Part shown: piece by piece, positions 1 to 64,000 of the stretch | Position numbering within the stretch: position 1 is the first letter of the stretch | Layout of the letters: each line of letters starts with the position of its first letter | Source of the DNA: Fimbriimonadaceae bacterium | GTDB taxonomy: Bacteria > Armatimonadota > UBA10988 | Direction: 5' to 3' | DNA: 64,000 nt | NCBI GenBank assembly: GCA_020850355.1 | Contig: JADZEX010000081.1 | Coordinates: forward strand, 131,113 to 195,112 | The notes under the pieces: generated by a model | The model's database searches: none | The model's input: only the letters and a program-made list of their open reading frames with translations | Told to the model about the DNA's origin: nothing | Translations under genes and position numbers: made by a program

Positions 1-442
1 GTAGCTCCGGGCCGAACAGGCAGTTGAACCAGCCCTCGCCCATCCGGGCGTAGAGCGCGGCGTAGACCTGGCGCTTCGGCGCCGCGATCACCGCGCAGAC
101 CGGCTGCCGTTCGTTCAGCGGCGCGGCCGCCGCCAGGGTCTGCAGGCTGCTGATGCCCAGCAGCGGCAGGTCAGCGGCCAGCACCAGCCCTTTGGCGGTG
201 GCCAGCCCGACCCGCAGGCTGGTGAACGAACCCGGCCCCAGCCCGACGGCGACCGCCCCAAGGTCGGCGCAGCGCAGGTCGACCTGCCGCAACAGCGCGG
301 CGATCGCCGGCGTGAGCTGCTCGGCCATCGTGCGGCGGGCCGTGAAGGTCAGTTCGGCGACCAGGTGCCCCTCTCGCAGCAGCGCCAGGGAGGCGTGGTC
401 GGCGGCGGTCTCGATCGCCAGCAGGGGAGCGGCAGCGGTCAC
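1..442 (-). CDS. tsaB: tRNA threonylcarbamoyladenosine biosynthesis protein TsaB (YeaZ), 3'-partial at window edge
   Basis: Minus-frame translation gives VTAAAPLLAIETAADHASLALL...GLGPGSFTSLRVGLATAKGL, typical of the inactive Kae1 paralog TsaB. GTG start overlaps the tsaE stop (GTGA). Confidence 0.75.
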   Translation of the reverse strand, partial: MTAAAPLLAIETAADHASLALLREGHLVAELTFTARRTMAEQLTPAIAALLRQVDLRCADLGAVAVGLGPGSFTSLRVGLATAKGLVLAADLPLLGISSLQTLAAAAPLNERQPVCAVIAAPKRQVYAALYARMGEGWFNCLFGPEL

Positions 443-894
443 CACGGCAGTCCTTCCAGCCAGCGCGCCAGGCTGGGCGCGGCGAGCTCGGCGGTGCGGC
501 CAACCGGCCGCGGTGTCAGCGTGACGGTTAGCGTCTCGGCCGGCAGCAGGCTGGCGATCCGGTCGGCCCACTCGACCACCGTGACGCCGTCGCCCGGCAG
601 CAACTCGTCCAGGCCGATGCTCCAGGCCTCTTGCGCGTCACCCAGCCGGTAGGCGTCGGCATGGGCCAGCGCCAGCCGGCCCTGGTACTGGCGCAGCAGC
701 ACGAAGGTCGGGCTGGGCACCGGCCCGACCACCCCCAACGCCGCCGCGAGGCCATGCATCAAGGTCGTCTTGCCGGCGCCCAGCGGCCCCAGCAGCGCAA
801 TCACGTCGCCCGCGGCGGCAACCCGACCGAGCTGTCGACCCAGCGCCACGGTGGCGGCCTCGTCGGGCAGATGCAGAGTGCGAGTCTCGCTCAT
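439..894 (-). CDS. tsaE: tRNA t6A37 ATPase TsaE (YjeE)
   Basis: ORF 439..939; internal start MSETRTL. P-loop LLGPLGAGKTT. ATGA overlap with the mreD stop. Confidence 0.8.
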   Translation of the reverse strand: MSETRTLHLPDEAATVALGRQLGRVAAAGDVIALLGPLGAGKTTLMHGLAAALGVVGPVPSPTFVLLRQYQGRLALAHADAYRLGDAQEAWSIGLDELLPGDGVTVVEWADRIASLLPAETLTVTLTPRPVGRTAELAAPSLARWLEGLPW

Positions 895-1379
895 CGCGCC
901 AGTCCGTCCTCCTCGATTGGCAACCGCGCCACCGCCCACGACACGAACGGGGCCAACGGCGCGTTGAGCAGCACCCGACAGCCGACCCGCGTGGCCCAGT
1001 CGGCGTGTTGCAGCACCGCCGGCCGCAGCGCGGCGAAGGCCAGCTCGCAGGCCAGCGTGCCGAGCATCACCGCCACCACCTGCACCACCAGGTTGTCACG
1101 CGACCAGCGGTTGCGCAGGCTGACCAGCCAGAGCGCCGTGAGCAGGCGCGAGAGCACGAACGCCAGCCCGCCGGCCGGTGCTGCCAGCGCCAACAGCAGC
1201 CCGCCACTGAGGGCGGCGGCGAGCCCGGCATCGAGCCCGCCGGCCAGCGCCGTGAGGACGATCACCACCAGCACCAGGTCGGGCCACTCGCCGCCCAGCG
1301 GCAGGCTCGGTAGCCAGGTGGTCTGCAGCCAGGCGGCCAGCATCACCAGCAGCACCGGCCAGCCCAGCCCGCGGCTCAT
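891..1379 (-). CDS. mreD: rod shape-determining protein MreD
   Basis: 162 aa, multi-TM hydrophobic protein starting MSRGLGWPVLLVMLAAW. Lies immediately downstream of mreC with a 4-nt overlap. Confidence 0.7.
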   Translation of the reverse strand: MSRGLGWPVLLVMLAAWLQTTWLPSLPLGGEWPDLVLVVIVLTALAGGLDAGLAAALSGGLLLALAAPAGGLAFVLSRLLTALWLVSLRNRWSRDNLVVQVVAVMLGTLACELAFAALRPAVLQHADWATRVGCRVLLNAPLAPFVSWAVARLPIEEDGLAR

Positions 1380-2242
1380 CGTCCCGGCTCCGCCGGCGGG
1401 GCCAGCTCCACCGCGGTCGGCAACAGCACCAGCACCTCTTCGGCGGCATCGGGATCGGCCGCCGGCTGCAGCCGCACCAGCAACGACGACTGGTCGGGTC
1501 GGCGTTCGACCAGGACGACATGTCCGAGCAGCAGACCGGCTGGGAAGAGGCTGCCGTGCTCCTCGCCCGCGGTGACCACGGCATCGCCGGCCCGCACCTC
1601 GGCGCCGGCGTTGGAGTAGGTCAGCAGACACCGCCCGCTGCCGTCGCCCTTGGCCACACCAACCACCTGCCGGGCCCGCTCGGGCTGCAGGCGGGCCCCC
1701 ACGCTGCCCAGCCGGTCGCTGACGCAGATCACCCGACAACTGGCGTAGGAGACCTCGAAGACCTGCCCCAGCAGACCCTCGGGAGCCATCACCGCGGCGC
1801 CGACCTGGACGCTGTCACGCCGGCCGGCGTTGACGGTGAGGGTGCGGAACCAGGGGCTCGGCCCGCGGCCGACGACCCGCGCGGTGACGGCGCGGCGGGT
1901 GACCTGCTCCCGAATCGCCAGCAGCCCGCGCAGCCGTTCGACCTCCAGCTTCCACTCGGCCAACTGCTCGCTCTGCGCCTGCGTCTGCCGCAACTGCTGC
2001 TGCAGCCGCTGGTTCTGGCGATGCAGGTCGCCGAGGCCGGCGACCAGGCTCCAGCCCCCCGCCACGCCGCGCCCGACGCGCGAGAGCGCCGATTGCGCTG
2101 GCTGGCTGGCGGTGCTGACCATCTCGACCGGCCAGCCCCGTGGCCCGCGCGCGGCAGGCGGCGACTGCATTCCGGCCACCAGGCAGGCGACCAGAATCAG
2201 CACATACCACCAACGCCGGGACCCACGGGACCGCGAGACCAT
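1376..2242 (-). CDS. mreC: rod shape-determining protein MreC
   Basis: N-terminal TM segment, coiled-coil (RLQQQLRQTQAQSEQLAEWKLEVERLRG), then beta-rich domain GDAVVTAG...FPAGLLLG typical of MreC. Confidence 0.8.
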   Translation of the reverse strand: MVSRSRGSRRWWYVLILVACLVAGMQSPPAARGPRGWPVEMVSTASQPAQSALSRVGRGVAGGWSLVAGLGDLHRQNQRLQQQLRQTQAQSEQLAEWKLEVERLRGLLAIREQVTRRAVTARVVGRGPSPWFRTLTVNAGRRDSVQVGAAVMAPEGLLGQVFEVSYASCRVICVSDRLGSVGARLQPERARQVVGVAKGDGSGRCLLTYSNAGAEVRAGDAVVTAGEEHGSLFPAGLLLGHVVLVERRPDQSSLLVRLQPAADPDAAEEVLVLLPTAVELAPPAEPGR

Positions 2243-2320
2243 CGCGGCGGCACTCCTGATGCAAGGATACCAAGCCGTCTGCGGATCGCCAAGGCGCCGG
2301 GCCGCCCGGGCAGCGTCGGC

Positions 2321-3007
2321 TCAGCGACAGCCGTCGGCCGTGAAGGTGCCGGCCAGGCAGCTCTTTTCGGCGTCGTCGAAGCAGAGCAGCAGCCGGCCGC
2401 GCAGGCCCGGGGCGCCGGCGGTCTGGGTCGAGCCACGCTGCGCGTCGATCCGCAGGTAGAGCGCAAACTCGGCCGAGCAGGTCAGCGGCGCGCCGTCGGC
2501 CTGCTCGATCACGAACCAGGCGTCGTTGCCGGCCGGGCGGGGCGCGGTCAGCGCCCGGACCAGCTCGCCGGCGGCGCTGGGCTGGTGCCACTCGATCGTC
2601 ACGGCGTCGTCGTCCAGCTCGAACGCGCTCGGCGAACCCGCGGCGCGGTTGGAGAGACGCAGCCGGTAGACCGGCAGCCCGGCCTCGACGACCGAGCTGA
2701 CGGTGGCCCGGCGGCAGATGAAGTCGCGACCGCGCAGGCGGCCAGAGACCGGCTGCTCGGGCACCGCGGCGGCGGTCGGCTCGGCGGTCCAGGGGGGTGC
2801 CTGCGCGGCGGCCGCAACCGGCTGCGCGACCGGCTTTTCGAGCGGTGCCGAGCTGATGTAGCGGGTCGTCCCGACGGCCTGCAACCGGGCGGCCTCGTCG
2901 GCGGCCTGGGCGGCTTCGGCGCTGGCTGGCGCCGGCGTCGGCGGGGGCTCCTGGCGGCCACAGGCCGTCAGCAGCCAGAGTGCCAGCAGACAGCCCGCTC
3001 GGCGCAC
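2321..3007 (-). CDS. lipoprotein of unknown function
   Basis: GTG start preceded by GGAGG. N-terminus VRRAGCLLALWLLTAC has a lipobox-like LTAC. Pro/Ala-rich linker then a beta-rich domain. Confidence 0.6.
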   Translation of the reverse strand: MRRAGCLLALWLLTACGRQEPPPTPAPASAEAAQAADEAARLQAVGTTRYISSAPLEKPVAQPVAAAAQAPPWTAEPTAAAVPEQPVSGRLRGRDFICRRATVSSVVEAGLPVYRLRLSNRAAGSPSAFELDDDAVTIEWHQPSAAGELVRALTAPRPAGNDAWFVIEQADGAPLTCSAEFALYLRIDAQRGSTQTAGAPGLRGRLLLCFDDAEKSCLAGTFTADGCR

Positions 3008-3017
3008 GTGCAACCTC

Positions 3018-4907
3018 CTAGCCGTGGCGCTCCAGGACCAGCAGTTGCCGGTCGGCGGCGCGCAGGTCGTCGTACCAGCGGCGGACCCTGGGAGCCTCGT
3101 CGGCGGCGACCTCGGGGCGCAGCCAGGAAACCTCGCGCTGGTACTCCAGCGTATCACCCCGCAGGCGATACGTCACGCGGAACGCGGCGAAGCTCTCCGC
3201 CCGCTCACGATCGGCCGGCACCTCGCGCACCTGCAGCCCTGGCGCCAGCCGCAGGCTGATCCGGTTGACGGTCCGCTCGGGCGCGGGGACCAGCCGCAGC
3301 GGCGTGCGGCGCGGCAACTGCACCAGCCCGGCGGGCAGCTCGGCCCGGTCGAGCACGGCCGGCAAGACCAGCAGCAGGTGCTGCGTGCGCAACGGGTAGC
3401 TCGGCGCGCGGAAGCGGTAGCGCAGGCTGAACGGCGTCGCCAGCGCGGCGGTCGGGCTGACCTGCAAAGAGGCCTCGTCGAAGTCGACGTCGTCGATCAC
3501 CTGGGCCAGGGCACTGGCCACCTCACGGGCCGCAGCGGCCGGCGGCAGGCCGTGGAAGCGGTAGCGCAGCGACTGCTCGAAGGCTCCACGCGCTGCGATG
3601 TTGACCTCGCCGGCCAGCGCGCCATCGGCCGCCAGGCTGCACTCCGCGCTGCGCTCCAGCAGGTTGGCGGTGACCGGGAAGGTCGGCAGCGTGGCCCACT
3701 GGCTGCCCTCCGGCGGCACCAGCAGCGCGCGGCAGCCCTGGATGTCGGGCGGCAGGTAATCGGCCGGGCCAAAGCTCCAGGTCGGGTCGAACCAGCGCCA
3801 GCGGCCACCCGCCTGCGGGACCGCCACCACGACGTGGTCGAACTGCGGCAGGGCCGGCAGTTGCTCGGCCACCGGACCGCTGACATTGCGTCGCAACAGG
3901 GCCGGCTGCGAGCGGATGCCGAGGGCCGTCAACAAGGTGATCAGCAGCGTCGCCTGGTCCTTGCAGTCGCCCAGCCGCTGGCGCCAGGTTTCGTAGGCCG
4001 GCCGGGGCTCGATTCCCGGCAGCCGGCTCTCGAACCCGCCAAAGGCGTAGCGCACGCGGGTGGCCACCAGTTCGTACGCCGCGCGGGCCGGGTCGACCGC
4101 GCCGGCCAGGCCCGCTGCGGCCTGCTGCAGCGCACTGGTCGCGATGTAGTGCGGGGTCGCCGCCTCCCGGTAGGCCGCGGCGATGCTGTCCCAACTCGGC
4201 TGCGAACTGACCAGTACGCTCCAGGCCAGCCGCGCGTCGTCGGGCCGTTGCGGTTCGTTGGGCAGCGCCGGCAGGTCGCGCGCGGTCCAGGTGGTCTCCA
4301 ACAGGCCGTTGCGCTGGCTGACCGTCGGCGGGGCCACCGGCCCAAGGACTTGCTGCTCCAACGGCGCGCCGCTCGGCTGGCGGACGGTGTAGCGCGCCAC
4401 CTGCACCGGTTCGGCCAGTTGCAGCGTGCCCTGGTCGCTGAAGCCGTGCGGCTGCGTGGGCCGGGTGTCGGCGATGCTGACGGCATAGTCGAGCACCGTG
4501 CCGGGCTCGACATAGGGGAAGTTCAGCCGCCAGCGGCGCAGTTCGCCGGCCACTTCGCCGAATCGCCCCGGTGGCAGCAACTCGGGGGCCAGGTCGGTCG
4601 CGTCGACCAGCCGCTCGCCGCCGATCACCACCCGCGCGGCTTGGAAGGTGACGGTCTGCTGGGGCGTCGTCCAGGGCAGATAGAGACTCCGGTAGCGGCG
4701 ACCGGCCTCTTGCAGCACCAAAATCGTCTGGCGTAGCTCGACCGTCGAGCGGCCGCTGGCGTCGATGCTGAAGGTCCGCTCGTGCCGCAGGTAGCAGGCT
4801 GCGGCGCCGGGCAGGTCCTCAGCGCGCGGTGCCGCCGCCAGCAGTTGGTCGAGGTCGGCCGGCAGGTCGGCGGTCAGCAGCGTCAGCAGCAGCGCCAGGG
4901 TGCTCAC
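3018..4907 (-). CDS. transglutaminase-like / DUF3857 domain protein (secreted)
   Basis: 629 aa. Signal-like N-terminus MSTLALLLTLLTA. Transglutaminase-core Cys motif RLGDCKDQATLLITLL. 4-nt overlap with the upstream gene. Confidence 0.65.
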   Translation of the reverse strand: MSTLALLLTLLTADLPADLDQLLAAAPRAEDLPGAAACYLRHERTFSIDASGRSTVELRQTILVLQEAGRRYRSLYLPWTTPQQTVTFQAARVVIGGERLVDATDLAPELLPPGRFGEVAGELRRWRLNFPYVEPGTVLDYAVSIADTRPTQPHGFSDQGTLQLAEPVQVARYTVRQPSGAPLEQQVLGPVAPPTVSQRNGLLETTWTARDLPALPNEPQRPDDARLAWSVLVSSQPSWDSIAAAYREAATPHYIATSALQQAAAGLAGAVDPARAAYELVATRVRYAFGGFESRLPGIEPRPAYETWRQRLGDCKDQATLLITLLTALGIRSQPALLRRNVSGPVAEQLPALPQFDHVVVAVPQAGGRWRWFDPTWSFGPADYLPPDIQGCRALLVPPEGSQWATLPTFPVTANLLERSAECSLAADGALAGEVNIAARGAFEQSLRYRFHGLPPAAAAREVASALAQVIDDVDFDEASLQVSPTAALATPFSLRYRFRAPSYPLRTQHLLLVLPAVLDRAELPAGLVQLPRRTPLRLVPAPERTVNRISLRLAPGLQVREVPADRERAESFAAFRVTYRLRGDTLEYQREVSWLRPEVAADEAPRVRRWYDDLRAADRQLLVLERHG

Positions 4908-5881
4908 GGTGGGTCCACCACGACGGCCGTGGCGACCGCCTGCAGCCGGCCGGTCAGCGGCGGCAACAACGGCCTGCCAGCGGCCGTCACCAGGGCGCTC
5001 ATCGTGTGGCTGTCGAGCGCCAGCGCGTCGACCACGCCGTGCTCCAGCAGCAGGGCCGCCCAGCGCTCCAGGCTGAAGCCCCCGCCCGCGGCGCTCCCGG
5101 CGCCCATCGCCAGCACGACGCTGCCCGCAGCGGTCAGCCCGAGCGCCGAGCGCGCCGTGACCGAGTCGGCGACGTCGGGTCGAAACCGCTCCAGCTCCTT
5201 GGTGACCTCCACGCGGCCGCCCCGCAGCAGCCGCGGCCCGGCGCCGAGCAGGTCGCCCTCGACCGCCGGCGCCGTTTGCAGCAGCACCTGCGGGGTGCCC
5301 GGCAGCGGGTCAGGCGTGTGGACCGTCAGGCCGCCGCCGGCCGGCGTGGCGACCAGCCCGCTGAAGCGTTGCCGCGGGAACCGCCGACTGGTGACGGCGC
5401 AGCGGCAGCCCGCGGGCGGGGTCCGGTTGAACCACTCGATGGCCCGCCGCTGGCCGCCGCTGCGGACCTCGCCGCGCCACGCCAGCGCCTCGATCCGCGG
5501 CGGGCCGTGCGACGGCAGGACCAGCGCGGTGCGCCCGTAGAGCGGCATCGCGATCCACTCGCCGGCCAGCCGCAGCGCACCCAACGGCGCGCCACTGGCG
5601 ACATCGAAGTAGCCGCCGTTGACCGCCGCGGTGGCGCCGGGGGCCAGCTCGGGCAGCGGCGCGGTGCCCAGAAACGGCCGCCCGGCCGAGACAATCCGGA
5701 CCCGTCGCTGGGCGCGGGCGGCGACCACCACCAAGACGGCCCGCTCCGCGCCGCGGGAGTAGTCGATCTGCGAGACGTCCGGGTCGAGCAGCGTGGTCAC
5801 CAGCCGCTGCCGCTCGCCGCAGCCGCCCAGCAGCCACCCGGCCAGCAGCGCCAGCAGCGCCGGCCGGGCTGCCGCTAGCAC
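4904..5881 (-). CDS. phosphodiester glycosidase family protein (DUF2233), lipoprotein
   Basis: GTG start with lipobox LLAGWLLGGCG. AAVNGGYFD motif typical of NAGPA/DUF2233 phosphodiester glycosidases. Confidence 0.65.
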   Translation of the reverse strand: MLAAARPALLALLAGWLLGGCGERQRLVTTLLDPDVSQIDYSRGAERAVLVVVAARAQRRVRIVSAGRPFLGTAPLPELAPGATAAVNGGYFDVASGAPLGALRLAGEWIAMPLYGRTALVLPSHGPPRIEALAWRGEVRSGGQRRAIEWFNRTPPAGCRCAVTSRRFPRQRFSGLVATPAGGGLTVHTPDPLPGTPQVLLQTAPAVEGDLLGAGPRLLRGGRVEVTKELERFRPDVADSVTARSALGLTAAGSVVLAMGAGSAAGGGFSLERWAALLLEHGVVDALALDSHTMSALVTAAGRPLLPPLTGRLQAVATAVVVDPP

Positions 5882-6753
5882 GTGATGTCTTTCCGCACGA
5901 ATCGCCACCAGCCGATTCCCGTGAAGACTGCGATGCTGACGCCGCAGACCTTCAACATCCAGATCACCTGGTCCCAGGGCACCTGCAACGCCAGGGTCTC
6001 GGGGTCGAAGTTCGTCGGCATCACCTGCGGTGCCTGCGCCAGTTGCGAGGTGAACAGGTAAGGCCGCACCGTCTCGGCCCACTCGAACGGCAGGCCCATC
6101 GCAATCTGGAGCACAATCACCAGCCCCAATGCCACGAAGCCAGGGACCAGCCCGTTGTCGAAGAAGCTCCCCAGCGCCAGGCCGAGCGACGACGTCACGA
6201 AGACCGCCAGGGCCAGAAGCAGGTAGGCCAGCGCCAGGAACCGCAGCGCCTCGGCCTCGGTGAAGATCACCACCCGGCCGGCCTGCAGGGCTTCGAACTC
6301 GAAGAGCTGGCCCCAGCCGAAAGCCAGCCAGCCGAGCAGCAGGCTGACCCCCATCGTGAAGGCACAGAGCAACAGCGTGTAGGCCGCGGCGGCCAGGAAC
6401 TTGGCGCCGAACACGGCGCTGCGGGAGCGCGGTCGCGTCAGCAAGGCCCGCAGCGTGCCGCTGCCGCCCTCGGCGCCGAGGATCTCACCGGCCACAACCG
6501 GCGCCAGGTAGGGCAGCAACAGCGCCAGCGACTTCAGCACGAACTGGCAGATCAGCAGGCCGTTGAGCATGTTGCCGACGACCTGCACGTCGTTCAGCTT
6601 GCGCTCCGCGCGAGCGCCGCTGAAGATGCCAGGCGGATCGTAGTAGAACCCCAGCACGACCATCAGAATCAGCGCCGTGATCGCCAGCAGCACCACGTAG
6701 GGGGTCACCCGCCGGGCCAGTCGGGCCAACTCGTGGCGCAACAGCAAGATCAT
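5875..6753 (-). CDS. ABC-2 family transporter permease
   Basis: 292 aa, six predicted TM helices. ATGA overlap with the upstream ATPase gene. Confidence 0.7.
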   Translation of the reverse strand: MILLLRHELARLARRVTPYVVLLAITALILMVVLGFYYDPPGIFSGARAERKLNDVQVVGNMLNGLLICQFVLKSLALLLPYLAPVVAGEILGAEGGSGTLRALLTRPRSRSAVFGAKFLAAAAYTLLLCAFTMGVSLLLGWLAFGWGQLFEFEALQAGRVVIFTEAEALRFLALAYLLLALAVFVTSSLGLALGSFFDNGLVPGFVALGLVIVLQIAMGLPFEWAETVRPYLFTSQLAQAPQVMPTNFDPETLALQVPWDQVIWMLKVCGVSIAVFTGIGWWRFVRKDITC

Positions 6754-7685
6754 TGGCCGTCTCCGGTGAGCGCCAGGAAGAGCTCCTCCAGCGAGTGCTG
6801 CTGCGGCACCAGGCGATGCACGGCGACGCCGCCGGCGACCAGTCGCCGGTTGACCTCGGCGGCACTGGCCGCGGTCTGCAGCAGCAGCGACTGCTCGCCT
6901 TGTGACCGCACCTGGACCCAGCCGGGCGGCTCCTGCAGCAGCTCCAGGGCGCGTTCGACCGGGTCGCAGCCGACCTCCAGGCTGGTCTCGCCCTGTTCGG
7001 CCAGCAGCGTCGAGACGGCCCCGTGGACCACCAGGCGGCCCTGATTGATGATCGCAACCTGGTCGCAGATCTGCTGCACCTCGGCCAGCAGGTGGCTCGA
7101 GATGAAGATGGTGATGCCCTCCTCGTGGGCCAACTGCCGGACCAGCTCGCGGACCTCCTTCATGCCCTGCGGGTCCAGCCCGTTGGTGGGCTCGTCCAGA
7201 ATCAAGAAGCGGGGCTGCGGCAAGAGTGCCTGCGCCAGGCCCAGCCGCATCCGCATGCCCTGGCTGTAGGTCCGCACCTTGTCGCCCTCGCGGCCCTTCA
7301 GGCGGACCCGCCGCAAAGTCTCCTCGATGTCGTCGCGGCCGACCGGTCCCGACAGGCTGCCCAGCATCATCAAGTTGCGGTAACCGCTGAGGTACGTGTA
7401 GAAGGCTGGCGCCTCGACCTGCGCCCCGACCTGCCGCAGCGCGCCGAGCCGGTCGCGGGCGAGATCGTGCCCCATCAACCGGACGCTGCCTGCGGTGGGG
7501 CGGATCAGGCCCAGGATCATCCGGATGGTGGTGCTCTTGCCTGCGCCGTTAGGCCCCAGAAAGCCAAACACGTCGCCCTCGCGGACGGTCAGGTCAAGCT
7601 GGTCGACCACCCGGCGGCGACCGTAGTTCTTGGTCAGCCCCGTCGTCTCCAGGACGACCGGTCGCGCCACGGCCGGCTCGCTCAC
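6750..7685 (-). CDS. ABC transporter ATP-binding protein
   Basis: Walker A GPNGAGKST. Signature-like LSGGQRMR... and Walker B ILDEPT. GTGA overlap with the upstream hydrolase gene. Confidence 0.85.
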   Translation of the reverse strand: MSEPAVARPVVLETTGLTKNYGRRRVVDQLDLTVREGDVFGFLGPNGAGKSTTIRMILGLIRPTAGSVRLMGHDLARDRLGALRQVGAQVEAPAFYTYLSGYRNLMMLGSLSGPVGRDDIEETLRRVRLKGREGDKVRTYSQGMRMRLGLAQALLPQPRFLILDEPTNGLDPQGMKEVRELVRQLAHEEGITIFISSHLLAEVQQICDQVAIINQGRLVVHGAVSTLLAEQGETSLEVGCDPVERALELLQEPPGWVQVRSQGEQSLLLQTAASAAEVNRRLVAGGVAVHRLVPQQHSLEELFLALTGDGQ

Positions 7686-9646
7686 GGCTTCTTCCAGTCC
7701 AATGCCGCGGGATCGAGCTGCCAGTCGGGCGACAGAAAGCCGCCGACCAGGTACTGGTTGGCGCCGTCCAGGCCAGGCTCGTCGTTGTAGACCAGCAGGT
7801 CAGGCAGCAGGTCGAACTGGTGGTTGATGGGCAACCCCTGCCCGTAGACCTGACCACTCAGCCACAACACCAGCCGCTGCGGCGTCACGGGGTGGGGCGT
7901 CAGCAGCACCATCCCGAGGTTATCGCCCTCGAAGGTCTTCCCCGCCACGGTGTACTGCCCGGCCCGCAGCGTGACGCCGGCTGGTAGCACTCGGCCGGCG
8001 TCCGGCACACCGGGCAGCCGGACGGTCTGCGGCTCACCGCAGATCACCAGATTGTGGTTGGCCAGCAGGTCGGGGGTCAGCGAGCTGTCGGGCAGGACCG
8101 TGCAGATGCCCTCGGCAAAGCCCCACCAGATCTGTTGCAGCCGGTTGGCAACGGCCTTGTTGTAGCGTGCCCGCGCCTCGTCGCCGCCGGTTGCGTGGAC
8201 TACCAGGAAGGCGTCGTTGAAGACCTCGCGGGCCGGTCCGACCCGTGGCCGGGCAGCGGGCGGTTCGCCCTTGCTGACGGTCGCGGCGCCGGTCGCGCTG
8301 AGCAGCACCCGGTGCGGCCCGGCCGCCACCGGGCCAACCGCCTGGCCGTTCAGGCGCAGTTCCAGCGCCTGCGGCGCCAGCGCGGCCGGCAGATCCAGCC
8401 ACAGCTCGGCGACGTTGCTGCTGCTGACGGTGACCGCCCCGCCGGCGACCTCGGCGGTGATGTCGGCCGGCGGCCCCCAGCGCTGCAGGCGGCGCACGTC
8501 GACCCACCAGCAGCGACCCTGCTTCGGCGTGAAGGTCCGCCAGCGCAGCTTCGCCGGCGCCGTCGGCCGGCGCTTGCCGACGCAGAAGTCGAACAGCCGT
8601 TCGAAGGTGGCGTCCTGCCAGTAGATGAAGTGCTCTTCTTTGGCGAGTTCATCGTAGCGCAGGTCGTAGCCCAGCTCCTTCATGACCGGGGCGATCAGTT
8701 GCGAATGGACCACCGGCACCAGGCTGTCGAGCGCGCCGTGCTGCACGTACATCGGCAGATGCTGCGCGTTGGGGGCCAGGTCGAGAGGGTTATTCTGCAG
8801 GATGCACCAGCTCTTGAAGGCCGTCTCGTCGCGGTCGCGCTTCTCCCAGGTGAAGAAGTCGGTCTGCCCCGACATCAGCCCCAGCGCCGCGAAGCGGTCG
8901 GGGTGGCGCAGACCAATCGCCCAGCCGCCATAGCCGCCCATGCTGCAGCCGGTCAGCACGATGCGGTCGGGATCGACCGGGTACCAGCGTTGCAGCTCCT
9001 CGATCACTCGCAGCACATCGACCTCGCCGATGCCCAGGAAGTCGCTGTTGCGGCGGCCGTGCGGCAGGCACAGCAAGAAGCCCCGTTGCGCGGCGAGGTC
9101 CCACTGCGTGGCGGGCAGCACCCACGGGTTGATCTTCGAGGTCTCGGCGACATAGCCGTGCAGGAAGATCACCACCGGCAGCGGCTTGGCCTGGTCGTAG
9201 TCGGCGGGCAGTCGCAGGTAGTAGGGCTGCGGGCTGCCATCGGTGCGACAGAAGTAGGCCCGCTCGAAGTAGCCCTGGTCACCTGCCCCAGTCTCGCCGC
9301 GGTGGGCCGGCTCGCCGGCCAGACAGCGCCGCAACGCGGCCTCGGCGCGGTCACGGCCGGCGGCCTGATCAGCCTCCAACGCCGGATCGGCGACCGCTCC
9401 GGCCGCCGCCGCACGCAGTTGCAGCCGCTCAATCTCCAGGGCTGCCAGAGGCAGGTTGCTGTCGCGGGCGGCCGGGTCGAGGTCGGTCCGGCGGCGGGCC
9501 GCGGCCAGCTCGCCGGTCAAGTTCTCGGCGATCACGCCCCAGTTGGGCCGCGTCGTGGCGGGCGGGGGCGGCGGATCGTCGCCCTGCCCGCGGCACGCTG
9601 GACAGGTCAGCAGCAGTCCCAGTAGCAGCAGGCGCGGTGTGCTCAC
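7682..9646 (-). CDS. secreted alpha/beta hydrolase (S9/esterase-like) with C-terminal beta-rich domain
   Basis: GTG start after GGAGAGG. Signal peptide VSTPRLLLLGLLLTCPAC. Nucleophile elbow GCSMGGYGG (GxSxG). Motif HGALDSLVP. Confidence 0.7.
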   Translation of the reverse strand: MSTPRLLLLGLLLTCPACRGQGDDPPPPPATTRPNWGVIAENLTGELAAARRRTDLDPAARDSNLPLAALEIERLQLRAAAAGAVADPALEADQAAGRDRAEAALRRCLAGEPAHRGETGAGDQGYFERAYFCRTDGSPQPYYLRLPADYDQAKPLPVVIFLHGYVAETSKINPWVLPATQWDLAAQRGFLLCLPHGRRNSDFLGIGEVDVLRVIEELQRWYPVDPDRIVLTGCSMGGYGGWAIGLRHPDRFAALGLMSGQTDFFTWEKRDRDETAFKSWCILQNNPLDLAPNAQHLPMYVQHGALDSLVPVVHSQLIAPVMKELGYDLRYDELAKEEHFIYWQDATFERLFDFCVGKRRPTAPAKLRWRTFTPKQGRCWWVDVRRLQRWGPPADITAEVAGGAVTVSSSNVAELWLDLPAALAPQALELRLNGQAVGPVAAGPHRVLLSATGAATVSKGEPPAARPRVGPAREVFNDAFLVVHATGGDEARARYNKAVANRLQQIWWGFAEGICTVLPDSSLTPDLLANHNLVICGEPQTVRLPGVPDAGRVLPAGVTLRAGQYTVAGKTFEGDNLGMVLLTPHPVTPQRLVLWLSGQVYGQGLPINHQFDLLPDLLVYNDEPGLDGANQYLVGGFLSPDWQLDPAALDWKKP

Positions 9647-9708
9647 AGCCAACCTCTCCAGGAGCCGCCCGGCGGCAGTATGCGGGCCGCCGGGGTGGGG
9701 TGTCAAGC

Positions 9709-11295
9709 TCAGAACCCCGCCGCCTGGCCATCGCCGCGGGGGTCGGCCCCGGCGGCCAGGCCGTGCTGGTCGAGCGTGATCACCTGCGCATGGCCACAGG
9801 TGCCGCTCCGCTCGCCGAGCCGCTCGACCGGATGCCCCAGGCGACGCAGCCCGTCGATCACGGCGTCGCCCAGGCGGTCCTCCAGTTGGACGCACGGCCC
9901 GCGGTCGGTGTGCCCGTGAACCCAACGCGGCAGCTCAATCGCCTGCTGCGGGTTGAGGCGATGGTCGATCAGCGCGGTCAGGATCTGGAACAGAATCTGC
10001 GGCTGCCCATCGCCGCCCATCGTCCCCGGCACGATCACCGGCCGGCCGTCGCGGAGGACCATTGCGCTGACCAGCGTGTGGGCCGTCCGCTTGCGCGGCG
10101 CGAGGGCGTTGACATGCTGCTCATCGAGGCTGAAGTAGCCACCGCGGTTTTGCAGGAACAGCCCGCTGGAGCCGGCCACGAAGCCCGATCCGAAGCCGTG
10201 GTAGAGGCTTTGGATCACCGACAGCGCGTTGCCCGCCGGGTCGACCACCGCAAAGTAGGTGGTGTCGCCGTCGGGCCGCCCGGGACTCGGGTCGGGCATC
10301 GCGTGCTCGGCACTGAGCAACTGCCGCCGCCGCGCGACATAGGTGGGGTCGAGCAGCCGGCGCACGTCCAGCGGGAGCGCGGTCGGGTCGGTGTTGTAGG
10401 CGTCGCGGTCGGCAAAGGCCAGCCGTTTGGCCTCAATCCCCAGGTGCACGGCGGCCACGCCGGCCGGCGGCAAGCGCCCGAAGTCGTGGTCTGCGATCAG
10501 CGACAGCATCAGCGGCAGCGTCCAGCCCTGCGAGTTCGGACCGTGGACCAGCACCTCGTAGCCGCGGTAGGTGGTCCCGACCGGCGCGCTCCATTCGCCG
10601 CGGTGGGCCGCCAGGTCGTCGCGCGTCAGCAGGCCGCCGGCGGCGGCCACCGCGCGGGCGATCTCCGCGCCCAGGTCGCCCTCGTAGAGCGCCCGCCGGC
10701 CCTCGGCAGCGAGCAGCTCCAAGGTCGCCGCGAGGTCCGGCTGGCGGAGCCGCTGCCCCGCCCGTGGGGCGTGGTTGTCCGGCAGTACGGCATGGGTCGA
10801 CGCCGGCCACTGCCGCAGCCGCTCCTGCGCGCCGCGGATCCAGCCCGCCAGGTTGTCGCTGACGGGGTGACCGTCGCGCGCATAGCCAATCGCGGGGGCG
10901 AACAGCTCGCGCCAGGGCAGCCGGCCAAAGCGTTGGTGCAGCGCCTCCCAGCCGTCCAACATGCCCGGCACGTTGACGCTCAGCGGGCCGTACAGGGGCA
11001 TCGTCTGGTGGCCGCGCTCACGCAGCGCCGCGATGCTGGCGTCCGCCGGGCTGCGGCCCGAGGCGTTGTAGGCGTGCAGCGTGCCGCTGGCCGCGTCCCA
11101 GTACAAGATGAAAGCGTCGCCACCCACCCCGCAGCAGGGGACCTGCGTGACGTTCAGCGCCAGGTTGACCGCCAGGCCGGCATCGACCGCCGTGCCGCCG
11201 TCGCGCAGCAGCGCCAGGCCGGCCTGCACCGCCAGGGGATGCGCCGCGGCAATCATCGCGCGGGGGGCCCGCACCACCGGCCGACCTGTCAGCAT
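9709..11295 (-). CDS. ggt: gamma-glutamyltransferase
   Basis: 529 aa. Motifs AAHPLAVQAGLALLRDGGTAVDA and the autoprocessing-site region PGTMGGDGQ...TTHFSV-like (TTYFAVVD). Confidence 0.85.
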   Translation of the reverse strand: MLTGRPVVRAPRAMIAAAHPLAVQAGLALLRDGGTAVDAGLAVNLALNVTQVPCCGVGGDAFILYWDAASGTLHAYNASGRSPADASIAALRERGHQTMPLYGPLSVNVPGMLDGWEALHQRFGRLPWRELFAPAIGYARDGHPVSDNLAGWIRGAQERLRQWPASTHAVLPDNHAPRAGQRLRQPDLAATLELLAAEGRRALYEGDLGAEIARAVAAAGGLLTRDDLAAHRGEWSAPVGTTYRGYEVLVHGPNSQGWTLPLMLSLIADHDFGRLPPAGVAAVHLGIEAKRLAFADRDAYNTDPTALPLDVRRLLDPTYVARRRQLLSAEHAMPDPSPGRPDGDTTYFAVVDPAGNALSVIQSLYHGFGSGFVAGSSGLFLQNRGGYFSLDEQHVNALAPRKRTAHTLVSAMVLRDGRPVIVPGTMGGDGQPQILFQILTALIDHRLNPQQAIELPRWVHGHTDRGPCVQLEDRLGDAVIDGLRRLGHPVERLGERSGTCGHAQVITLDQHGLAAGADPRGDGQAAGF

Positions 11296-11497
11296 CACCG
11301 CTCTCCCCACCACCGGCCACGGGGTGGTGCCGGGAGCGTAGCATACCGGCCGCGGTGGCGTACAGTCGCCCAGCCGGGCGCCGGCCGCAGGGCGGTACCT
11401 GAACCGAATATAACATCGGCCTCTCGCGGGATTCGCCCGCCGCCACCGATTGTCTCTGCGGGGCCGGTAGTTCCGGCTGGGGACCAAGGAGCGAGCG

Positions 11498-12301
11498 GTG
11501 GAGAAGCGGTGGCTGACCGATGTCTCGGAGGGGGCTCCGCAGGCGCAGAGCGCGATTCTGGAAGCGGCCGACGCGCGGCTGCTGCGAGCGCTGCCAACCC
11601 CGACTCTGATCACCGACCGGCATGGCGCCCTGATGCAGTGGAATGGCGCCATCGAGCAGTTGTTCATCGACGAAACGATGCCCGGCCTGGACAGCTCGCA
11701 GAGCATGGCGGGCCTGATTCTGCTGGCCGCCGAGGTGACCGACCGCGCCGCTGGGGGAGCGACGCACAGCTCGATCGAGATCCTGACCGTGCAGGGGCCC
11801 CGCGTGGTGCGGGCCTTCGCGGCACCGCTCGGGCCGAACGCCGACCGGCCCCACGGCTGGATCATCCAGCTCCAGGACATCAGCGAGGAGCGGCGCCTGG
11901 AGGAGGCGTTGCGCACCACCACCGAGCTGCTGGCGCAGGAAATGCAGTTGCCGCCGCAGCTCGCCGAGGCGGTGGAGCAGCCGCTCTTTGTGGTCGACGA
12001 ACGGGGCGCCGTGACGCTCTGCAACCGCGCTTTTGCGGCCGGCGTGCTGGGAGTCGAGCCGTTCGAACTGATCGGCCGGCGGTTCGACGAGTTGCCGGGC
12101 AGCATCCCGCTGGCCGCCGCGGCGATCTGTCAGGGCGAGGTGGACGACCTGTTGACCGTCGAGATCTCGGGACTCGGCCGGCGGATCTGTTGGGAGCTGT
12201 GCCGCTTCCCGGTCTTTGGCGCCAACGAGCTGGTGGCGGCGACCTTGGTGGTACTGCGCCCGTCTGACGAGGTCGGCCAGATGGCGGCGCGGCTGGCCTG
12301 A
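11498..12301 (+). CDS. PAS domain-containing protein (tandem PAS, no output domain)
   Basis: GTG start after AAGGAGCGAGCG. Two PAS-like segments (LITDRHGALMQWNGAIEQLF and LFVVDERGAVTLCNRAFAAGV). Confidence 0.65.
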   Translation: MEKRWLTDVSEGAPQAQSAILEAADARLLRALPTPTLITDRHGALMQWNGAIEQLFIDETMPGLDSSQSMAGLILLAAEVTDRAAGGATHSSIEILTVQGPRVVRAFAAPLGPNADRPHGWIIQLQDISEERRLEEALRTTTELLAQEMQLPPQLAEAVEQPLFVVDERGAVTLCNRAFAAGVLGVEPFELIGRRFDELPGSIPLAAAAICQGEVDDLLTVEISGLGRRICWELCRFPVFGANELVAATLVVLRPSDEVGQMAARLA

Positions 12302-12362
12302 GCGCAGACAACTCGCCGCCGATGCGCTACACTGCCGGCGAACGGACAGCCGGGAGGGTCTC

Positions 12363-13469
12363 GTGGCGGCGGTTGACTTTGCGCTGATTGGTGGGTTTCT
12401 GGGGGCCGGCAAGACCACCACCTGCCTCGCTGTCGGGCGGCTGCTGGCGGCCCAGCAGCGACGCGTCGCGGTGATCACCAACGACCAGGCCGCCGACCTG
12501 GTCGACACCGCGCAGGCCGCGGCGGCCGGGTTGCCGGTCCACGAGATCGCCGGCGGCTGCTTCTGCTGCCGGTTTCAGGAGTTCACCCGCCGCTGCGACG
12601 AGATCCTGGACGAGATCCGGCCGGACGTGCTGCTGGCCGAGCCAGTCGGCAGTTGCGCCGACCTCTCGGCCACCGTGCTGCAGCCGCTCAAGAAGTTCTA
12701 CGGCAGCCGCCTGCGGCTGCGCCCCTACAGCGTGCTGGTCGATCCGCAGCGCCTCAGCAGCCATCTTTGGGGCCCGCTGGCGGCCTCGCCGGTGGGGTAC
12801 CTGTTCCGCAAGCAGCTCGAGGAAGCCGACCTCCTGGTGCTCAACAAGGTAGACACCCTGGCCGCGGCGACGCGGGCTGAGTACCTGGCGCGGCTGGCCG
12901 CGGAGTGGCCCAACACCGCGGTGCAGTCGTTCTCGGCCACCACCGGCGAGGGCTTCGCGGCGTGGTGGGAGCAGGTTGCCAGCAGCAACTCCTGCGGCCT
13001 GCGACTGCTGGAGATCGACTACGACCGCTACGCCGCGGCCGAGGCGGCGCTGGGCTGGCTGAACGCCCGGATCGGCCTCCGCGCGGTGGGCGGGTTCGAT
13101 GGGCGGGAGTTCGCCAACGCCTGGCTGGCCGCCTTGCGCCACGCGGCGGTCCGCGCCGGCGCCGAGATCGGGCACCTCAAGCTGTGGCTGACCAGCCCCG
13201 CCGGCAGCCTCCGCGGCAGTGTCACCGCGGCGGCGGGAGCGGTGCAGTTGAGCGGCGACCCGCTGCCCGCGATTACCGCCGCCGAGGCGATTCTCAACGC
13301 CCGCGTCTGCCTCGATCCGGAGTCGCTGACCGACACCGTCGCCCGCAGCGTGCGGCGGCTCGGCAACGAGCGCCAGGTGACGGTCGAGGTGCGCCGCGTG
13401 CAGGCCTTCCGGCCGGGCTACCCCGAGCCCGAGGCCCGCTTCGACGTGGTCTTCCCCGGCGGCCTCTGA
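12363..13469 (+). CDS. CobW/HypB/UreG-family (G3E) GTPase
   Basis: GTG start after GGGAGGG. P-loop IGGFLGAGKTT. Motifs GGCFCC (CxCC) and LLVLNKVD (NKxD). Confidence 0.8.
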   Translation: MAAVDFALIGGFLGAGKTTTCLAVGRLLAAQQRRVAVITNDQAADLVDTAQAAAAGLPVHEIAGGCFCCRFQEFTRRCDEILDEIRPDVLLAEPVGSCADLSATVLQPLKKFYGSRLRLRPYSVLVDPQRLSSHLWGPLAASPVGYLFRKQLEEADLLVLNKVDTLAAATRAEYLARLAAEWPNTAVQSFSATTGEGFAAWWEQVASSNSCGLRLLEIDYDRYAAAEAALGWLNARIGLRAVGGFDGREFANAWLAALRHAAVRAGAEIGHLKLWLTSPAGSLRGSVTAAAGAVQLSGDPLPAITAAEAILNARVCLDPESLTDTVARSVRRLGNERQVTVEVRRVQAFRPGYPEPEARFDVVFPGGL

Positions 13470-13476
13470 ACCGCTC

Positions 13477-16425
13477 TCAACGCTCGCTGCCGGGTACGGT
13501 CAGGCGCCGCTGGCCGGCCCGCCGCGTGACCCGCCGCAGGCCGCTGCTGGCCGCCAGGTCGAAGGCGCTCAACTGCAACGCCCGCCGGTAGGCGTCGGCC
13601 GCCTCGTCGGGGCGGTCGCTCAGCTCACAGGCCAGGCCGTAGGCTGTCAGCACGGCGTTGTTGGTGGCCGCCGGCTGCCGGCCGGGCAGCGGTGGGCTGT
13701 TGAGCATCGCCAAGAGGCCCGCGCGAGCCTCGGCGGCCGCGCCGTCCTGGTCGTAAGCGCGGACCAGCTCCAGGTAGGCGGTCGGACTCTGCGGGTTCAG
13801 CGCCAGCAGCCGCCGCAGCGTCGCCTGGGCGCGCTCGTCCGCCCCAATCGCCTGCTGCTGCCGGGCCAGACCGCTGGTCGCGCCGACATCACGCGGGCTC
13901 AACCGGACCGCCTGCTCGTACGCCCGGAGCGCGGCCGGCAGGTCGCCTGCGGCCTCGGCCACGGTCCCCAGGCGCCGCTGCCAGAGCGCGTCGCCGGGTT
14001 GCTGCTGCGCCAACTCGCGATAGTACCCCAGCGCGTCACCGCCGTTGACGCCGGTGGCCAGGCCCTGCGTGTCGCGCAGGCTGCGGGTCGGCCGGCGGGT
14101 TAGCAGCTCGTCGACCCGGCGGCCCAGCAGCGGCAGCTCGCCCGCCGCCTGCGCCGCGCTGACAACTGCCTCACCGAGCGCAGCGCTGTGCGGCCGCTGC
14201 CCCAGCAGTTGCAGCCCGCTCTCCAGGCCGAGCGCCCCCTGGCCCTCGGCGGCGAAGGTGCCGAGCCATTGCTGGTAGAGGTAGTTCGATTCTGGCAGCC
14301 GGTCGAGCAGTTCGCGGTACCAGCGCCGCGCCTCGGCCGGCCGACCGGCCTGGGCGGTCGCCTCGGCGAGGGCCAGGCGGTTGGCGTTGGAGGCGACATC
14401 ACGCTGCACGGCGGCGGTGTACTCGGCGACCGCCTCGGCCCACTTGCCCTGTGCCGCGTAGGCGTCGCCCAGCCGGGCGTGCAGGGCGGCCGAGTTGGGC
14501 TGCCGCTGCAGGCCCTCCAGCCAGGTCGCGATGGCGGCGTCGAGCTGTTGCTGCGCCGCCTGCATGTCGCCAGCCTCCAGCAGCGCCGTGCCGTTGCGGG
14601 GGTCGGCCGCCGCCAGTTGGCGGTACCAGTCGTAGGCCTCGCTCAGCCGGCCCTGTTGCTGGGCCGCCAGCCCGAGACTGCGCAGCGCCAGCGGATTGCC
14701 AGGAGCCAGCCCGAGGACCTGCTGGAAGACCCGGCTGGCGCCCTCGAAGTCGTTGGAGTTGCCCAGCGCGCGGCCGTAGGCAATCAGCGTCGGGACGTGT
14801 TTCGGGTAACTGCTGAGCAGCCGCCGACAGAGGCTCGCGGCGGCCACCTGGTTGCCCATCTTCTCGTACTGCCGCACCACGTTGAGGTACAGCAGCGGCT
14901 GCCGCGAGCCAACCGCAATCCGTTCGAAAATGGCGGCGGCCTGCGGGTAGAGCCCGGTCCGTTCGCACGACCAGGCCAGCGCGTAGGCGGCGTCGGGGCT
15001 GATCTGCCGGCGCTCGATCAGCGGGCTGAGCAGCTCCACGACGCGCTCCCAACGGCCGGCGCGGAAGGCCACCGCGGACAGCTCGTGGCGCGGAATCGGA
15101 TCGTTGGGATCGCTACGGTGCAGCGCCTCCAGCAGCGCGATGGCGGCCTGGTCGCGGCCCAGGCGGCGGTAGATCTGGAAGAGCAGGTAACGCAGCGGCC
15201 GCAGTCGCGGGTCGCTGCCGGCGGCGGCCTCCAGGAAGCTGACCGCCTCGGTCAGCCGGCCGTGCGCCAGGAAGCCCTGGGCCAGCGGCCCGGCCAGCTG
15301 CGGGCGGTCGGGCCAGCGCCGCACCAGCTCCAGGGCAACCCGCCGCGCGGTGGCCCAGGAGCGGCTGCGCAGGCAGATGTCGAAGAGCTGCATGCGGAAC
15401 CCGACATGCTCTGGCTGCAGCGCCACCAGCGCCCGCGCGGCGCCCAGGGCAGCGCCCCAGAGCGAGCCGCGGACGGCGAACTGCAGCACCATCAGCCGCG
15501 GCGGCAGCAGGTTCGGCTGCAGCTCGACCAGCCGCTGCGCGTAACCCACCGCCGCGGCGAAGCGCTGCTGGCTGGCCTGATAGGGCGCCAGGAAGCCGAG
15601 CGCCGGCAGCAGCAGGCGCGGGTCGGTGGTCAGCGGCAGCACCCGCGCAAAGACCGCCGCCGCCGCGGCCGGTTGGCGGATCCGTACCAGCAGCCCCGCC
15701 AGGCCCAGCATCAAGCGCGGATTGCGCGGCTCCTGCGCGACCAACTGCCGCCCCAGCTCGACCGCCTCGGCTTCGTAGCCGTGCGCCGCGTAGAGGTCTG
15801 CCAGGACCACCACCACCTGCAGGTCGGAGGGCCGCTGGTCGACGTACTTCCGCAACGCCTTGATGGCCTGCGCCGGCTGCTGCTGCAAGAGGTAAAGCTG
15901 CCCCAGCAGCTTGTGCGGCGTGGGGTCGTCGGGATTCGTGCGGAGCGCGGTGGCCAGCGCCTTCTCGGCTTCGCCGTAGCGCTTCTGGGCCAGCAGACTG
16001 AGCGCCAGGACCTGCCGTGCCTCGCGATCGCCCGGCCGCTTGGCCAACACCGCACTGGCGCTCCGCTCGGCCTCGCGGGGCTGCCCCGCCTGCAACACCA
16101 ACTGCGCGAAGAGCGTCTGCGCCGCGAGGTTGGCGCCGTCCTTCGCCAACACGGCTTTGACCTGCTCCAGCGCCGGCAGGCCCATCCCGCGGCCGAGCAG
16201 CGCGCGCGCCAGGCCGAGCCTGGCGGAGGCCCGGTCGGCCTGCCGCGAGAGGCTCTTCTCGTAGTTCGGAATCGCCGCCTCGAAGCAGCCCCAGCTCGCG
16301 AAGCAGTCGCCGACATTTTGGTAGTAGGCCGCGGCCCTGGTGTCGTCAGCCGGCACCACCGATGGTGGTGGCACCACCCGGGTGGCCGTCAGGCCGAGCG
16401 CCCAGAGCCAGCAGACCAGGGTCAT
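13477..16425 (-). CDS. secreted tetratricopeptide-repeat (TPR) protein
   Basis: 982 aa, N-terminal signal peptide, numerous TPR-like A/L-rich repeats. Confidence 0.75.
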   Translation of the reverse strand: MTLVCWLWALGLTATRVVPPPSVVPADDTRAAAYYQNVGDCFASWGCFEAAIPNYEKSLSRQADRASARLGLARALLGRGMGLPALEQVKAVLAKDGANLAAQTLFAQLVLQAGQPREAERSASAVLAKRPGDREARQVLALSLLAQKRYGEAEKALATALRTNPDDPTPHKLLGQLYLLQQQPAQAIKALRKYVDQRPSDLQVVVVLADLYAAHGYEAEAVELGRQLVAQEPRNPRLMLGLAGLLVRIRQPAAAAAVFARVLPLTTDPRLLLPALGFLAPYQASQQRFAAAVGYAQRLVELQPNLLPPRLMVLQFAVRGSLWGAALGAARALVALQPEHVGFRMQLFDICLRSRSWATARRVALELVRRWPDRPQLAGPLAQGFLAHGRLTEAVSFLEAAAGSDPRLRPLRYLLFQIYRRLGRDQAAIALLEALHRSDPNDPIPRHELSAVAFRAGRWERVVELLSPLIERRQISPDAAYALAWSCERTGLYPQAAAIFERIAVGSRQPLLYLNVVRQYEKMGNQVAAASLCRRLLSSYPKHVPTLIAYGRALGNSNDFEGASRVFQQVLGLAPGNPLALRSLGLAAQQQGRLSEAYDWYRQLAAADPRNGTALLEAGDMQAAQQQLDAAIATWLEGLQRQPNSAALHARLGDAYAAQGKWAEAVAEYTAAVQRDVASNANRLALAEATAQAGRPAEARRWYRELLDRLPESNYLYQQWLGTFAAEGQGALGLESGLQLLGQRPHSAALGEAVVSAAQAAGELPLLGRRVDELLTRRPTRSLRDTQGLATGVNGGDALGYYRELAQQQPGDALWQRRLGTVAEAAGDLPAALRAYEQAVRLSPRDVGATSGLARQQQAIGADERAQATLRRLLALNPQSPTAYLELVRAYDQDGAAAEARAGLLAMLNSPPLPGRQPAATNNAVLTAYGLACELSDRPDEAADAYRRALQLSAFDLAASSGLRRVTRRAGQRRLTVPGSER

Positions 16426-16487
16426 CGCGAGGGCCTATCCAGCAGCCGCGGCAAGTGCCTGGTCGGCCCGGCCGGAGCCAGTCCGCC

Positions 16488-17702
16488 TCACCACGCGCCC
16501 GCCTTCGGACCAGCAAACTGCGACGGCGAGGTACCGTCGTCGAGCAACTCTGGTAAGTTCCGGTAGGACAGGAAGTCGTCGAGCGCGATGCCGGCGAACC
16601 CGGCGGTCCGGGCGTGCCGGGCCAAGACCTGCGCGATGGTCGATTCCAAGAAGACCTCGTCCCGGCGGTGGAGCGAGATCAACGCTGGCACCGGCCGCGG
16701 GGGCAGCCCGAGCTCGAGGCGCAGCACCACCAGCTTGCCGGCCTGCCCGGCGTACTGCATCGTGGCGTCGGCCGCCGCCGCGATCTCCGTGGTGGCCGCC
16801 GGCAGATTGTGCAGCAGCAGCAGATCGCAGAGGTCGGCGAAGTGGTCGCTGGCGGGCTTCAACTGGCCTTGCCAGGAGACCTGACCGCGCAGCCAGGCGG
16901 GCAAGGCGACACCGATCCGAAGGTTGCCCAGGGCGCGGCTGCTACCGAGCCGGGCCGCGTTCTGGAGGTAGCTGCTGAACCCGCTCAACTGCTCCAGGAA
17001 GCTGCGCACCACGAGCTGCGAGTTGAGGTCAGCCGGCGACAGCAGCGCCCCGTTCCGATTGTCGTCGCTCGGCAGGCTCTCCGGGCGGGTCGGCCAGAGC
17101 AACGGTGGCTCGGTCAACAGCGGATCGAGGGCCGGGGAGGGACCCACGCTGTCCGGCGCCAGCGTGCCGGTCTGGTCGACGGCGCGGGCTGGTGTCGCCG
17201 CCACCTCACCGCCGCGCAAGGGAGTCAACTGCGACAGCGCGGGATACTCGACGACCACCCCGTCGAGCCCGCCGCCGGGCCAGCCCTGGCGGTGGATCGC
17301 CAGCAGTTCGTCGGCCCAGCGCAGAGCCTGGCCGACGTCGCGCGACCAGCTCAGGTCACCCGCCAGGGCCCACACCGCGAGACCTTGCTGGTGGGCCCGA
17401 CGACTCAGCAAGACCCACTGGCTACGCCGCTGCAACCGCAGGTCGGAAGCCGCGGCGGGCGTCGGGAAGGCCAGCAGCACGACGCCCACGTCCTTCTGGC
17501 GGCAGAACACCAGCAGCTCTTCGACACGGCGCAAGAAGTCGGTTTCCCGCCACATCGAGAGGTCGCGCACGACCAGCACGCGGCGGGCCTGTTGCAGCGC
17601 GAAGGCGGCGCGGTTCTCGGCGCGGAGGCCGCTGGCAGTGACGTCGGCGCCGCTGACGCCAGCGAGGTGAAGTATCACGAGCAGGCCGCAGAGGCGTCGC
17701 AT
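16488..17702 (-). CDS. secreted hypothetical protein (possible glycoside-hydrolase-like TIM barrel)
   Basis: 404 aa. Signal peptide MRRLCGLLVILHLAGVSGA. No catalytic motif recognised by eye. Confidence 0.45.
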   Translation of the reverse strand: MRRLCGLLVILHLAGVSGADVTASGLRAENRAAFALQQARRVLVVRDLSMWRETDFLRRVEELLVFCRQKDVGVVLLAFPTPAAASDLRLQRRSQWVLLSRRAHQQGLAVWALAGDLSWSRDVGQALRWADELLAIHRQGWPGGGLDGVVVEYPALSQLTPLRGGEVAATPARAVDQTGTLAPDSVGPSPALDPLLTEPPLLWPTRPESLPSDDNRNGALLSPADLNSQLVVRSFLEQLSGFSSYLQNAARLGSSRALGNLRIGVALPAWLRGQVSWQGQLKPASDHFADLCDLLLLHNLPAATTEIAAAADATMQYAGQAGKLVVLRLELGLPPRPVPALISLHRRDEVFLESTIAQVLARHARTAGFAGIALDDFLSYRNLPELLDDGTSPSQFAGPKAGAW

Positions 17703-17773
17703 GGTATCCCTTTCCGACCGGGCGAGTTGGGACAGTGGTGGTATGCTTAGGAGTCTAGCACAAGGAGCCGGCG

Positions 17774-19621
17774 GTGTCCAACGAACGGATCGCCCTCTGG
17801 CCGTTGTTGCTGGCCGGCCTGCTGGCCGCCAGCAGCGGCTGGCAGCGGATCGGCACCGAGCGTGCCAATGGTGCGGTCTGCCTGGTCGTCGACTACGGCG
17901 AGGTCCTGGCCCTGGCCCGCTACGCCAACCAGCCGCCGGCTGCGCTGTTCGCCGAACTGCGGGCCGCTGGCGTGCGCGGCGTGGCGATCGAAGAGCCGCA
18001 GGTTGAGGATCTGGTGCAGGCGGGGCTGCTGCGGGCTTCGGCCACCAGTCAGGGCGTGCTGCTCAGCGGCACGGCCGGCTGGGCGCTCGCAGCCGTCGCG
18101 CGGCAGTACCAACTGCCCCGCAGCGACCCGCTCTTCGTGCCCGTCGGCTGGGCCAACCTGAAGCTGGCCGGCGGCGGCCTGGACCCGGCAGCGGCCGAGG
18201 CCGTGCGGCTGGCTGGCCTGGCGCCGGTGGCGCGGCTACGCAATAACTCCGGCCTCGACGCCGCCACCCTCGGCGCGGCGCTCGACAGCGTGGTGGCGCT
18301 CGGCGCCCGGCAGGTGATCTTCGCCGGCGACGAGGCCCTCGGCTACCGCGGGCTGCTGCCGGCCACCGCCCAGGCGCTGGTCGCGCGTGGCCTGGTCTGG
18401 GGCCGCGTCGAGTTCTCGCAGCAAAAGGGCGAGCAGCGTCTCGCCGAGGAGCTGTTGCAGCCGCCGCTGAACGCCTCCTACGCGCGGGTCCATAGCATCA
18501 CCGAGGGCGAGATGGCCAAGCTCGCCCCGGCGCTGTGCGTCGAGCGCTTCCGGCGCGCCGCCGTCGAGCGCAACATCCGGATCTGCTTCGTGCGGCTGAT
18601 CCTCGACCCCGATCCGCAGATCCTGGCGACCAACACCCGCTTCGTCGGCGACATCGCCGGCGCCCTGACGCGGGCCGGGCTGACCCTTGGGACCGCCACG
18701 CCGTTCCCGCGGTTCACCGTCCACCTGCGCCGGCTGCTGGTCGGTCTGCTGGGGTCCGTCGCGGCTGCGGCCTGGCTGCTGACCATCTTGCGCGGCCCCT
18801 TCCAGCGCCGCCGCTGGGCCGCGACCTGGTTGCTCGGGGCCGCTCTGGGTCTGCTGCTGTGGCTGCTCTCGGACTCCCTGTTCGCCAAGCTGGCGGCCCT
18901 CGGCGGTGGCACGGCGGTCCTCTTGCTGGCCGCGCGCTGGGTTTGGTACCGGCTCAGCGTGGCGCCGCCCCAGAGCCTCGGCGGCGCCTGTGCGGTGCTG
19001 CTGGGCGGTGTGGGCTGGGCGCTGCTGGGCGCCGCCCAGCCGGTGGGCCTGTTGTCGGCCACGCCCTACCTGTTGTCGCACGCCATCTTCAGTGGGGTCA
19101 AGCTGACCCAGGCCGTGCCGCTGCTGGCCGGCGGTCTGCTGCTGGCGACCGGCTGGACCCTGCCCGGCGTGGACCTCGCCACCGCCCGCCAGCGGTTGCG
19201 GCAGTGGTGGCAGCAGCCCGTGCTGACGGCGCACGTCGTGCTGGCGGGCGTCGGCCTGGTGCTGCTGCTGGTGCTGCTGGTCCGCAGCGGCAACGAGGGC
19301 GTCGAGATCAGCGAGACCGAGCTGCGGCTGCGGGCGCTGCTCGAAAACGTCTTCGGGGCGCGGCCACGGACCAAAGAGATGCTGCTCGGCCACCCGGCCC
19401 TGCTGCTGGCCGCCCTGGCCGCCTGGCGGGGCCGCCGCCACTGGCTGCCCGTGCTTTACCTGGGCGGCCTGGTCGGCCTGGTCTCGACCTTCAACACCTT
19501 CTGCCACCTGCACACCCCGCTGACGCAGTCGCTGCTGCGGACCTTCCACGCCGTCTGGATCGGCGCGTTGCTGGCCCTGCTGGCCGGCGGCGCGCTGGGG
19601 TTGCTGAGGCGGCGGTCGTGA
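17774..19621 (+). CDS. DUF5693 family membrane protein (CsaB-associated)
   Basis: 615 aa. N-terminal extracytoplasmic domain then about 8 TM helices. Translationally coupled (GTGA) to csaB downstream, the conserved DUF5693-CsaB pair. Confidence 0.65.
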   Translation: MSNERIALWPLLLAGLLAASSGWQRIGTERANGAVCLVVDYGEVLALARYANQPPAALFAELRAAGVRGVAIEEPQVEDLVQAGLLRASATSQGVLLSGTAGWALAAVARQYQLPRSDPLFVPVGWANLKLAGGGLDPAAAEAVRLAGLAPVARLRNNSGLDAATLGAALDSVVALGARQVIFAGDEALGYRGLLPATAQALVARGLVWGRVEFSQQKGEQRLAEELLQPPLNASYARVHSITEGEMAKLAPALCVERFRRAAVERNIRICFVRLILDPDPQILATNTRFVGDIAGALTRAGLTLGTATPFPRFTVHLRRLLVGLLGSVAAAAWLLTILRGPFQRRRWAATWLLGAALGLLLWLLSDSLFAKLAALGGGTAVLLLAARWVWYRLSVAPPQSLGGACAVLLGGVGWALLGAAQPVGLLSATPYLLSHAIFSGVKLTQAVPLLAGGLLLATGWTLPGVDLATARQRLRQWWQQPVLTAHVVLAGVGLVLLLVLLVRSGNEGVEISETELRLRALLENVFGARPRTKEMLLGHPALLLAALAAWRGRRHWLPVLYLGGLVGLVSTFNTFCHLHTPLTQSLLRTFHAVWIGALLALLAGGALGLLRRRS

Positions 19622-20682
19622 CGGTGGTGCCCCAACGGGTCGTGCTGTCGGGCTATTACGGCTACGCCAACCTGGGCGACGACGCCATCCTGCTGGCCCT
19701 CTGCAGCGCGCTCCGAGCGGCCGGCGTGGCCGAGATTCTGGTGCCGGCCGGGCCGCGGCCACCCGCCGTCGGGCCGCCGGTGCGCTGGCTGCCGCGCTAC
19801 GACTGGCGCGCCGTCCGCGCCGCCCTGGCCGACGGCGGCGTGCTGCTGAGCGGCGGTGGGGGGCTGTTCCAGGACTCCACCAGCCTGCGCTCGCTGGGTT
19901 ACTACCTCGGCCACCTCTGGCTGGCGCAGCGCGCCCGGCGGCCGGTGGCAGTCGTCGCGCAGAGCATCGGACCGTTGCGGCGACCGCTGGCGCGCTGGCT
20001 GGTCGCGCGGGCCCTGCGGCGGGTGCAGGTCCTGACGGTCCGCGACCAGGGCTCGCTGGCCACCATCGCCGACCTTGACGTCCGGACGCCGCCGGCGCGG
20101 GTCTTGCCCGATCCCGCCTTCGGCCTGCCGGCGCCGTCGCCCGCGGCCATCGCCGCGGCCCGCGCCCAACTCGGGCCAGGCCCGCGGGTCCTCTGGTGGC
20201 TGCGCCCCACGGCGCACACCGCCACGGTGCTCGAAGCCGTGCGCGGGGCGCTGCCGCAGCTCACCGGGGCACAGCACCAGGCCGTCGCCTGTCAGGCCTG
20301 CGACCAGGCCGTCCACGAGGCCCTGTCCGCAGTTTGGTCGGCCGCGCCGCTGCCGCCGCCCAGCGTCAGCGAGGCGCTGGCGCTGATCGCGGTGGCCGAC
20401 CTGGTGGTGGCGGAGCGACTCCACCCGCTGATCTTCGCGGCCCGGGTCGGGACGCCGGCGGTGGCGATCCAGTACGACCCGAAGGTGGCCGGGCTGGCGG
20501 CCGACGCCGGGCTGCCGGTCGCCGGCCACGACGCCAGCCTGACCGCCGCGGCGCTGCAGCAGGCGGTGGCCGCCGCCTGGTCCGCCCGCGAGCCCGCCGC
20601 CGCGCGGCTCCGCGACTGGGGTCAGACCGCCCACGAGGCCCTCGCGCGCGACCTCCGGGAGCTGCTCGCCAGCCTTGCCTGA
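19618..20682 (+). CDS. csaB: polysaccharide pyruvyl transferase CsaB
   Basis: Motif VVLSGYYGYANLGDDAIL typical of PS_pyruv_trans / CsaB. GTG start overlaps the upstream stop. Confidence 0.8.
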   Translation: MTVVPQRVVLSGYYGYANLGDDAILLALCSALRAAGVAEILVPAGPRPPAVGPPVRWLPRYDWRAVRAALADGGVLLSGGGGLFQDSTSLRSLGYYLGHLWLAQRARRPVAVVAQSIGPLRRPLARWLVARALRRVQVLTVRDQGSLATIADLDVRTPPARVLPDPAFGLPAPSPAAIAAARAQLGPGPRVLWWLRPTAHTATVLEAVRGALPQLTGAQHQAVACQACDQAVHEALSAVWSAAPLPPPSVSEALALIAVADLVVAERLHPLIFAARVGTPAVAIQYDPKVAGLAADAGLPVAGHDASLTAAALQQAVAAAWSAREPAAARLRDWGQTAHEALARDLRELLASLA

Positions 20683-20757
20683 CCGACTCCGCGGTGCTAT
20701 ACTCGGACCAGTTTGGGAGCCCTCGCGCAGCCGCCTGCACGGACGTCGGAGAAACCG

Positions 20758-21669
20758 ATGGCAAACACCCGCCGCTACACTTACGACGAGGAATCGGGTT
20801 CGTCGCAGAACCTCTGGATCATCGTGCTGTTCGTGGCCGCCGCGGTTGGGGCGTTCATGTTTGGCCGCTTCGTGCTCGGCGTCCACCTGCGGGGCAGCGC
20901 CTCCGAGGTCAAGAACGCCGGCCCGCTGGGGGCCTCCACCGTCGAAGCGCCGCCCGCCGTCAGCACCGATCCGGCGGCGGCCATCTCGGCGGTCGAGGTG
21001 GTCCCCGGCACGCCGCCCGCCGCCAGCCCCGTGACCGTGGTGCCTGGCGAAGCCAGCGTGGCGAGCGTCGCTCCGGCCACCCCGGCGCCTGCCGACGGGC
21101 CGCTGACCACCGCCATCGAGGGCGCCGCCGCGCCGCCGGCCAGTCCCACCGTGACCGAGCCGAAGCGCGATCCGGAAGCCGAGGCGAAGCAGCGCGAAGC
21201 AGACCAGAAGAAGCGCGAGGCGGCCGAGAAGATCAAGAAAGAACGCGCCGAGGCGGCCAAGAAGCGCGACGCCGAGCGCCGCGAGGCGGCCAAGAAGCGC
21301 GAGGCCGAGGCGAAGAAAGGGACGGCCCGGCCGGCCGAGCCGAGCAAGCGGGAGTCGACCAAGAAGCCGGCCCCGCCGCCCGCCGCCGGGCCGAAGCCGC
21401 AGCCGAAGCCGGCGACCGCTCCCACCGGCGGGGGCAGCGGCAAGCTGGTGCGGCTGCAGGCGGGCCGTTACGACAGCGAATCCGACGCCCAGAAGCGGCG
21501 CGAGGAACTCGGCAAGGCCGGCCAGGACGCCTTCGTGCGGGCGCGCAGCGTCGACGGCAAGAAGGTCTACGAAGTGCAGGTCGGCGCGTACGAAGACGCC
21601 GCCAATGCCAAGGCGCAAGCCGACAAGCTGAAGGCCAAGGGCATCGACGCCGCCGTCGCCGAAGACTAG
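20758..21669 (+). CDS. SPOR domain-containing protein
   Basis: Single N-terminal TM. Pro/Ala-rich and KR/E-rich linker. C-terminal SPOR domain (GKLVRLQAGRYDSESDAQKRREEL...YEVQVGAYEDAANAKAQADKLKAKG). Confidence 0.8.
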   Translation: MANTRRYTYDEESGSSQNLWIIVLFVAAAVGAFMFGRFVLGVHLRGSASEVKNAGPLGASTVEAPPAVSTDPAAAISAVEVVPGTPPAASPVTVVPGEASVASVAPATPAPADGPLTTAIEGAAAPPASPTVTEPKRDPEAEAKQREADQKKREAAEKIKKERAEAAKKRDAERREAAKKREAEAKKGTARPAEPSKRESTKKPAPPPAAGPKPQPKPATAPTGGGSGKLVRLQAGRYDSESDAQKRREELGKAGQDAFVRARSVDGKKVYEVQVGAYEDAANAKAQADKLKAKGIDAAVAED

Positions 21670-21678
21670 CAGGGAGCC

Positions 21679-22173
21679 ATGGCGAAGACAGCCCCGGCCC
21701 GCGCCGGCGACGACAGCCGGCTCGTCGTGCAGCGCAACCGCAAGGCCTACCACGACTACCTGATCGAAGACACCCTCGAAGCCGGGCTGGCCCTGACCGG
21801 TACCGAGGTGAAGTCGGTGCGGGCCGGCCAGGTCACGCTGACCGGCGGTTTCGTCGTGATCGAAGAAGGCCAGGCCTGGCTGCGCGACGTCTACATCGCG
21901 CCGTACGAGCAGGGCAACCTGATGAATGTCGAGCCGCTCCGCCGCCGCAAGCTGCTGCTGCACCGCAGCGAGATCAACAGGCTGGCCCGCCGGACCCACG
22001 AGGCCGGCTGGACCCTGGTGCCGCTGCAGGTCCACTTCCGTCGCGGCCGCGCCAAGCTCGAGATCGGCATCGCCCGCGGTAAGCGCAGCTACGACAAGCG
22101 CGAATCCCTCCGCAACCGCGAGGCCGAACGTGACAAGGCCCGCGCCCTGGCCGCCCGCCGCCGCGAGGACTGA
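21679..22173 (+). CDS. smpB: SsrA-binding protein SmpB
   Basis: Motifs NRKAYHDYLIEDTLEAGLALTGTEVKS and KLEIGIARGKRSYDKRE. Classic SmpB. Confidence 0.9.
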   Translation: MAKTAPARAGDDSRLVVQRNRKAYHDYLIEDTLEAGLALTGTEVKSVRAGQVTLTGGFVVIEEGQAWLRDVYIAPYEQGNLMNVEPLRRRKLLLHRSEINRLARRTHEAGWTLVPLQVHFRRGRAKLEIGIARGKRSYDKRESLRNREAERDKARALAARRRED

Positions 22174-22262
22174 GTGCCCCGGCGCGACCAGGTTGGCGTC
22201 GTCACGAGCCGCCACCATCGCGCGCCCGATCCAGCCCCACGGGCTGAGCTGCCCGCCAGCGC

Positions 22263-23384
22263 TCAGCCGGCCAGCAGTTGGTTCGGGTTGAGGGGCGTCA
22301 GGTCGGGGACAACGAACAGCCCGTCGCGGCGGACCAGTTCGCCGTCGAAGTAGATCGCGCCGCCGCCGTGGGCGGGGTCTTGCAGCAGGACGAGGTCCCA
22401 GTGGACCTGGCTGCGGTTGCCGTTGTCGGCTTCGTCGTAGGCGTTGCCGGGCGTGAAGTGGATGCTGCCGGCGATCTTCTCGTCGAACAGGATGTCGCGC
22501 ATCGGGCGGGTGATCAGCGGGTTGACACCAATCGCGAACTCCCCGACATAACGCGCGCCGGGGTCGGTGTCGAGGATCTCGTTGAGCCGCGCGGTGTCGC
22601 TGCCGGTCGCCTCGACGATCTGCCCGGCGCGGAAGGTCAGCGTGATGTTGTCGAACCCGACGCCGTGGTAGATGGTCGGCGCGTTGAAGGCGATGGTGCC
22701 CTCGACGCTGTCGCGGACCGGGGCCGTGAAGACCTCGCCGTCCGGGATATTGTACTCACCGCCGCAGAGAATCGCCGGGATGTCGCGGACCGAGAAGCGC
22801 AGGTCGGTGCCCGGTCCAACCAGCCGCACCTGGTCGGTGCGCTGCAGGCGGTCGACCAGCGGCTGCATCGCGGTGGTCAACCTGGCGTAGTCGACGGTGC
22901 AGACCTCGAAGAAGAAGTCGGTGAAGGCCGCGGTGCTCACGCCAGCCAACTGCGCCATGCTGGGCGTCGGCCAGCGCAGCACCACCCAGCGGCCGCGGGG
23001 CACGCGCAGGTCGAAGTGGACCGGCTTCGCGACGTGCTCGGTGTAGAGCCGCATCGCTTCGGCCGGCACGTCGCTCAGCTCGCTGATGTTCCAGCCGGCA
23101 CGCAGCCCGATGTAGGCGTCGACGCGGCTCATGCGGTCGACCTCGATGGCGCCGGTCAGCCGCATCAGCGGTTCGCTGCCCAGCAGCAGCAACTGCCGCT
23201 GCACGGCCTGCGAGCGTTGCGCAACGTACGGCACGGCGCCGGCCGCGCCAATCCGGGCGACCATCGCGGCAACCACGGCGTCGTCGGCGTCGGTCGCTTC
23301 GAGCAGTACCGACTCGCCGGGCTGCAGGCGCAGCGAGTGCTGCACCAGGATGTCGGCCAGGCGGTTGACTCGCGGGTCCACCAT
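22263..23384 (-). CDS. aminopeptidase (M29 / AmpS-PepS family)
   Basis: 373 aa. Motifs GEFAIGVNP...IHFTPGNAY typical of thermophilic aminopeptidase family M29. Confidence 0.7.
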   Translation of the reverse strand: MVDPRVNRLADILVQHSLRLQPGESVLLEATDADDAVVAAMVARIGAAGAVPYVAQRSQAVQRQLLLLGSEPLMRLTGAIEVDRMSRVDAYIGLRAGWNISELSDVPAEAMRLYTEHVAKPVHFDLRVPRGRWVVLRWPTPSMAQLAGVSTAAFTDFFFEVCTVDYARLTTAMQPLVDRLQRTDQVRLVGPGTDLRFSVRDIPAILCGGEYNIPDGEVFTAPVRDSVEGTIAFNAPTIYHGVGFDNITLTFRAGQIVEATGSDTARLNEILDTDPGARYVGEFAIGVNPLITRPMRDILFDEKIAGSIHFTPGNAYDEADNGNRSQVHWDLVLLQDPAHGGGAIYFDGELVRRDGLFVVPDLTPLNPNQLLAG

Positions 23385-23410
23385 CGGCGTTGCCTCCTAC
23401 GGTGCGGCCC

Positions 23411-24238
23411 TTAGCGGGCGCGCTCGTCGACCACCCGCAGCCCGAGCCGGCGCATCGCTTCGGCGAGGCCCTCCCGCAAGGTGGCGTAGGTGGTGATGGG
23501 CTGCATGTCGACGCCCAGGTGGACAATCGTCTGGGCCACTTCGGGGGAGACCCCGACAATCCAGCACTGCGCCCCGAGCAACTCGGCGGCCCGAATGGTG
23601 CGCATCAACTGGGCGATCACGGCGGTGTTGATGGAGCCGAGGCCGGTGATGTCGAGCAGCACGAAATCGGACTGCGTGGCCACGATGTTGCTGAGCAGTT
23701 CTTCGGTGACCTGTCGCGAACGCCCGTCGTCGACGTCGCCGATCAGCGGCAGGGTCAGGATGCCTTCCCAGATGCTGATGACTGGCGTCGAAAGCCGGCG
23801 CATGGCGGCCTCTTTGCGCGCCATGAGGTCTTCTTGCATCGCCCAGTAGCCGCCGGCCCAGAGCGTGGCGAGGCGTTGCAGGCCGCGGCGGAGCTGGTCG
23901 GCGGCAGCCTGGCGGGTGGTGTCATCGCCGGCCCAGACGCGCCGCATGATTGGCACGACGCTCTCCCCGAGCAGGAAGATCGCCTCCATCACCTCTTCGA
24001 GCCGGAACCCCTGGGGTACTCGCAGGCGGCACAGCCCGTGAACGTAATCGCGGGCTTCGACATCGCCGGGGTTCTCGCTGAGGGCTACCACCAGGCTCAG
24101 CGAACGGCGGATGTTGCCTTCCAGCTCGTCGGTCGAGACGGTGCTGTAGTGCCCGCTGGAGGCGCGGATCGCCGCCGTGTAGTCGGCCACGATGGCGTCC
24201 TCGTGTTCGCTGAACAACTGCAGCAGCGTCTGAGCCAC
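23411..24238 (-). CDS. RsbR-like stressosome-type protein (N-terminal sensor + C-terminal STAS domain)
   Basis: GTG start after GGGAGTGAG. C-terminal STAS segment ILTLPLIGDVDDGRSRQVTEELL...VLLDITGLGSINTAVIAQLMRTIRAAELLGAQCWIVGVSPEVAQTIVHLG. Confidence 0.65.
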   Translation of the reverse strand: MAQTLLQLFSEHEDAIVADYTAAIRASSGHYSTVSTDELEGNIRRSLSLVVALSENPGDVEARDYVHGLCRLRVPQGFRLEEVMEAIFLLGESVVPIMRRVWAGDDTTRQAAADQLRRGLQRLATLWAGGYWAMQEDLMARKEAAMRRLSTPVISIWEGILTLPLIGDVDDGRSRQVTEELLSNIVATQSDFVLLDITGLGSINTAVIAQLMRTIRAAELLGAQCWIVGVSPEVAQTIVHLGVDMQPITTYATLREGLAEAMRRLGLRVVDERAR

Positions 24239-24316
24239 GACTCTCACTCCCGGCTTGTCAGCGTACGCGCAGGGAGCGCTGCAAGTCAAGCTGTTGACCG
24301 CCGTCCGTCCAGCCGC

Positions 24317-25591
24317 CTAGCGGCCGCGCTCCTGCTCGGCCCGGCGGCTGGCGGCGGCGCGTTGGCGGGCTTTGGCGGCTTCCAGGCGGCGCTGCTGCTC
24401 CTGCATGTCGGCGACCGCCGGGTTCTCGATGCGGCGGTCCCGCGGGGCGCTGCCGCTGGCCGGGGTGGTGGTGTCGTCGGGCGTCACCTCCGGCGCGGGC
24501 GCCGACGGGTCGCTCGGGTTGCGCGGCTTGACCTCGACCCGGACGGCGCTCCCGGCGCTGCCACCGCCCCCGCCCTGGTCGGCGGAGCCGCCGATGGTCG
24601 TGGCGCTGGGCCGGCTGGCCGGGCGGTCCGGCGGATTGAGCTGTTCGTAACTGTCGGGCGTCCGCGGCACGGCGCGCGGCGCGGGCTGGCGCAGGCGGTC
24701 GAGGTAGGTTGGGTCGTAGCCCACCAGCGGCCGTGGCTGCGGGCTGTAGGTGCGCGGCTGCACGGCGCTGCCGGTGCCGCCGGGCACCACCGGGGCGACC
24801 CGCGCCGAGGGGCTGGGCAGGCTGCCGAGGCTGCTGGCGCGGCGGTCGGGCAGGCCGCTGGCCGGTGGCGGGTAGGCCGCCGGGGCGCCGGCGCTGGCGG
24901 GTGCCCCCGCCGGCGGGCGGATGGCCGGCTGCACCACCACCGGCGCCGGCGCGACCGGCGCGGCCGGGGTGCCAGCGGCCGGCGTGGCCGGGGCGGGCGG
25001 CTGCGCCGTGCCGTCCAGGAAAGCCTTCGAGCGAGCGTAGATCTGCTTCGCTTCGTTGTTGTCGGGATCGGCCTTGAGGACCCGCGCGGCAGCTTCCAGG
25101 GCAATCTCGTAGCGTCCCTGCTGGAACGCCTCGCGGGCTGTTTCGAGGTCCTGCTCGGCGTTGGCGGCGGCCACCAGCGGCGTGTTGCGGACGCCGTTGA
25201 TGGCCCCGTTGGCCCAGCGTGCCACCGCCAGGAAGCCGATCAGCACGACCAGCCCGGCGCACACCGCGAGGGTCGTGATGATGCGGTTGGAGCGGACGTC
25301 GGGGTCGACCATCGGCGGCGAGCCCTGGCCGCGGAGCCGGCGCAGCGTGTCGCGCTCGGCTTCGCTCTCCGGGTTCTGCGTCAGCACCAGCCCGATTTCG
25401 CTGGAGGCCTCGCCCAGGCGACCCTCGCGCTCGTAGAGCAGCCCCATCAGCGAGTGCGCGGTGCTGCTGTCGGGGTTCAGCGCCAAGGCCTCGCGGCAGC
25501 CGCGCCGCGCCGCCTCGTCGTCGCCCCGCTCAAACGCCTGGAACGCTTCGTCCAGGAGTCGCTTCACCTGCAAGTCCGGATCACTTCGCAT
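24317..25591 (-). CDS. TPR-repeat membrane protein with Pro-rich C-terminal region
   Basis: TPR motifs flank one TM helix (IITTLAVCAGLVVLIGFLAV). Long low-complexity P/A-rich tail. Start ambiguous (ATG at 25591 or GTG at 25654). Confidence 0.55.
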   Translation of the reverse strand: MRSDPDLQVKRLLDEAFQAFERGDDEAARRGCREALALNPDSSTAHSLMGLLYEREGRLGEASSEIGLVLTQNPESEAERDTLRRLRGQGSPPMVDPDVRSNRIITTLAVCAGLVVLIGFLAVARWANGAINGVRNTPLVAAANAEQDLETAREAFQQGRYEIALEAAARVLKADPDNNEAKQIYARSKAFLDGTAQPPAPATPAAGTPAAPVAPAPVVVQPAIRPPAGAPASAGAPAAYPPPASGLPDRRASSLGSLPSPSARVAPVVPGGTGSAVQPRTYSPQPRPLVGYDPTYLDRLRQPAPRAVPRTPDSYEQLNPPDRPASRPSATTIGGSADQGGGGGSAGSAVRVEVKPRNPSDPSAPAPEVTPDDTTTPASGSAPRDRRIENPAVADMQEQQRRLEAAKARQRAAASRRAEQERGR

Positions 25592-25657
25592 GGCCGTCTC
25601 ACTCACTCTACGCACGCCGCTCGGCGACTTGTTTACCCGGCGCCCGGCAAGCACAAA

Positions 25658-26698
25658 CTAAACGCTCTCGAACAGCCCTGGCTGCCCGCCAGTCACCGGC
25701 GGGATCCGCCCGAGATGCCGATAGGCCGCCGCCGAGGCCAGCCGGCCGCGCGGCGTGCGCTGGACGAACCCGACCAGCATCAGGAACGGCTCGACGACAT
25801 CTTCGAGTGTGTCGCGCTCTTCGTTGAGCGCGGCCGCCAGGGTCTCCACCCCGACCGGCCCGCCCTCGAACTTGTCGATCACCGTTTCGAGGTACCGCCG
25901 GTCCAACGGATCCAGCCCCAGCGCGTCGATCCCCATGCCGGCCAGGGTCTCGTCGGCGGTGGCCTGGTCGACCCGGCCCTGGGCGCGGACTTGGGCGTAG
26001 TCGCGGACGCGCCGCAGCAGGCGGTTGGCGATCCGCGGCGTGCCCCGACTACGGCGCGCGATCTCACGGGCGCCGCCCCTTTCCACTGGGACGCCCAGCA
26101 CCCCGGCGGTGTTCTCGACAATCTGCTGCAGTTCAGCCTGGCCGTACAGATCGATGTGCTGCATCACCCCGAACCGGTCACGCAGCGGCGAGGTCAGCAG
26201 TCCGACGCGGGTCGTCGCGCCGATCAGCGTGAACGGCTGCACCGGCAACCGGAGTGACCGCGCCCCAGGCCCCTTGCCGATCATCACATCGATCTGAAAG
26301 TCCTCGAGGGCCGGATAGAGCACTTCCTCGACGACTCGCGACAGGCGGTGGATCTCGTCGATGAACAGCACGGTGCGCGGCTCGAGGTTGCTGAGGATGG
26401 CCGCCAGATCGCCCGGTCGTTCGATCGCCGGGCCGCTGGTGGCGCGCAGGAAGCAGCCCATCTCGGCGGCGATGATGTGCGCCAGGGTGGTCTTGCCGAG
26501 GCCGGGCGGGCCGTGCAGCAGCACGTGGTCGAGCATCTCGCCGCGGTAGTCGGCCGCTTCCAGGGCGATCTGGAGCTGTTCCTTGACCTGCGGCTGGCCG
26601 ACGAAGTCGCGCAGCCGGGCCGGCCGCACGGACCGTTCGGCGCCGCTCTCGTCGTCACGCTGGCCGGGATCCAGTTCGTCGCTGCCGCGCATCGTCAC
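25658..26698 (-). CDS. ruvB: Holliday junction branch migration ATPase RuvB
   Basis: Motifs [30 protein letters not shown] and the RuvB C-terminal winged helix. Confidence 0.95.
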
Positions 26699-26699
26699 C

Positions 26700-27296
26700 T
26701 CAGCCTTCGTGCAGGCGTCGCAGCGCTTCTTTCAGCAAGGCCTCCAGCGCCGCGCCGTCGCCGAGGTGCAATAGCGCCGCGCGCGCCGCGCGCCGGGCCT
26801 CGACGGTGCTGAAGCCCAACCCGGTCAGCGCCTCGAGCAGTTCGGCCGGCGCCGCGCCGCCCGCCGGATCGCCGGCCGCGACGCTCCAGGCCTGCTTCCC
26901 GACGCGCTCGGAGAGTTCCACAATCAGCCGTTGCGCGAGCTTCTTGCCGACCCCCGGCAGGCCGACCAGCCGGGCCTCGTCGCCGCGGGCCAGCGCCTCG
27001 ACGAGTTGGGCCGGCGGGATCGCGCTGACGGCGCCCTGGGCGACCTTCGGGCCGACCCCGCTGACGGTCAGCAACTCCTCGAAGAGCGCCTTCTCGTCGT
27101 CGCTGCCGAACCCGTAGAGCAGCATCGCGTCTTCGCGCACGGCGAGGTAGACCGGCAGGCGCAGCGGGCTGCCGACGGCCGGCAGCCGCGCCACGGTGGC
27201 GCCGGCCAGCAGCACCAGGTAGCCGACGCCGCCGCATTCGATCACCGCGCGGTCTTCGCGCAACAGCGTCAGCGTGCCGTTGAGGTGGGCAATCAT
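26700..27296 (-). CDS. ruvA: Holliday junction DNA helicase RuvA
   Basis: MIAHLNGTL...GVGYLV...HhH motifs [16 protein letters not shown]. Lies immediately upstream of ruvB. Confidence 0.9.
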
Positions 27297-27874
27297 GGGG
27301 TCTCCAGCCGGGCCCGGTGCGCCGCCTGGGCGCGGTCGTCGGCCGCCAGGGCCGCCGCCAGACGGTCGCTGCCGGCACTCGGTTGGGCCGGCCCGGCGGT
27401 GCGGCTGAGCCCGCTGGGGAGGTGGCAGACGCACAGCGCCAGGGCGTCGGCGGCGTGGTCGGGGCGGGGCGGGGCGGGTAGCGCCAGCAGCCGCTGCACC
27501 ATGAACTGGACCTGCGCCTTGTCGGCCTGGCCGTGCCCGACCAGGGTCAGCTTGACATGGGTCGGCGTGTACTCGGCGATGTCCAGCCCGGCCTGCGCCG
27601 CCGCCAGTCGGACGACGCCGATGGCCTGCCCGACAGCCAGCCCGGTGGACCCGTCACGGAGCTGGTAGAGCCGCTCCATGACCACCGTCGCGGGACGCTG
27701 CTCGCGCAGCAGGGCGGACATCTGATCGTGAATGTGGAGCAGGCGATCCCCCAACGGCAGCCGCGCGGCGGTCCGCCAGCAGCCGTAGCGCAACGCCTGG
27801 TAGCGCCCGTGCGCCGCCGCCACCACCGCATAGCCGGTGGCCGCCAGACCGGGATCGATCCCCACCAGGACCAC
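27293..27874 (-). CDS. ruvC: crossover junction endodeoxyribonuclease RuvC
   Basis: GTG start after GGGAGGCGGG. VLVGIDPGLAATGYAVV catalytic-Asp N-terminus. ATGA overlap with ruvA. Confidence 0.85.
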   Translation of the reverse strand: MVLVGIDPGLAATGYAVVAAAHGRYQALRYGCWRTAARLPLGDRLLHIHDQMSALLREQRPATVVMERLYQLRDGSTGLAVGQAIGVVRLAAAQAGLDIAEYTPTHVKLTLVGHGQADKAQVQFMVQRLLALPAPPRPDHAADALALCVCHLPSGLSRTAGPAQPSAGSDRLAAALAADDRAQAAHRARLETP

Positions 27875-27934
27875 GCCCGCCTCCCGCCGCAGTGTAGCAC
27901 GCCGCCCCGCCTGAAACAAGCGTTTGCGCAGGCG

Positions 27935-28498
27935 TCAGGCGGTTCGCCGCTGCGCGGCCCACTCCTCGCGCCGGATCCGCATCAGGTGCAGGTCGTGGCA
28001 CTGCCCGCGGTGGTAGAACGCCTCGCGGCGCGTGCTGGCGACCCGCAGACCGGCCTTCTCGTAGACCCGCTGCGCGGCGAGGTTGGTGGTGAAGACCTCG
28101 AGTTCGACGCGCTGCAGGGCGAGGTCGTCGAACAGGAACTCCAGCAGCAGGCGCACCGCGGCGGTGCCGTGGCCCTGATTCCAGCAATCCCGCTCACCAA
28201 TCGCCAGGCCGATCGTCGCCCGTTGATTGGGGAGATCGAGGTAGTCGGTGCCGGCGGTGCCGATGGGCAGCCATTGCGCGTCGTGGCAGACCTCGACGAT
28301 GAACAGGCGGTTGCTGGGGTCGGCGATCTGGTCGGCGTACCAGTGCTGCTCCTCGGCCGCCGTGAGCGGCGCGAACAGCCCAAGGTTGCCGCGCACCACG
28401 GGGTCGCCGTACCAGCGCAAGAGGTGCGCCAGGTCGCTGGCCAGGGCGCGCCGCAGCCGCCGCGGGGCGGCCGTCAGAACGGTCCGTTCAGCGGCCAT
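27935..28498 (-). CDS. GNAT family N-acetyltransferase
   Basis: 187 aa. Acetyl-CoA binding region QGHGTAAVRLLLEFLFDDLALQRVELEV. Confidence 0.75.
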   Translation of the reverse strand: MAAERTVLTAAPRRLRRALASDLAHLLRWYGDPVVRGNLGLFAPLTAAEEQHWYADQIADPSNRLFIVEVCHDAQWLPIGTAGTDYLDLPNQRATIGLAIGERDCWNQGHGTAAVRLLLEFLFDDLALQRVELEVFTTNLAAQRVYEKAGLRVASTRREAFYHRGQCHDLHLMRIRREEWAAQRRTA

Positions 28499-30252
28499 CA
28501 GCGGCCCGCGAGGTAAGCGTCGGCATGTTGCTTCATCTGGTCCCACGGCCAACCGGCCGGGTCGGGTTTGCCCCGCAGGCCGCCGGCGAAGTCCTTGTGG
28601 TAGACCACGCCCTCCACGAAGGACTCTCGGGGGATGTGACGCAGCGGAATAGCCTGGCGACGACATATATCCGCCACCAGGCGCCCGACCGACCGAATCT
28701 GGCCGGCCGTGAAGTCCCAGCCGTTGGCGACGATCTCGATGCCGATGGTCTCGGAGTTGAAGTCGTAAATCGGCCCGGTGTTGCGCCACTGCCCGGTGCC
28801 GGCGTGGCGCGTGATGGTCTGCTCTTCGGCCAACTGCAAGACGGTGCCGGCGCGCAGCACCAGATAGTGCACGCCGATGGTGCTCGGCTCGGGCAGCACC
28901 TGCGCGCCGGGGGTGATGTCCTGGTAGAGCTTCGAGAGCAGCCCGTCGCTGGAGCTGGTCAGCGCGTTCAGCGAGCCGCCATCGCTCTGGGTGGCGGTGT
29001 GGTGCAGGACCACCCAGCGGGGCCAGCTCGGACGCTGCCAGCGCATCGTGCCGGGCCGCGTGTCGTGGATGGCACGGCCGTCCGGCCGCGGGCGCTGGCG
29101 CCCTGCGAAGGCCATCGCGGCGCTATCGAAAACCACGCCGCTGGGGCCGACATTGCGTCCGCGGCGGGTCACGCGGCAGGTCTTGCCGGCGACGTTGACG
29201 GCGGTGGTTTGGACCAGGTCGCGGTCGTCGATGCCAAAGCGGTCGGTGCGGCCGAGGCTGGTTGCCCAACTGCGGCCGTCGGGCGCGGCGACCGGGGCCG
29301 GCGCCAGCCAGTCGGGCGATGGCCGCAGCGGCACCCGGCTGTCGATGGTCGCCAGCAGCGTGTGCTCGCCGCTGGCCAGGGCGGTCTGCCAGAGCCCCGT
29401 CTGGCCCTCGCGCCGGGCCAGGTAGAGCGCCTGACCGTCGCGCCAGCCGACCAGCGACTCGGTCGGTCCGGCCAACGGCCAGCCCTTGACGACCTCGCCG
29501 TTGGGCCGCCGCTGCTGCGCCCAGGGGCCGTCGGGCTCGGCGGTCTGAATCCAGATGGTTTCGCCCGCCCAACTCGCGCCGAGCACCTGGCAGTCGGGCT
29601 GGGCCGGATAGGCGAAGGTCGGCGCGGCGGTGGGCTGGGCCGCTTGGAAGACCAGCAGTTGCTGCCCGAGGCGCGCGGCGACCAGGCCGTTCGGACCGGG
29701 CCAGACGCCGTCCAGGCCGGCCATCGTCACGACGCGCTGGGGGGCGCCGGCGGGCGGAAGCTGCCACAGACCGCTCGTCTCGCCCTGCGGCACGGTCACC
29801 CAGAGCAGGCCCGCGGCGTCCCAGGCGAAGCTCTGGCGCGTGCGCGGCGTGATGGCGCCGACCCGCAAGGGAGCGCTGAGCAGCCTGGCGTCGGCAGCCT
29901 GCCAGACGCCCACCGCGCCCTGGCCGTCGCTGCCGCCCTGCAAGTAGGCGATCCGCGTGCCATCAGGTGAGGCCTGCCCGCAGCCGAAAGCGCCAGGGCC
30001 GCCCCACAGCCGGGCCGCCGCGGTGCGCACGTCGATGGTGTAGAGCGGCCCGAGCGGGGCGGCGTTGAGGCGGTCATGGTGCGACTCGAGGTGCAGCCGC
30101 GGGCCGTCGCCCGACCAGACCGGCTGGCCCCCCGGCCCGAGCCAGCGCAGACTGGGCGCACCAGGGGTGTAGAGGTGGACGCCGGCGGTGCGCACGAGAG
30201 GTTCGCCCGCCAGCAGGCCGGCGCAGGTCAGCAGAACGACGAGGTTGCCCAA
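28498..30252 (-). CDS. secreted beta-propeller (TolB/WD40-like) protein fused to C-terminal N-acetylmuramoyl-L-alanine amidase (Amidase_2/PGRP) domain
   Basis: TTG start after GGAGGG. Signal peptide LGNLVVLLTCAGLLAG. Repeated W/G-rich blades. C-terminal LHHTAT...GVHYLV...IGIEIVANG amidase_2 motifs. Overlaps GNAT start by 1 nt (TGATG). Confidence 0.65.
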   Translation of the reverse strand: MGNLVVLLTCAGLLAGEPLVRTAGVHLYTPGAPSLRWLGPGGQPVWSGDGPRLHLESHHDRLNAAPLGPLYTIDVRTAAARLWGGPGAFGCGQASPDGTRIAYLQGGSDGQGAVGVWQAADARLLSAPLRVGAITPRTRQSFAWDAAGLLWVTVPQGETSGLWQLPPAGAPQRVVTMAGLDGVWPGPNGLVAARLGQQLLVFQAAQPTAAPTFAYPAQPDCQVLGASWAGETIWIQTAEPDGPWAQQRRPNGEVVKGWPLAGPTESLVGWRDGQALYLARREGQTGLWQTALASGEHTLLATIDSRVPLRPSPDWLAPAPVAAPDGRSWATSLGRTDRFGIDDRDLVQTTAVNVAGKTCRVTRRGRNVGPSGVVFDSAAMAFAGRQRPRPDGRAIHDTRPGTMRWQRPSWPRWVVLHHTATQSDGGSLNALTSSSDGLLSKLYQDITPGAQVLPEPSTIGVHYLVLRAGTVLQLAEEQTITRHAGTGQWRNTGPIYDFNSETIGIEIVANGWDFTAGQIRSVGRLVADICRRQAIPLRHIPRESFVEGVVYHKDFAGGLRGKPDPAGWPWDQMKQHADAYLAGR

Positions 30253-30477
30253 GGAGCCCTCCGCAGGCAGGATGCAGCAGCGGTCGGGTGGCGTCAAGGC
30301 GGGCGACGGGGGGCGCAGGCCCAACAGCAGACCCGACGAGGGCCCCAGTGAGCGCCATCCGCGCCACGGACGCAGCAGCTCCGAGCGTCCAGCTTGACGG
30401 CGCTCGCCACGACCTGCTACTCTCCAACTGCGTCGCCCAACCAGCCGAAGGGTTTGCCGAGCGGAGCCAGGCCAACA

Positions 30478-30909
30478 ATGCCAGCCAAGGAGTACCATCA
30501 GCTTCCAAGATGCCCATGCAAGAAGCTGCGGTACCGCTATGATCCTTGTGAGGGTCGAACGAAGCACAAGTGGCGTGAAGGTGCGGCGGGCTTTGCGCCT
30601 GTGGGCAAGTTCATTGTTGGCAAGTGTCCTTGCGGCATGTCCAATGCCGAGGCCGAGGCCATCCTCAACAGCGGGATGGGCGAGTATGACCCGGGTGACG
30701 AGCACCCAAAGAAGATCTACGCGGTGCATAATGGCGTTGTCTACATAGCTATGCGGAACAACGACGGCAACGCGTATCATGGCTATCCAGCAACTCGGCG
30801 TGATGTTGTCGGCAGCGCATACCGGTACGTGCTAGAAATGGCTGACCGCGACCAGTGTATGCAAGCCGCCAAAGCGTGGCTGAAGGAGCACCGCGGTGGC
30901 AACGGATAG
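30478..30909 (+). CDS. small Cys-rich hypothetical protein (2x CPC motifs; possible zinc ribbon / HNH-like core)
   Basis: 143 aa. Motifs PRCPCKK...C...GKCPCG then YAVHNGVVYIAMRNNDGNAYHGY. Low-GC codon usage. 14-nt overlap with the downstream gene. Confidence 0.55.
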   Translation: MPAKEYHQLPRCPCKKLRYRYDPCEGRTKHKWREGAAGFAPVGKFIVGKCPCGMSNAEAEAILNSGMGEYDPGDEHPKKIYAVHNGVVYIAMRNNDGNAYHGYPATRRDVVGSAYRYVLEMADRDQCMQAAKAWLKEHRGGNG

Positions 30910-32329
30910 TGGATTCTCCATAGACATTGACTTCAGTCAGGATGTTGATGCCGGATCCCGCCAGCGACCTTTGGACGGGGGCCTCGTCCTCAAGATTGGA
31001 CGGTGGTTGCCGTGGAATGAGCAGGATGAGCGGGGCCAGCCCGTTCCAGACCAAGACTGCTGGCGAAGTCTGCTTGAGTGGATGAGTGACGCCTGGTTGT
31101 ACCTTCGGCACGACACCACAGAACCGTTGCGGCTACTAGGCAAGCCACTGTCCAATAACCCCGCGCTCTGGTGGGATGAGGCTCTCGACCGCTGGGATAG
31201 TCCCGACTACGACTCGGACCGGGCCTCGAAAGAGGAAAGCGATCTAGTTGATTGGCTGAACAATCACGACATCTCGTGCGGTTTGCCCGAGAAGTGCGGT
31301 GCACGTGTAGTGTTTCTTCGGGTGGGTGCCCAGTGCATGGTAAGTTGCCCGGATGGGTCTGTGACGTTGGGGCTGGAAGAGGCCTTGACGGAGCTAACTC
31401 GGTGTGGGGATACCTTGGCCGAGAGGTTGCGGGGCTCGACGCTGCCGGCCGACCAGGCCCTTGTGGCACGATGGAAGAGCCGGGACAACACGTCAGTGGA
31501 GGGCCGCTTGGCGGCCTTCGGCGCCAACGTTCAGGTTCTTCGTGCGCTGAGGTCCAGCGAAGCCTTGGCGACATGGTCCCTCGAGCTGGATGCCGTCGAT
31601 CCCAATGCCAATCCTCTGCTGTTGGCGGCTCGGGCATGTCAAGATGAGCTGCCTACCGACATCCTGAGTAAGCTGCTGGCCCAGATCAGAGAGATCCGTG
31701 AGAGGCCCACCCCTGTGGTGGATGAGTTGGCTCGCAAGGTAACGGCAAGTCTGCGTCGATCCAGCCGTACCAAACCGTTCAGGCAGGGGTACATGGCGGC
31801 CGCGACCTTGCGTTCTCGGCTCGGTGCTGCAACTGGTGCAATCGATCCGGTCGAGCTGTTGGACCGTTGGAACGTAGCGGTGCAGCACCTCCAGCTTGGA
31901 ACGGAGGTCATTGATGCGGTGGCCTGCTGGGGAGGTGGCTACGGGCCGGTGATCCTAGTGAATGACGACGGTCGGCACGCTCAGGGTACTAACGGTCTGC
32001 GTGCAACACTCGCGCACGAGATCGGCCACCTCATGGTGGACCGCTGGGATTGCGTGCCTGTTTGCGATGTGAGCGGGCTCCGCTCTCGTCTGCCCCACGA
32101 GCAACGCGCCAATGCCTTCGCTGCTGAGCTGCTCGTGCCGCAGGACGAGATCAAGCGACGACTCATACCGGGGTGCCAGGTGACTGCGGTCGTCACCGAC
32201 CTGGCTGCTGAGTACGGCGCGAGTCGGCAGCTCGTGGCTTGGCACGCCACCAACTCGGCGACCGAACTGGATTCCCGCGCCAAGGGCGCGCTCCGCGATC
32301 TCTGTGACGAGGACGATACCTGGAGTTGA
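30896..32329 (+). CDS. ImmA/IrrE-family (COG2856, DUF955) zinc metallopeptidase-domain protein with about 270-aa N-terminal domain of unknown function
   Basis: GTG start 7 nt after AAGGAG. C-terminal motifs ATLAHEIGHLMVD (HExxH) and ANAFAAELLVP, diagnostic of ImmA/IrrE peptidases. Confidence 0.75.
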   Translation: MATDSGFSIDIDFSQDVDAGSRQRPLDGGLVLKIGRWLPWNEQDERGQPVPDQDCWRSLLEWMSDAWLYLRHDTTEPLRLLGKPLSNNPALWWDEALDRWDSPDYDSDRASKEESDLVDWLNNHDISCGLPEKCGARVVFLRVGAQCMVSCPDGSVTLGLEEALTELTRCGDTLAERLRGSTLPADQALVARWKSRDNTSVEGRLAAFGANVQVLRALRSSEALATWSLELDAVDPNANPLLLAARACQDELPTDILSKLLAQIREIRERPTPVVDELARKVTASLRRSSRTKPFRQGYMAAATLRSRLGAATGAIDPVELLDRWNVAVQHLQLGTEVIDAVACWGGGYGPVILVNDDGRHAQGTNGLRATLAHEIGHLMVDRWDCVPVCDVSGLRSRLPHEQRANAFAAELLVPQDEIKRRLIPGCQVTAVVTDLAAEYGASRQLVAWHATNSATELDSRAKGALRDLCDEDDTWS

Positions 32330-32339
32330 TGGCGACTGG

Positions 32340-32624
32340 CGCGGCCAGCCCGGGGATCCGGTCAGTTGGATCAGCGTGCAGTCGGCCCCGCCGCTGCTGC
32401 CACCCTACAGCTCGGGCAGCTTCCAGAGCCGGCTGCTGCCATTGCTGCAGGCCGGCCACGGCGGCACCCGCCTGGCCGCCGCCGAACTGCGCACCTTGGC
32501 CACCTGGCTGGACCTGCTGGTGCCCTACTGCGGCGACTACACCGAGGCGCACGCCTGGAGCCCGGAAGAGGTCGCCAAGTACCAGCACTTCAGCGACAAG
32601 CGCCGCCGCCTGGCAACGCCGTAG
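32340..32624 (+). pseudogene. 5'-truncated gene remnant (C-terminal fragment of unknown protein)
   Basis: High-GC ORF resuming exactly where the low-GC islet ends. Coding-like periodicity (…LVPYCGDYTEAHAWSPEEVAKYQHFSDKRRRL) but no start context and no N-terminal part anywhere upstream. Confidence 0.35.
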
Positions 32625-32663
32625 CCGCGCCGGTGAGTCAGGCTGGTTCGTCGGCGCCGCCCG

Positions 32664-34133
32664 CTAGCGCACGCGGTCGCGGAGCCAACCGGCGACTTCG
32701 TCCTTGGCCAGCCGGACCTGCTGCATCGTGTCGCGGTCGCGGATGGTGACCTTGCCGTCGTCGTCGATGGTCTGGTGGTCGACGGTGATGCAGTAGAGCG
32801 TGCCGATCTCGTCCTGCCGACGGTACAGCTTGCCGATGGCGCCGGTGTCGTCGTACTGCACGCTGAAGTCCTCACGAAGCTCGGCGGCCAGGGCGCGGGC
32901 GGTGGCGACGAGGTCTTCGCGGTTGCCGGCCAATGGCAGCACGGCGGCCTTGATGGGGGCCAGGGTGGGGTGCAGGCGAAGCAGCGTACGGGTCGCCTTG
33001 CCGCCCTTCTGGTCGGTGTACTCTTCCTCGGTGTAAGCCTCGGTCAGGAACGCCAGCACGTTGCGGTCGACCCCGGCCGACGGCTCGACGACGTGCGGCA
33101 CGACGCGGCGCTCGGTCTTGGTGTCGAAGTAGTCGAGCGTCTTGCCGCTGAACTCGGCGTGCTGCGACAGATCGAAGTCGGTCCGGTTGGCAATGCCCTC
33201 GAGCTCGGCGAAGCCGATCGGGAAGCGGTAGAGGATGTCCACGGTGCGCGTCGAGTAGTGCGAGCGCTTGTGGTCGGGGTGCTCGTAGAGGTCGAGATTC
33301 TCGCGGGCGATGCCGAGCCGGGTGTACCAGGCGATCCGCGCGTCGATCCACTCCTGGTGCTTCTCGGCCGACTGCTCCGGCCAGCAGAAGTACTCGATCT
33401 CCATCTGCTCGAACTCGCGGGTCCGGAAAGTGAAGTTGCCGGTCACGATCTCGTTCCGGAAGGCCTTGCCGACCTGGGCGATGCCGAACGGCAGCTTGCG
33501 GCGCATCGTCGTCAGGACGTTGTCGTAGTTCACGAAGATGCCCTGGGCGGTTTCGGGGCGGAGGTAGGCGATGCTGCCTTCGACCGGCCCGACCTGCGTC
33601 TGGAACATCATGTTGAAGGCCCGCGGCTCGGTGAACGACCCGGCGGCGCCGCACTTCGGGCAGACCTGCGGGGTGCCCTCCGCGGCGTCGATCACCATCG
33701 GCGCGGCGCTGACTTCCCAGCGCTTGCCAATCTGGTGCAGCTCGCGGCCCTTGCTCAGCGCCTCGTCCTCTTCGCCGGCCTCCACCGCGTACTGCTTGCT
33801 CTCGTCGCGGTGCGTCGCGGTGAGGCACCAGAGGTGATCGGCGCGGAATCGCGCTTTGCATTCCTTACAATCGACCAGCGGGTCGTTGAAGACCGCGACG
33901 TGGCCGGACGCCTCCCACACCCTGGGGTGCATCAGGATGCTGGCGTCGAGCGGTTCCATGTCGTCGCGCTGCTGCACGACGGCCTTCCACCACTGGGCCT
34001 TGATGTTGTTCTTGAGCAACGTCCCGAGGGGGCCGTAATCGTAGGTGCTCTGGAAGCCGCCGTAGATCTCGCTGGACGGGAAGATGAACCCGCGACGCTT
34101 GCAGAGCGAGACCAGCTTGTCCATGGTGACCAT
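32664..34133 (-). CDS. glyQS: glycine--tRNA ligase (single-chain alpha2 type)
   Basis: Motifs MDKLVSLCKRRGFIFPSSEIYGG and class II aaRS motifs. ATG preceded by AGGAGG 8 nt upstream. Confidence 0.9.
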   Translation of the reverse strand: MVTMDKLVSLCKRRGFIFPSSEIYGGFQSTYDYGPLGTLLKNNIKAQWWKAVVQQRDDMEPLDASILMHPRVWEASGHVAVFNDPLVDCKECKARFRADHLWCLTATHRDESKQYAVEAGEEDEALSKGRELHQIGKRWEVSAAPMVIDAAEGTPQVCPKCGAAGSFTEPRAFNMMFQTQVGPVEGSIAYLRPETAQGIFVNYDNVLTTMRRKLPFGIAQVGKAFRNEIVTGNFTFRTREFEQMEIEYFCWPEQSAEKHQEWIDARIAWYTRLGIARENLDLYEHPDHKRSHYSTRTVDILYRFPIGFAELEGIANRTDFDLSQHAEFSGKTLDYFDTKTERRVVPHVVEPSAGVDRNVLAFLTEAYTEEEYTDQKGGKATRTLLRLHPTLAPIKAAVLPLAGNREDLVATARALAAELREDFSVQYDDTGAIGKLYRRQDEIGTLYCITVDHQTIDDDGKVTIRDRDTMQQVRLAKDEVAGWLRDRVR

Positions 34134-34212
34134 GCCGAGAGCCTCCTGAGGCGTTGGCATTGTAGGGGCCAACGCGGGGATGGTCAACGGCGGGGGAGGA
34201 CCCCAACCGGCC

Positions 34213-34239
34213 GACGGACCGCGGGGTCTGCGGTCCGTC
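34213..34239 (-). promoter_or_regulatory. perfect 10-bp-stem hairpin between sugar-transferase gene end and glyS start
   Basis: gacggaccgc-ggggtct-gcggtccgtc. No U-tract on either strand. Could be a U-less terminator or leader structure. Confidence 0.35.
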
Positions 34240-34266
34240 GCAGGTCAGCAGGGTGGCAGTGGCGGC

Positions 34267-35001
34267 CTACTGCGCGCCGCGCCCGGTGAACATCACGGCG
34301 ACGGTCGACCAGCAGATGGCCAGGTCGAGAACCAGGGAGCGGCGCTGAATGTACTCCAGGTCGTGCTGCAGCTTGCGCTTGACGTCCTCCAGGCAGGTGT
34401 CGTAGCCCTGCCGGATCTGCGACAGGCCGGTGATGCCCGGGGTCACCAGGTGCCGGTCGCTGTAGCCTTCAATCTGCTGCACGAACTGCTTCACGAACTC
34501 GGGCCGCTCGGGCCGCGGGCCGACCAGGCTCATCTCGCCTAGCAGCACGTTCCAGAGCTGGGGCAGCTCGTCCAGGCGGGTCTTGCGCAGCAGGCGACCG
34601 GTGCGGGTGACGCGGGGGTCGTTTTCCTGGGCCCAGACCGGACCGCTGGCGGCCTCGGCGTCGGAGCGCATGGTGCGGAACTTGACCATCTCGAAGACCG
34701 GCCCCCCGACGTCGCGGCGGCGGAGGTCAAGGCGGTAGACGTTGCCGAACAGCCGCAGGCTGCGGCCGCCAGCGCGGCGGCGGTTGCGGCCGACCCGCCG
34801 CTGGCGATAGAACACCGGGCCGCGGCTGTCGAACTTGATGGCCACCGCCACCAGCGCAAACAGCGGCAGGAGGCCCAGCAGCGCCACGGCGGCGATCCAG
34901 CACTCCAGCCCGCGGCGCAGGAACTCATAGCGCCGGAACGACGGCGTGGCCACCTTCGTGGCGGGTGCGACTGGATTGTGGATGGGGCGATGCTGCTGCA
35001 T
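34267..35001 (-). CDS. bacterial sugar transferase (polyprenyl-phosphate hexose-1-phosphate transferase, WbaP/EpsL-like C-terminal domain)
   Basis: One TM then FRTMRSDAE...[26 protein letters not shown], diagnostic of the Bac_transf family. Confidence 0.85.
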
Positions 35002-35274
35002 GGCGCTCTTCTCTGCTGGGCTATTCCTGGCCAGGCACTGCTGCAAGCCGCGTGCCAAATAGCCCGTTTTGTCTATCGCCTCTGCCCTAAAGGATGCGGC
35101 CTCCCGGATCCCTGGCAAGGGTTCCTACCATCCGCCGGCCCGATTCGGCGTAACGGCCTAGTTACTCTTAGCTATGCCATCAGCCGACTGCCAGGTCGGT
35201 TGATGCTCTTGGGCAGCCTGCTGCCGCGAACCCTAGCGAAGTTGAACAGCCCTCGGGGCGGCCGTCTGCGGAGG

Positions 35275-35325
35275 CCCAAAAAGAGCGACCGGACCGGCTC
35301 GCAGAGCCGCTCCGGTCGCGCTGGG
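35275..35325 (-). terminator. rho-independent terminator downstream of the CBM/GH gene
   Basis: Minus strand: 16-bp near-perfect stem (gcgcgaccggagcggctc / gagccggtccggtcgctc) followed by CTTTTTGGG. Confidence 0.6.
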
Positions 35326-35344
35326 TCGAGACCCTGAGAAGGTT

Positions 35345-38092
35345 CTAGCGGAGTGTTTCGAGGGCCCGCAGGAGGGTCACCCGGACGCCTTCGAGGGCTT
35401 GCCAGGAGCGCTCATAGTCGGTCACCCCGCGGACCGCTGGCCGTGCCAGTTGCGCGAGGTGCTCTTGCGCCGCCGCCGGTGTCAGGCCCTTGGCGATCAG
35501 CCGCTGACGCAGCTCCAGGAGCAGTTCGGCCTCCTCCAGGCCGTCCCGCTCGGACTCGTAACGCAGCGAGCTGTTGGCGATGGTGGTGGTGGAGGGCCAG
35601 ACGATGTACTGGTCGCCCGGACTCTCCAGACTGGTCAGCGGGATGTCCCACCAGTTCAGCGCCCAGTGCAGGTAGCCGGTCGTCTCGCCGAGGGCGTTCA
35701 ACCAGTGCAGGACCCGCGGCTTGAGGGCGCTGCTGTCGATCATCCGGTTCGGGAAGGCGCCCTGCGGGACCCAGGCGACATAGAACCAGACCTCCCGGCC
35801 GGCCGCCTGTTGGGCCCGGAAGGCGTCGCGCCACTGCATGAAGTAGTTGAGCTGCGGCACCTGGATCTCCAGGTCCTCGCCCAGGTCGGGGACATGAATC
35901 GCGTCGATCCGCCGCAGCTTCGGGGCCGCCGCCTTGACCTGCCGCGAGAGCTGGCGCCAGGAGTCGATGTTGCGCGGAATCGGCTCATCGGCGACATGCA
36001 CCGCGAACTGGTCGGTCCACCCACGCTGGTCGACGTGCGCCGCCACCGGGGCCAGCACGTCGAGCGTCCGCAGCGCGACCGGCTCGCCGTTGGCCAGCTT
36101 GTGCGCCGTGAAGCCATGGGCGACGAACGTCGGGCACTCCCAGTCGCCGGTCTCCCGGCCGCCGATGTGGCTGAGGCAGAACAGCCGATCGACCCCGGCG
36201 CTGCGCATCGTGTCGACAAAGCGGTCGAAGGCGGTGAAGTCGCATTCCAGGCCACCGTCGTCGCGGACCCAGACGCGCACCAGGCTCAGCGGCACGATCA
36301 CCGTGTTCTGATGGTAGCTGGTCATCAACTGCCCGAGCCGCCGCAGCACCTGCCAGCCATCGGCCGACTGCGGCTCGACGCCCCAACGCTTGCACACGGC
36401 GTCCCACTGAAACCAGTAGACAAATCCCAGCTTGCGCACCGCCGGCAGCTCGGCGGTCGAGACGGTCAGCTCCAGCGGCCACTCCTGGCGACCCTGGACG
36501 CTCTCGACCCGCAGGCTGCCGCGGTAGATGCCGGGCGAAGTGTCGCGCGGCACGGTCACCCGCAGGTAGATCGGCTGGACCTGCCCGGCCGGCAGCTCCC
36601 GTTCGCGGTCGTCGCTCAGCTCGTCGGGGTAGTCGGCCGGGCCCTTCCAGACCAGCTCCTCGGCCGGGGTGGCGCGGCTGTTCTTCTCGATGGCAACGTA
36701 GTTGACGAAATGGGTGCCAATCCAGTGGGCGGCCAGCCGACCGTCGCCGCCGACCTGGCGCAGGTCGCTGGGCACCGCGCGGAGCCGCTCCACCGGGGCG
36801 GTGGTGCGCAGCAGGATCTGCCGGCCCTCGGTCTCGCCGCGCAGCGCGACGAGCTGCAGCGCGGTCAGCCCGGTCGGCAGGCTGGCGGCGTCCCGCGGCA
36901 CCTGCGCGTGCGGGTCGGCCAGCGCCGCCTGCCACGGCCCCGGCCCGGCGGCGGTCAGCGCCGCGGCCACCGGCACCGCCAGGTCATCGCTCCGTTGGCC
37001 GTTGCGGCCGACCGCGCGGACGGTCAAGGTGGTCGCCGCCGTGGTCACCGTGGCGGTCGCCCAGGGCGCCGTGCAGGGCAGCGGTCGCGGCGCCCGCCAG
37101 GCGGCGCTGAGGTCGACGGTCTGCAGCACCTGATCCCCAGCCGCGATCTCGAGGCTGGCGACCTCCTCGTCCAGCAGGTGCGGCGACCAGCCGACCGTCA
37201 CCGCGGCGCCGGCTCGCTCGGCCCAGGCCAGACCGGGCCGCGGCCGGCGACGGTCGGCCGCCGTGGGCGTCGCCGCCGCCGACAGCGGTGACTGCCGGGC
37301 GTCGCCGTCGACCACCGCGCAGCGGATCTGATAGGCCGTGCCAACCTGCAGGCCGGGCAGCGTCAGGCCGCCGGCCAAGACGTCCGCCACGGCGTTCGGG
37401 GCGCGGCCGGCGGTCGTCTCGAAGGGCGTCGGCGAGACCCAGGCCAGCAGCCGGATGCCGCCCCCAGCGGCGGTCTGGGCGGCGTCCCAGGTGACCCGCA
37501 GCTCGCCCGCGGCGCGGTCGGGGGAGGTGACCGAAACAGTCGGGGCCGGCGGTGGGCCGGCAGCGTTCGGGAGCCGTTCCATGGCAACCTCGTCGTACCA
37601 GACCGTGCCCTGGTTGGGCTGTGCCGTCAACAGGTCGAAGTGTACCGAGCGCGCCTCGAAGGGGGCCTCGAAGACCTGCTCGACGAACTGCCAGTCCTGC
37701 GTGCCGGTGACCTCGCCAACGCCATCGCCGCGCATCCACGGCCCGTCGTGGCGCATCCACTCCACCAGGATGCCGGCGTTGCCGGTCAGCTTCTCACAAC
37801 GGACCCAGCCGCTGACGCGGTACCGGCCGGGGCTGCACGCCACGAGCTGCATCGCGATGCCGCGCTTGCCGCCGCCGACGATCTTCAGGGCGTGGCTGCC
37901 CTCACGCCCTTCGCCTGGCGCCACGACCACCGAGCTGGTTCCGCTGCCAGGCGGCTGGGCGTACCAGGCGTGATCCAAGATCCAGCCGCTGCTGCCGGCC
38001 TCGAAGTCGCCATTGCGCAGCAGCGAGGCGCCGTCAGCGGGCGCTGTCAGGCTCAGGGCCAGCACCGTCAGCAGCAGTCCGCAGCGAACCAT
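35345..38092 (-). CDS. secreted carbohydrate-active enzyme: N-terminal CBM4/9-like sugar-binding module + Fn3-like repeats + C-terminal DUF4091 / GH-like domain
   Basis: ATG after GGGGAGAAG. Signal peptide MVRCGLLLTVLALSLTAPA. LRNGDFEAGSSGWIL CBM4_9 motif. C-terminal DUF4091-like region (WFYVAWVPQGAFPNRMID). Confidence 0.6.
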   Translation of the reverse strand: MVRCGLLLTVLALSLTAPADGASLLRNGDFEAGSSGWILDHAWYAQPPGSGTSSVVVAPGEGREGSHALKIVGGGKRGIAMQLVACSPGRYRVSGWVRCEKLTGNAGILVEWMRHDGPWMRGDGVGEVTGTQDWQFVEQVFEAPFEARSVHFDLLTAQPNQGTVWYDEVAMERLPNAAGPPPAPTVSVTSPDRAAGELRVTWDAAQTAAGGGIRLLAWVSPTPFETTAGRAPNAVADVLAGGLTLPGLQVGTAYQIRCAVVDGDARQSPLSAAATPTAADRRRPRPGLAWAERAGAAVTVGWSPHLLDEEVASLEIAAGDQVLQTVDLSAAWRAPRPLPCTAPWATATVTTAATTLTVRAVGRNGQRSDDLAVPVAAALTAAGPGPWQAALADPHAQVPRDAASLPTGLTALQLVALRGETEGRQILLRTTAPVERLRAVPSDLRQVGGDGRLAAHWIGTHFVNYVAIEKNSRATPAEELVWKGPADYPDELSDDRERELPAGQVQPIYLRVTVPRDTSPGIYRGSLRVESVQGRQEWPLELTVSTAELPAVRKLGFVYWFQWDAVCKRWGVEPQSADGWQVLRRLGQLMTSYHQNTVIVPLSLVRVWVRDDGGLECDFTAFDRFVDTMRSAGVDRLFCLSHIGGRETGDWECPTFVAHGFTAHKLANGEPVALRTLDVLAPVAAHVDQRGWTDQFAVHVADEPIPRNIDSWRQLSRQVKAAAPKLRRIDAIHVPDLGEDLEIQVPQLNYFMQWRDAFRAQQAAGREVWFYVAWVPQGAFPNRMIDSSALKPRVLHWLNALGETTGYLHWALNWWDIPLTSLESPGDQYIVWPSTTTIANSSLRYESERDGLEEAELLLELRQRLIAKGLTPAAAQEHLAQLARPAVRGVTDYERSWQALEGVRVTLLRALETLR

Positions 38093-40439
38093 CGCGCTTC
38101 TCCCCGGCCGTCCACGCGGCCAGCAGCAGAGCCACTCCGAGCAGTCCCGCGAACAGGCCGACCCGCACACTGGTCGGGGCAAAGACCCACTGCACCCGCT
38201 GGTCGGCGAACCCTCCGCCCGCGGCCAGCGCCATGTTGGGCACGAACCGGCCCTGGTCGTAGGGCGGCTGGAACGGCGCCCGAATCCAGGCCGCCGGCTG
38301 CAGCGCCGGGCTGGCCAGCGGGCCGAGGTAGACTCGCCAGCCGGGCGCTGCGCTGTCCAGCAGCAGCGAGGAGACTGGCGGCAACCGCCAGGCCGCGCGG
38401 TTCACCCCGTCGTAGAGCGTCCGCTGCACCGCCGGCCGCGGGGGTTGGCCGTCGATCACCGCAAAGCAGCGCGCCGTGGCCGCCGGTCGCGCCGACCAGA
38501 CCTCGGGCGTCCCGCTCGGCAGCGCCCCAAGCGGCCGCTCCCGGCTCAACACCTGGCTGACCGCCCCGGCCACTCGCCGCGGGTCGACGTCGCCCAGCAG
38601 CAGCATGTTGCCGTTGATGGCAGGCGCCGGCTGGCGCCCGCCGGCGGCCCACGACATCGCCTGCTTGGCCGCCGCCGGCAACAGCGAGTCGTACCCGCCC
38701 ACGTCGCGCAGCCCGGCCGCGGTGGCCAGGTTGGGCGGCAGCAACAGCCCCTCGGGCGGGTGGTAGAAGCCCCACCGCGCTGGCGGGTCGAGCGCCAGCA
38801 GGCGCGTGCCATCGCGCTCCAGGCGCTGCGCCAGCGGTGCCAGTCGGGCCGGTCGGGGATCCAGCAGAGCGCGCTCGCAGGTCGGGTTGAAACCGTACCC
38901 GAACCAGAGCAGCTCGACCGCCGCCAGCGCCACCACCAGCGCCGGCCGTCGGCGCAGCGCCAGCGCCGCCAGCAACAGGCCCAGCGCCGCGGTCAGGGCG
39001 GTCAACTGCCCGTACCAGGTGACCTCGAGCAGGGCGCCCAGCCGCGCCGCCAGGGCGGCCCGGGTCAGCAGCACCAGGCCCACCAGCACCACCCCGGCCA
39101 CCGCCCCGAGCTGCCAGCCGCGCCGCGCCGGCAGAGCGGCCAGGCGGTCGACCCCGCAACCGGCGGCGATCGCCAGGCCGAGGGTCCAGACCAGCGCCAG
39201 CCGGCACGGCCCGGCGCCCGCGCTGTAGCCAGGCAGCGCCCAGTAGAGCAGCCGGTTCGGCGGGCCGCCGAGCGCCAGCAGCAGGGCCAGCAGGGCCAGC
39301 CCCAGGTAGCCTCGCGCCGGCTGCCCACGCGCGCCGCGACCGAGCAGCAGGGCGGCCGCCAGCAGCGGCAGGAGGCCGCCGAAGAGGTTGAACTCGGTGT
39401 AGTCGCCCGGCGAAATCGCCCCGCGGCGGTCGCTGCCCCAGTACGCGCCGTCGGCCGCCTGCCGCAACAGCGCTGCGGGCGGCGCTGCGGGGTCCACCGT
39501 GCCGCGCGCCGGGTCGCCGTAGAAGCGCGGCAGCGCCAGCGTGACCAGGCGATCCAGCGGGATCGCCCGCCCCCCGAAGGCCTCGTAGCCGGCCGCCGAG
39601 CGGCCCGGCGGGCGGTGACTGCGCGGTGCCAGCTCCAGCAGCGGCAGCACCATCGGCGCGGCGACCAGGCCAGCGGTCACGGCGCAGGCCAGCCAGACGA
39701 GCACCCGCCGGCGGCCGAACCGCCAGGCGGCAACCGCCAGGGTGGTCACCGCCACGTAATGAAACACCTGCGGGTGCCCGGCCAGGCCAGCCAGCCCGAC
39801 GCAGCCGCCGGCCCAGACCGCGTGCCGCCAGCGGCCGGTGGCGCTGGCCCGCTCGACCTGCCAGAGGGCCCACGGCAGCCAGGCGGCGCTGCTGACCAGC
39901 GTTGGCAGCAGCAGCCAGGTGACGTTGAACCCGCCCAGCCCGTAGACCAGCCCCGCCAGCAGCGCGCCGGGGCGGCCCGCGCCAAGTTGTCGCGCCAGCA
40001 GCCAGGCGCCGGTCGCCGCCAGCCAGAGATGCAGCACGGCGGTCAGCCGGAAGCCGTCCGCGACGGGCAGCAGTCCGAAGCAGAGCCAGTTGGGCGGGTA
40101 CCAGAGCGCTGACTGCCCGTTGCCGCAGAAGGCGTAGCCGTTCAGTTGGTAGGGATTCCAGAGCGGCAGGCAGTTGTTGCGCAGCCCATCGGCCAGCAGC
40201 GTCCGCCACGGCCAGTACTGCCCGACCGCGTCGTACCAGAGCGCGTTCCAGGCCGTCCGCGGCGCCTGCCCAGCGGCCCACGGCGCGAACCAGCGCAGGT
40301 AGTCGGGCAGCGGCGCCCGACCCGCCACGACGGGCGCCAGCAGGAGGCCCACCGCCAGCAGCAGCAGGGCCGGACCCGCCGCTCCGGCGACCCGCCGTCG
40401 ACTGCTCCGCGGCGCGTCGGCCTGTGCGGCAGCGCTCAC
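38034..40439 (-). CDS. YfhO/GT-C-like polytopic membrane protein (putative glycosyltransferase)
   Basis: 801 aa, more than 12 TM helices, YfhO-like organisation. 3' end overlaps the downstream gene start by about 59 nt. Confidence 0.55.
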   Translation of the reverse strand: MSAAAQADAPRSSRRRVAGAAGPALLLLAVGLLLAPVVAGRAPLPDYLRWFAPWAAGQAPRTAWNALWYDAVGQYWPWRTLLADGLRNNCLPLWNPYQLNGYAFCGNGQSALWYPPNWLCFGLLPVADGFRLTAVLHLWLAATGAWLLARQLGAGRPGALLAGLVYGLGGFNVTWLLLPTLVSSAAWLPWALWQVERASATGRWRHAVWAGGCVGLAGLAGHPQVFHYVAVTTLAVAAWRFGRRRVLVWLACAVTAGLVAAPMVLPLLELAPRSHRPPGRSAAGYEAFGGRAIPLDRLVTLALPRFYGDPARGTVDPAAPPAALLRQAADGAYWGSDRRGAISPGDYTEFNLFGGLLPLLAAALLLGRGARGQPARGYLGLALLALLLALGGPPNRLLYWALPGYSAGAGPCRLALVWTLGLAIAAGCGVDRLAALPARRGWQLGAVAGVVLVGLVLLTRAALAARLGALLEVTWYGQLTALTAALGLLLAALALRRRPALVVALAAVELLWFGYGFNPTCERALLDPRPARLAPLAQRLERDGTRLLALDPPARWGFYHPPEGLLLPPNLATAAGLRDVGGYDSLLPAAAKQAMSWAAGGRQPAPAINGNMLLLGDVDPRRVAGAVSQVLSRERPLGALPSGTPEVWSARPAATARCFAVIDGQPPRPAVQRTLYDGVNRAAWRLPPVSSLLLDSAAPGWRVYLGPLASPALQPAAWIRAPFQPPYDQGRFVPNMALAAGGGFADQRVQWVFAPTSVRVGLFAGLLGVALLLAAWTAGEKRDGSLRTAADGAGPEPDSAR

Positions 40440-40448
40440 CGGCCTACC

Positions 40449-41372
40449 TCACGCCATGTGGATGGCGACGTCGTCGGCCACTTCACCCAAGAAGGTGTAG
40501 TCGGTGCCGGCGAGCTGTAGCAGCGAGCCGGGGACGTGCGCGTTGACCGGGCCGTAGGCCACCAGCCGGCCGATGAAGGCCTGCCAGGAGTCACTGCCCG
40601 GGAACGCCCCGTCCAGCCAGAAACTACGCGCCCGCGCCGCGAGAATGTCGCGCGGCCCGATGGTGTTGGCCATCGGCGCCACCCGCGACCAGTCACCGCG
40701 GAAGCTGTGCAGGGCGTTCTGCATGATGGTCATCGGGTGCAGATCCACCAACTGCGCACCCTGCGACTTCCACTCCTCGAAGTCGGGGTACTTGTCGGCG
40801 AGGTGCGGGTCCCAGAAGGCAATGTGCCCGCACCAGCCGATCCCGCCGTAGCAGACATCGGCCTCGCCGGCATCCTGCAACCGCTTGCTGTAATCGGCGA
40901 TGCGGTCCTTGGTCGGAAAGTTGATCTGGCTGGCCGGCGGCCGCAGCGCCGGGTCGAGCTTGCCGAAGAACTGCGCCATCATGGTGTACTGGAAGCTGCC
41001 CGGCCAGTCCGCCGGCGCGGTGTTGCCGTCCTGGTCGGCGTACTCGTCCATGTTGAACGAAACCAGGTGCGAGCAGTCCAGCCGCAGCTTGTTGATGATG
41101 TCGGCGGCCACCGCAAACTGTGGCACCGGGCCCACCGGGAAGATGATCACGCACTTCCGGCGCTCGTCGCGCGCCTGTTGCAGGCGGCCGATGATATCGA
41201 GCGCGAAAGCCCGGTAGAAGTCGGCCCGCTGGTCGATCACACGGATCTTGAAGTCCGGGTTGGGATGCTCCCCGGCCTCCAGCTGCGCCCGCGTGATGCT
41301 GCGCGCCTTGGCGCACGCCGCGCTGTCGCGGAACGGCAGAAACCCGGCCATCTGGGTGATGAAGTCGGACAC
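40449..41372 (-). CDS. glucosamine-6-phosphate deaminase/isomerase-like (NagB/Pgl family) protein
   Basis: GTG after GAGGAGG. Segments ...KCVIIFPVGPVPQ...SFNMDEYAD... typical of the NagB superfamily. Confidence 0.6.
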   Translation of the reverse strand: MSDFITQMAGFLPFRDSAACAKARSITRAQLEAGEHPNPDFKIRVIDQRADFYRAFALDIIGRLQQARDERRKCVIIFPVGPVPQFAVAADIINKLRLDCSHLVSFNMDEYADQDGNTAPADWPGSFQYTMMAQFFGKLDPALRPPASQINFPTKDRIADYSKRLQDAGEADVCYGGIGWCGHIAFWDPHLADKYPDFEEWKSQGAQLVDLHPMTIMQNALHSFRGDWSRVAPMANTIGPRDILAARARSFWLDGAFPGSDSWQAFIGRLVAYGPVNAHVPGSLLQLAGTDYTFLGEVADDVAIHMA

Positions 41373-41906
41373 GCGAACCTCCTCGCCACCCCGACACCAC
41401 CGCGACGGGGCCTCAACGCGGCGAGGTGTACCATGCCGCGTGGGTGGTGTCAACGGGGTGACCGCGGCCGCGCAGCCCTGGCGGGCTGCTCACCGTGGTC
41501 GCCGCAGCACCGCCGCGACCGGCGCCCCGGCCAGCTCGCCCGTTCCGGCGCCCGTTCCGCCCTCGCCGACCAGGTCATCAGCGTCGCCACGCAGGTGCCC
41601 ACCTCCCCGCCGACCTGAACCTGACACCGGTATAGACGGCGTGGTGGAGTACCTGGCCGACGCGCTCGGCCCCGGTCGTGTGCCCTACGAGACCGACTCT
41701 CCGATGCGCGATCCCCGCCCGCAGGTGGCCTGGGTCGTCTTCTGCCGGCTGCCCGCGATGGACCACGGCAACGCGCTCTGCAAGGGGCGTAGGGGGAAGG
41801 ACCGCTCCCGCCGAGCCCAACCACGGCTGCCGAACGCGCGGGCGCCGACCGGCCAGGCCGTCCTGGCACGATCCGCCTGGTCGTGATTTCGGCTTGCCTG
41901 CCCGCT

Positions 41907-44900
41907 TCAACGCTCCTCGGCCAACGCTCCCGGCGGCGTCACCGTGAAGCGGATGGTCTCCTCGGCGGTGCCGAAGTAGCCGCCCCAGCCAACCTCCAGT
42001 TGGATCACCGCGGCCTGGTTGACCTGTTCGGGGCCGGTGCCGTCGCCGAACTTCTGGAACCGCTCCCAGGGGATCTGGCTGACCCGCCAGCCGGGGTGGT
42101 TCAGCAGGCGACCGGCGGGCGCCAGGTAGCGCTGGCCGTCGGCGGTGGTCAGGAAGCAGTACAGCGTTGCTGCCGAGGTCTGGCCGGCCGGCACGCCGGT
42201 CTCGATCCGCAGCGCCGCGGTGCGGCTCAGGTCGAGCGGGGTGGGGTACTTGAAGATCGCGAACTGGAACGTGTCGACCGCGCTCTTGGTGATCCGGCCC
42301 TGCAGCTCCCAGGCCGCGCGCCCATCGGGGAGGGTGACCGCCTGCACCGGCGCGGCTTGCACGAACTGCCCGCCGCCTGAGGTCGGGGCGACGGTCGGCA
42401 GGGACACGGGCTGACCCAGCAACAGCAGCCCCGGTGCGGGCTGCTGGCGGGTCCGGGCCGTCGCGCTGGCGTAGCGCAGGATCACGCCGCGGTAGGGCGG
42501 CAGGTCCAAGGTCACCGGGCCGGCGGGCACGGTGCGGCGGGTGCCGTCGACCGGGTTGCAGAGCTCGCCAGGTCCGCTGCCGGCCAGAGTTAGCTCACCG
42601 CGCCACGGGGCGTTGCTGTCGTTGATCACGAAGTAGACGTCGTGCTCGTCGATCCGCCGGTGCGTCGTCCTGAGCGGCGCGCCTCGGGGGACCGCCACGT
42701 CGCGGGTCAGCAGCGCGTCGAGCGCCGTCGGCAGCAGCGACTCGCTGCCGCTGGGCAGCCACACCGCCCGGGCGCCATGCGGGCCGCTGACGATGCCGGC
42801 CTGCTCGCTGGGCGGCCCCAGGAGCTGCGTCGCGAGCGCCTGCGCCGCCGGGCTGGGGAACTCGCTGGCGCTGTTGCGCGGCCGCTTGCCGAGCACGATG
42901 ATGGCCCCGCCGGCCTGCCAGAACTGCGCCACGCGCTCCCACGCAGCGGCCGGCAGGGTCTCCGCGCCGGGCAGCAGCAGCACCTGCCAGGCGAGTTGCC
43001 GATGCACCAGCCGCGGGCCGTCAACGTGGCTGTCGACCAGCGCCTTGGCGTCCACGATGGTGGCGTCGCGACCCGACTTGAAGATGCTCTCGAGGCTGCT
43101 GTTGTAGGCCTGCTCGATGGCCAGCGAATCGGGATCGGGGCTGCCGACGCCCTTGGCCGGCGCGGTGTGCGGCCAGAGGCTGTTGACGGGGTAGAGCACC
43201 GCCAGGTCGGCCACCTGCACGCCGCCACGCAGCGCTGTGCCGATTCGGCCGACGTACTGGTTCAGCGCCTCCATCTGCCCGGCGTCGAGACCGGCGAAGC
43301 TGTAGTAGCTGGTGAAGGTGTTGATCCCACCGACGGCCTGCCGGTTGATGGTGCCGCAGATGTCGTCGAAGGTGACCTGCACCGGGGGACGTTGGTCGCC
43401 GGGCGGCCGGTAACGCTGCGCGTGGTCGGACGTCTCACTCATCGTCAGCAGCCGGCCCTCCAGCTCTGCGACGCTGCTGATAGTCCTCGCAATCGCCCAG
43501 GGCACCTGGCTGGGCAGGCTGGTGAGGCAGTCAATACTCGGCGCGTCAAGCCCGCGGACGCAGGCCATCAAGTCGCCGTACAACTGCACGTGGCCACGAA
43601 AGCTCTCTTCCATCAGCAGGTGCCCGCCGGCTGGCACACCTAGCTCGCGACAGCGGCGCTGAATCTGGCCGAAGTAGTTCTCGCTGACCAGCTCGGCGAT
43701 GGTCTGCCAGAAGTCGTACCGCACCTTCGCCGCCGGCGGGCCGCCGTCGGCCACCACGGCCGCAAGCTGCGGCCCCAGGTCGTAGCCGCGACGGCGCCGG
43801 AACTCGGGAGCCAGGTTCTCCGACCAGGGCAGCACGGCGTACGGCATCGGCCGCAGAAAGCAGCTCATCAAGCTCGGCTCGTCGGTGAAGGTCGCCTTGA
43901 AGTGCGGCCGCAAGTCGCCCAGCTCGCGCGCGTAGGCGTCGTGAGTCAGCTCGATGAAACGCTTCGTCGGCTCCGGCAGCAGCAGATTCGTGTAGGGCTG
44001 GTGCACGAAGACGTTCAGCGAGGCGTGGGTGCCCTCGTAGATCTTGTCACGGGTCACCAGGGCCACCTGCCAGCGGCCCGCGCCCGGCGGAGTCCAGCGC
44101 AGCTTGCCGTCCGCCAGGTGGCCGCGCAGGTCGACGCCCCGGCTCAGGTCCTCGCCGGGCCAGGCCTGCGCCAACTGCAGCTTGCCCGGCGGTACCGCCA
44201 GCTCAACCGCCTCGCCCTGGCTGCTGGCGCGAGCCACCAGCAGACCCTCCGCCTCCCACTCGGGATGGCCCTTGAGGACCTGCATCCCGGCCGTGCCGGA
44301 GGGGTAGCCCATCTCGTCGTACAGCCAGACCGTCATCTGCAGCCGGCTGGCCGCGGCCAACACGCGGCGCAGTTGCTCCCAGTGCGGCTTGCTCTGTAGA
44401 TACTGCTCGTTCCACGGCCCGACATTCGTGGCGAACCCGCCGAAGCCCAGGGCGCGGAGCTCGTTGACCGCCTCGGCTTCGGCCTCGGCGCTGAGCGGCC
44501 AGGAGTGCATGATCTTGAGGATCCGCGTGCTGCCAGGCGGGTCGGCGAAGCGCTCTTCGAAAGGACGATCCTCGGATGGCAAGGGAGTGACCACGAGACT
44601 CTCCTCGGGCAACAGGCTCAGCCGCGGGCCGTCGATGCCGCCGGGGCCGCCGCCGTCGGTCACCTCGATGGCGATCACGTTCGGCGCACCAAAGCGCACC
44701 AGCTCCGCCGGCAACGGGTAGCGCCGGACCGTCTGCACGTCCTTCACCGCGCCGACCTGTTGCCCGTTGAAGAAGGTCCGATCCTGGTCGTCCACCCGTC
44801 CGAGCAACAACACCAGCGGCTTGCCTCGCCAGGCCTCCGGGATCACGACGCTACGGCGATACCAGGCGACGCCGTCGTAGTCGGTCCACGGCATCTTGCC

Positions 44901-45128
44901 TTTCGGCTGCGGCGGCTGCCCCGGCCGCGGCTCGGTGACGCCCTGCGGCTCCCACGATCCCGGCACCCGCAGCTCGCGCCAGCCAGCGTCGTCAAACTCC
45001 GGCCGCGCCCAACCAGCCGCCAGCCCGGCCGCCGTCGGATCGGTCGCAAAGCGCCAGGCGCCATTGAGATTGCCCAGCCGCGGCTCCAACGGCGCGGCGG
45101 TCAGCAGAGCCAGCCAGAGGGTCAACAT
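41907..45128 (-). CDS. large secreted glycoside hydrolase (GH2-type N-terminal sugar-binding domain + TIM-barrel)
   Basis: 1073 aa. Signal peptide MLTLWLALLTAAP. N-terminal galactose-binding-like domain (WRFATDP...GSWEPQG...DYDGVAWYRR) as in GH2/beta-galactosidases. Confidence 0.6.
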   Translation of the reverse strand: MLTLWLALLTAAPLEPRLGNLNGAWRFATDPTAAGLAAGWARPEFDDAGWRELRVPGSWEPQGVTEPRPGQPPQPKGKMPWTDYDGVAWYRRSVVIPEAWRGKPLVLLLGRVDDQDRTFFNGQQVGAVKDVQTVRRYPLPAELVRFGAPNVIAIEVTDGGGPGGIDGPRLSLLPEESLVVTPLPSEDRPFEERFADPPGSTRILKIMHSWPLSAEAEAEAVNELRALGFGGFATNVGPWNEQYLQSKPHWEQLRRVLAAASRLQMTVWLYDEMGYPSGTAGMQVLKGHPEWEAEGLLVARASSQGEAVELAVPPGKLQLAQAWPGEDLSRGVDLRGHLADGKLRWTPPGAGRWQVALVTRDKIYEGTHASLNVFVHQPYTNLLLPEPTKRFIELTHDAYARELGDLRPHFKATFTDEPSLMSCFLRPMPYAVLPWSENLAPEFRRRRGYDLGPQLAAVVADGGPPAAKVRYDFWQTIAELVSENYFGQIQRRCRELGVPAGGHLLMEESFRGHVQLYGDLMACVRGLDAPSIDCLTSLPSQVPWAIARTISSVAELEGRLLTMSETSDHAQRYRPPGDQRPPVQVTFDDICGTINRQAVGGINTFTSYYSFAGLDAGQMEALNQYVGRIGTALRGGVQVADLAVLYPVNSLWPHTAPAKGVGSPDPDSLAIEQAYNSSLESIFKSGRDATIVDAKALVDSHVDGPRLVHRQLAWQVLLLPGAETLPAAAWERVAQFWQAGGAIIVLGKRPRNSASEFPSPAAQALATQLLGPPSEQAGIVSGPHGARAVWLPSGSESLLPTALDALLTRDVAVPRGAPLRTTHRRIDEHDVYFVINDSNAPWRGELTLAGSGPGELCNPVDGTRRTVPAGPVTLDLPPYRGVILRYASATARTRQQPAPGLLLLGQPVSLPTVAPTSGGGQFVQAAPVQAVTLPDGRAAWELQGRITKSAVDTFQFAIFKYPTPLDLSRTAALRIETGVPAGQTSAATLYCFLTTADGQRYLAPAGRLLNHPGWRVSQIPWERFQKFGDGTGPEQVNQAAVIQLEVGWGGYFGTAEETIRFTVTPPGALAEER

Positions 45129-45269
45129 GCCGTGCTCCCAAAGGGGTCAGGACCATTTTTCGGGGCCGCCGCCGCGGACGGTCTGGCGCGGCGGCGTGGG
45201 TCATGCGCTGTGGCGACGCGACTTCGGGCCGCAGTGGGCCATTCCTGCCGCGCTATCGGCGGCCGGCGC

Positions 45270-45485
45270 TGGCCCGCCGGACACGGCGTCCGCGCCAACT
45301 GCGTCTCCCCCGGCCCGGTGTTGACCCGCCCCGAGATGGCCAACATGACCACTCGCCTCGGCCGCGCCGCCGCGCCCGACGAGATCGTCACGATGATCCC
45401 CTACCTCTGCTCCGACGACGACGCCTTCGTCACTGGCCAGAACTTCGTGATCGACGGCGGACGGAGCGTTGGGGCGATGGAGTAG
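45270..45485 (+). pseudogene. 3' fragment of a short-chain dehydrogenase/reductase (SDR) gene
   Basis: Encodes only the SDR C-terminus (GVRANCVSPGPVLTRPEM...PDEIVTMIPYLCSDDDAFVTGQNFVIDGG). The N-terminal about 190 aa including the Rossmann TGxxxGxG are absent upstream. Confidence 0.55.
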
Positions 45486-45648
45486 GACTCGCTCTCGGGT
45501 TCGGCTTCGTCCTTTGGAGGAAGGGGTCGCTTGCTGGCGAAGCAGGCGGTCGGGACTGAGCCGTCTGCGGCCGTGCGACGGGTCGGGGAGGCTGCCGCAG
45601 CCGGCGGACGTGGAGCCGCCGACTTGGCGATGGTCAGGGATTGGGGAT

Positions 45649-47067
45649 ATGAGGACAGTCAAGCTCAAGGACCAGGGCGTCGGCCTACCCGAGACTCTGA
45701 AGGTGCTCGACGACCCGCGAGTTGGCGGCGAAGCCGAGGTGTTCTTCACCGCCGATGAGCGTTACGCAGTCAAGGCTTACACCAAGCCCGCCGCCGACCG
45801 CGAGCAGTCGCTACGGCAGGTTCGCAAACTCTTTGGCGACCTGTCGCACGAACAGGCGGAGTTCATCGTGCCGCCGCTGGCCCTGCTCCAGAGCATTGAC
45901 GGTCAGCCGCGCGTCGGGTTTGTGATGCGCCGAGTCCCGCCCAGCTACCAGAACCTCAGTGCGGTGATGCACAGCCCAACCGAGGCCGCATCCCAGTTCA
46001 GGAAACACCGTTCATGGGCCGACTACCTGCGTCTGGCACGCAACGTCGCCTCCTGCCTCAGCGTGCTGCACTGCAAGGGCTGTTCGCACGGGGACATCCA
46101 CCCACGCAACTTCATGGTGGACCTGCCACAGGGCAAAGCCGTGATGCTGGAGGTCGATGGCGTCATCGTACCGGGCTTCCTGAAGCCCCAGGTCGACGGA
46201 ATGCGCGGCTACATGGCCCCGGAAGTAGTCCGTGGTGAGGCGCAGCCGTCGAAGCAGACTGACCTTCACAGCCTGGCGGTGCTGCTGCTGCACACCCTGT
46301 TGTTTCGGAATGTGATGAACCCGCTGGTTGAGTTCTCGACCGACGCTGAAGAGAGCGAGCGGCTCGGCTGGGGCCGCGAGGCGGTCTTCAGCGAGCATCC
46401 CCAGATCCGCACTAACCGCCCGCGCCACCTTGGGACACCGCTGTACCGAAAAGGCGCGCTGAGCTGCCGGGCCCTGGGGCCACGGTTGGAGAAGTTGGCG
46501 CATCGGGCGTTGGTTGAGGGCCTGCACGATCCAGCCAGCCGGCCCCAGGCCGACGAGTGGGTGGAAGCGCTGACTGCGGCCCGCGATGAGCTCTACTACT
46601 GCGCAGTGTGCCATCAGCAGCCAATCTACCCGTACTGGGAACAGCCCCTTGCGCGCCGCTCCTGTGCATTCTGCGGCAATCGTCTGCAGGGGGCGCCAGC
46701 GGTTCTGGAGTTGTACGAGGAGCGGCAGCGGGGTTCCTTCCACCCAATCGGCCGGCCGGTCGTGCTTGCGGCGGGGTTCAAGGTGTTCCCGGACCTCGCC
46801 AACCGCCGCGGTCCCTTGCGCTGGGAGCCGCGTAGCGACCAGCAGCCGGTAGCCGAGTGTCGTGCCAGGCCAGGCTCGGCCGAGCTGGAACTGGTCAATC
46901 GGAGCACCACCGAGTGGGCGGTGCGCCGGACAGATGGCTCGCGCGGCGAGGCCGTCAAGCCGGGCCAGGCGGTGCCGCTGGCTTCGGGTCTCGGAGTGCA
47001 GTTGGGCCCAGACGGGCGCTTGCTGTGGGTGCAGGAAGCGCCCACTCCGACCGTGCAGAGGAGGTAG
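45649..47067 (+). CDS. atypical Ser/Thr protein kinase with C-terminal zinc ribbon and beta-rich domain (TerY-P-type kinase)
   Basis: ATG start. Kinase motifs ERYAVKAY (beta3 Lys), HGDIHPRNFMVD (catalytic loop), GYMAPE. Then CAVCHQQ...CAFCGN zinc ribbon. Confidence 0.75.
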   Translation: MRTVKLKDQGVGLPETLKVLDDPRVGGEAEVFFTADERYAVKAYTKPAADREQSLRQVRKLFGDLSHEQAEFIVPPLALLQSIDGQPRVGFVMRRVPPSYQNLSAVMHSPTEAASQFRKHRSWADYLRLARNVASCLSVLHCKGCSHGDIHPRNFMVDLPQGKAVMLEVDGVIVPGFLKPQVDGMRGYMAPEVVRGEAQPSKQTDLHSLAVLLLHTLLFRNVMNPLVEFSTDAEESERLGWGREAVFSEHPQIRTNRPRHLGTPLYRKGALSCRALGPRLEKLAHRALVEGLHDPASRPQADEWVEALTAARDELYYCAVCHQQPIYPYWEQPLARRSCAFCGNRLQGAPAVLELYEERQRGSFHPIGRPVVLAAGFKVFPDLANRRGPLRWEPRSDQQPVAECRARPGSAELELVNRSTTEWAVRRTDGSRGEAVKPGQAVPLASGLGVQLGPDGRLLWVQEAPTPTVQRR

Positions 47068-47071
47068 GCTC

Positions 47072-47761
47072 GTGTCTGACTTTGACATTCAGGTGGCGGT
47101 GGGTGAGGGTGTCCGGCGTCTGCCGGTCTATCTGTTGCTGGACTGCAGCGGCAGCATGCAGGGCGCGCCGATCGAGGCGGTGCGCCACGGCGTTGAGCTG
47201 TTCGCCCGCGAGGTGCTGGGCGATGAGTTCGCCGCTCAGACCGTGCATGTCGCGGTGATCCTGTTCGGTGGCGAGGCTCGCATGGTTACCAGTGGATTGG
47301 TGCCCATGGACCAGTTCCAGCCACCTGCGCTGGAAGCTCGCGGCGGCACTCCGCTGGGCGGGGCCCTGCGCCTGCTTAACGAGTCCCTGACCCGCGACCT
47401 GCGTCCCAACGTGCCGGGGCAGCCGAAGGGCGACTGGAAGCCGATGGCCTTCATCATGACCGACGGCGCCGCGACGGACGACTGGCGCGGGCCCCGCGAG
47501 GCCATCATCAACCGGCAGACGGGCCGTCTGCTGAACATCTGCACGGTCGGTTGCGGCCCCGGTGTCGATGAAGCGTTACTCAAGGAGATTGCCGTCGGAC
47601 CGGCCTTCAAGATGGATGACAGCGAGGTCTCGTTCAAGCAGTTCTTCCAGTGGGTCACCGCCAGTGTGCGGGCCGTCAGCGTGTCGCTGAGCCAGCCCAG
47701 CGGGCCGGGCGGCCCGGTCGACCTGCCGCAGCCGCCGCCCGTGTTGCAGTACATCGACTGA
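47072..47761 (+). CDS. vWA domain protein (TerY-like)
   Basis: GTG start 4 nt after the kinase stop. MIDAS motif LLLDCSGSM...TPLGGAL...FIMTDGAATD. Confidence 0.8.
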   Translation: MSDFDIQVAVGEGVRRLPVYLLLDCSGSMQGAPIEAVRHGVELFAREVLGDEFAAQTVHVAVILFGGEARMVTSGLVPMDQFQPPALEARGGTPLGGALRLLNESLTRDLRPNVPGQPKGDWKPMAFIMTDGAATDDWRGPREAIINRQTGRLLNICTVGCGPGVDEALLKEIAVGPAFKMDDSEVSFKQFFQWVTASVRAVSVSLSQPSGPGGPVDLPQPPPVLQYID

Positions 47762-47784
47762 GGCCGCTGCCCGCGGAGGTGACC

Positions 47785-48813
47785 ATGGAAGCGCGCTGGG
47801 TGGAGGGTGACACGCTGTTGGCCAGTGCCGGCAGCCGGCACCCGGATCAGGTCTGGCTGCACCAGGCCCACGGGCCGTGGCAGATCCTCGGAGCCAGCGC
47901 CGTTGGGCAGGCCCATCGTCGTGACGACACCCCGCGCGACGATGCGCTCTGCGCTGGTGGCGCCGGGCCGTGGTTGGTGGCCGCCGTCGCGGACGGCGCT
48001 GGCTCGGCGGCCCTGTCGCGGTTCGGGGCCACCACCGCCGTGCGGACCGCCGTCGAAGTGCTACTCGACAGTCTGCCCATGCCGCCGGGCGACGAGAACC
48101 AGGTCGCCGGGCTGCCCGACTGCCTGACCGTGGCTCGCCAGCGTAACGTCCGCTATGACGCCGACCAGCCGACCGAGGTGTTACGGGCGACCTTCCAGCA
48201 GGTCCACCGGCAGGTTGGCCGGGCGGCCGAAGCCATGCAGGCGCCAGCGTCCAAGCTGCACTGCACGCTGCTGGTGGCGGCCCTGCAAGTCGAGAGTGGG
48301 CAACTGCTGGTGGGACAGGTCGGTGACGGCGCGATCGTCTACCATGACCCGGCCAATGGCGGCGGACGCCTGCTCCTACAACCTCCGAGTAGTAGCCAGG
48401 CTGGCGAGACCTACTTCATCACGCAGCCCGATTGGCCCGCGCGGTTCGACGCGCAGGCCATCGAGGCGGTTGCTGCGGGCGGGATCCTCCTGCTCACCGA
48501 TGGCATCGCCGACGATGTCACCTGTCCGCCGCCCGATGATGTGCTGACCCGGTTCAGCGGCCAGATGACCGCCCAGTTGCTGCGCCCGCTACCGCCCGCG
48601 GAGCGGGCGGCTGCCCTGCTGCGATGGGTGGACGGCTACCGCGCCTCGGGTTCGTTCGACGACCGAACCATGCTGGCACTGCTCCGCGCGGCCCCACCTG
48701 TGCCGTTCCCAGCGCTTGTAGATGGCGCGCAAGCGGATCCCGGTGCGGAATCAGCGCCACAGCCGACTTGCGATCAGCCAGCGGACGACCAGCAACGGGA
48801 TGGGGTTGACTGA
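47785..48813 (+). CDS. PP2C-family protein serine/threonine phosphatase
   Basis: Motifs AVADGAGS, VGDGAI and LLTDGIADD spaced as in bacterial PP2C (SpoIIE/PPM) phosphatases. Confidence 0.75.
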   Translation: MEARWVEGDTLLASAGSRHPDQVWLHQAHGPWQILGASAVGQAHRRDDTPRDDALCAGGAGPWLVAAVADGAGSAALSRFGATTAVRTAVEVLLDSLPMPPGDENQVAGLPDCLTVARQRNVRYDADQPTEVLRATFQQVHRQVGRAAEAMQAPASKLHCTLLVAALQVESGQLLVGQVGDGAIVYHDPANGGGRLLLQPPSSSQAGETYFITQPDWPARFDAQAIEAVAAGGILLLTDGIADDVTCPPPDDVLTRFSGQMTAQLLRPLPPAERAAALLRWVDGYRASGSFDDRTMLALLRAAPPVPFPALVDGAQADPGAESAPQPTCDQPADDQQRDGVD

Positions 48814-48816
48814 GCT

Positions 48817-51462
48817 ATGGCGACGTCGCCGTTGACGCCAGAGCAGGCCGCCGCGCTCTCTTCAGCGCTCGCCTGGCTAGCTGAGAACTCGGTCGGCAGC
48901 ACCGAGTTGACGGTCGACAGGGCCGAGATCGGACTGCTGGCGCAAGGCCTGGATCCCGAACCGACGCTGATTCAGGAGATGCAGCGCTGTTTCAGTCTGC
49001 TGCGGCGGGCGGCCGGATCTGCTGATCCGGACCTCCACCAGATGGTGCAACGGGCGCTGCAGGACCGGGGCGCCTCTGAGGCTGCCGCCTTGCTGGCAGT
49101 GGACCGAGTGGCCGCACATCCTTCGCCGCCGGCAGCCACTGCGGCGACGGCGCAACCCGCCGGATTGCAGTGTGCGCCCATCACGGTGGACCGCCCGGCG
49201 ATCGTCTGGGCGGCGCTCGCTCCCAAGACCGGCGCGGAACACCAGCTCCGAGTCAGCGGAGGCCCGGGCCAGGTGGTTGCCTTTCCGGAGGACCGGATCG
49301 CAGTGGCGCCGGTGGAGTTTGGGCCCCAGCCGACGACGCTCACGGTCATGCTGACCGGCGGCCTGCCAGGCGAACTGCTGTGGGGGCACCTCTCGCTGAC
49401 AAGTCGTCAGGAAGAGGTCCAGGTTGAGATCTCCGCTCATTGGCCAGCCCCTCGCCTCTCGCCGAGCAGCCCGTCGGAGCACAACGAGGAGCGACCCTCG
49501 GCGTCGCCGCTGCGGGTGGCCAAGGAGGAGCGTCGGCGAAAGGCCCGACAGCAAGACGACGCGCCGGCCGAGCCCGCAACTCCCGCCACCGGTTACCCGC
49601 CCGACGGCCCCGCACCGCCCGGCTGGCCGTCTTACATCCCCTGGCCGCCGGCCCGGCTGCCGGAGCTGCGGTTCCGGGTCTGTGAGATCGACGCCATGCC
49701 GCAGGTGCTGATCCCGGCCGGGGAGTTCCTGATGGGAAGCCCAGCGAGCGAGGCAGGGCGGTTCGACGACGAAGGGCCGCAGAAGCGCGTGTACCTGAAC
49801 GGGTACTGGCTGGACCTGCACGCGGTGACGAACAGGCAATACGCGCAGTTCGCCGAGGCGACACGGCGGACCAATGCAGAGTGGGAGCAGTGGAACCACG
49901 ACACCTACCGGCGGCATCCAGCTACTTACGCGAGTTGGGAGGAGGCGACGGCGTATGCGGCGTGGGCGGGGCGGGAGCTGCCGACGGAAGCACAGTGGGA
50001 AAGAGGGGGGCGGGGCGGCACGACTACCGCGTACCCGTGGGGGAAGCGGGGGGAACTTGGGCGAGCGAATGGGGACTGGGACGCAGACCGTGTCAGCTCG
50101 CACGCAAACGCAGTGAAGTACTGTCAGGAGGTTGGCCAGCACCCCCCGAACGGTTTCGGGCTCTACGACATGATCGGCAACGTATGGGAGTGGTGCCGCG
50201 ATTGCTACGATGCCGGCTGGTACTCCAAGATGCCCAGGGCCGAGCCACAGAATGCCGCGAACGACGGCTCTCGCGTGTACCGGGGTGGCTCTTGGGGCAG
50301 CGGACCGCGGTACCTGAGGGTGGCGGGCCGCTTCAGAAACTCGCCGGACTTCCGGGGCAGCAACCTGGGCTTCCGCTGCGCCGCGCCCGGACCTCCCGGA
50401 GCCCCAGCCAGCGCGCCATCGCCCGTGTCAGTGGCGGCGGTCCTGTTCCCGAAGGCGCGAACGGCCCCAAGCTCGGCAGCGACGCCGCCTGGCCCGGCCA
50501 AGGCGGCATCGGGCCCCTCCGCTGCGGCAACACCGCAGCCGTCGCCGACGCCAGCCAGAGTGGTCGCACCACAGCCAGCGCCTTCCACGCCGCCGCCGCA
50601 GCCGCCGGTCGCGCTGACCGAGGGCCACCCCGACGGCCCGGCACCGCCCGGCTGGCCGTCTTACATCCCCTGGCCGCCCGCACGGCTGCCGGAGCTGCGG
50701 TTCCGGGTCTGTGAGATCGACGCCATGCCGCAGGTGCGGATCCCGGCGGGGGAGTTCCTCATGGGGAGCCCGGAGAGCGAGGCGGGGCGGGTCAGCAACG
50801 AGGGCCCGCCTCAGCGGGTTCACTTGAGCGCGTACTGGCTCGACCTGCACGAGGTTACGAACGAACAGTGGCGTCGGTTCCTGACGGCAAGCCGCCGCAG
50901 CAGCATGTGGGGGCGCCTATCGGCGCTGTGGCGAACCAACACCCAGTGGGCACAGTGGGACCAGGATACAGGGCCTCGGCACCCGGCGGTCTTCATCAAC
51001 TGGGAGGAGGCCAGAGCGTATGCGCTGTGGGCCGGTCGGGAGCTGCCGACGGAGGCGCAATGGGAGATGGCGGCGAGAGCTGGAACGACAACCACCTACC
51101 CCTGGGGAGAACAGCCTAGCTGTGGTCGGGCAAACGGGAACTGGGAAGGTGATCGAAGCTACTCGTACCAGAGCGCGGTGACGCACTGCTCGTGGGTGGG
51201 AGCATATGACCCGAACGGGTTTGGAGTCTATGATGCGATTGGCAATGTGTGGGAGTGGTGCCGGGACTCCTATGGTGACAAATGGTCCCGCCAGTTGGCG
51301 CCGGCGGATAGCTTCATTGCAGTACCGAGCGGTGAGCGCGTAATACGCGGGGGCTCGTGGATCAGCTCCGGCGGTCACCTGCGAGTGGCGGATCGTCTCG
51401 GGATTGCACCAGCCGGTCGGTTCGGTCATCTCGGCTTCCGCTGCGCATCGCCGGCGCGTTGA
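48817..51462 (+). CDS. protein with N-terminal unknown domain and two tandem FGE-sulfatase (SUMF1/formylglycine-generating-enzyme-like) domains
   Basis: Each repeat has IPAGEFLMGSP...WEWC...RGGSW...LGFRCA hallmark motifs. ATG overlaps the PP2C stop region (4-nt spacer). Confidence 0.75.
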   Translation: MATSPLTPEQAAALSSALAWLAENSVGSTELTVDRAEIGLLAQGLDPEPTLIQEMQRCFSLLRRAAGSADPDLHQMVQRALQDRGASEAAALLAVDRVAAHPSPPAATAATAQPAGLQCAPITVDRPAIVWAALAPKTGAEHQLRVSGGPGQVVAFPEDRIAVAPVEFGPQPTTLTVMLTGGLPGELLWGHLSLTSRQEEVQVEISAHWPAPRLSPSSPSEHNEERPSASPLRVAKEERRRKARQQDDAPAEPATPATGYPPDGPAPPGWPSYIPWPPARLPELRFRVCEIDAMPQVLIPAGEFLMGSPASEAGRFDDEGPQKRVYLNGYWLDLHAVTNRQYAQFAEATRRTNAEWEQWNHDTYRRHPATYASWEEATAYAAWAGRELPTEAQWERGGRGGTTTAYPWGKRGELGRANGDWDADRVSSHANAVKYCQEVGQHPPNGFGLYDMIGNVWEWCRDCYDAGWYSKMPRAEPQNAANDGSRVYRGGSWGSGPRYLRVAGRFRNSPDFRGSNLGFRCAAPGPPGAPASAPSPVSVAAVLFPKARTAPSSAATPPGPAKAASGPSAAATPQPSPTPARVVAPQPAPSTPPPQPPVALTEGHPDGPAPPGWPSYIPWPPARLPELRFRVCEIDAMPQVRIPAGEFLMGSPESEAGRVSNEGPPQRVHLSAYWLDLHEVTNEQWRRFLTASRRSSMWGRLSALWRTNTQWAQWDQDTGPRHPAVFINWEEARAYALWAGRELPTEAQWEMAARAGTTTTYPWGEQPSCGRANGNWEGDRSYSYQSAVTHCSWVGAYDPNGFGVYDAIGNVWEWCRDSYGDKWSRQLAPADSFIAVPSGERVIRGGSWISSGGHLRVADRLGIAPAGRFGHLGFRCASPAR
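49601..49761 (+). repeat. intragenic direct repeat copy 1 (about 160 bp, about 93% identical to copy 2)
   Basis: ccgacggccccgcaccgcccggctggccgtcttacatcccctggccgcc...gagatcgacgccatgccgcaggtg recurs at 50630. Confidence 0.85.
50630..50790 (+). repeat. intragenic direct repeat copy 2
   Basis: Same linker + start of FGE domain (DGPAPPGWPSYIPWPPARLPELRFRVCEIDAMPQV). Nucleotide identity far higher than the rest of the two FGE domains. Confidence 0.85.
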
Positions 51463-51536
51463 GCTGTCCAGCGCTGCGACAACCTATTGGCTACCCGGCG
51501 TGGCGCCAGCGCCGGAATCGGTGCGAGGAGATCACC

Positions 51537-52697
51537 ATGCCGCACCCCTGCCGCATTGGCATTCTGATGGACACCACGGACCTCGGCCTTGGCCTGCATG
51601 GGATGCATGTCGCGTTTCGGGGTCTGCCGGGGGTTGAGGTGGTCGGGCTGGCCGACTCCAATCCGCGCGGACTGGAGGAGCGGTTGGCGGTCAGCGGGGC
51701 GCGGCGGGTGTATCCGAGCCTGGCGGCGCTGTTGGCCGACGCGGCGCCGGAGGTGATGGTGCTGGCGAACCGCAGCCCGGACGACCACCTGGCCCAGATC
51801 CAGGCCTGTCTCGAGGCGGGGTGCCACCTCTACTGCGAGAAGCCGCTGGCGGCGCGGCTGACCGAGGTGGATCAGATCATCGCGTTGGCCGAGCGGCACG
51901 GCCGGCAGATCGCGCTGGCGCATCCTTGCCGGCAGGCGCCGGTCTGGCGGACGTTGCGGCGGATGGTCGCCGACGGGGCGATCGGGCGGCCGTTGACGGT
52001 CTACGGGCGGGGCAAGGAGGACCACCGCGGCGGCGGGGAGGACCTGATTGTGCTGGGCACGCACGTCCTGGACTTTCAGGCGGCGCTGTGTGGCCAACCG
52101 CGGCAGGTCTATGCCGAGGTGACGCAGGACGGGCGCCCGATTGTCGCGAGCGACCGGTTGCCGACGGTGGAGCCGGTCGGGCCGGTGGCCGGTGACGCGA
52201 TCTTCGCGACGTTGCAGTTCGACGGCCAGGTGCGCGGGTTGTTTGAGAGCCGGCGCGGGTTGTCGACCTGGGGCCGCGGGCTGGCGCGGATGGGGATCAC
52301 GGTCTGCGGCACGGCCGGGTCGCTGACGTTGCGCTTCTGGGATGGTCCGCCGCCGGCAGCGACGTTGCGCTGGAGTCAGGTCGCGGGCGCTCCTGAGGAT
52401 GACCTGAGCTACCAGGAGGTGCCGGTGGTCGAGGAGCGGGTGATCCCGGGCGCGGAGCCGCTCGACTACGGTCTGCTCGGCCGCGAGAACGTGCCGCAGG
52501 CAGCGCTCTTCATGGAAGCTGGCCGGTTTGCGGCGTGGGACCTGCTGGAGGCCATCGGCGCCGGCCGGCCGCCCGAGTGCAGTGCGGTCGACGCGCGCCG
52601 GACGCAGGAGATGCTGCAGGGGATCTACGCCGCGGCGCTGGCCGGCCGGCCGGTGGCGCTGCCGCTGGTCGAGCGGCGGCATCCGCTGGAGGTGTAG
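51537..52697 (+). CDS. Gfo/Idh/MocA family oxidoreductase
   Basis: N-terminal Rossmann IGILMDTTDLGLG...VVGLADSN and EKPLA motif. Confidence 0.8.
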   Translation: MPHPCRIGILMDTTDLGLGLHGMHVAFRGLPGVEVVGLADSNPRGLEERLAVSGARRVYPSLAALLADAAPEVMVLANRSPDDHLAQIQACLEAGCHLYCEKPLAARLTEVDQIIALAERHGRQIALAHPCRQAPVWRTLRRMVADGAIGRPLTVYGRGKEDHRGGGEDLIVLGTHVLDFQAALCGQPRQVYAEVTQDGRPIVASDRLPTVEPVGPVAGDAIFATLQFDGQVRGLFESRRGLSTWGRGLARMGITVCGTAGSLTLRFWDGPPPAATLRWSQVAGAPEDDLSYQEVPVVEERVIPGAEPLDYGLLGRENVPQAALFMEAGRFAAWDLLEAIGAGRPPECSAVDARRTQEMLQGIYAAALAGRPVALPLVERRHPLEV

Positions 52698-52711
52698 CCG
52701 GCGCGCCGAAC

Positions 52712-53734
52712 TCAGGGGGTGGGCGGGCCCAAGCGGCGGTCGAACGCGGCCAGGAAGGCGGCGACGGCCGGTGCGGCGAGATCGGTGAGGCGGATCAGCC
52801 GCAGGCTGCTGGCGGGGTGGGCGGCGAGGTGAGCCAGCGCGGCCTGGACCAGGATGGTGGCAGACTGCTCCAGCGGGAACCCGCCGCGGCCGGCACCGAG
52901 GGCGGGCAGCGACAGCGAGTCGAAGCCCTCGCGCGCGGCGCGGTCGAGCGCCGCGCCGGCGACGGCGGCGAGGGCGGCAGGTGCCGTCGGTTGGCCGCCC
53001 TGCCAGACCGGCCCGACGACGTGGATCACCGCGCGGCAGGGCAGCGCGCCGGCGCCGGTCAGAGCCACCTCGCCGGCGGCCAGCGGGCCGTGCTGGCGCA
53101 TCCAGGCGTCGCTCTCCTGCTGCACCACGGCGCCCCCGCGCCGCACGATGGCGCCGGCGACGCCCCCGCCGTGGGCCAGCCGGGCGTTGGCGGCGTTGAC
53201 GATGGCGGCGGTGGTCTCGCTGGTCAGATCGCCGTGGGCGACCTCCAGCCGCCGGCCGTCGGGCAGCGTGACGCGGCGCCGCAGGGTGGCCTGGAGGCTC
53301 TCCCAGGGGGCCAGCCCCAGATGCACCGCCAGCCGCTGCCGGCAGCCAGCCGGGTCGGCCGTCAGGTCGGCCTCCCACAGCTCCAGCAGCCGCCAGCCCC
53401 AGCGCGTCGCGAGGCGCTGCAGGGCGGCGTCCTGGACCCGTTTGCGGCGCTGGCTGTGGTTCAGGCGGTCGGGCGGGCAGGTCGCCGGGTCGCCATGGTA
53501 CCAGGTGCCCTGGACCTCGATCCAGAGCCGCGCCGCGGGCACTGCGAAGTCGACCGCCAGGGTCGGCGTCAGGGGATACTGCGCCACCGCGACGATGTCC
53601 AGCTCGGCCAGCCAGCCGGCGACGGTGCGCTCGGGCGCGGTGTCGCGCCACGGCGCGGCCGGTCGTGGCGGCGGCGTTCGTTGGCGTAAGCGGCGTTGCA
53701 GGTCGCGCAGACTGTCGTGCGGGCGGCGGATCAC
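52712..53734 (-). CDS. DUF559 (Vsr-like endonuclease fold) - Macro domain fusion protein
   Basis: GTG after GGGAGG. N-terminal DUF559-like region (AVDFAVPAARLWIEVQGTWYHG...QRRKRVQDAALQRLATRWGWRLLELWEADL). C-terminal Macro signature IVNAANARLAHGGGVAGAI...GEVALTGAGALPCRAVIHVVGP. Confidence 0.7.
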   Translation of the reverse strand: MIRRPHDSLRDLQRRLRQRTPPPRPAAPWRDTAPERTVAGWLAELDIVAVAQYPLTPTLAVDFAVPAARLWIEVQGTWYHGDPATCPPDRLNHSQRRKRVQDAALQRLATRWGWRLLELWEADLTADPAGCRQRLAVHLGLAPWESLQATLRRRVTLPDGRRLEVAHGDLTSETTAAIVNAANARLAHGGGVAGAIVRRGGAVVQQESDAWMRQHGPLAAGEVALTGAGALPCRAVIHVVGPVWQGGQPTAPAALAAVAGAALDRAAREGFDSLSLPALGAGRGGFPLEQSATILVQAALAHLAAHPASSLRLIRLTDLAAPAVAAFLAAFDRRLGPPTP

Positions 53735-56103
53735 CAGGTTCCTCCCGCCCGCAAGAAGGCCAGTTGCCGGGCGGTTGCCCCGAGTGCGGCGGCGGTCAGG
53801 GGCAGCGCCAGCAGCAGCAGCAGGCCGTTGGCCCAGAGCATCCCGGTGGGCGGCCCGACGGCCTGCGGGAGGGCCTGCGACCAGAGGATCCGTAGCAGCT
53901 CGAGCGTGGCGATGGCCGCCAGGCCCTGGCCGCGCCACTCGCGCCGGACCGTGCCGGCCAGCGTCAGCGCGGGCAGCAGCAAGATCACCGCGAGCCAGTG
54001 ACAGAGCCCCGCGGTGGTGACCCAGGGCTGCCCGACCCAGTGGCCGGCGAGCGCCACGGGGAGGGCGGTCAGCAGCCAGAAGAAGCCGAACGGCAGCGTC
54101 ACGCCGAGGTAGCGCGAGAGCACGATCTGGCGCACCGAGAGCGGTGTCAGCCACCAGGCGTCGAGCCGTCCGGCGGCATGGTCGCGGGCGAAGCAGCGGA
54201 CGCCGGCGAGGCCGGCCGGGTGGAGCAGCAACTGCAGCCCGATCGCGGCCATCGCCATCGACGGCAGCGCCGCGGCCGGGTCGCCAGCGGGGAGGTAGTT
54301 GCGGTGCCACAGGAACAGCGAAATGGCGTCTCGCAGGGAGGCCTCGACCATCGGCCCGAGGCGGAAGTAGAAGGCCCCCAGGACCGGCCCCAGGAGCATC
54401 GCGAACGGCGACAGCAGCCAACCGCGGCGGTGCAGCAGCAGCAGGTCGAGGTGCAGCACCGGCGTGCTGACCGGCGCCGGCCGCGCGGCTCGGGCGCGGC
54501 GCAGGCCTGGGCGCAGGCCGCGTTGCAGCACGACCGCCGCCAGCGCCCCAATCGTCAGGGCCACGGCGAGCTGCACCGCAACCGCCTGTGGCCACGGCCC
54601 GGGCAACGGCAGATCGCTGGTGTTGCCGAGGCCGGTGCCGGCGTCAGGGGGTAGCCAGAGCGCCACCGAGAAGGGCGAGCAGGCGCTCACGGCAGTGCCC
54701 AGCGGGTGCTTCCACTGCCCCAGAAAGGGACCGGCCAGGGCGGGCAAGACCAGCGCCAGACTGAGCAGCTCGCGTCGCGTGGTGCGCCAGGCGGCGGTCA
54801 CCAGCAGGCCCAGCAGGTAGGCCCCCGCGGCGGCCACGACGGCCACCCAGACGGCCGCCGCGCGGCCCAGGAACGGCCCTCCCGCCGCGCTCAGCGGCCA
54901 GCCGCCGAGCTGCAGGCAGAGGGCGGTGACCAGCCACGGCAGGAGCCCGGCCCAGGCGACCGCGCGCCAGTAGGGCCAGAGCGCCGCGGCCGTGGGCAGC
55001 CGCTCGTCGCCGTCGGTGGTGCCGCTGCGCAGCCCGCAGCGGAGCGCGGCAGCGTAGCCGGCAAAGACCACTTGCGGCAGCGCGGCCCAGAGCAGCAGCG
55101 TCAGCAGCAACTGCGCGGCCGTCTGCCGGTCGGCGCTGAGGTCCCACCACAACGGCAGCGCGAAGCGGGCCAGGCCGTGCTCCCAGGTGAAGCCGACCAG
55201 CAGCAGCGCGGCGCTGACGTACGTCGCCTGGCTGCCGCGAACGACGAGCTGGGCGAGCGCTGGCGTCTCGCCGTAGATGGTGGTCGCCAGCCCGGCCAAC
55301 TGGCGCCGCGCCCAGGGCACGGCCGGCAGCGCCAACAGCAGATAGGGCAGGCGCAGGCCGAACCACGGACCAACGCCGCCGCAGAGCAGGCCCAACTGCT
55401 GGCCGCTGCGGAAGGTCAGCAGCACCGCCAGGAAGATCCACAGCGGGTTGAGGAAGGCCGCCGTGAGGGTCCGGACGTTGAAGATCAGGTCCGACCAGTC
55501 CTCGAGGCTGGCGTGCCGGGTGCGCACCGCCGCGGCGCCCGCGGCGGCGCTCAGCAGCAACGCATAGAGGGCCACGCCAGCCAGCACGACGGCCACGCCG
55601 CCCAGCGCCGGGGCCGGCGGACCGGGCAGCAGGCGCAGCGCCAGGTAGACCGGCAGGCCGCACAGGATCATCCGCAGACCGGCCCCGGCCGCCGGTAGGG
55701 CCCGCCCGGAGAGGGCCTCCAACGGCCGCAGGCGGGTCAGCGCCAGCGCGGTGGCGTTGCCCTCGTGTTGCAGATCGGCCGACAGGCGCCAGGCCGGCAG
55801 GCCCGTGGCGACCGCGACCAGCAGCGCGTGGAGGGCCACGATGGGGTTCCAGATAGTCATCCCAAAGGGCCATCCGGCGAGCGCGTCGCGGCTGGCGAAG
55901 CGCTGCCAAACGAGCGCCGCGAGCACCACGAAGGCGGCCGCCGGGACCCAGCCAGCCGCGTCCCCGCGCCGCCGCAGCCGGCGGGCCTCGAGTTGCAGAA
56001 ACAGATTGTCGACGACCCACCACGCGGCGCGGGCCGGCGGTGCGGGCGGCGCTGCAACCGTACACATCGCCGCCATGATACCCGCTGCCGCGGCGGCTGA
56101 CAC
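53731..56103 (-). CDS. large polytopic membrane protein of unknown function
   Basis: 790 aa, about 20 predicted TM helices. GTGA overlap with the DUF559-Macro gene. 18 nt downstream of the sensor kinase gene. Confidence 0.55.
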   Translation of the reverse strand: MSAAAAAGIMAAMCTVAAPPAPPARAAWWVVDNLFLQLEARRLRRRGDAAGWVPAAAFVVLAALVWQRFASRDALAGWPFGMTIWNPIVALHALLVAVATGLPAWRLSADLQHEGNATALALTRLRPLEALSGRALPAAGAGLRMILCGLPVYLALRLLPGPPAPALGGVAVVLAGVALYALLLSAAAGAAAVRTRHASLEDWSDLIFNVRTLTAAFLNPLWIFLAVLLTFRSGQQLGLLCGGVGPWFGLRLPYLLLALPAVPWARRQLAGLATTIYGETPALAQLVVRGSQATYVSAALLLVGFTWEHGLARFALPLWWDLSADRQTAAQLLLTLLLWAALPQVVFAGYAAALRCGLRSGTTDGDERLPTAAALWPYWRAVAWAGLLPWLVTALCLQLGGWPLSAAGGPFLGRAAAVWVAVVAAAGAYLLGLLVTAAWRTTRRELLSLALVLPALAGPFLGQWKHPLGTAVSACSPFSVALWLPPDAGTGLGNTSDLPLPGPWPQAVAVQLAVALTIGALAAVVLQRGLRPGLRRARAARPAPVSTPVLHLDLLLLHRRGWLLSPFAMLLGPVLGAFYFRLGPMVEASLRDAISLFLWHRNYLPAGDPAAALPSMAMAAIGLQLLLHPAGLAGVRCFARDHAAGRLDAWWLTPLSVRQIVLSRYLGVTLPFGFFWLLTALPVALAGHWVGQPWVTTAGLCHWLAVILLLPALTLAGTVRREWRGQGLAAIATLELLRILWSQALPQAVGPPTGMLWANGLLLLLALPLTAAALGATARQLAFLRAGGTW

Positions 56104-56121
56104 GGTCAGTTGCCGGGATGC

Positions 56122-59109
56122 TCAGCCGCGTTCGGCGGCCGGCAGGTGGATCGTGATGGTGGTGCCGCTGCCCAACTCGCTGGCGCACTCGATCTGACCG
56201 CCGCAGCGCTGCACGGCGCCGTAGACCGCGGCCAGCCCCAGGCCCACCGCGGCTGTCGGGCCGTGGGTGCTGAAGAACGGCTCGAAGATCCGCCGGCGGG
56301 TGGCGTCGTCCATGCCGCGCCCGGTGTCCGCCACCCGCAGCACGACGTGCGGTCCCACCCGCAGGGCCGGGCGCGACGCAATGTCGGGCGGGCCGAGCAG
56401 TACGTTGGCCGTCTGAATGGTCAGCGTGCCGCCGTCGACGAGGGCTTCGTGGGCGTTCAGCACGAGGTTCGTGAGCAGCTCGTCGAGCTGCTGGTGGTCC
56501 GCCAGCACCGGCCACAGGTCCGGCGCCAGGTCGAGCTGCAGGGCGCTCGATTCGCCGAGCAGCGACTCGAACATCCGGCGCAGCTCGCGGATCACCTCGT
56601 TGACGTCCAACAGCCGCGGGCTGCTGAGCTGGCGGCGGCTGAAGTTGAGCAGCTTGGTGGTCAGATCCGCCCCGCGCCGGGCCGCCTGCCGCACGGCCTG
56701 CAGGTCGCGGACTCGCTCGTCCTGGGGGTCCAGGCTCTCGATCACGAAGTCGGTGTAGCCGGTGATCGCGGTCAGCAGGTTGTTGAACTCGTGAGCCACC
56801 CCGCCCGCCAGTTGCCCGACCGCGTGCAGCTTGCCGGTCTGGCGCAACGCCTCGTCCAGGGCGACCTCGCGGGTGACGTCGCGCTTCAGGCTGAAGAGGT
56901 TGGTGATCTGCCCCGCCGCGTCTCGCAAGGGGGCCAGCGTGAGGTCCTCCCAGTACAGCTCCCCATTGCGCCGCCGGCGCTGTACGCGGCGGGTCACCGG
57001 CTCGTCGAGGTCGGCCGGGTTGGGCTCTACCGGGAACAGGTCGGAGGCGTAGGTCTCGCTCGGCCGCCGGCCCAGCACCTCGGCTGCGGTCCAGCCGGTG
57101 AGCCGCTCGAAGCCGGCGTTGACGTAGCAGACCCGGTAATCGGCAGCGGTGATCACGACCCCGGCCTCGGACTGCTCGATCACCGCGCTGAGCAGCCGCA
57201 GCCGCTCCGCGGCGGCGACGCGGGCGGTGATGTCGCGGCTGACCGAACAGAATCCGGCCACCTGGCCGTCGGGATCGCGGTAGGGCGCCGCGCTGATCTC
57301 GACGGTCCGGCGGGCGCCGTCGGGCCGCAGCATCGTGTAGACCGTGGTCCGACCACGCTGTCCGCCCGACAGCATCGCCTCCACCCCCACGCGCGCCGCC
57401 GCCTGGTCTTCGGGGGCGATGAAGTCCAGGACGGCCCGGCCGACCAGGTCGCTGGCGTGGCGCAGCCCGCACAGCTCGACGGCCCGCGGCGACGCCACCA
57501 GCACGCGGCCGTCCCGGTCGGTGAACGTGATGGCATCGGGGGAGGCCGCCAGCACCACGCGATGCCGCGCCTCGGACGCCTGCAACGCCTCGGTGGCGCG
57601 GCGCCGCTCGATGATCTGGCCGAGCAGCGAGCAGTAGACTTGCAGGACCTCCTGCACATCGGGATCGGGCGGCCGGTCGCTGGTCCCGGCGTCGTTGAAG
57701 AACACGCCGATCGGTTCGTCGCCCGAGGTGATCAGGGTGGTCGCGATCCAACCTGTCGGGCCGTCGACAATGCGGGTCCCGTGGACCTCGGTCCGCGGGC
57801 CGACGGTGAGCTCGTACTGGCGCGTCCACTCCTCTTCTTTGGCGACGCGGCGCCAGTCTTCCTGCCAGGTGAAGACCAACTCGGATTCGTCGGTCGTGGC
57901 GCCGTCGAGGGCGGTGCCCCAGGTGCCCTGGAACTGGTTCCCCTCGGCCAGGTAGAGCGAGCCCCGGGCGACGCCGAGGCGCTCCCGCGCCAACTCGACG
58001 GCACGGCGACAGAGGTCGCGCAGGGTGCGGGCCTGGAGCAGTTCGTCGGCCACGCCGACCACTTCCGAGAGCAGCTCCCCGCGGCGCCGGTGGCGCAGCT
58101 CGCTGTCCTGCAGCGCCGTCTCGGCGGCCAGCCGTTCGGTGACGTCCTCCAGAAAGCCGTGCAGGCAGACCGGCGCCCCGAGCTCGTCGCGCAGCGCCTG
58201 CAGCGAGACGCGGGCGACGAAGGTCGAGCCATCGCGGCGCACCATCTGGGCGTAGGTCCGCGCCGCCGACCGCGCGGCCAGCGCCTCGGCGACCAGCGCG
58301 GAGCGCCGCGCCTCGTTGGCGAAGAGCTGGTCCAGCCCGGCCACGACCCGTTGCAGGTCGTCGGGTGAGGCGTAGCCGAAGAGCCGCGCCAGCGCGCTGT
58401 TGGCCTCTTCCAGGAACCCGCTCAGGGCCGCCCGGAAAAGGGCCAGGCTGGAGTTCAGGAAGATCCCGCGGTAGCGCGCTTCGCTCTCGCGGAGGGTCGC
58501 CGCGCCACGCTGTTGGGCGACCTGGGCGGCGTGCTGGCGGGAGGCCTCTTGCAGCAGCCGCTGTAGCGCGGCCTCGGGCGGCGGCTGCAGCGCGGCGGTG
58601 GAGGCGACCCACTGCGGATTGCCGCAGACCGCGCCGTGCACCGCCACTTGGGGCGACAGGCGGGCGCAGTCCAGCAGCATCGTGGCTGGGACCCGCTGCC
58701 GGTCGTAGAGGTGCAGCAGCGGCACGCCCGGCAGCTCGGCCGCCAGGGCCGCCACGAAGTCCAGCACCTGCGCCTGCCGCGCCGGCTCGGCGGCGCCAGC
58801 GGTGTGGTCGAGCAGCAGGCCGTAGCCGCCCGGCTGCAGCGGCAGGTCGCTGGCCAGGCGGTCGCGCAGCCAGGCGACCTGGGCGGCGCCGGAGTCACTG
58901 CGCCCGGCCCAGCCGGCCGGCAGGGCTTGCGCCGCCAGCAGCGGCGATTCGGCCAGCACCGCCGCGCGTGCGGCGGTGGCCTGACCAAGGTCGTGCAGCA
59001 AGCCCTGTCGGGCGGCGACGAGTTGCCGCAGGAACGGCCGCACCACCACCGCCCACTCCTCGGGGGAGGCGTACGCGGCGAAACACTGCGGTGGCGGGGC
59101 GATGGTCAC
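56122..59109 (-). CDS. multi-PAS sensor histidine kinase
   Basis: 995 aa. HisKA motif HEFNNLLTAITGYTDFV. HATPase_c motifs (NLVLNAHEA...DTGRGM...GLGLAAVYG). Several PAS/PAC blocks. No receiver domain. Confidence 0.85.
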   Translation of the reverse strand: MTIAPPPQCFAAYASPEEWAVVVRPFLRQLVAARQGLLHDLGQATAARAAVLAESPLLAAQALPAGWAGRSDSGAAQVAWLRDRLASDLPLQPGGYGLLLDHTAGAAEPARQAQVLDFVAALAAELPGVPLLHLYDRQRVPATMLLDCARLSPQVAVHGAVCGNPQWVASTAALQPPPEAALQRLLQEASRQHAAQVAQQRGAATLRESEARYRGIFLNSSLALFRAALSGFLEEANSALARLFGYASPDDLQRVVAGLDQLFANEARRSALVAEALAARSAARTYAQMVRRDGSTFVARVSLQALRDELGAPVCLHGFLEDVTERLAAETALQDSELRHRRRGELLSEVVGVADELLQARTLRDLCRRAVELARERLGVARGSLYLAEGNQFQGTWGTALDGATTDESELVFTWQEDWRRVAKEEEWTRQYELTVGPRTEVHGTRIVDGPTGWIATTLITSGDEPIGVFFNDAGTSDRPPDPDVQEVLQVYCSLLGQIIERRRATEALQASEARHRVVLAASPDAITFTDRDGRVLVASPRAVELCGLRHASDLVGRAVLDFIAPEDQAAARVGVEAMLSGGQRGRTTVYTMLRPDGARRTVEISAAPYRDPDGQVAGFCSVSRDITARVAAAERLRLLSAVIEQSEAGVVITAADYRVCYVNAGFERLTGWTAAEVLGRRPSETYASDLFPVEPNPADLDEPVTRRVQRRRRNGELYWEDLTLAPLRDAAGQITNLFSLKRDVTREVALDEALRQTGKLHAVGQLAGGVAHEFNNLLTAITGYTDFVIESLDPQDERVRDLQAVRQAARRGADLTTKLLNFSRRQLSSPRLLDVNEVIRELRRMFESLLGESSALQLDLAPDLWPVLADHQQLDELLTNLVLNAHEALVDGGTLTIQTANVLLGPPDIASRPALRVGPHVVLRVADTGRGMDDATRRRIFEPFFSTHGPTAAVGLGLAAVYGAVQRCGGQIECASELGSGTTITIHLPAAERG

Positions 59110-59148
59110 CGGAGATCATCCGTAGGTGTGCGAGCCGTCGGCGGTCGC

Positions 59149-59994
59149 TCAGCCGGCCAGGGCCTGCTCCCGGCATGCCCGCAGCCAGGCGAAGTCCTCG
59201 CGCGTCTGATCGACCAACTCGTCCACTGACATGTCGTACCAGGAGTGCCCGCCTTGATACTCGCTGTGTAACGACACCGTCCCGTCGAAGCCCAGCGCCG
59301 CGAGGCAGCGCCAGACGGCGGCCCAATCGACCATGCCCTGCGGCAACGGCACCATCTTGTCCTGCCACTGCCCGCTGCGGCCGACCGTCGGGTTGTAGCG
59401 CCAGGCCATCGCCTTGATCGCAACCAGGTTGATCCGCGGCCCGAGCAGCTCCAGGCCTTGTCGCCAGACATCCTTGCCGCCCTCGATCACCATGTGTCCC
59501 GGGTCGGCGTAGGCGCCCACCGCGGCGGGATCGAGGTCTTGCAGCAGCCACCACACAATCGCCGGGTTGGCGGTGATGAAGTTGTTGCTGTGGATGTGCA
59601 GGTTGACCCGCACGCCGGCCGCCGCGGCCGCCTGCGCGATGCCCGCCAGCTTGACCTTGGCGTCGTCCAGCGCGGGCCGGTACTCGCCGAACTTGCGGTA
59701 GGTCCAGTAGCCCAGCTTCAGTTCGCGGATCCCGCACTGCGCGGCGGTCTGCATCAACTGCACGCTGACCGGGTCGGCCGCGGTGATGTTGGTGGTCAGC
59801 ATCGGCACCCCGAGCCCCGCCCCGGCGGCGACCTGCACGGCCGCCGGCAGACCCGTCGGAGCGTCCTCGGGCAGCACGTAGCCACCGCCGCGCACCGTCA
59901 GGTCGAGCCCGTCGAACCCCATCGCCTTGACCTTCGCGCAGGCCTGCTCCAGCGGCCATTCCTGAAGGTGCTTCGTGAACATCACGTACTGCAT
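59149..59994 (-). CDS. sugar phosphate isomerase/epimerase (xylose isomerase-like TIM barrel)
   Basis: 281 aa, AP-endonuclease-2/TIM-barrel family pattern (GFDGLDL...NLHIHSNN...). Confidence 0.65.
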   Translation of the reverse strand: MQYVMFTKHLQEWPLEQACAKVKAMGFDGLDLTVRGGGYVLPEDAPTGLPAAVQVAAGAGLGVPMLTTNITAADPVSVQLMQTAAQCGIRELKLGYWTYRKFGEYRPALDDAKVKLAGIAQAAAAAGVRVNLHIHSNNFITANPAIVWWLLQDLDPAAVGAYADPGHMVIEGGKDVWRQGLELLGPRINLVAIKAMAWRYNPTVGRSGQWQDKMVPLPQGMVDWAAVWRCLAALGFDGTVSLHSEYQGGHSWYDMSVDELVDQTREDFAWLRACREQALAG

Positions 59995-60057
59995 CGCGGT
60001 GCTTCCTTCGTCGATCCGACTTCAGCGGCACCCTACGCCGCCGTCGCGCTGGTTCCT

Positions 60058-61177
60058 TCAGGCGTGTTCGCCGGCCGTCTGCCGCAGGTAGCTCTCGATG
60101 AACCGGTCGAGATCGCCGTCCAGCACCCCGTCGGTATCGCCGGTCTCGACGTTCGTGCGGAGGTCCTTCACCATGCGGTAAGGGTGCAGCACGTAGTTCC
60201 GCGTCTGGTTGCCCCAGGCGAAGTCCTCGACCTTGCCGCGCAGGTCAGCCAGCTTCTCGGCGCGCTGGCGCTGCATGATCTCGAACAGCTTGGCCTTCAG
60301 CACGGCCATCGCCGAGGCGCGGTTCTTGTGCTGGCTGCGCTCGTTCTGGCACGACACCACCAGCGGCCGGTCCAGCTCGGGCGGCTGATAGGTCAACCGC
60401 ACCGCGCTGTCGGTCTTGTTGACATGCTGCCCGCCGGCACCGCTCGAACGAAAGGTGTCGACCCGCAGATGCGCCTCGTCGATGTCGATGATCAGATCGT
60501 CGGCCACGTCCGGCATCACCACCACGCCGGCGAACGAGGTCTGGCGACGGTTGTTGCCGTCGAACGGCGAGATCCGCACCAGCCGGTGGACGCCGGCCTC
60601 GCCGCGCAACAGGCCGTAGGCGTTGCTGCCGCTGACCTTGATGGTGGCCGACCGGAGACCGGCCTCCTCCCCCTCGCTGACCTGCATCACCTCGGCTTTG
60701 AAGCCCTGCCGCTCGGCCCACCGCAGGTACATCCGCAGCAGCATCTCGGTCCAGTCGCAGGCATCGTTGCCCCCGGCGCCGGCGCTGAACTCGACGATCG
60801 CCCCATGGTCGTCGTACGGCCCGCTGAGCATCGCGGCGACTTCCAGCCGGGCCAGGGCCTGCTCCCCGGCTTCCAGCTCCGCCGCAGCCTCGCCGAGGGT
60901 CTCCTCGTCGCCCGCCTCGGCGGCCAGTTCGAGCATCACCTCAATGTCCTCGACGCGCTGCGCCAGCGCCCCCCAGGGCTCGACAAAGGCCCGCCCGCGG
61001 GCGAGCTCCTTGAGAATGTCCTGGGCCCGTTGCTGGTCGTCCCAAAAGGTCTGGGCCAAGGTCAGGGCGGTCAGCTCGTCGATCCGCTGGTGTCGGCTGG
61101 CGAGGTCAAAGATACCCTCCCATCTCCGTCGCCCGTCGTCGTAGCACCTCGAAGCGGTCCGTCAACTGGTCCAGCAT
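60058..61177 (-). CDS. prfB: peptide chain release factor 2, with programmed +1 ribosomal frameshift
   Basis: Main ORF carries SGAGGQHVNKTDSAVRLTY (GGQ). Upstream short frame MLDQLTDRFEVLRRRATEMGGYL* ends at CTT TGA C, preceded by the SD-like GGGAGG. The +1 shift joins the frames. Confidence 0.9.
61106..61111 (-). other. prfB: prfB +1 frameshift site (CTT UGA C)
   Basis: Minus strand reads GGGAGGGTATCTTTGACC. Canonical autoregulatory RF2 recoding signal. Confidence 0.85.
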
Positions 61178-61247
61178 GGTGGTTCTCCGGCTATCAACAA
61201 ACAGGCCGGCCGCCGTGGCAGCCGGCCTGTTCCAGCCATTCTGCGTC

Positions 61248-62012
61248 CTACAGCCCCAACGTGCGCAGGCAGCCGCGGCTCATCGACAAGGAGGCCCAGG
61301 TGGTGAGCTGCGTGCGGTCCTGTTCGTAGGTGATCCAGGTCGCGCCGGCGTCGAGGCAGGCCCGCAGGGCGCTCGCCAGGGGCACCGTCCCGCCGCCCAG
61401 CTCACAGAACCAGGGCTTGCCTTCGGCGTCCTTGCCGCCGTCCTTGAAGTGGAAGTACTCCGCCCGCGCGGCATACCGGGTGACGAAAGCGGCCGGGTCC
61501 TCGCCGCCGACATGCACCCAGTAGACATCGATGTTGAGGCCCACCAGCGCCGGGTCGGTGCCGCCGATCAACCGGTCGATGCCGCGGCTGCCATCGGGCA
61601 GGAGGTCAAACTCCCAGGCGTGGTTGTGATAGAGGAACTGCAGGCCCCGCTCCCGCGCCGCTCGGCCAGCGGCGTTGAACACCTCGCAGGAGGCGTCGTA
61701 CCCCGCCGCGGTGCGGTCGGCGGTGCCGCTGCAGATCACGTAGCGTCCACCAAAGGCCTGCACAAAGTCCAGCGCCTTGGCCAGCTTCGCGGGATCGGCG
61801 ATGTCGGCGTAGCCGTTGTGCGTCGCCGGCACCACCAGCCCGCGGTCGCAGAACCACTGCTTGACCTGCTCCGGCTCAAAGCGCAGGAAGTAGTTGACCG
61901 ACTCCACACCGCGGAAGCCAGCGTCGCGGACCTCGTCGAGGCAGCCCAGCGGGTCCTCGAACTTGCGGTCGCCGAAGATGATCGGCTGAATCCCTACCAT
62001 CGGCAATGCCAT
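61248..62012 (-). CDS. sugar phosphate isomerase/epimerase family protein (xylose isomerase-like TIM barrel)
   Basis: 254 aa. Second paralog of the 59149..59994 family in this neighbourhood. Confidence 0.6.
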   Translation of the reverse strand: MALPMVGIQPIIFGDRKFEDPLGCLDEVRDAGFRGVESVNYFLRFEPEQVKQWFCDRGLVVPATHNGYADIADPAKLAKALDFVQAFGGRYVICSGTADRTAAGYDASCEVFNAAGRAARERGLQFLYHNHAWEFDLLPDGSRGIDRLIGGTDPALVGLNIDVYWVHVGGEDPAAFVTRYAARAEYFHFKDGGKDAEGKPWFCELGGGTVPLASALRACLDAGATWITYEQDRTQLTTWASLSMSRGCLRTLGL

Positions 62013-62257
62013 CGACTGTCCCCTTCCGAGCGCCGCACTCGCCGCGGCCGCCCCGAACGCCTCACGATACCACGAAAGCGTTTGCCTGCGGACGCCCGCC
62101 GCCGCCGCGGCTCAGCCGGGTTGGCCCACGGCGACCCGACGCCCGCCGGGCCCAGCAGCCCGGACCGGGCGCCGCCAACGGAGCATGGTCCGGCTGTCTG
62201 CCGCGCCCTGTGCCAGGCCCCAACCGCTGGACCGGAGCGGCCGCGGCGCGGTCGGGG

Positions 62258-63799
62258 CTAGCGGTACTCGACCGTCACGTTGCCAGCGCGGAGCAGGCCG
62301 TGGGGCCAGTCGGCGTCGCTGGTCAGGCGCCGGCCGTTGATGATGACGTTTTCCAGGATGATCCGAATCGATCCGTCGCCCTCGGTCCGCAGCCGGGAAC
62401 GCAGCGGGGTGCCCTGCAGGTCGGCGACGTGCGGGCCCCACCAGGTGCCGCGTTCGGTACCGCTGAGGCTGACGTTGCGAAAGTGCAGCTCGACCGGTCG
62501 CAGCTTCACCTCGCCGGCCGGTCGGGTGGCCCAGGGGGTGGGGCGGTCCCAGTTGTCGATCGCCAGGAAGTTCAGCACGTCGCCCCAGACCTGCAAGTTC
62601 TCGATTTGGCAGTTGGTGAACTGCGTCCCCGTCGAGGCGGCCAGTCCGAACAGGCCGCGGGCCATGTTCTGCACCGTGGCGGTGTCGCGGACGACCCAGT
62701 TGTCGGCGAAGACATGGTCCTTGGTGGTGTAGGAGTAACCGTAGCCGAGCTGCACCAGCGCGGAGTTGTCCTGCTTCCAGATCACGCAGCGGCGGGTCTC
62801 GGAGGTCGGCGCCATCCAGCAGAAGACGTCGTCTTCGACCTTCAGGAAGCAGTCCAGGATTCGGTGGTGGGGTCCGGCGATGATGCCGTTGTTGTTGTAC
62901 AGGTCGCCGAGCAGCTTGAGATTCTGGAAGACCGCCCCGGACCCGTGGGTGCGGATCATGTAGAACGGCGACTCGATCACGGTGAGGCCTTCGAGGCGGA
63001 GATCCGTGGTCGTCGGGTCGGCGTAGATGGTCGCCCACTTGGCAGCGTACATGCGGTCGTGGTTGGGCTCCCAGGGGTTGGCCTGGCCGGCGGCCTTCGC
63101 GGCCAGCGCCGACTCCACGCGTTGCAGCATCAGCCGGCGGTCGGTCAGGATACCGCGGCCGCGGAGCCGGATCTGCGGGCCCTCGCAGTAGAGCGAGCCC
63201 TGGACCAGCGCGCCGCCTGCCAGGTAGACCGTCTGCCCCGCGCTGACGCGGTGCTGGAAGCCGATGTCGTGGACACCCGGCCCGTAGTACTGCACCCCGG
63301 GTGTGCCCGGCGCGGGGACATCGGTTTCGGGCGGGTTGGCGAACAGGAAGAAGGGGTGCTCGAAGTCGAACCGCTCGTGGCCGGCGACTTTCACCAGCAC
63401 GTAGTACTGCCCCGGCCGGCTGAGCTCCAGGCGGACCTTGCCATCGACGACGCTGGCGGCGATGCCGGTCGGGGCGGGCCGGAGCTCGACCCCCACGGCG
63501 CGGGCCTGCAAGGCCTCCAGCTCGACGGTCACCTGGCCGGCGAACGAGAAGCTCGCCCAGTGATTCTCGCGGGGGAAGAACTGCGCCGGCCACGGCCCGG
63601 GGAACTCGTGGTGCCAGATCGACCGCATCCGGTAGCAGAACGCCTCCTGCGCAGTTTCGCCCTGGGTCACCCGGACCCGGTACTGCGCCGAGCGGTACTC
63701 CTCCTGGCCCGGCGCCGGGTAGACCCAGAGCCCGGCGGCTGGGGGCTCCGCCGCGCTGGCGGCGGTCAGGACTGTGGTCAGCAGGATCACCCGTCGCAT
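62258..63799 (-). CDS. secreted right-handed beta-helix (pectate-lyase/GH28-GH49-like) protein
   Basis: Signal peptide MRRVILLTTVLTAASAA. Repeated parallel beta-helix coil motifs (NNGIIAGP..., NCQIENLQVWG...). Start +/-1 codon uncertain. Confidence 0.55.
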   Translation of the reverse strand: MRRVILLTTVLTAASAAEPPAAGLWVYPAPGQEEYRSAQYRVRVTQGETAQEAFCYRMRSIWHHEFPGPWPAQFFPRENHWASFSFAGQVTVELEALQARAVGVELRPAPTGIAASVVDGKVRLELSRPGQYYVLVKVAGHERFDFEHPFFLFANPPETDVPAPGTPGVQYYGPGVHDIGFQHRVSAGQTVYLAGGALVQGSLYCEGPQIRLRGRGILTDRRLMLQRVESALAAKAAGQANPWEPNHDRMYAAKWATIYADPTTTDLRLEGLTVIESPFYMIRTHGSGAVFQNLKLLGDLYNNNGIIAGPHHRILDCFLKVEDDVFCWMAPTSETRRCVIWKQDNSALVQLGYGYSYTTKDHVFADNWVVRDTATVQNMARGLFGLAASTGTQFTNCQIENLQVWGDVLNFLAIDNWDRPTPWATRPAGEVKLRPVELHFRNVSLSGTERGTWWGPHVADLQGTPLRSRLRTEGDGSIRIILENVIINGRRLTSDADWPHGLLRAGNVTVEYR

Positions 63800-64000
63800 C
63801 AGCGCTGCTCCGCAGGCCGGCCAACCGCCCATTGCGCTGCCTGCCAGGGATTCCTGCCGGGCGGAACCAGCCAAGAGCCGGGCCTGTCTGACGGTCGGGA
63901 GATCGCGGTGGTGCCCTGGATCGGAGTGCTGGCCCTGGTGACCCTGGCCGGCGGCGAGACACCCGCAGCGGCGGCCTTCACGCCCACCAGCCGTTACCAG

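Follow-up and report, generated by a model that had tools for sequence, protein, structure and literature searches.

A TerY-P-like kinase/vWA/PP2C cassette from a Fimbriimonadaceae bacterium with a co-conserved fourth protein, a candidate exchangeable recognition subunit

The window analysed here, a contiguous stretch of 64,000 nucleotides from a Fimbriimonadaceae bacterium (contig JADZEX010000081.1), carries four tightly linked genes on the plus strand between positions 45649 and 51462 (Table 1). All four genes of a preliminary description of this DNA are present, and its gene order of kinase, vWA and PP2C was borne out by the window sequence. Each of the proteins matches the Pfam profile for which a check had been proposed, namely Pkinase, VWA, PP2C_2 and FGE-sulfatase. 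The spacers measure 4 nt between the kinase and vWA genes (47068-47071), 23 nt between the vWA and PP2C genes, and 3 nt (48814-48816) between the PP2C gene and the last gene, so that the 4-nt spacer previously assigned to the last junction in fact belongs to the first. The truncated SDR gene reported beside the cassette is real and is represented by a C-terminal remnant only; it ends 163 nt upstream of the kinase start and is a neighbour outside the system. The flanks encode GH106/GH2-like and GH123 glycosidases, GFO/IDH/MocA oxidoreductases, sugar-phosphate isomerase-like proteins and a PAS histidine kinase, while no known defence gene, integrase or tRNA was found among the neighbours scanned, and no recognisable effector (nuclease, protease or pore) is encoded within the cassette. 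A tblastn search of the window with TerD returned no match and ter genes are absent from it; the linkage to ter genes or DNA-processing modules, a frequent although non-obligatory context of TerY-P, is thus not seen here.

Table 1. Features of the cassette and the adjacent SDR remnant in window coordinates
Feature	Coordinates	Strand	Size or extent	Profile match
SDR C-terminal remnant (pseudogene fragment)	45222..45485	+		adh_short_C2, positions 146-234 of 236 only, E 2.3e-11
Hanks-type Ser/Thr kinase	45649..47067	+	472 aa	Pfam Pkinase, 8.4e-10
TerY-like vWA protein (GTG start)	47072..47761	+	229 aa	Pfam VWA, 1.1e-9
PP2C-family Ser/Thr phosphatase	47785..48813	+	342 aa	Pfam PP2C_2, 3e-35
Fourth protein, adaptor domain (N-domain)	48817..49452	+	aa 1-212	N-domain family
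Fourth protein, variable C-terminal part (linkers and two tandem non-catalytic FGE-sulfatase modules)	49453..51462	+		FGE-sulfatase, 1.2e-112

The kinase is 100% identical to the NCBI protein IT204_23265 from a Fimbriimonadaceae MAG. In an alignment of 20 sequences, K42, H147-x-D149, N154, D170-G171 and the APE motif are conserved, the AF2 model (pLDDT 89) matches kinase folds, and the enzyme is apparently active. C-terminal to the kinase domain lies a CxxC...CxxC zinc ribbon, the four cysteines of which (C318, C321, C339 and C342) are invariant in the same alignment, followed by an all-beta domain (residues ~351-463). The start codon of the vWA gene is preceded by a GAGGAGG ribosome-binding site, and the intact MIDAS ascribed earlier to its product can be read as D-C-S-G-S (DxSxS), the T in GGTPLG and the D in MTDG, while the PP2C protein carries VADGAGS, GDG, TDG and DDRT motifs. 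Neither hydrophobic segments nor signal-like N-termini were found in any of the four cassette proteins, which on this basis are predicted to be cytoplasmic.

The triad of the Polaromonas naphthalenivorans pPNAP04 ter cluster was used as the TerY-P reference. Identity to the respective counterpart there is 37% for the vWA protein over its full length (E 1e-41) and 29% for the PP2C protein (E 5e-13); for the kinase it is 27% in an alignment that spans residues 26-462 and takes in both the zinc ribbon and the C-terminal beta domain (E 2e-40). The vWA protein also shares 36% identity with the TerY-C protein. Identities to the Escherichia coli proteins YegI (kinase), YegL (vWA) and PphC (PP2C) amount to 26, 32 and 28%, respectively. 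Judged by these alignments, the window triad is homologous, at full length, to both the pPNAP04 TerY-P triad and YegI/PphC/YegL, and its assignment as a genuine TerY-P-type triad was upheld. The TerY-P (TerY-phosphorylation) triad, known from ter clusters and DNA-processing islands, goes back to Anantharaman, Iyer & Aravind (2012; summarised in PMC11090510 and PMC4978471) and has been described as a metal-sensing phospho-switch (PMC11090510). TerY-P-like modules have furthermore been described as stand-alone anti-phage systems (PMC11090510; PMC7699616), the anti-phage role being the only experimentally supported one for such triads (PMC7699616; PMC11090510). As far as those summaries go, the ter-cluster triad shares with the window the tightly linked vWA, PP2C and zinc-ribbon kinase, whereas our cassette has no ter genes, McrBC, helicase, nuclease or WXG/FtsK partners, begins with the kinase gene and includes an extra dedicated fourth protein. 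The anti-phage TerY-P system of Gao et al. (2020), represented in PADLOC by TerY, PP2C and STK_OB, is stand-alone and follows the same three-domain logic (PMC7699616; PMC11090510), but its kinase carries an OB fold where ours has the zinc ribbon (PMC11090510), and no fourth component is described for it. A PADLOC run had been suggested for the locus, and the TerY-P models failed to recognise the cassette: STK_OB reached only E 0.047 (10.5 bits), and the vWA and PP2C models gave no match even at E<=10. The E. coli yegL-pphC(yegK)-yegI locus encodes a homologous trio, for which kinase and phosphatase activities were shown biochemically (bioRxiv 10.1101/819920; bioRxiv 10.1101/303594) and YegI activation displays second-order kinetics (bioRxiv 10.1101/819920). 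Unlike in our cassette, however, YegI (648 aa) sits in the membrane and has a dissimilar C-terminal half, and the locus has no N-domain partner of the kind described below.

The fourth gene (48817-51462), directly after the PP2C gene, encodes an 881-aa protein with an uncharacterised N-terminal domain and two FGE-sulfatase stretches, in agreement with the preliminary description. Its first ~210 residues, the N-domain, represent a previously undescribed and unannotated domain family of ~150 clusters (50% identity), for which Pfam has no model; a disordered linker joins the 5-helix bundle of this domain to its PapD/MSP/ASH-like beta-sandwich. The family HMM matches the window gene with 1.4e-64, and pairwise comparisons with partners from other cassettes gave E values of 2e-20, 2e-13 and 1e-13. 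In our sample of ~30 genomes and a few metagenome contigs, which is not a census, an N-domain gene adjoins the triad in 17/17 assessable kinase-anchored loci outside one Atribacterota-type clade. Altogether it lies next to vWA/PP2C/kinase genes in 19 distinct loci besides the window, the HMM map placing it beside the triad in the window, L001-3, L007, L009, L010, L013, L014 and L016-L023. The same was true for all three family representatives (P0044, P0118 and P0041) that were picked independently of the kinase, and partner-bearing and partner-less kinases fall into separate clades of an NJ tree. Cassettes with the partner occur in four gene orders. The kinase-vWA-PP2C order of the window triad is also found in L001, L012 and L014, and vWA-PP2C-kinase in most relatives. 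Two or three tandem partner paralogs are encoded in L020, L022, L023, L038 and L040, and natural fusions of vWA and N-domain are seen in P0111, P0179, P0082, P0052, P0146 and L042 (7333-8130). The fourth gene is genuinely conserved together with the triad and does not lie beside it by chance, and the association of the N-domain with this triad clade is both specific and recurrent.

The C-terminal module of the fourth protein, by comparison, is interchangeable. A beta-helix is the commonest C-terminus across the N-domain family, followed by WD40, with FGE, CHAT and SH3 modules also present and some members without any module; among the family members scanned, Beta_helix was counted in 18/97, WD40 in ~15/97 and FGE in 7/150. 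The proposal that the FGE protein is a conserved fourth member therefore holds for the N-domain, which is co-conserved with the triad, but not for the FGE part, which is replaced elsewhere: since the N-domain stays constant while the module is swapped, the conserved member is the adaptor domain. Nor is the four-gene form with an N-domain+FGE partner unique to the window, because it recurs in L009, L038/L039 and six other family representatives. Between L009 and L038, identity amounts to 76-83% for the triad proteins, to 70% for the N-domain and to 49% for the FGE module, the partner evolving faster than the triad.

We were also interested in whether the cassette is an acquired module. Its GC3 ranges from 0.79 to 0.85, against 0.87-0.93 in the flanking genes, and its distribution among phyla is patchy, reaching from Armatimonadota to a Methanocellaceae archaeon; both observations fit an accessory, horizontally moved nature. 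There is no support for the cassette as the cause of the SDR truncation: the SDR fragment has a host-like GC3 of 0.90, no flanking repeats were found around the cassette, and synteny with the nearest available relative is limited to the glycosidase gene. Phage records and viral contigs yielded no relatives. These features also bear on a housekeeping role in envelope or polysaccharide metabolism, where a carbohydrate-binding scaffold of the beta-helix or FGE/GldK-like kind would work with the neighbouring glycoside hydrolases under control of the kinase and PP2C protein. Such a role would suit the sugar-related genes in the flanks, the frequent glycan binding of beta-helix (NosD/pectate-lyase-like) and FGE (GldK/PorK-like) folds, and the lack of a known defence role for the E. 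coli yegI/pphC/yegL triad. We nevertheless consider it unlikely, although the strongest of the alternatives, given that the four proteins have no signal peptides or transmembrane segments, that the flanking genes are not kept with the cassette in any other locus compared, that distribution is patchy and GC3 deviant, and that WD40/CHAT/SH3 swaps and tandem partners would be unusual for a fixed metabolic regulator.

The 881-aa protein might instead be an enzyme of the FGE/EgtB/PvdO superfamily (formylglycine-generating, sulfoxide synthase-like or similar), whose activity is controlled by triad phosphorylation. The two modules (aa ~286-525 and ~629-880, in a C-terminal part that also has Pro/Ser/Ala-rich linkers) adopt the FGE fold, a C-type-lectin fold, as indicated by two copies of PF03781 (1.2e-112) and an E value of 2e-38 to the Thermomonospora curvata FGE 6s07; true FGEs are the best solved relatives, and NCBIfam similarities to PvdO, EgtB and SenA were detected, although every score lies far below the family cut-off. 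However, the Cu-binding catalytic Cys pair of true FGE/SUMF1, in the C-terminal CxxxxC motif, is absent from both modules: 'GGSFLCHESYCNRYR' of 6s07 aligns to 'GGSWGSGPRY---LR' of module 1, with Ser and a gap at the catalytic Cys positions, and the equivalent stretch of module 2 reads 'GGSWISSGGHLR', without Cys. The modules are therefore not FGE-type enzymes, and since an EgtB-type DinB-like iron domain is likewise missing and sister cassettes hold beta-helix or WD40 repeats in the same place, an enzymatic function of the protein is improbable. A partner hypermutated by a diversity-generating retroelement (DGR) is less credible still, even though FGE/CLec folds are classical DGR targets, DGR-linked in the vWA ternary systems (PMC7159879), and the C-terminal third of the modules (63% identical overall as proteins) is the most divergent at 40-47%; the 64-kb window contains neither a template repeat nor a second copy of the module ends, the only repeats of the region being the modules themselves (duplication 49600-49833/50629-50862, 88% nucleotide identity), their mismatches have no adenine bias, and the neighbours scanned include no reverse transcriptase.

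A further architectural parallel comes from the vWA-centred 'ternary' and GTPase conflict systems of multicellular prokaryotes (Kaur, Burroughs, Iyer & Aravind 2020, PMC7159879), in which FGE, WD40 and other superstructure-forming modules sit, as exchangeable binding or effector domains, on a constant adaptor. That paper describes FGE ('FGS') domains as binding or 'neutralizing' modules, and it notes that in actinobacteria GAP1-N2 systems can have a kinase (ZnR+beta-rich domain)/PP2C/vWA trio as an accessory. Our cassette differs in having no MoxR, STAND or GTPase NTPase core; the constant part here is the helical and PapD-like N-domain, which the relevant passages of that paper do not mention, and no DGR is present in the window.

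On balance, we lean towards a four-component cassette that is related to the TerY-P phosphorylation triad and has the partner as its recognition subunit. The partner looks like the exchangeable recognition subunit of the switch, because the N-domain travels with the triad across many phyla while the C-terminal module swaps. We surmise that the fourth protein attaches to the vWA/kinase core through its adaptor domain to form a single complex, for which the natural vWA+adaptor fusions argue, and that the C-terminal module would be the ligand-binding unit, here two cytoplasmic FGE/C-type-lectin-like domains devoid of catalytic cysteines. Ligand binding may then alter complex assembly and switch on the kinase, which would cluster and trans-autophosphorylate like other Hanks kinases, with the PP2C protein keeping the system off and resetting it. 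As output we envisage the phosphorylation of proteins, be it the partner itself, in its Ser/Thr/Pro-rich linkers, or targets of the cell or of an invader. Validated TerY-P defence and the conflict systems with FGE, WD40 or beta-helix modules serve as analogies, by which the most likely task of such a switch would be to survey an invader or stress signal, and not sulfatase maturation or housekeeping signalling.

More tentatively, and with less confidence than in the recognition-subunit assignment, we speculate that these loci belong to an unnamed, widespread, four-component immune-like system with a TerY-P core and swappable receptors, in which binding of an invader molecule triggers kinase signalling. 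The N-domain proteins may then be pattern-recognition receptors (beta-helix, WD40, FGE/C-type-lectin or SH3) that dock via the constant adaptor, and may occur two or three in tandem or fused to vWA or a CHAT protease; if true, this would supply the missing 'sensor' of TerY-P-type defence. TerY-P triads occur commonly, and protection against phage has been demonstrated for them. The partner family offers concrete hypotheses on the input of the switch, with an adaptor that stays constant, a binding module that can be exchanged and an occasional vWA fusion. The N-domain is moreover a new protein domain family that is useful for annotation and for defence-system catalogues.

The cassette consists of four open reading frames (ORFs) in the same orientation, in a window whose DNA has a GC content of approximately 0.70-0.75, and Pfam matched all four of the families proposed in the preliminary description (Pkinase, VWA, PP2C, and FGE-sulfatase, the third as PP2C_2). 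Reading of the junctions gave spacers of 4, 23, and 3 nt in cassette order, so that the gap before the FGE gene, previously put at 4 nt, is 3 nt long. The kinase matches IT204_23265, from a Fimbriimonadaceae (Armatimonadota) MAG, at 100% identity, and its closest homologue outside this source MAG shares 52% identity. A scan for promoters and terminators returned nothing beyond shuffled expectation.

Coordinates of the cassette, its surroundings, and the homologous or comparison loci (L numbers); K, kinase; V, vWA; P, PP2C; N, N-domain gene
Feature	Sequence	Position	Strand	Details
Cassette	window	45649-51462	+	
Kinase	window	ATG 45649 to TAG 47067	+	Pfam Pkinase 8.4e-10
vWA	window	GTG 47072 to TGA 47761	+	Pfam VWA 1.1e-9; GAGGAGG ribosome-binding site upstream
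PP2C	window	ATG 47785 to TGA 48813	+	Pfam PP2C_2 3e-35; GGAGG upstream
881-aa protein	window	ATG 48817 to 51462	+	Pfam two FGE-sulfatase domains, 1.2e-112
Internal duplication	window	49600-49833 vs 50629-50862		88% nucleotide identity
SDR remnant	window	frame ending 45485		adh_short_C2 positions 146-234
GH106/GH2-like glycosidase	window	41907-45128	-	flank
GFO/IDH/MocA oxidoreductase	window	51537-52697	+	flank
Low-GC patch	window	30394-32329	+	GC 0.63 vs ~0.72
Low-GC patch, accompanying stretch	window	28498-30780	-	
GC-rich stretch	window	52700-53730		~1 kb, GC 0.756
K-V-P-N cassette and its surroundings	L001 (ENA ERZ25039523 contig_96452)	1-7937		
Solitary kinase homologue	L008 (Bacterium HR10)	10001-11407		52-aa and 415-aa ORFs
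Two N-domain proteins	L020	4578-8111 and 11424-12578		flank one triad
Tandem N-domain paralogs	L038	8001-12716		three, two with FGE
InaA-annotated kinase	L044 (Enterobacter kobei pMCR10_SCLZS19)	8986-10485		flanked by IS1

Among 20 aligned kinase homologues, the glycine-rich loop GGE[GA], the ATP lysine K42, the catalytic HxD...N residues (H147, D149, and N154), the DG pair (D170-G171) replacing DFG, the retained APE motif, and the zinc-ribbon cysteines C318, C321, C339, and C342 were all invariant or nearly so. The MIDAS residues of the vWA protein (DxSxS, T, and D) and the PP2C motifs DGxG, GDG, TDG, and DDRT are present as well. The triad is complete, of TerY-phosphorylation (TerY-P) type, and apparently intact in its active sites. 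The zinc ribbon is followed by an all-beta region, with strands from 351 to 463 (AlphaFold2 with a 20-sequence alignment, pLDDT 89). Foldseek matched the kinase model to Hanks kinases including PknB, the whole-kinase search returning kinase domains only, and when solved structures were searched with a profile of the zinc-ribbon/beta domain, all matches were weak, the top natural one being 6htj, a Zn-ribbon nucleic-acid-binding protein (E 0.06); the fold of this C-terminal beta domain may be either FHA-like or OB-like. We infer that all four cassette proteins are cytoplasmic, since none of them carries a hydrophobic segment or a signal-like N-terminus.

A tblastn search of plasmids with the window kinase led to the Polaromonas naphthalenivorans plasmid pPNAP04, which carries a textbook ter cluster (VWA - TerD - VWA - TerY-C - PP2C - kinase) neighboured by aldolase, StiP, HAD, PRTase, ATP-grasp, and TerD genes. 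The two kinases align over residues 26-462 of the window protein, including the zinc ribbon and the beta domain (27% identity, E 2e-40), and the vWA and PP2C proteins share 37% (E 1e-41) and 29% identity (E 5e-13) with their plasmid counterparts. The E. coli trio YegI/PphC/YegL is likewise homologous to the window proteins (26%, 28%, and 32% identity, respectively), and YegI and PphC are biochemically proven enzymes (bioRxiv 10.1101/819920). Later papers summarize the TerY-P triad as a vWA protein, a PP2C, and an STK with a C-terminal zinc ribbon (PMC11090510; PMC4978471), and, judged by its full-length homology to the ter-cluster triad and by its homology to the E. coli trio, the window triad has all three of these defining features. 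It differs from the Gao-2020/PADLOC form of TerY-P, the kinase of which carries an OB fold (PMC11090510). The PADLOC search proposed in the preliminary description did not recover the cassette: STK_OB scored E 0.047, and neither vWA nor PP2C matched any PADLOC model at E<=10. No TerD was found within the window. [quoted passage not shown] Besides, approximately 2200 enterobacterial plasmids encode a kinase that aligns with 81% of the window kinase at about 27% identity and is annotated as 'lipopolysaccharide kinase InaA family'; for the representative on pMCR10_SCLZS19 no vWA or PP2C neighbour is listed in the plasmid gene table, which is incomplete.

In the neighbourhoods of kinase homologues, varying large proteins are encoded after the triad. 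At L001 the triad is followed by a 269-aa protein (the product of a stand-alone N-domain gene) and then an ankyrin-repeat protein; at L002 (Streptomyces avermitilis) it is followed by a 904-aa protein. BLASTP revealed homology of the first ~210 residues of the 881-aa protein to the L001 protein (E 2e-20) and to the N-termini of the L002 protein (E 2e-13) and of a 913-aa protein at L003 (E 1e-13), while the L001 and L002 partners matched each other at E 1e-22. Towards their C-termini, both the L002 and the L003 partner consist of right-handed beta-helix repeats (Beta_helix 9e-109 and 3e-66).

Scanning with the kinase alignment, at one genome per species, identified 30 loci from Armatimonadota, Streptomyces, Oscillatoria/Microcoleus, Chloroflexota, Vulcanimicrobiota, Verrucomicrobia, Atribacterota, and a Methanocellaceae archaeon. 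Kinase, vWA, PP2C, N-domain, and FGE were mapped on all six-frame ORFs with purpose-built HMMs. The N-domain gene adjoins the triad in the window and at L001, L002, L003, L007, L009, L010, L013, L014, and L016-L023, and it is present at every kinase-anchored locus with enough flank, one clade excepted; contig ends truncate L004, L005, L006, L011, L012, L015, L024, L025, L029, and L033. The excepted loci (L026-L028, L030-L032, and L034), all with sufficient flanking sequence, lack an N-domain gene within 10 kb; they are V-P-K triads of the Caldatribacterium/Profundicultor group and relatives, whose kinases form a separate clade in a neighbour-joining tree. Four gene orders were found, K-V-P-N (window, L001, and L014), V-P-K-N, N-V-P-K, and V-P-N-K, with two or three N-domain genes per locus at L020, L022, and L023. 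The linkage was also observed in the reverse direction, from three family representatives picked independently of the kinase: P0044 (N-domain and FGE) lies in the order V-P-N(FGE)-N-N(FGE)-x-K, where x is a 260-aa ORF without match, P0118 (N-domain and WD40) lies in V-P-K-N-N, and P0041 (1788 aa, WD40 and beta-helix) is followed by an ORF in which part of the N-domain is fused to a vWA domain. The solitary L008 kinase homologue is interrupted, lacks vWA, PP2C, and N-domain neighbours within 10 kb, and is probably a decaying orphan.

In view of this repeated N-domain/triad linkage, we reject the reading that the FGE gene adjoins the triad by chance. Pfam assigned Beta_helix to linked partners in ten loci, FGE in the window, L009, and L038/L039, WD40 in L040 and L042, and both CHAT and SH3 in L020; the partners in L001, L007, L014, and L022 yielded no further domain. 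The idea of a conserved FGE fourth member therefore holds for the N-terminal domain, the FGE part being one of several alternatives, with at least two separate origins or swaps on the kinase tree (window; L009/L038). The partner has diverged further than the triad in three pairs of related cassettes, orthology among the paralogs being uncertain; L009 and L038 share 76-83% identity in the triad, 70% in the N-domain, and 49% in the FGE module.

Several loci showed further peculiarities. Immediately upstream of the L001 cassette are contractile-injection-system genes (CIS_tube, Phage_GPD/base_V, and GPW_gp25), together with genes for an FHA protein and an 858-aa FHA-kinase. One L020 partner (1177 aa) contains a CHAT (caspase-like) protease domain, the only case seen of an obvious effector-type enzyme fused to the adaptor, and the other a bacterial SH3 domain. 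At L038, and in the same arrangement at L039, the tandem paralogs, the third of which has an unassigned C-terminus, and a 260-aa ORF lie between PP2C and kinase; among the neighbours of L038 are genes for PIN, TumE, and a ribonucleotide reductase laden with inteins.

A word-indexed homology search with the N-domain gave no match, and the family was collected by exhaustive HMMER search with residues 1-212. It comprises representatives of ~150 clusters at 50% identity, 55 of them with E<=1e-10, in which the domain almost always occupies residues ~2-200 of host proteins of ~100 to 1788 aa; no Pfam, NCBIfam, or PADLOC model covers it. The C-termini include Beta_helix (18 of the 97 scanned, ~25 of 150 by an in-house probe), WD40 (~15 of 97), and FGE (7 of 150). 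In the AlphaFold2 model (20-sequence alignment, pLDDT 91.5), a disordered linker (~100-119) connects five helices (8-99) to a sandwich of eight strands (120-209), and invariant positions in that alignment include E54, R84, G148, G151, P165, and F168-G169, W58 being nearly invariant. A triad-type vWA is fused to the N-domain, in either order, in five family representatives and one locus ORF, and P0111 combines vWA, N-domain, and beta-helix. By the Rosetta-stone argument, these fusions suggest that vWA and N-domain act in one complex.

The closest solved relatives of the two FGE modules are true formylglycine-generating enzymes (E 2e-38). Nevertheless, the two catalytic cysteines of 6s07 ('GGSFLCHESYCNRYR') align to 'GGSWGSGPRY---LR' in module 1, the equivalent stretch of module 2 being 'GGSWISSGGHLR', and the matches to NCBIfam GldK, PvdO, and EgtB all fall far under the family cut-offs. 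We therefore reject an active FGE enzyme and read the modules as non-catalytic binders of C-type-lectin fold. At the protein level the modules are 63% identical, falling from ~90% in the first 60 residues to 40-47% in the last third. A target of a diversity-generating retroelement is rejected too, as there is no further module copy within the window and the mismatches between the modules show no adenine bias.

The SDR remnant beside the cassette is truncated as described earlier, retaining only the last 40% of an SDR. GC3 is 0.79-0.85 in the cassette vs 0.87-0.93 in neighbouring genes and 0.90 in the remnant, and the flanks also include a PAS histidine kinase. The nearest relative of the flanking glycosidase (L043, 73% identity) stands in a different gene context and shares no other gene with the window, the two GFO-family genes being only 23% identical. 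No tRNA was found at the flanks, no integrase among the proteins scanned, no direct or inverted repeats of at least 10 nt flanking the cassette, and no cassette relatives in phage records or viral contigs. A horizontal origin of the cassette is plausible because of its deviant composition and patchy distribution. Elsewhere in the window, the low-GC patch, which may be a small foreign insert, contains two overlapping ORFs: one of 171 aa, for which Pfam gave no match, and one of 477 aa that carries a Peptidase_M78/IrrE-like domain (HEIGH motif, 6.7e-8). A 760-aa protein with Amidase_2 at its C-terminus is encoded next to the patch. The GC-rich stretch that separates the GFO-family gene from the next minus-strand gene holds only overlapping long ORFs in several frames, none of which passes the GC3 filter.

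Sequence comparison thus establishes a co-conserved fourth protein made of a putative constant adaptor and a variable binding module, with vWA-adaptor fusions. We propose that the adaptor would dock onto the vWA/kinase core and the variable module would bind a ligand as input, whereupon the altered assembly would switch the kinase on; Hanks kinases including YegI are activated by intermolecular autophosphorylation (bioRxiv 10.1101/819920). PP2C would reset the system, and the Ser/Thr/Pro-rich linkers of the partner (aa 100-119 and 210-285) are, speculatively, candidate phospho-sites. We lean slightly towards this sensor-coupled phospho-switch as a whole. Anti-phage activity of TerY-P-like triads has been validated experimentally (PMC11090510; PMC7699616), and FGE, WD40, and beta-helix modules occur in conflict systems described in PMC7159879; together with module swapping and tandem paralogs, these suggest by analogy a conflict or defence role for the cassette. 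The genomic context at the window locus, considered as a defence island, is not supportive of such a role, and within the phospho-switch model we hold an anti-invader function with less confidence than the switch itself.

The triad and the occurrence of FGE domains in conflict systems are already known. In the literature searched, neither the N-domain family nor its obligate linkage to one TerY-P clade nor the vWA fusions are described; the abstract of the 2012 Ter paper reportedly makes no mention of such a partner. The N-domain partner provides a testable handle on how TerY-P switches receive input.

Follow-up and report, generated by a model that had tools for sequence, protein, structure and literature searches.

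ADP-ribosylation of nucleic acids is a recently recognised modification, with DarT, pierisin-like toxins, Tpt1 and PARPs as examples. Cells are known to respond to it in two ways, either through hydrolases that directly reverse the mark or through excision and recombination repair of a generic kind (PMC7003065). With respect to reversal, the MD1 domains of PARP14 and PARP9 as well as coronavirus Mac1 strip ADP-ribose from glutamate and from 5′- or 3′-phosphorylated ssDNA and ssRNA (PMC10499325), and mutation of the Phe in the GIF motif of Mac1 leads to defects in binding and/or hydrolysis (PMC10802294). DarG is also a Macro-domain protein and belongs to the biology of DNA ADP-ribosylation, where it forms a toxin-antitoxin arrangement with its partner DarT. 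In the Thoeris system, the Macro domain of the TM-macro protein ThsA is fused to TM helices, lies next to the TIR-domain protein ThsB, binds ADPR or IAD and drives the effector (PMC11204291).

On the nuclease side, Type IV modification-dependent restriction endonucleases combine a reader of small adducts with a nuclease of the PD-(D/E)XK type (PMC6765204). E. coli Vsr (1cw0/1vsr; PF03852) holds zinc through Cys66, His71, Cys73 and Cys117 and has a partner cytosine-5 methyltransferase, whereas the EDxHD family around I-Bth0305I (3r3p) lacks the zinc site and typically carries an extra acidic residue at the position of Vsr F62 (PMC3239194). EDxHD homing endonucleases have a NUMOD/HTH region followed by a C-terminal nuclease, and they are found in introns, inteins or mobile genes.

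We have analysed a stretch of 64,000 nucleotides from a Fimbriimonadaceae bacterium (the window) that carries a gene for a nuclease domain fused to a Macro domain. The fusion is a real but rare bacterial gene, and the literature that we searched contains no description of it, which agrees with the preliminary description, in which no characterisation of it was known. The domains themselves are known, whereas their combination is new and has a predicted function only. The pairing of the two domains hints at nucleic-acid cutting that is directed or gated by ADP-ribose. This would be the logic of the Type IV enzymes, but with a Macro domain as the putative reader and ADP-ribose as the adduct, a kind of reader that we did not find described in the searched literature, and outside of a defence island.

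The fusion gene and its two domains

The fusion gene is a single continuous open reading frame of 340 codons plus stop (Table 1), in which the GTG start and the TGA stop of the upstream gene overlap as GTGA. Its GC3 is high in both halves (N half 0.92, C half 0.94, whole gene 0.93), while an in-frame extension upstream of the start reaches only 0.54, and the start and the reading as one gene are therefore sound. NCBI holds the identical 340-aa protein (P0001, from a MAG) as [quoted passage not shown]. The possibility of two separate genes is excluded by the continuous frame, the uniformly high GC3 and the equal length of the orthologues, such that the single two-domain protein of the preliminary description is real. 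Scans for promoters and terminators between the membrane-protein gene and the fusion gene gave nothing informative, and the window yielded no match when scanned for tRNAs and Rfam families.

Table 1. Positions of the fusion gene, its parts and its upstream neighbour in the window
Feature	Position	Strand	Evidence
Fusion gene, Vsr-like nuclease + Macro	52712..53734	minus	ORF/translation; 340 aa, GTG start, TGA stop
Shine-Dalgarno GGGAGG	53741..53746	minus	6 nt before GTG, within the end of the upstream gene; sequence read directly
Arg-rich N-terminal helix (aa 1-19, L..L.RRL)	53678..53734	minus	AlphaFold helix aa 7-18
EDxHD/Vsr-type (DUF559-superfamily) nuclease, aa 30-140	53315..53647	minus	Profile matches and fold match
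Interdomain linker, aa 141-158	53261..53314	minus	Fast-evolving; mean pairwise identity 0.30
MacroD-type Macro, aa 159-335	52730..53260	minus	Pfam E 6.4e-32; best solved relatives PARP14 MD1, PARP9 MD1
Degenerate Macro loop 2	52874..52906	minus	Alignment: PALGAGRGGFP vs family PAISSGIFGFP
Polytopic membrane protein, 790 aa	53731..56103	minus	Directly upstream, translationally coupled to the fusion gene

AlphaFold predicts the full-length protein with a pLDDT of 87.7 and a pTM of 0.70. The N-terminal helix, whose L..L.RRL motif is common to the fused orthologues and the standalone nuclease P0122, is followed by a Pro-rich stretch (aa 20-31) that is disordered in the model (pLDDT <50). Both domains are under purifying selection: in the pair of sequences with the least saturation, the nuclease has a dN/dS of 0.17 and the Macro domain one of 0.12. 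The mean pairwise identity is 0.60 in the Macro domain and 0.51 in the nuclease, as compared to the much lower value in the linker.

The N-terminal domain had been described as DUF559-type with the restriction-endonuclease fold of Vsr. The fold is borne out, since a profile of six orthologues matches E. coli Vsr (1cw0) at 8e-7 and I-Bth0305I (3r3p) at 1.8e-5, and an AlphaFold model of the domain (pLDDT 90.9) has the same two structures as its best matches (Foldseek E 1.2e-5 and TM 0.62-0.77 against 3r3p, TMq 0.79 against 1cw0). The Pfam models, however, are less generous: the window protein alone gives no match to DUF559 (PF04480, cutoff 20.6 bits), none to Vsr at E <= 1, and 20.8-24.6 bits for REase_MTES_1575 (PF18741), below the cutoff of 38.2. 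When the six orthologues are scanned singly, all hit MTES_1575 as their top match (best E 3.8e-7), four of the six hit Vsr (best 4.4e-4) and four hit DUF559 (best 0.0016), always under the cutoff, whereas the close relatives P0126, P0129, P0134 and P0136 do pass the DUF559 cutoff. The domain is thus DUF559-type at the level of the superfamily, to which MTES_1575 belongs as well, and not by strict Pfam membership.

The mapping of active-site residues, taken from the HMM alignment and PMC3239194, gives a catalytic set of E35, D62, E73, Q75, H80 and D102 and an aromatic pair, W78/Y79. E35, D62, H80 and D102 are the counterparts of E25, D51, H69 and D97 in Vsr, E73 provides the additional acidic side chain at the F62 position, and W78/Y79 align with F67/W68, the DNA-intercalating wedge of Vsr. 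E35, D62, E73, H80 and D102 are invariant among 12 fused and standalone relatives, while Q75 varies between Q, H and D. The zinc ligands of Vsr are not retained (T77 occupies the C66 position and D82 the H71 position), and Vsr H64 is replaced by Gln. The active site is complete, and the nuclease is predicted to be catalytically intact and zinc-less. In the shared E-D-x-H-D set, the extra acidic residue and the absent zinc site it resembles I-Bth0305I, its best structural match. However, the nuclease is N-terminal in the fusion, with only the short basic helix before it. Among the relatives, the nuclease is joined to HTH, NUMOD3 or zinc-ribbon modules, lies within an intein or stands alone, and none of the best 147 has a Macro domain.

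The C-terminal domain is of the MacroD/PARP14-MD1-like class, to which PARP9 MD1 and viral Mac1 belong as well. It matches PF01661 over aa 179-294 and, at 110.4 bits, is far above the cutoff of 22. Its best matches in the PDB, by fold as well as by sequence, are PARP14 (8e-32 in sequence) and PARP9 (5e-29), the latter with 36% identity and an rmsd of 1.8 Å for MD1. The preliminary description had named the NAAN and GGGV signature, and indeed NAAN (180-183), GGGV (189-192) and the adenine-contacting D169 (in GDLT) align with PARP14, PARP9 and OiMacroD. The first Gly-rich loop reads GGGVAGA in the fusion and in Mac1, but GGL in PARP9 and PARP14. The binding residues are nevertheless not all in place. 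In loop 2, which holds the third Macro motif and was passed over in the preliminary description, the window copy reads GAGRGG in place of the SSGVFG of PARP14 and the SSGIFQ of PARP9, such that the GIF motif (G-[IV]-[FY]) is replaced by GRG (G282-R283-G284) and its I-F is lost. GIF or GIY is kept in six of the eight full-length fused orthologues and in at least 90% of the standalone relatives; one further fused copy, L015, has GAD. Of about 70 conserved Macro columns, 11-12 differ in the window copy, more than in any other member. The odd loop is not due to a frameshift or an assembly artefact, since the codons show in-frame substitutions.

The statement that the Macro domain reverses ADP-ribosylation suits its class, but without the GIF residues a hydrolase activity of the window copy is doubtful. 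Judging from these substitutions, it is probably a poor eraser and at best a reader, and recognition of ADP-ribose by the window protein appears uncertain. Since the window copy and L015 have independently degraded Macro loops while the nuclease site is intact in both, the Macro domain seems to be the more dispensable half of the fusion.

Distribution and chromosomal context

The fusion occurs in about nine lineages, all of them Armatimonadota-like, with identities down to ~45%. It is absent from the phage and plasmid records searched, and none of the viral predicted structures searched matches both domains. The loci are syntenic across lineages and contain housekeeping genes (TsaB/TsaE, RimI, PrmC, Sua5, PrfA), and the fusion, confined to one clade, has diverged to the same degree as its neighbours. 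It is a chromosomal and vertically inherited gene of Fimbriimonadaceae-like Armatimonadota, unlike the mobile EDxHD homing endonucleases, and, being bacterial and linked to a nuclease, it differs from PARP9, PARP14 and Mac1.

The preliminary description had argued from a neighbouring candidate defence cassette. This argument does not hold, because a Gfo/Idh/MocA gene separates the kinase-vWA-PP2C-FGE cassette from the fusion gene, and the cassette is specific to the window, as it is missing from all of the related loci for which flanking genes were read. Membership of the fusion gene in the cassette was accordingly ruled out. PADLOC found nothing significant, with DarG at 15 bits, a homing-endonuclease model at 14 bits and no match to Thoeris. 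There is no evidence that the fusion is a defence gene, and its loci are housekeeping chromosome rather than defence islands.

What does recur next to the fusion is an overlapping membrane protein of ~780 aa, its neighbour at six of nine loci. Orthologues of the 790-aa membrane protein lie directly upstream in L001, L002, L003, L015 and L021, and there is none in L005, L013 and L020. It has ~16-18 hydrophobic segments and reaches the cutoff of no protein family, though it is weakly ABC-2 permease-like (ABC2_membrane_4 in three of four orthologues, best E 4e-5). The nickase model discussed below has no role for this protein, and we count this against that model.

Possible functions of the fusion

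The combination of domains by itself makes a link to nucleic-acid ADP-ribose biology plausible. As the best explanation we propose, tentatively and at less than even odds, that the protein is an ADP-ribose-directed or ADP-ribose-gated nickase for the repair or processing of nucleic acids. It would be a cytoplasmic two-domain enzyme whose N-terminal Vsr/EDxHD nuclease nicks DNA with Mg2+. In the relatives that have them, the HTH, NUMOD and zinc-ribbon modules supply the targeting; here the Macro domain is the only added module, and it would select or gate the substrate of the nuclease through ADP-ribose. That the substrate is a nucleic acid, that cleavage depends on ADP-ribose and that the two domains divide the labour in this way is what we infer; the ADP-ribose could be a base adduct or could cap a phosphorylated end. 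In favour of this reading are the complete nuclease site, the purifying selection on both domains, the action of this Macro class on nucleic acids, the decay of Macro loops but not of the nuclease site in two lineages, and the coupling of the related standalone Macro proteins P0007 and P0008 to an exonuclease gene. In orthologues whose Macro site is intact, the protein may also erase the mark, while for the window copy a weakened or altered reader is likelier than an efficient eraser. The chromosomal location, the vertical inheritance and the usual co-translation with the membrane protein argue for a lineage-specific function in repair or processing, and not for a mobile defence gene. Against an ADP-ribose model, no ADP-ribosyltransferase (DarT, Tpt1, PARP-like, SIR2 or TIR) was found in the window or the related loci, MacroD-type domains are not known to remove base-linked ADP-ribose, and the window copy has lost its GIF residues.

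A bolder version, to which we give only a small chance, would have the Macro domain read ADP-ribose on DNA or RNA and thereby direct the Vsr-type nickase there, perhaps in a two-gene unit with the membrane protein. The fusion would then be the first ADP-ribose-reading nuclease. Such an enzyme might initiate excision repair of ADP-ribose lesions, or it might restrict ADP-ribose-marked nucleic acid in the manner of the Type IV enzymes.

An alternative is a ligand-gated effector of defence or abortive infection, whose nuclease would be activated when the Macro domain senses a free signal derived from NAD (ADPR, IAD, OAADPR or a related nucleotide). The co-translated membrane protein, by analogy to TM-macro ThsA, might serve as a sensor or a second effector. 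The ligand binding of ThsA is a precedent for this, and domains with a restriction-endonuclease fold are common effectors, which are found together with Macro and NADAR domains in immune neighbourhoods predicted to centre on ADP-ribose (PMC9503650). Moreover, the overlap with the membrane-protein gene at most loci would be accounted for, and Macro catalytic loops that are relaxed in two lineages suit a receptor better than an enzyme. However, a TIR, SIR2 or other signal-generating gene is present at no locus, the membrane protein is separate and ABC-2-like here and missing in three lineages, and the lack of a significant PADLOC match, the syntenic surroundings, the restriction to one clade at the pace of the neighbours and the absence from phages and plasmids are not what one expects of a defence gene, such that we regard this reading as unlikely. 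Somewhat less probable still is a protein that mainly works as a housekeeping hydrolase of ADP-ribose derivatives (O-acetyl-ADP-ribose, ADP-ribose-1''-phosphate or protein mono-ADP-ribose), similar to YmdB or MacroD, in which the nuclease-derived domain is a mere tether to nucleic acid or a partner, possibly in RNA metabolism. The Macro domain does belong to a large family of standalone proteins of ~190 aa, annotated at JGI as O-acetyl-ADP-ribose deacetylase (regulator of RNase III), and members of this family are found in operons for translation and RNA, one of them in the order IF3-L35-L20-Macro-SpoU and others (P0007 and P0008, which several fused copies have among their nearest relatives) in translational coupling with an exonuclease of the RNase T family. 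The slightly better conservation of the Macro domain would agree with this. Yet a mere tether has no need of invariant catalytic residues under purifying selection, and it is the Macro domain that has decayed in two lineages, one of them that of the window.

It is also conceivable, if improbable, that the fusion is an accident in which a selfish free-standing gene of the homing-endonuclease type came to lie upstream of a Macro gene and was joined to it, and that the two parts have no joint function. The wider nuclease family does consist predominantly of homing endonucleases that reside in introns, inteins and phage-like contigs, and the fused Macro domains form no well-supported clade apart from the standalone ones (bootstrap 19/100, neighbour-joining). 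Against this, the fusion has been kept across its lineages with the frame intact and low dN/dS, most fused copies conserve the residues of both active sites, a homing-endonuclease DNA-binding module is lacking, and the nearest nuclease relatives, P0122 and P0123, are small standalone chromosomal proteins rather than NUMOD-bearing homing endonucleases. The least probable reading is that of a canonical enzyme, be it a very-short-patch repair nuclease that nicks at T:G after deamination of 5-methylcytosine, or a DarG-type antitoxin that reverses thymidine ADP-ribosylation. Although profile and predicted fold match E. coli Vsr, mycobacteriophage homologues of the nuclease adjoin DNA methyltransferases, and DarG has a Macro domain, this reading is largely refuted by the failed membership tests. 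The zinc ligands are replaced, the Pfam Vsr model stays below cutoff, and no DNA methylase domain, including that of a cytosine methyltransferase, was found in the window or at the related loci. The analogy with DarG drawn in the preliminary description likewise breaks down, with 13.6 bits against the NCBIfam DarG cutoff of 250, a Macro domain of the MacroD type, and neither a DarT toxin in the window nor a toxin-antitoxin arrangement at the locus.

Meaning for responses to ADP-ribosylation

Should the fusion be a lineage-specific curiosity only, its value would be modest and lie in the correct domain architecture that it provides for a poorly studied phylum, though even then a gene model would be corrected for at least one MAG. 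If, on the other hand, the ADP-ribose-directed nickase is true, the protein would be a compact and testable case in which to ask if Macro domains can read nucleic-acid modifications, and cleavage directed by the mark would be a third kind of response to ADP-ribosylation.

Gene and domains of the fusion

The coordinates and single-gene reading of the preliminary description are correct, because the fusion is one open reading frame of 340 codons plus stop, its GTG start and the TGA stop of the upstream gene overlap in GTGA, GGGAGG lies 6 nt upstream of that start, and the N-terminal and C-terminal halves have a GC3 of 0.92 and 0.94, as against 0.54 in the longer in-frame upstream extension. The G+C content of the window is ~72%. 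NCBI holds an identical 340-aa 'MAG: macro domain-containing protein [Fimbriimonadaceae bacterium]' on a 217-kb contig.

The proposed label 'DUF559 (Vsr-like fold)' stands at the superfamily level. By itself, the window protein gives in Pfam no DUF559 or Vsr match and a REase_MTES_1575 match below threshold. Scanned singly, orthologues match MTES_1575 (6/6), Vsr (4/6) and DUF559 (4/6), all under cutoff, and the six-orthologue profile matches E. coli Vsr (1cw0) at 8e-7 and the catalytic domain of the EDxHD homing endonuclease I-Bth0305I (3r3p) at 1.8e-5. When the domain is modelled by itself (pLDDT 90.9), its best fold matches are 3r3p (E 1.2e-5) and 1cw0 (TMq 0.79), followed by a DUF559-like Neisseria protein. 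By HMM alignment and the residue mapping of PMC3239194, E35 corresponds to Vsr E25, D62 to D51 (the essential metal ligand), H80 to H69 and D102 to D97; E73, at Vsr F62, is the additional acidic residue characteristic of EDxHD enzymes, W78/Y79 align with F67/W68, the intercalating residues of Vsr, and Q75 with Vsr H64 and Asn208 of I-Bth0305I. Across all fused proteins and the nearest standalone relatives, E35, D62, E73, H80 and D102 are invariant, and the position of Q75 holds Q, H or D. The zinc ligands of Vsr are not retained. The N-terminal half is best described as a zinc-less EDxHD/Vsr-type nuclease domain whose predicted active site is complete.

The claim of a Macro domain holds: Pfam Macro (PF01661) matches aa 179-294 far over cutoff (E 6.4e-32), and both NAAN (180-183) and GGGV are there. 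The nearest solved proteins in sequence are PARP14 macrodomains 1 and 2 (8e-32) and PARP9 macrodomain 1 (5e-29), then bacterial MacroD-type proteins and YmdB; the AlphaFold model of the window protein (pLDDT 87.7, pTM 0.70) superimposes on PARP9 macrodomain 1 at 1.8 Å with 36% identity. The first Gly-rich loop, GGGVAGAI, has the form of the coronavirus macrodomain Mac1, whereas macrodomain 1 of PARP9 and PARP14 has GGL there, and the loop is not of the MacroD1 form with Asp and His. Substrates from which the class of PARP9/14 macrodomain 1 and Mac1 removes mono-ADP-ribose are glutamate and 5'/3'-phosphorylated ssDNA and ssRNA (PMC10499325). The suggested analogy with DarG, the antitoxin of DarTG, fails: the window protein scores 13.6 bits with a DarG model whose cutoff is 250, and 15 bits with that of PADLOC.

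Of the key binding residues, D169 (the Asp of GDLT that contacts adenine), NAAN and GGGV are in place, but the GIF loop is lost in the window copy. This second ligand loop is PAISSGIFGFP in ~40 relatives, PAISSGVFGFP in PARP14 and PALSSGIFQFP in PARP9, and reads PALGAGRGGFP in the window protein. A frameshift artefact is excluded, since the loop codons have changed by substitution in frame (ATC to CGC, TTC to GGC). The window copy is off-family at 11-12 of ~70 strongly conserved Macro columns, the most of any member. In the fused orthologue of L015, GIF has become GAD and GGGV GSGL while the nuclease site is intact; as in the window copy, SS is replaced by GA immediately ahead of the loop. This decay is independent of that in the window copy, and P0002, the nearest relative of the L015 orthologue (68% identical), has canonical motifs. 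Because GIF is lost, efficient de-ADP-ribosylation by the window protein appears unlikely; the reversal of ADP-ribosylation first proposed for the domain is doubtful for this copy but possible in orthologues with intact loops. Macros of fused proteins deviate from the standalone consensus at 3-11 positions (mean 1.4 for standalone proteins) while the nuclease site never varies, which suggests an indispensable nuclease activity and an accessory Macro domain with shifted requirements.

Distribution and selection

An exhaustive HMMER search with the nuclease domain over 1.84 billion representative proteins (E <= 1e-3) returned 7232 relatives. The best matches are of three kinds: standalone proteins (120-180 aa), longer ones (200-400 aa) in which the domain lies C-terminal to helix-turn-helix, NUMOD3 or zinc-ribbon regions, and inteins; a Macro domain occurs in 0 of the best 147. 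Classic homing-endonuclease architectures are found on low-GC contigs that share the IECQGTY[FY]H motif.

The fusion is rare and clade-restricted. Fused proteins fall into about nine lineages, mutually <70% identical: the window protein (P0001), L001 (P0002), L015/L016, L002/L021 (P0003), L003/L004 (P0004, 'uncultured Fimbriimonadaceae'), L013 (P0005), L005 (P0006, 'Armatimonadetes bacterium'), L020 and the truncated P0121. Every fused locus measured for composition has ~72-73% G+C, and the three with organism names are all Armatimonadota. Both domains together were found in no phage or plasmid record and no viral predicted structure. At L005 the DNA encodes the complete fusion; the NCBI record P0071 (191 aa) begins at an internal Met, spans the Macro half only and probably reflects a truncated gene call.

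Averaged over pairs, identity reaches 0.51 in the nuclease, 0.60 in the Macro domain and 0.30 in the linker. In L002-L021, the only pair with unsaturated synonymous distance (dS ~0.11-0.14), the nuclease has a dN/dS of 0.17 and the Macro domain one of 0.12. Purifying selection acts on both halves.

Genomic setting

The 'candidate defence cassette' said to adjoin the fusion exists, but a convergent Gfo/Idh/MocA gene lies between them and the cassette is absent from every related locus with flanks read. It consists of four co-directional genes, for a Ser/Thr kinase-like protein, a vWA protein, a PP2C phosphatase and a protein of 881 aa that has two FGE-sulfatase (FGS) domains. Its GC3 of ~0.8 is under that of adjoining genes, and similar kinase-PP2C-vWA triads and FGS effectors occur in predicted conflict systems (PMC7159879). 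The remainder of the window is ordinary chromosome (TsaB, MreC, SmpB, RuvB, RuvC, ProRS, PrfA, glycoside hydrolases); it holds no ADP-ribosyltransferase, SIR2, TIR or DNA methylase, and no tRNA or Rfam match. Related loci show housekeeping synteny (TsaE/TsaB/RimI, glycosyltransferase, redoxin, ferredoxin, PrmC, Sua5).

The sole recurrent neighbour is a ~780-aa polytopic protein (43-47% identity) with ~16-18 hydrophobic segments, which overlaps or abuts the fusion in 6/9 loci (window, L001, L002, L021, L003, L015) and whose homologues were found only beside it. ABC2_membrane_4 matches 3/4 orthologues (best E 4e-5), a weak ABC-2 permease likeness; no family cutoff is reached, and no ATPase gene lies next to the window's 790-aa copy. 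Since it is missing beside the fusion in L005, L013 and L020, this neighbour is frequent, not obligatory.

Standalone relatives have neighbours of their own. The Macro proteins P0007/P0008 rank with the nearest relatives of several fused copies, and their genes overlap a downstream RNase T-family (DEDD) exonuclease gene by 4 nt, a different, translationally coupled Macro-nuclease pairing. P0122, the closest standalone nuclease relative, lies tail-to-tail with uvrB, 8 bp apart, on two contigs from different samples. Another standalone Macro of the same family belongs to an IF3-L35-L20-Macro-SpoU methyltransferase operon, a setting of translation and RNA functions. A small nuclease-domain homologue adjoins or overlaps an annotated DNA methyltransferase gene in seventeen Mycobacterium phage records (matches H1-H18), an arrangement resembling Dcm-Vsr.

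Features of the window and of related loci
Feature	Position	Strand	Remark
Fusion ORF	52712-53734	-	
Polytopic membrane protein	53731-56103	-	upstream, translationally coupled to fusion gene
Kinase, vWA, PP2C, FGE-sulfatase genes	45469-51462	+	
Three long ORFs	38037-40448, 40452-41489, 62261-64000	-	GC3 0.90-0.91, no Pfam match
G+C dip	30001-32000		0.63 vs ~0.72 elsewhere; after amidase-domain gene
Fused orthologue	L015 8334-9344		
Full fusion in DNA	L005 5869-6957		JACRKZ010000010.1
P0007/P0008 pairing	L007 5001-6187; L037 1634-2838		
P0122 and uvrB	L017 3409-3963 and 3972-5960; L018		
Macro in operon	L011/L012 3682-6352		
Phage homologue (example)	NC_023552.1 39122-39415		

Possible roles

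The analysis establishes that the Vsr/EDxHD nuclease site is intact, that a MacroD-type ADP-ribose module is present, that both are under selection, and that the setting is chromosomal and vertically inherited. Because target choice in this nuclease family is often supplied by a separate module, and the Macro domain is the sole extra module in the fusion, ADP-ribose probably selects or gates the nuclease substrate. The most economical model, which we favour tentatively, is a nickase that would act on ADP-ribose-marked nucleic acid in repair or in the processing of ends; where the loops are intact, orthologues could in addition take the mark off.

A role as a ligand-gated defence effector, perhaps in partnership with the membrane protein, is rather unlikely, and the conflict role put forward in the preliminary description is supported by no writer enzyme and no defence context. 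Somewhat less probable again is a housekeeping hydrolase for which the nuclease-derived half would be a tether, and we would give still less weight to the view that a selfish nuclease was fused by accident. Least probable of all are the canonical roles of Vsr or DarG, being largely excluded by the membership tests.

Nuclease and Macro domain are each well known, and no description of their combination was found in the literature searched, in line with the initial impression that it had not been characterised. The fusion is best regarded as a real lead that can be tested, not as a demonstrated system.
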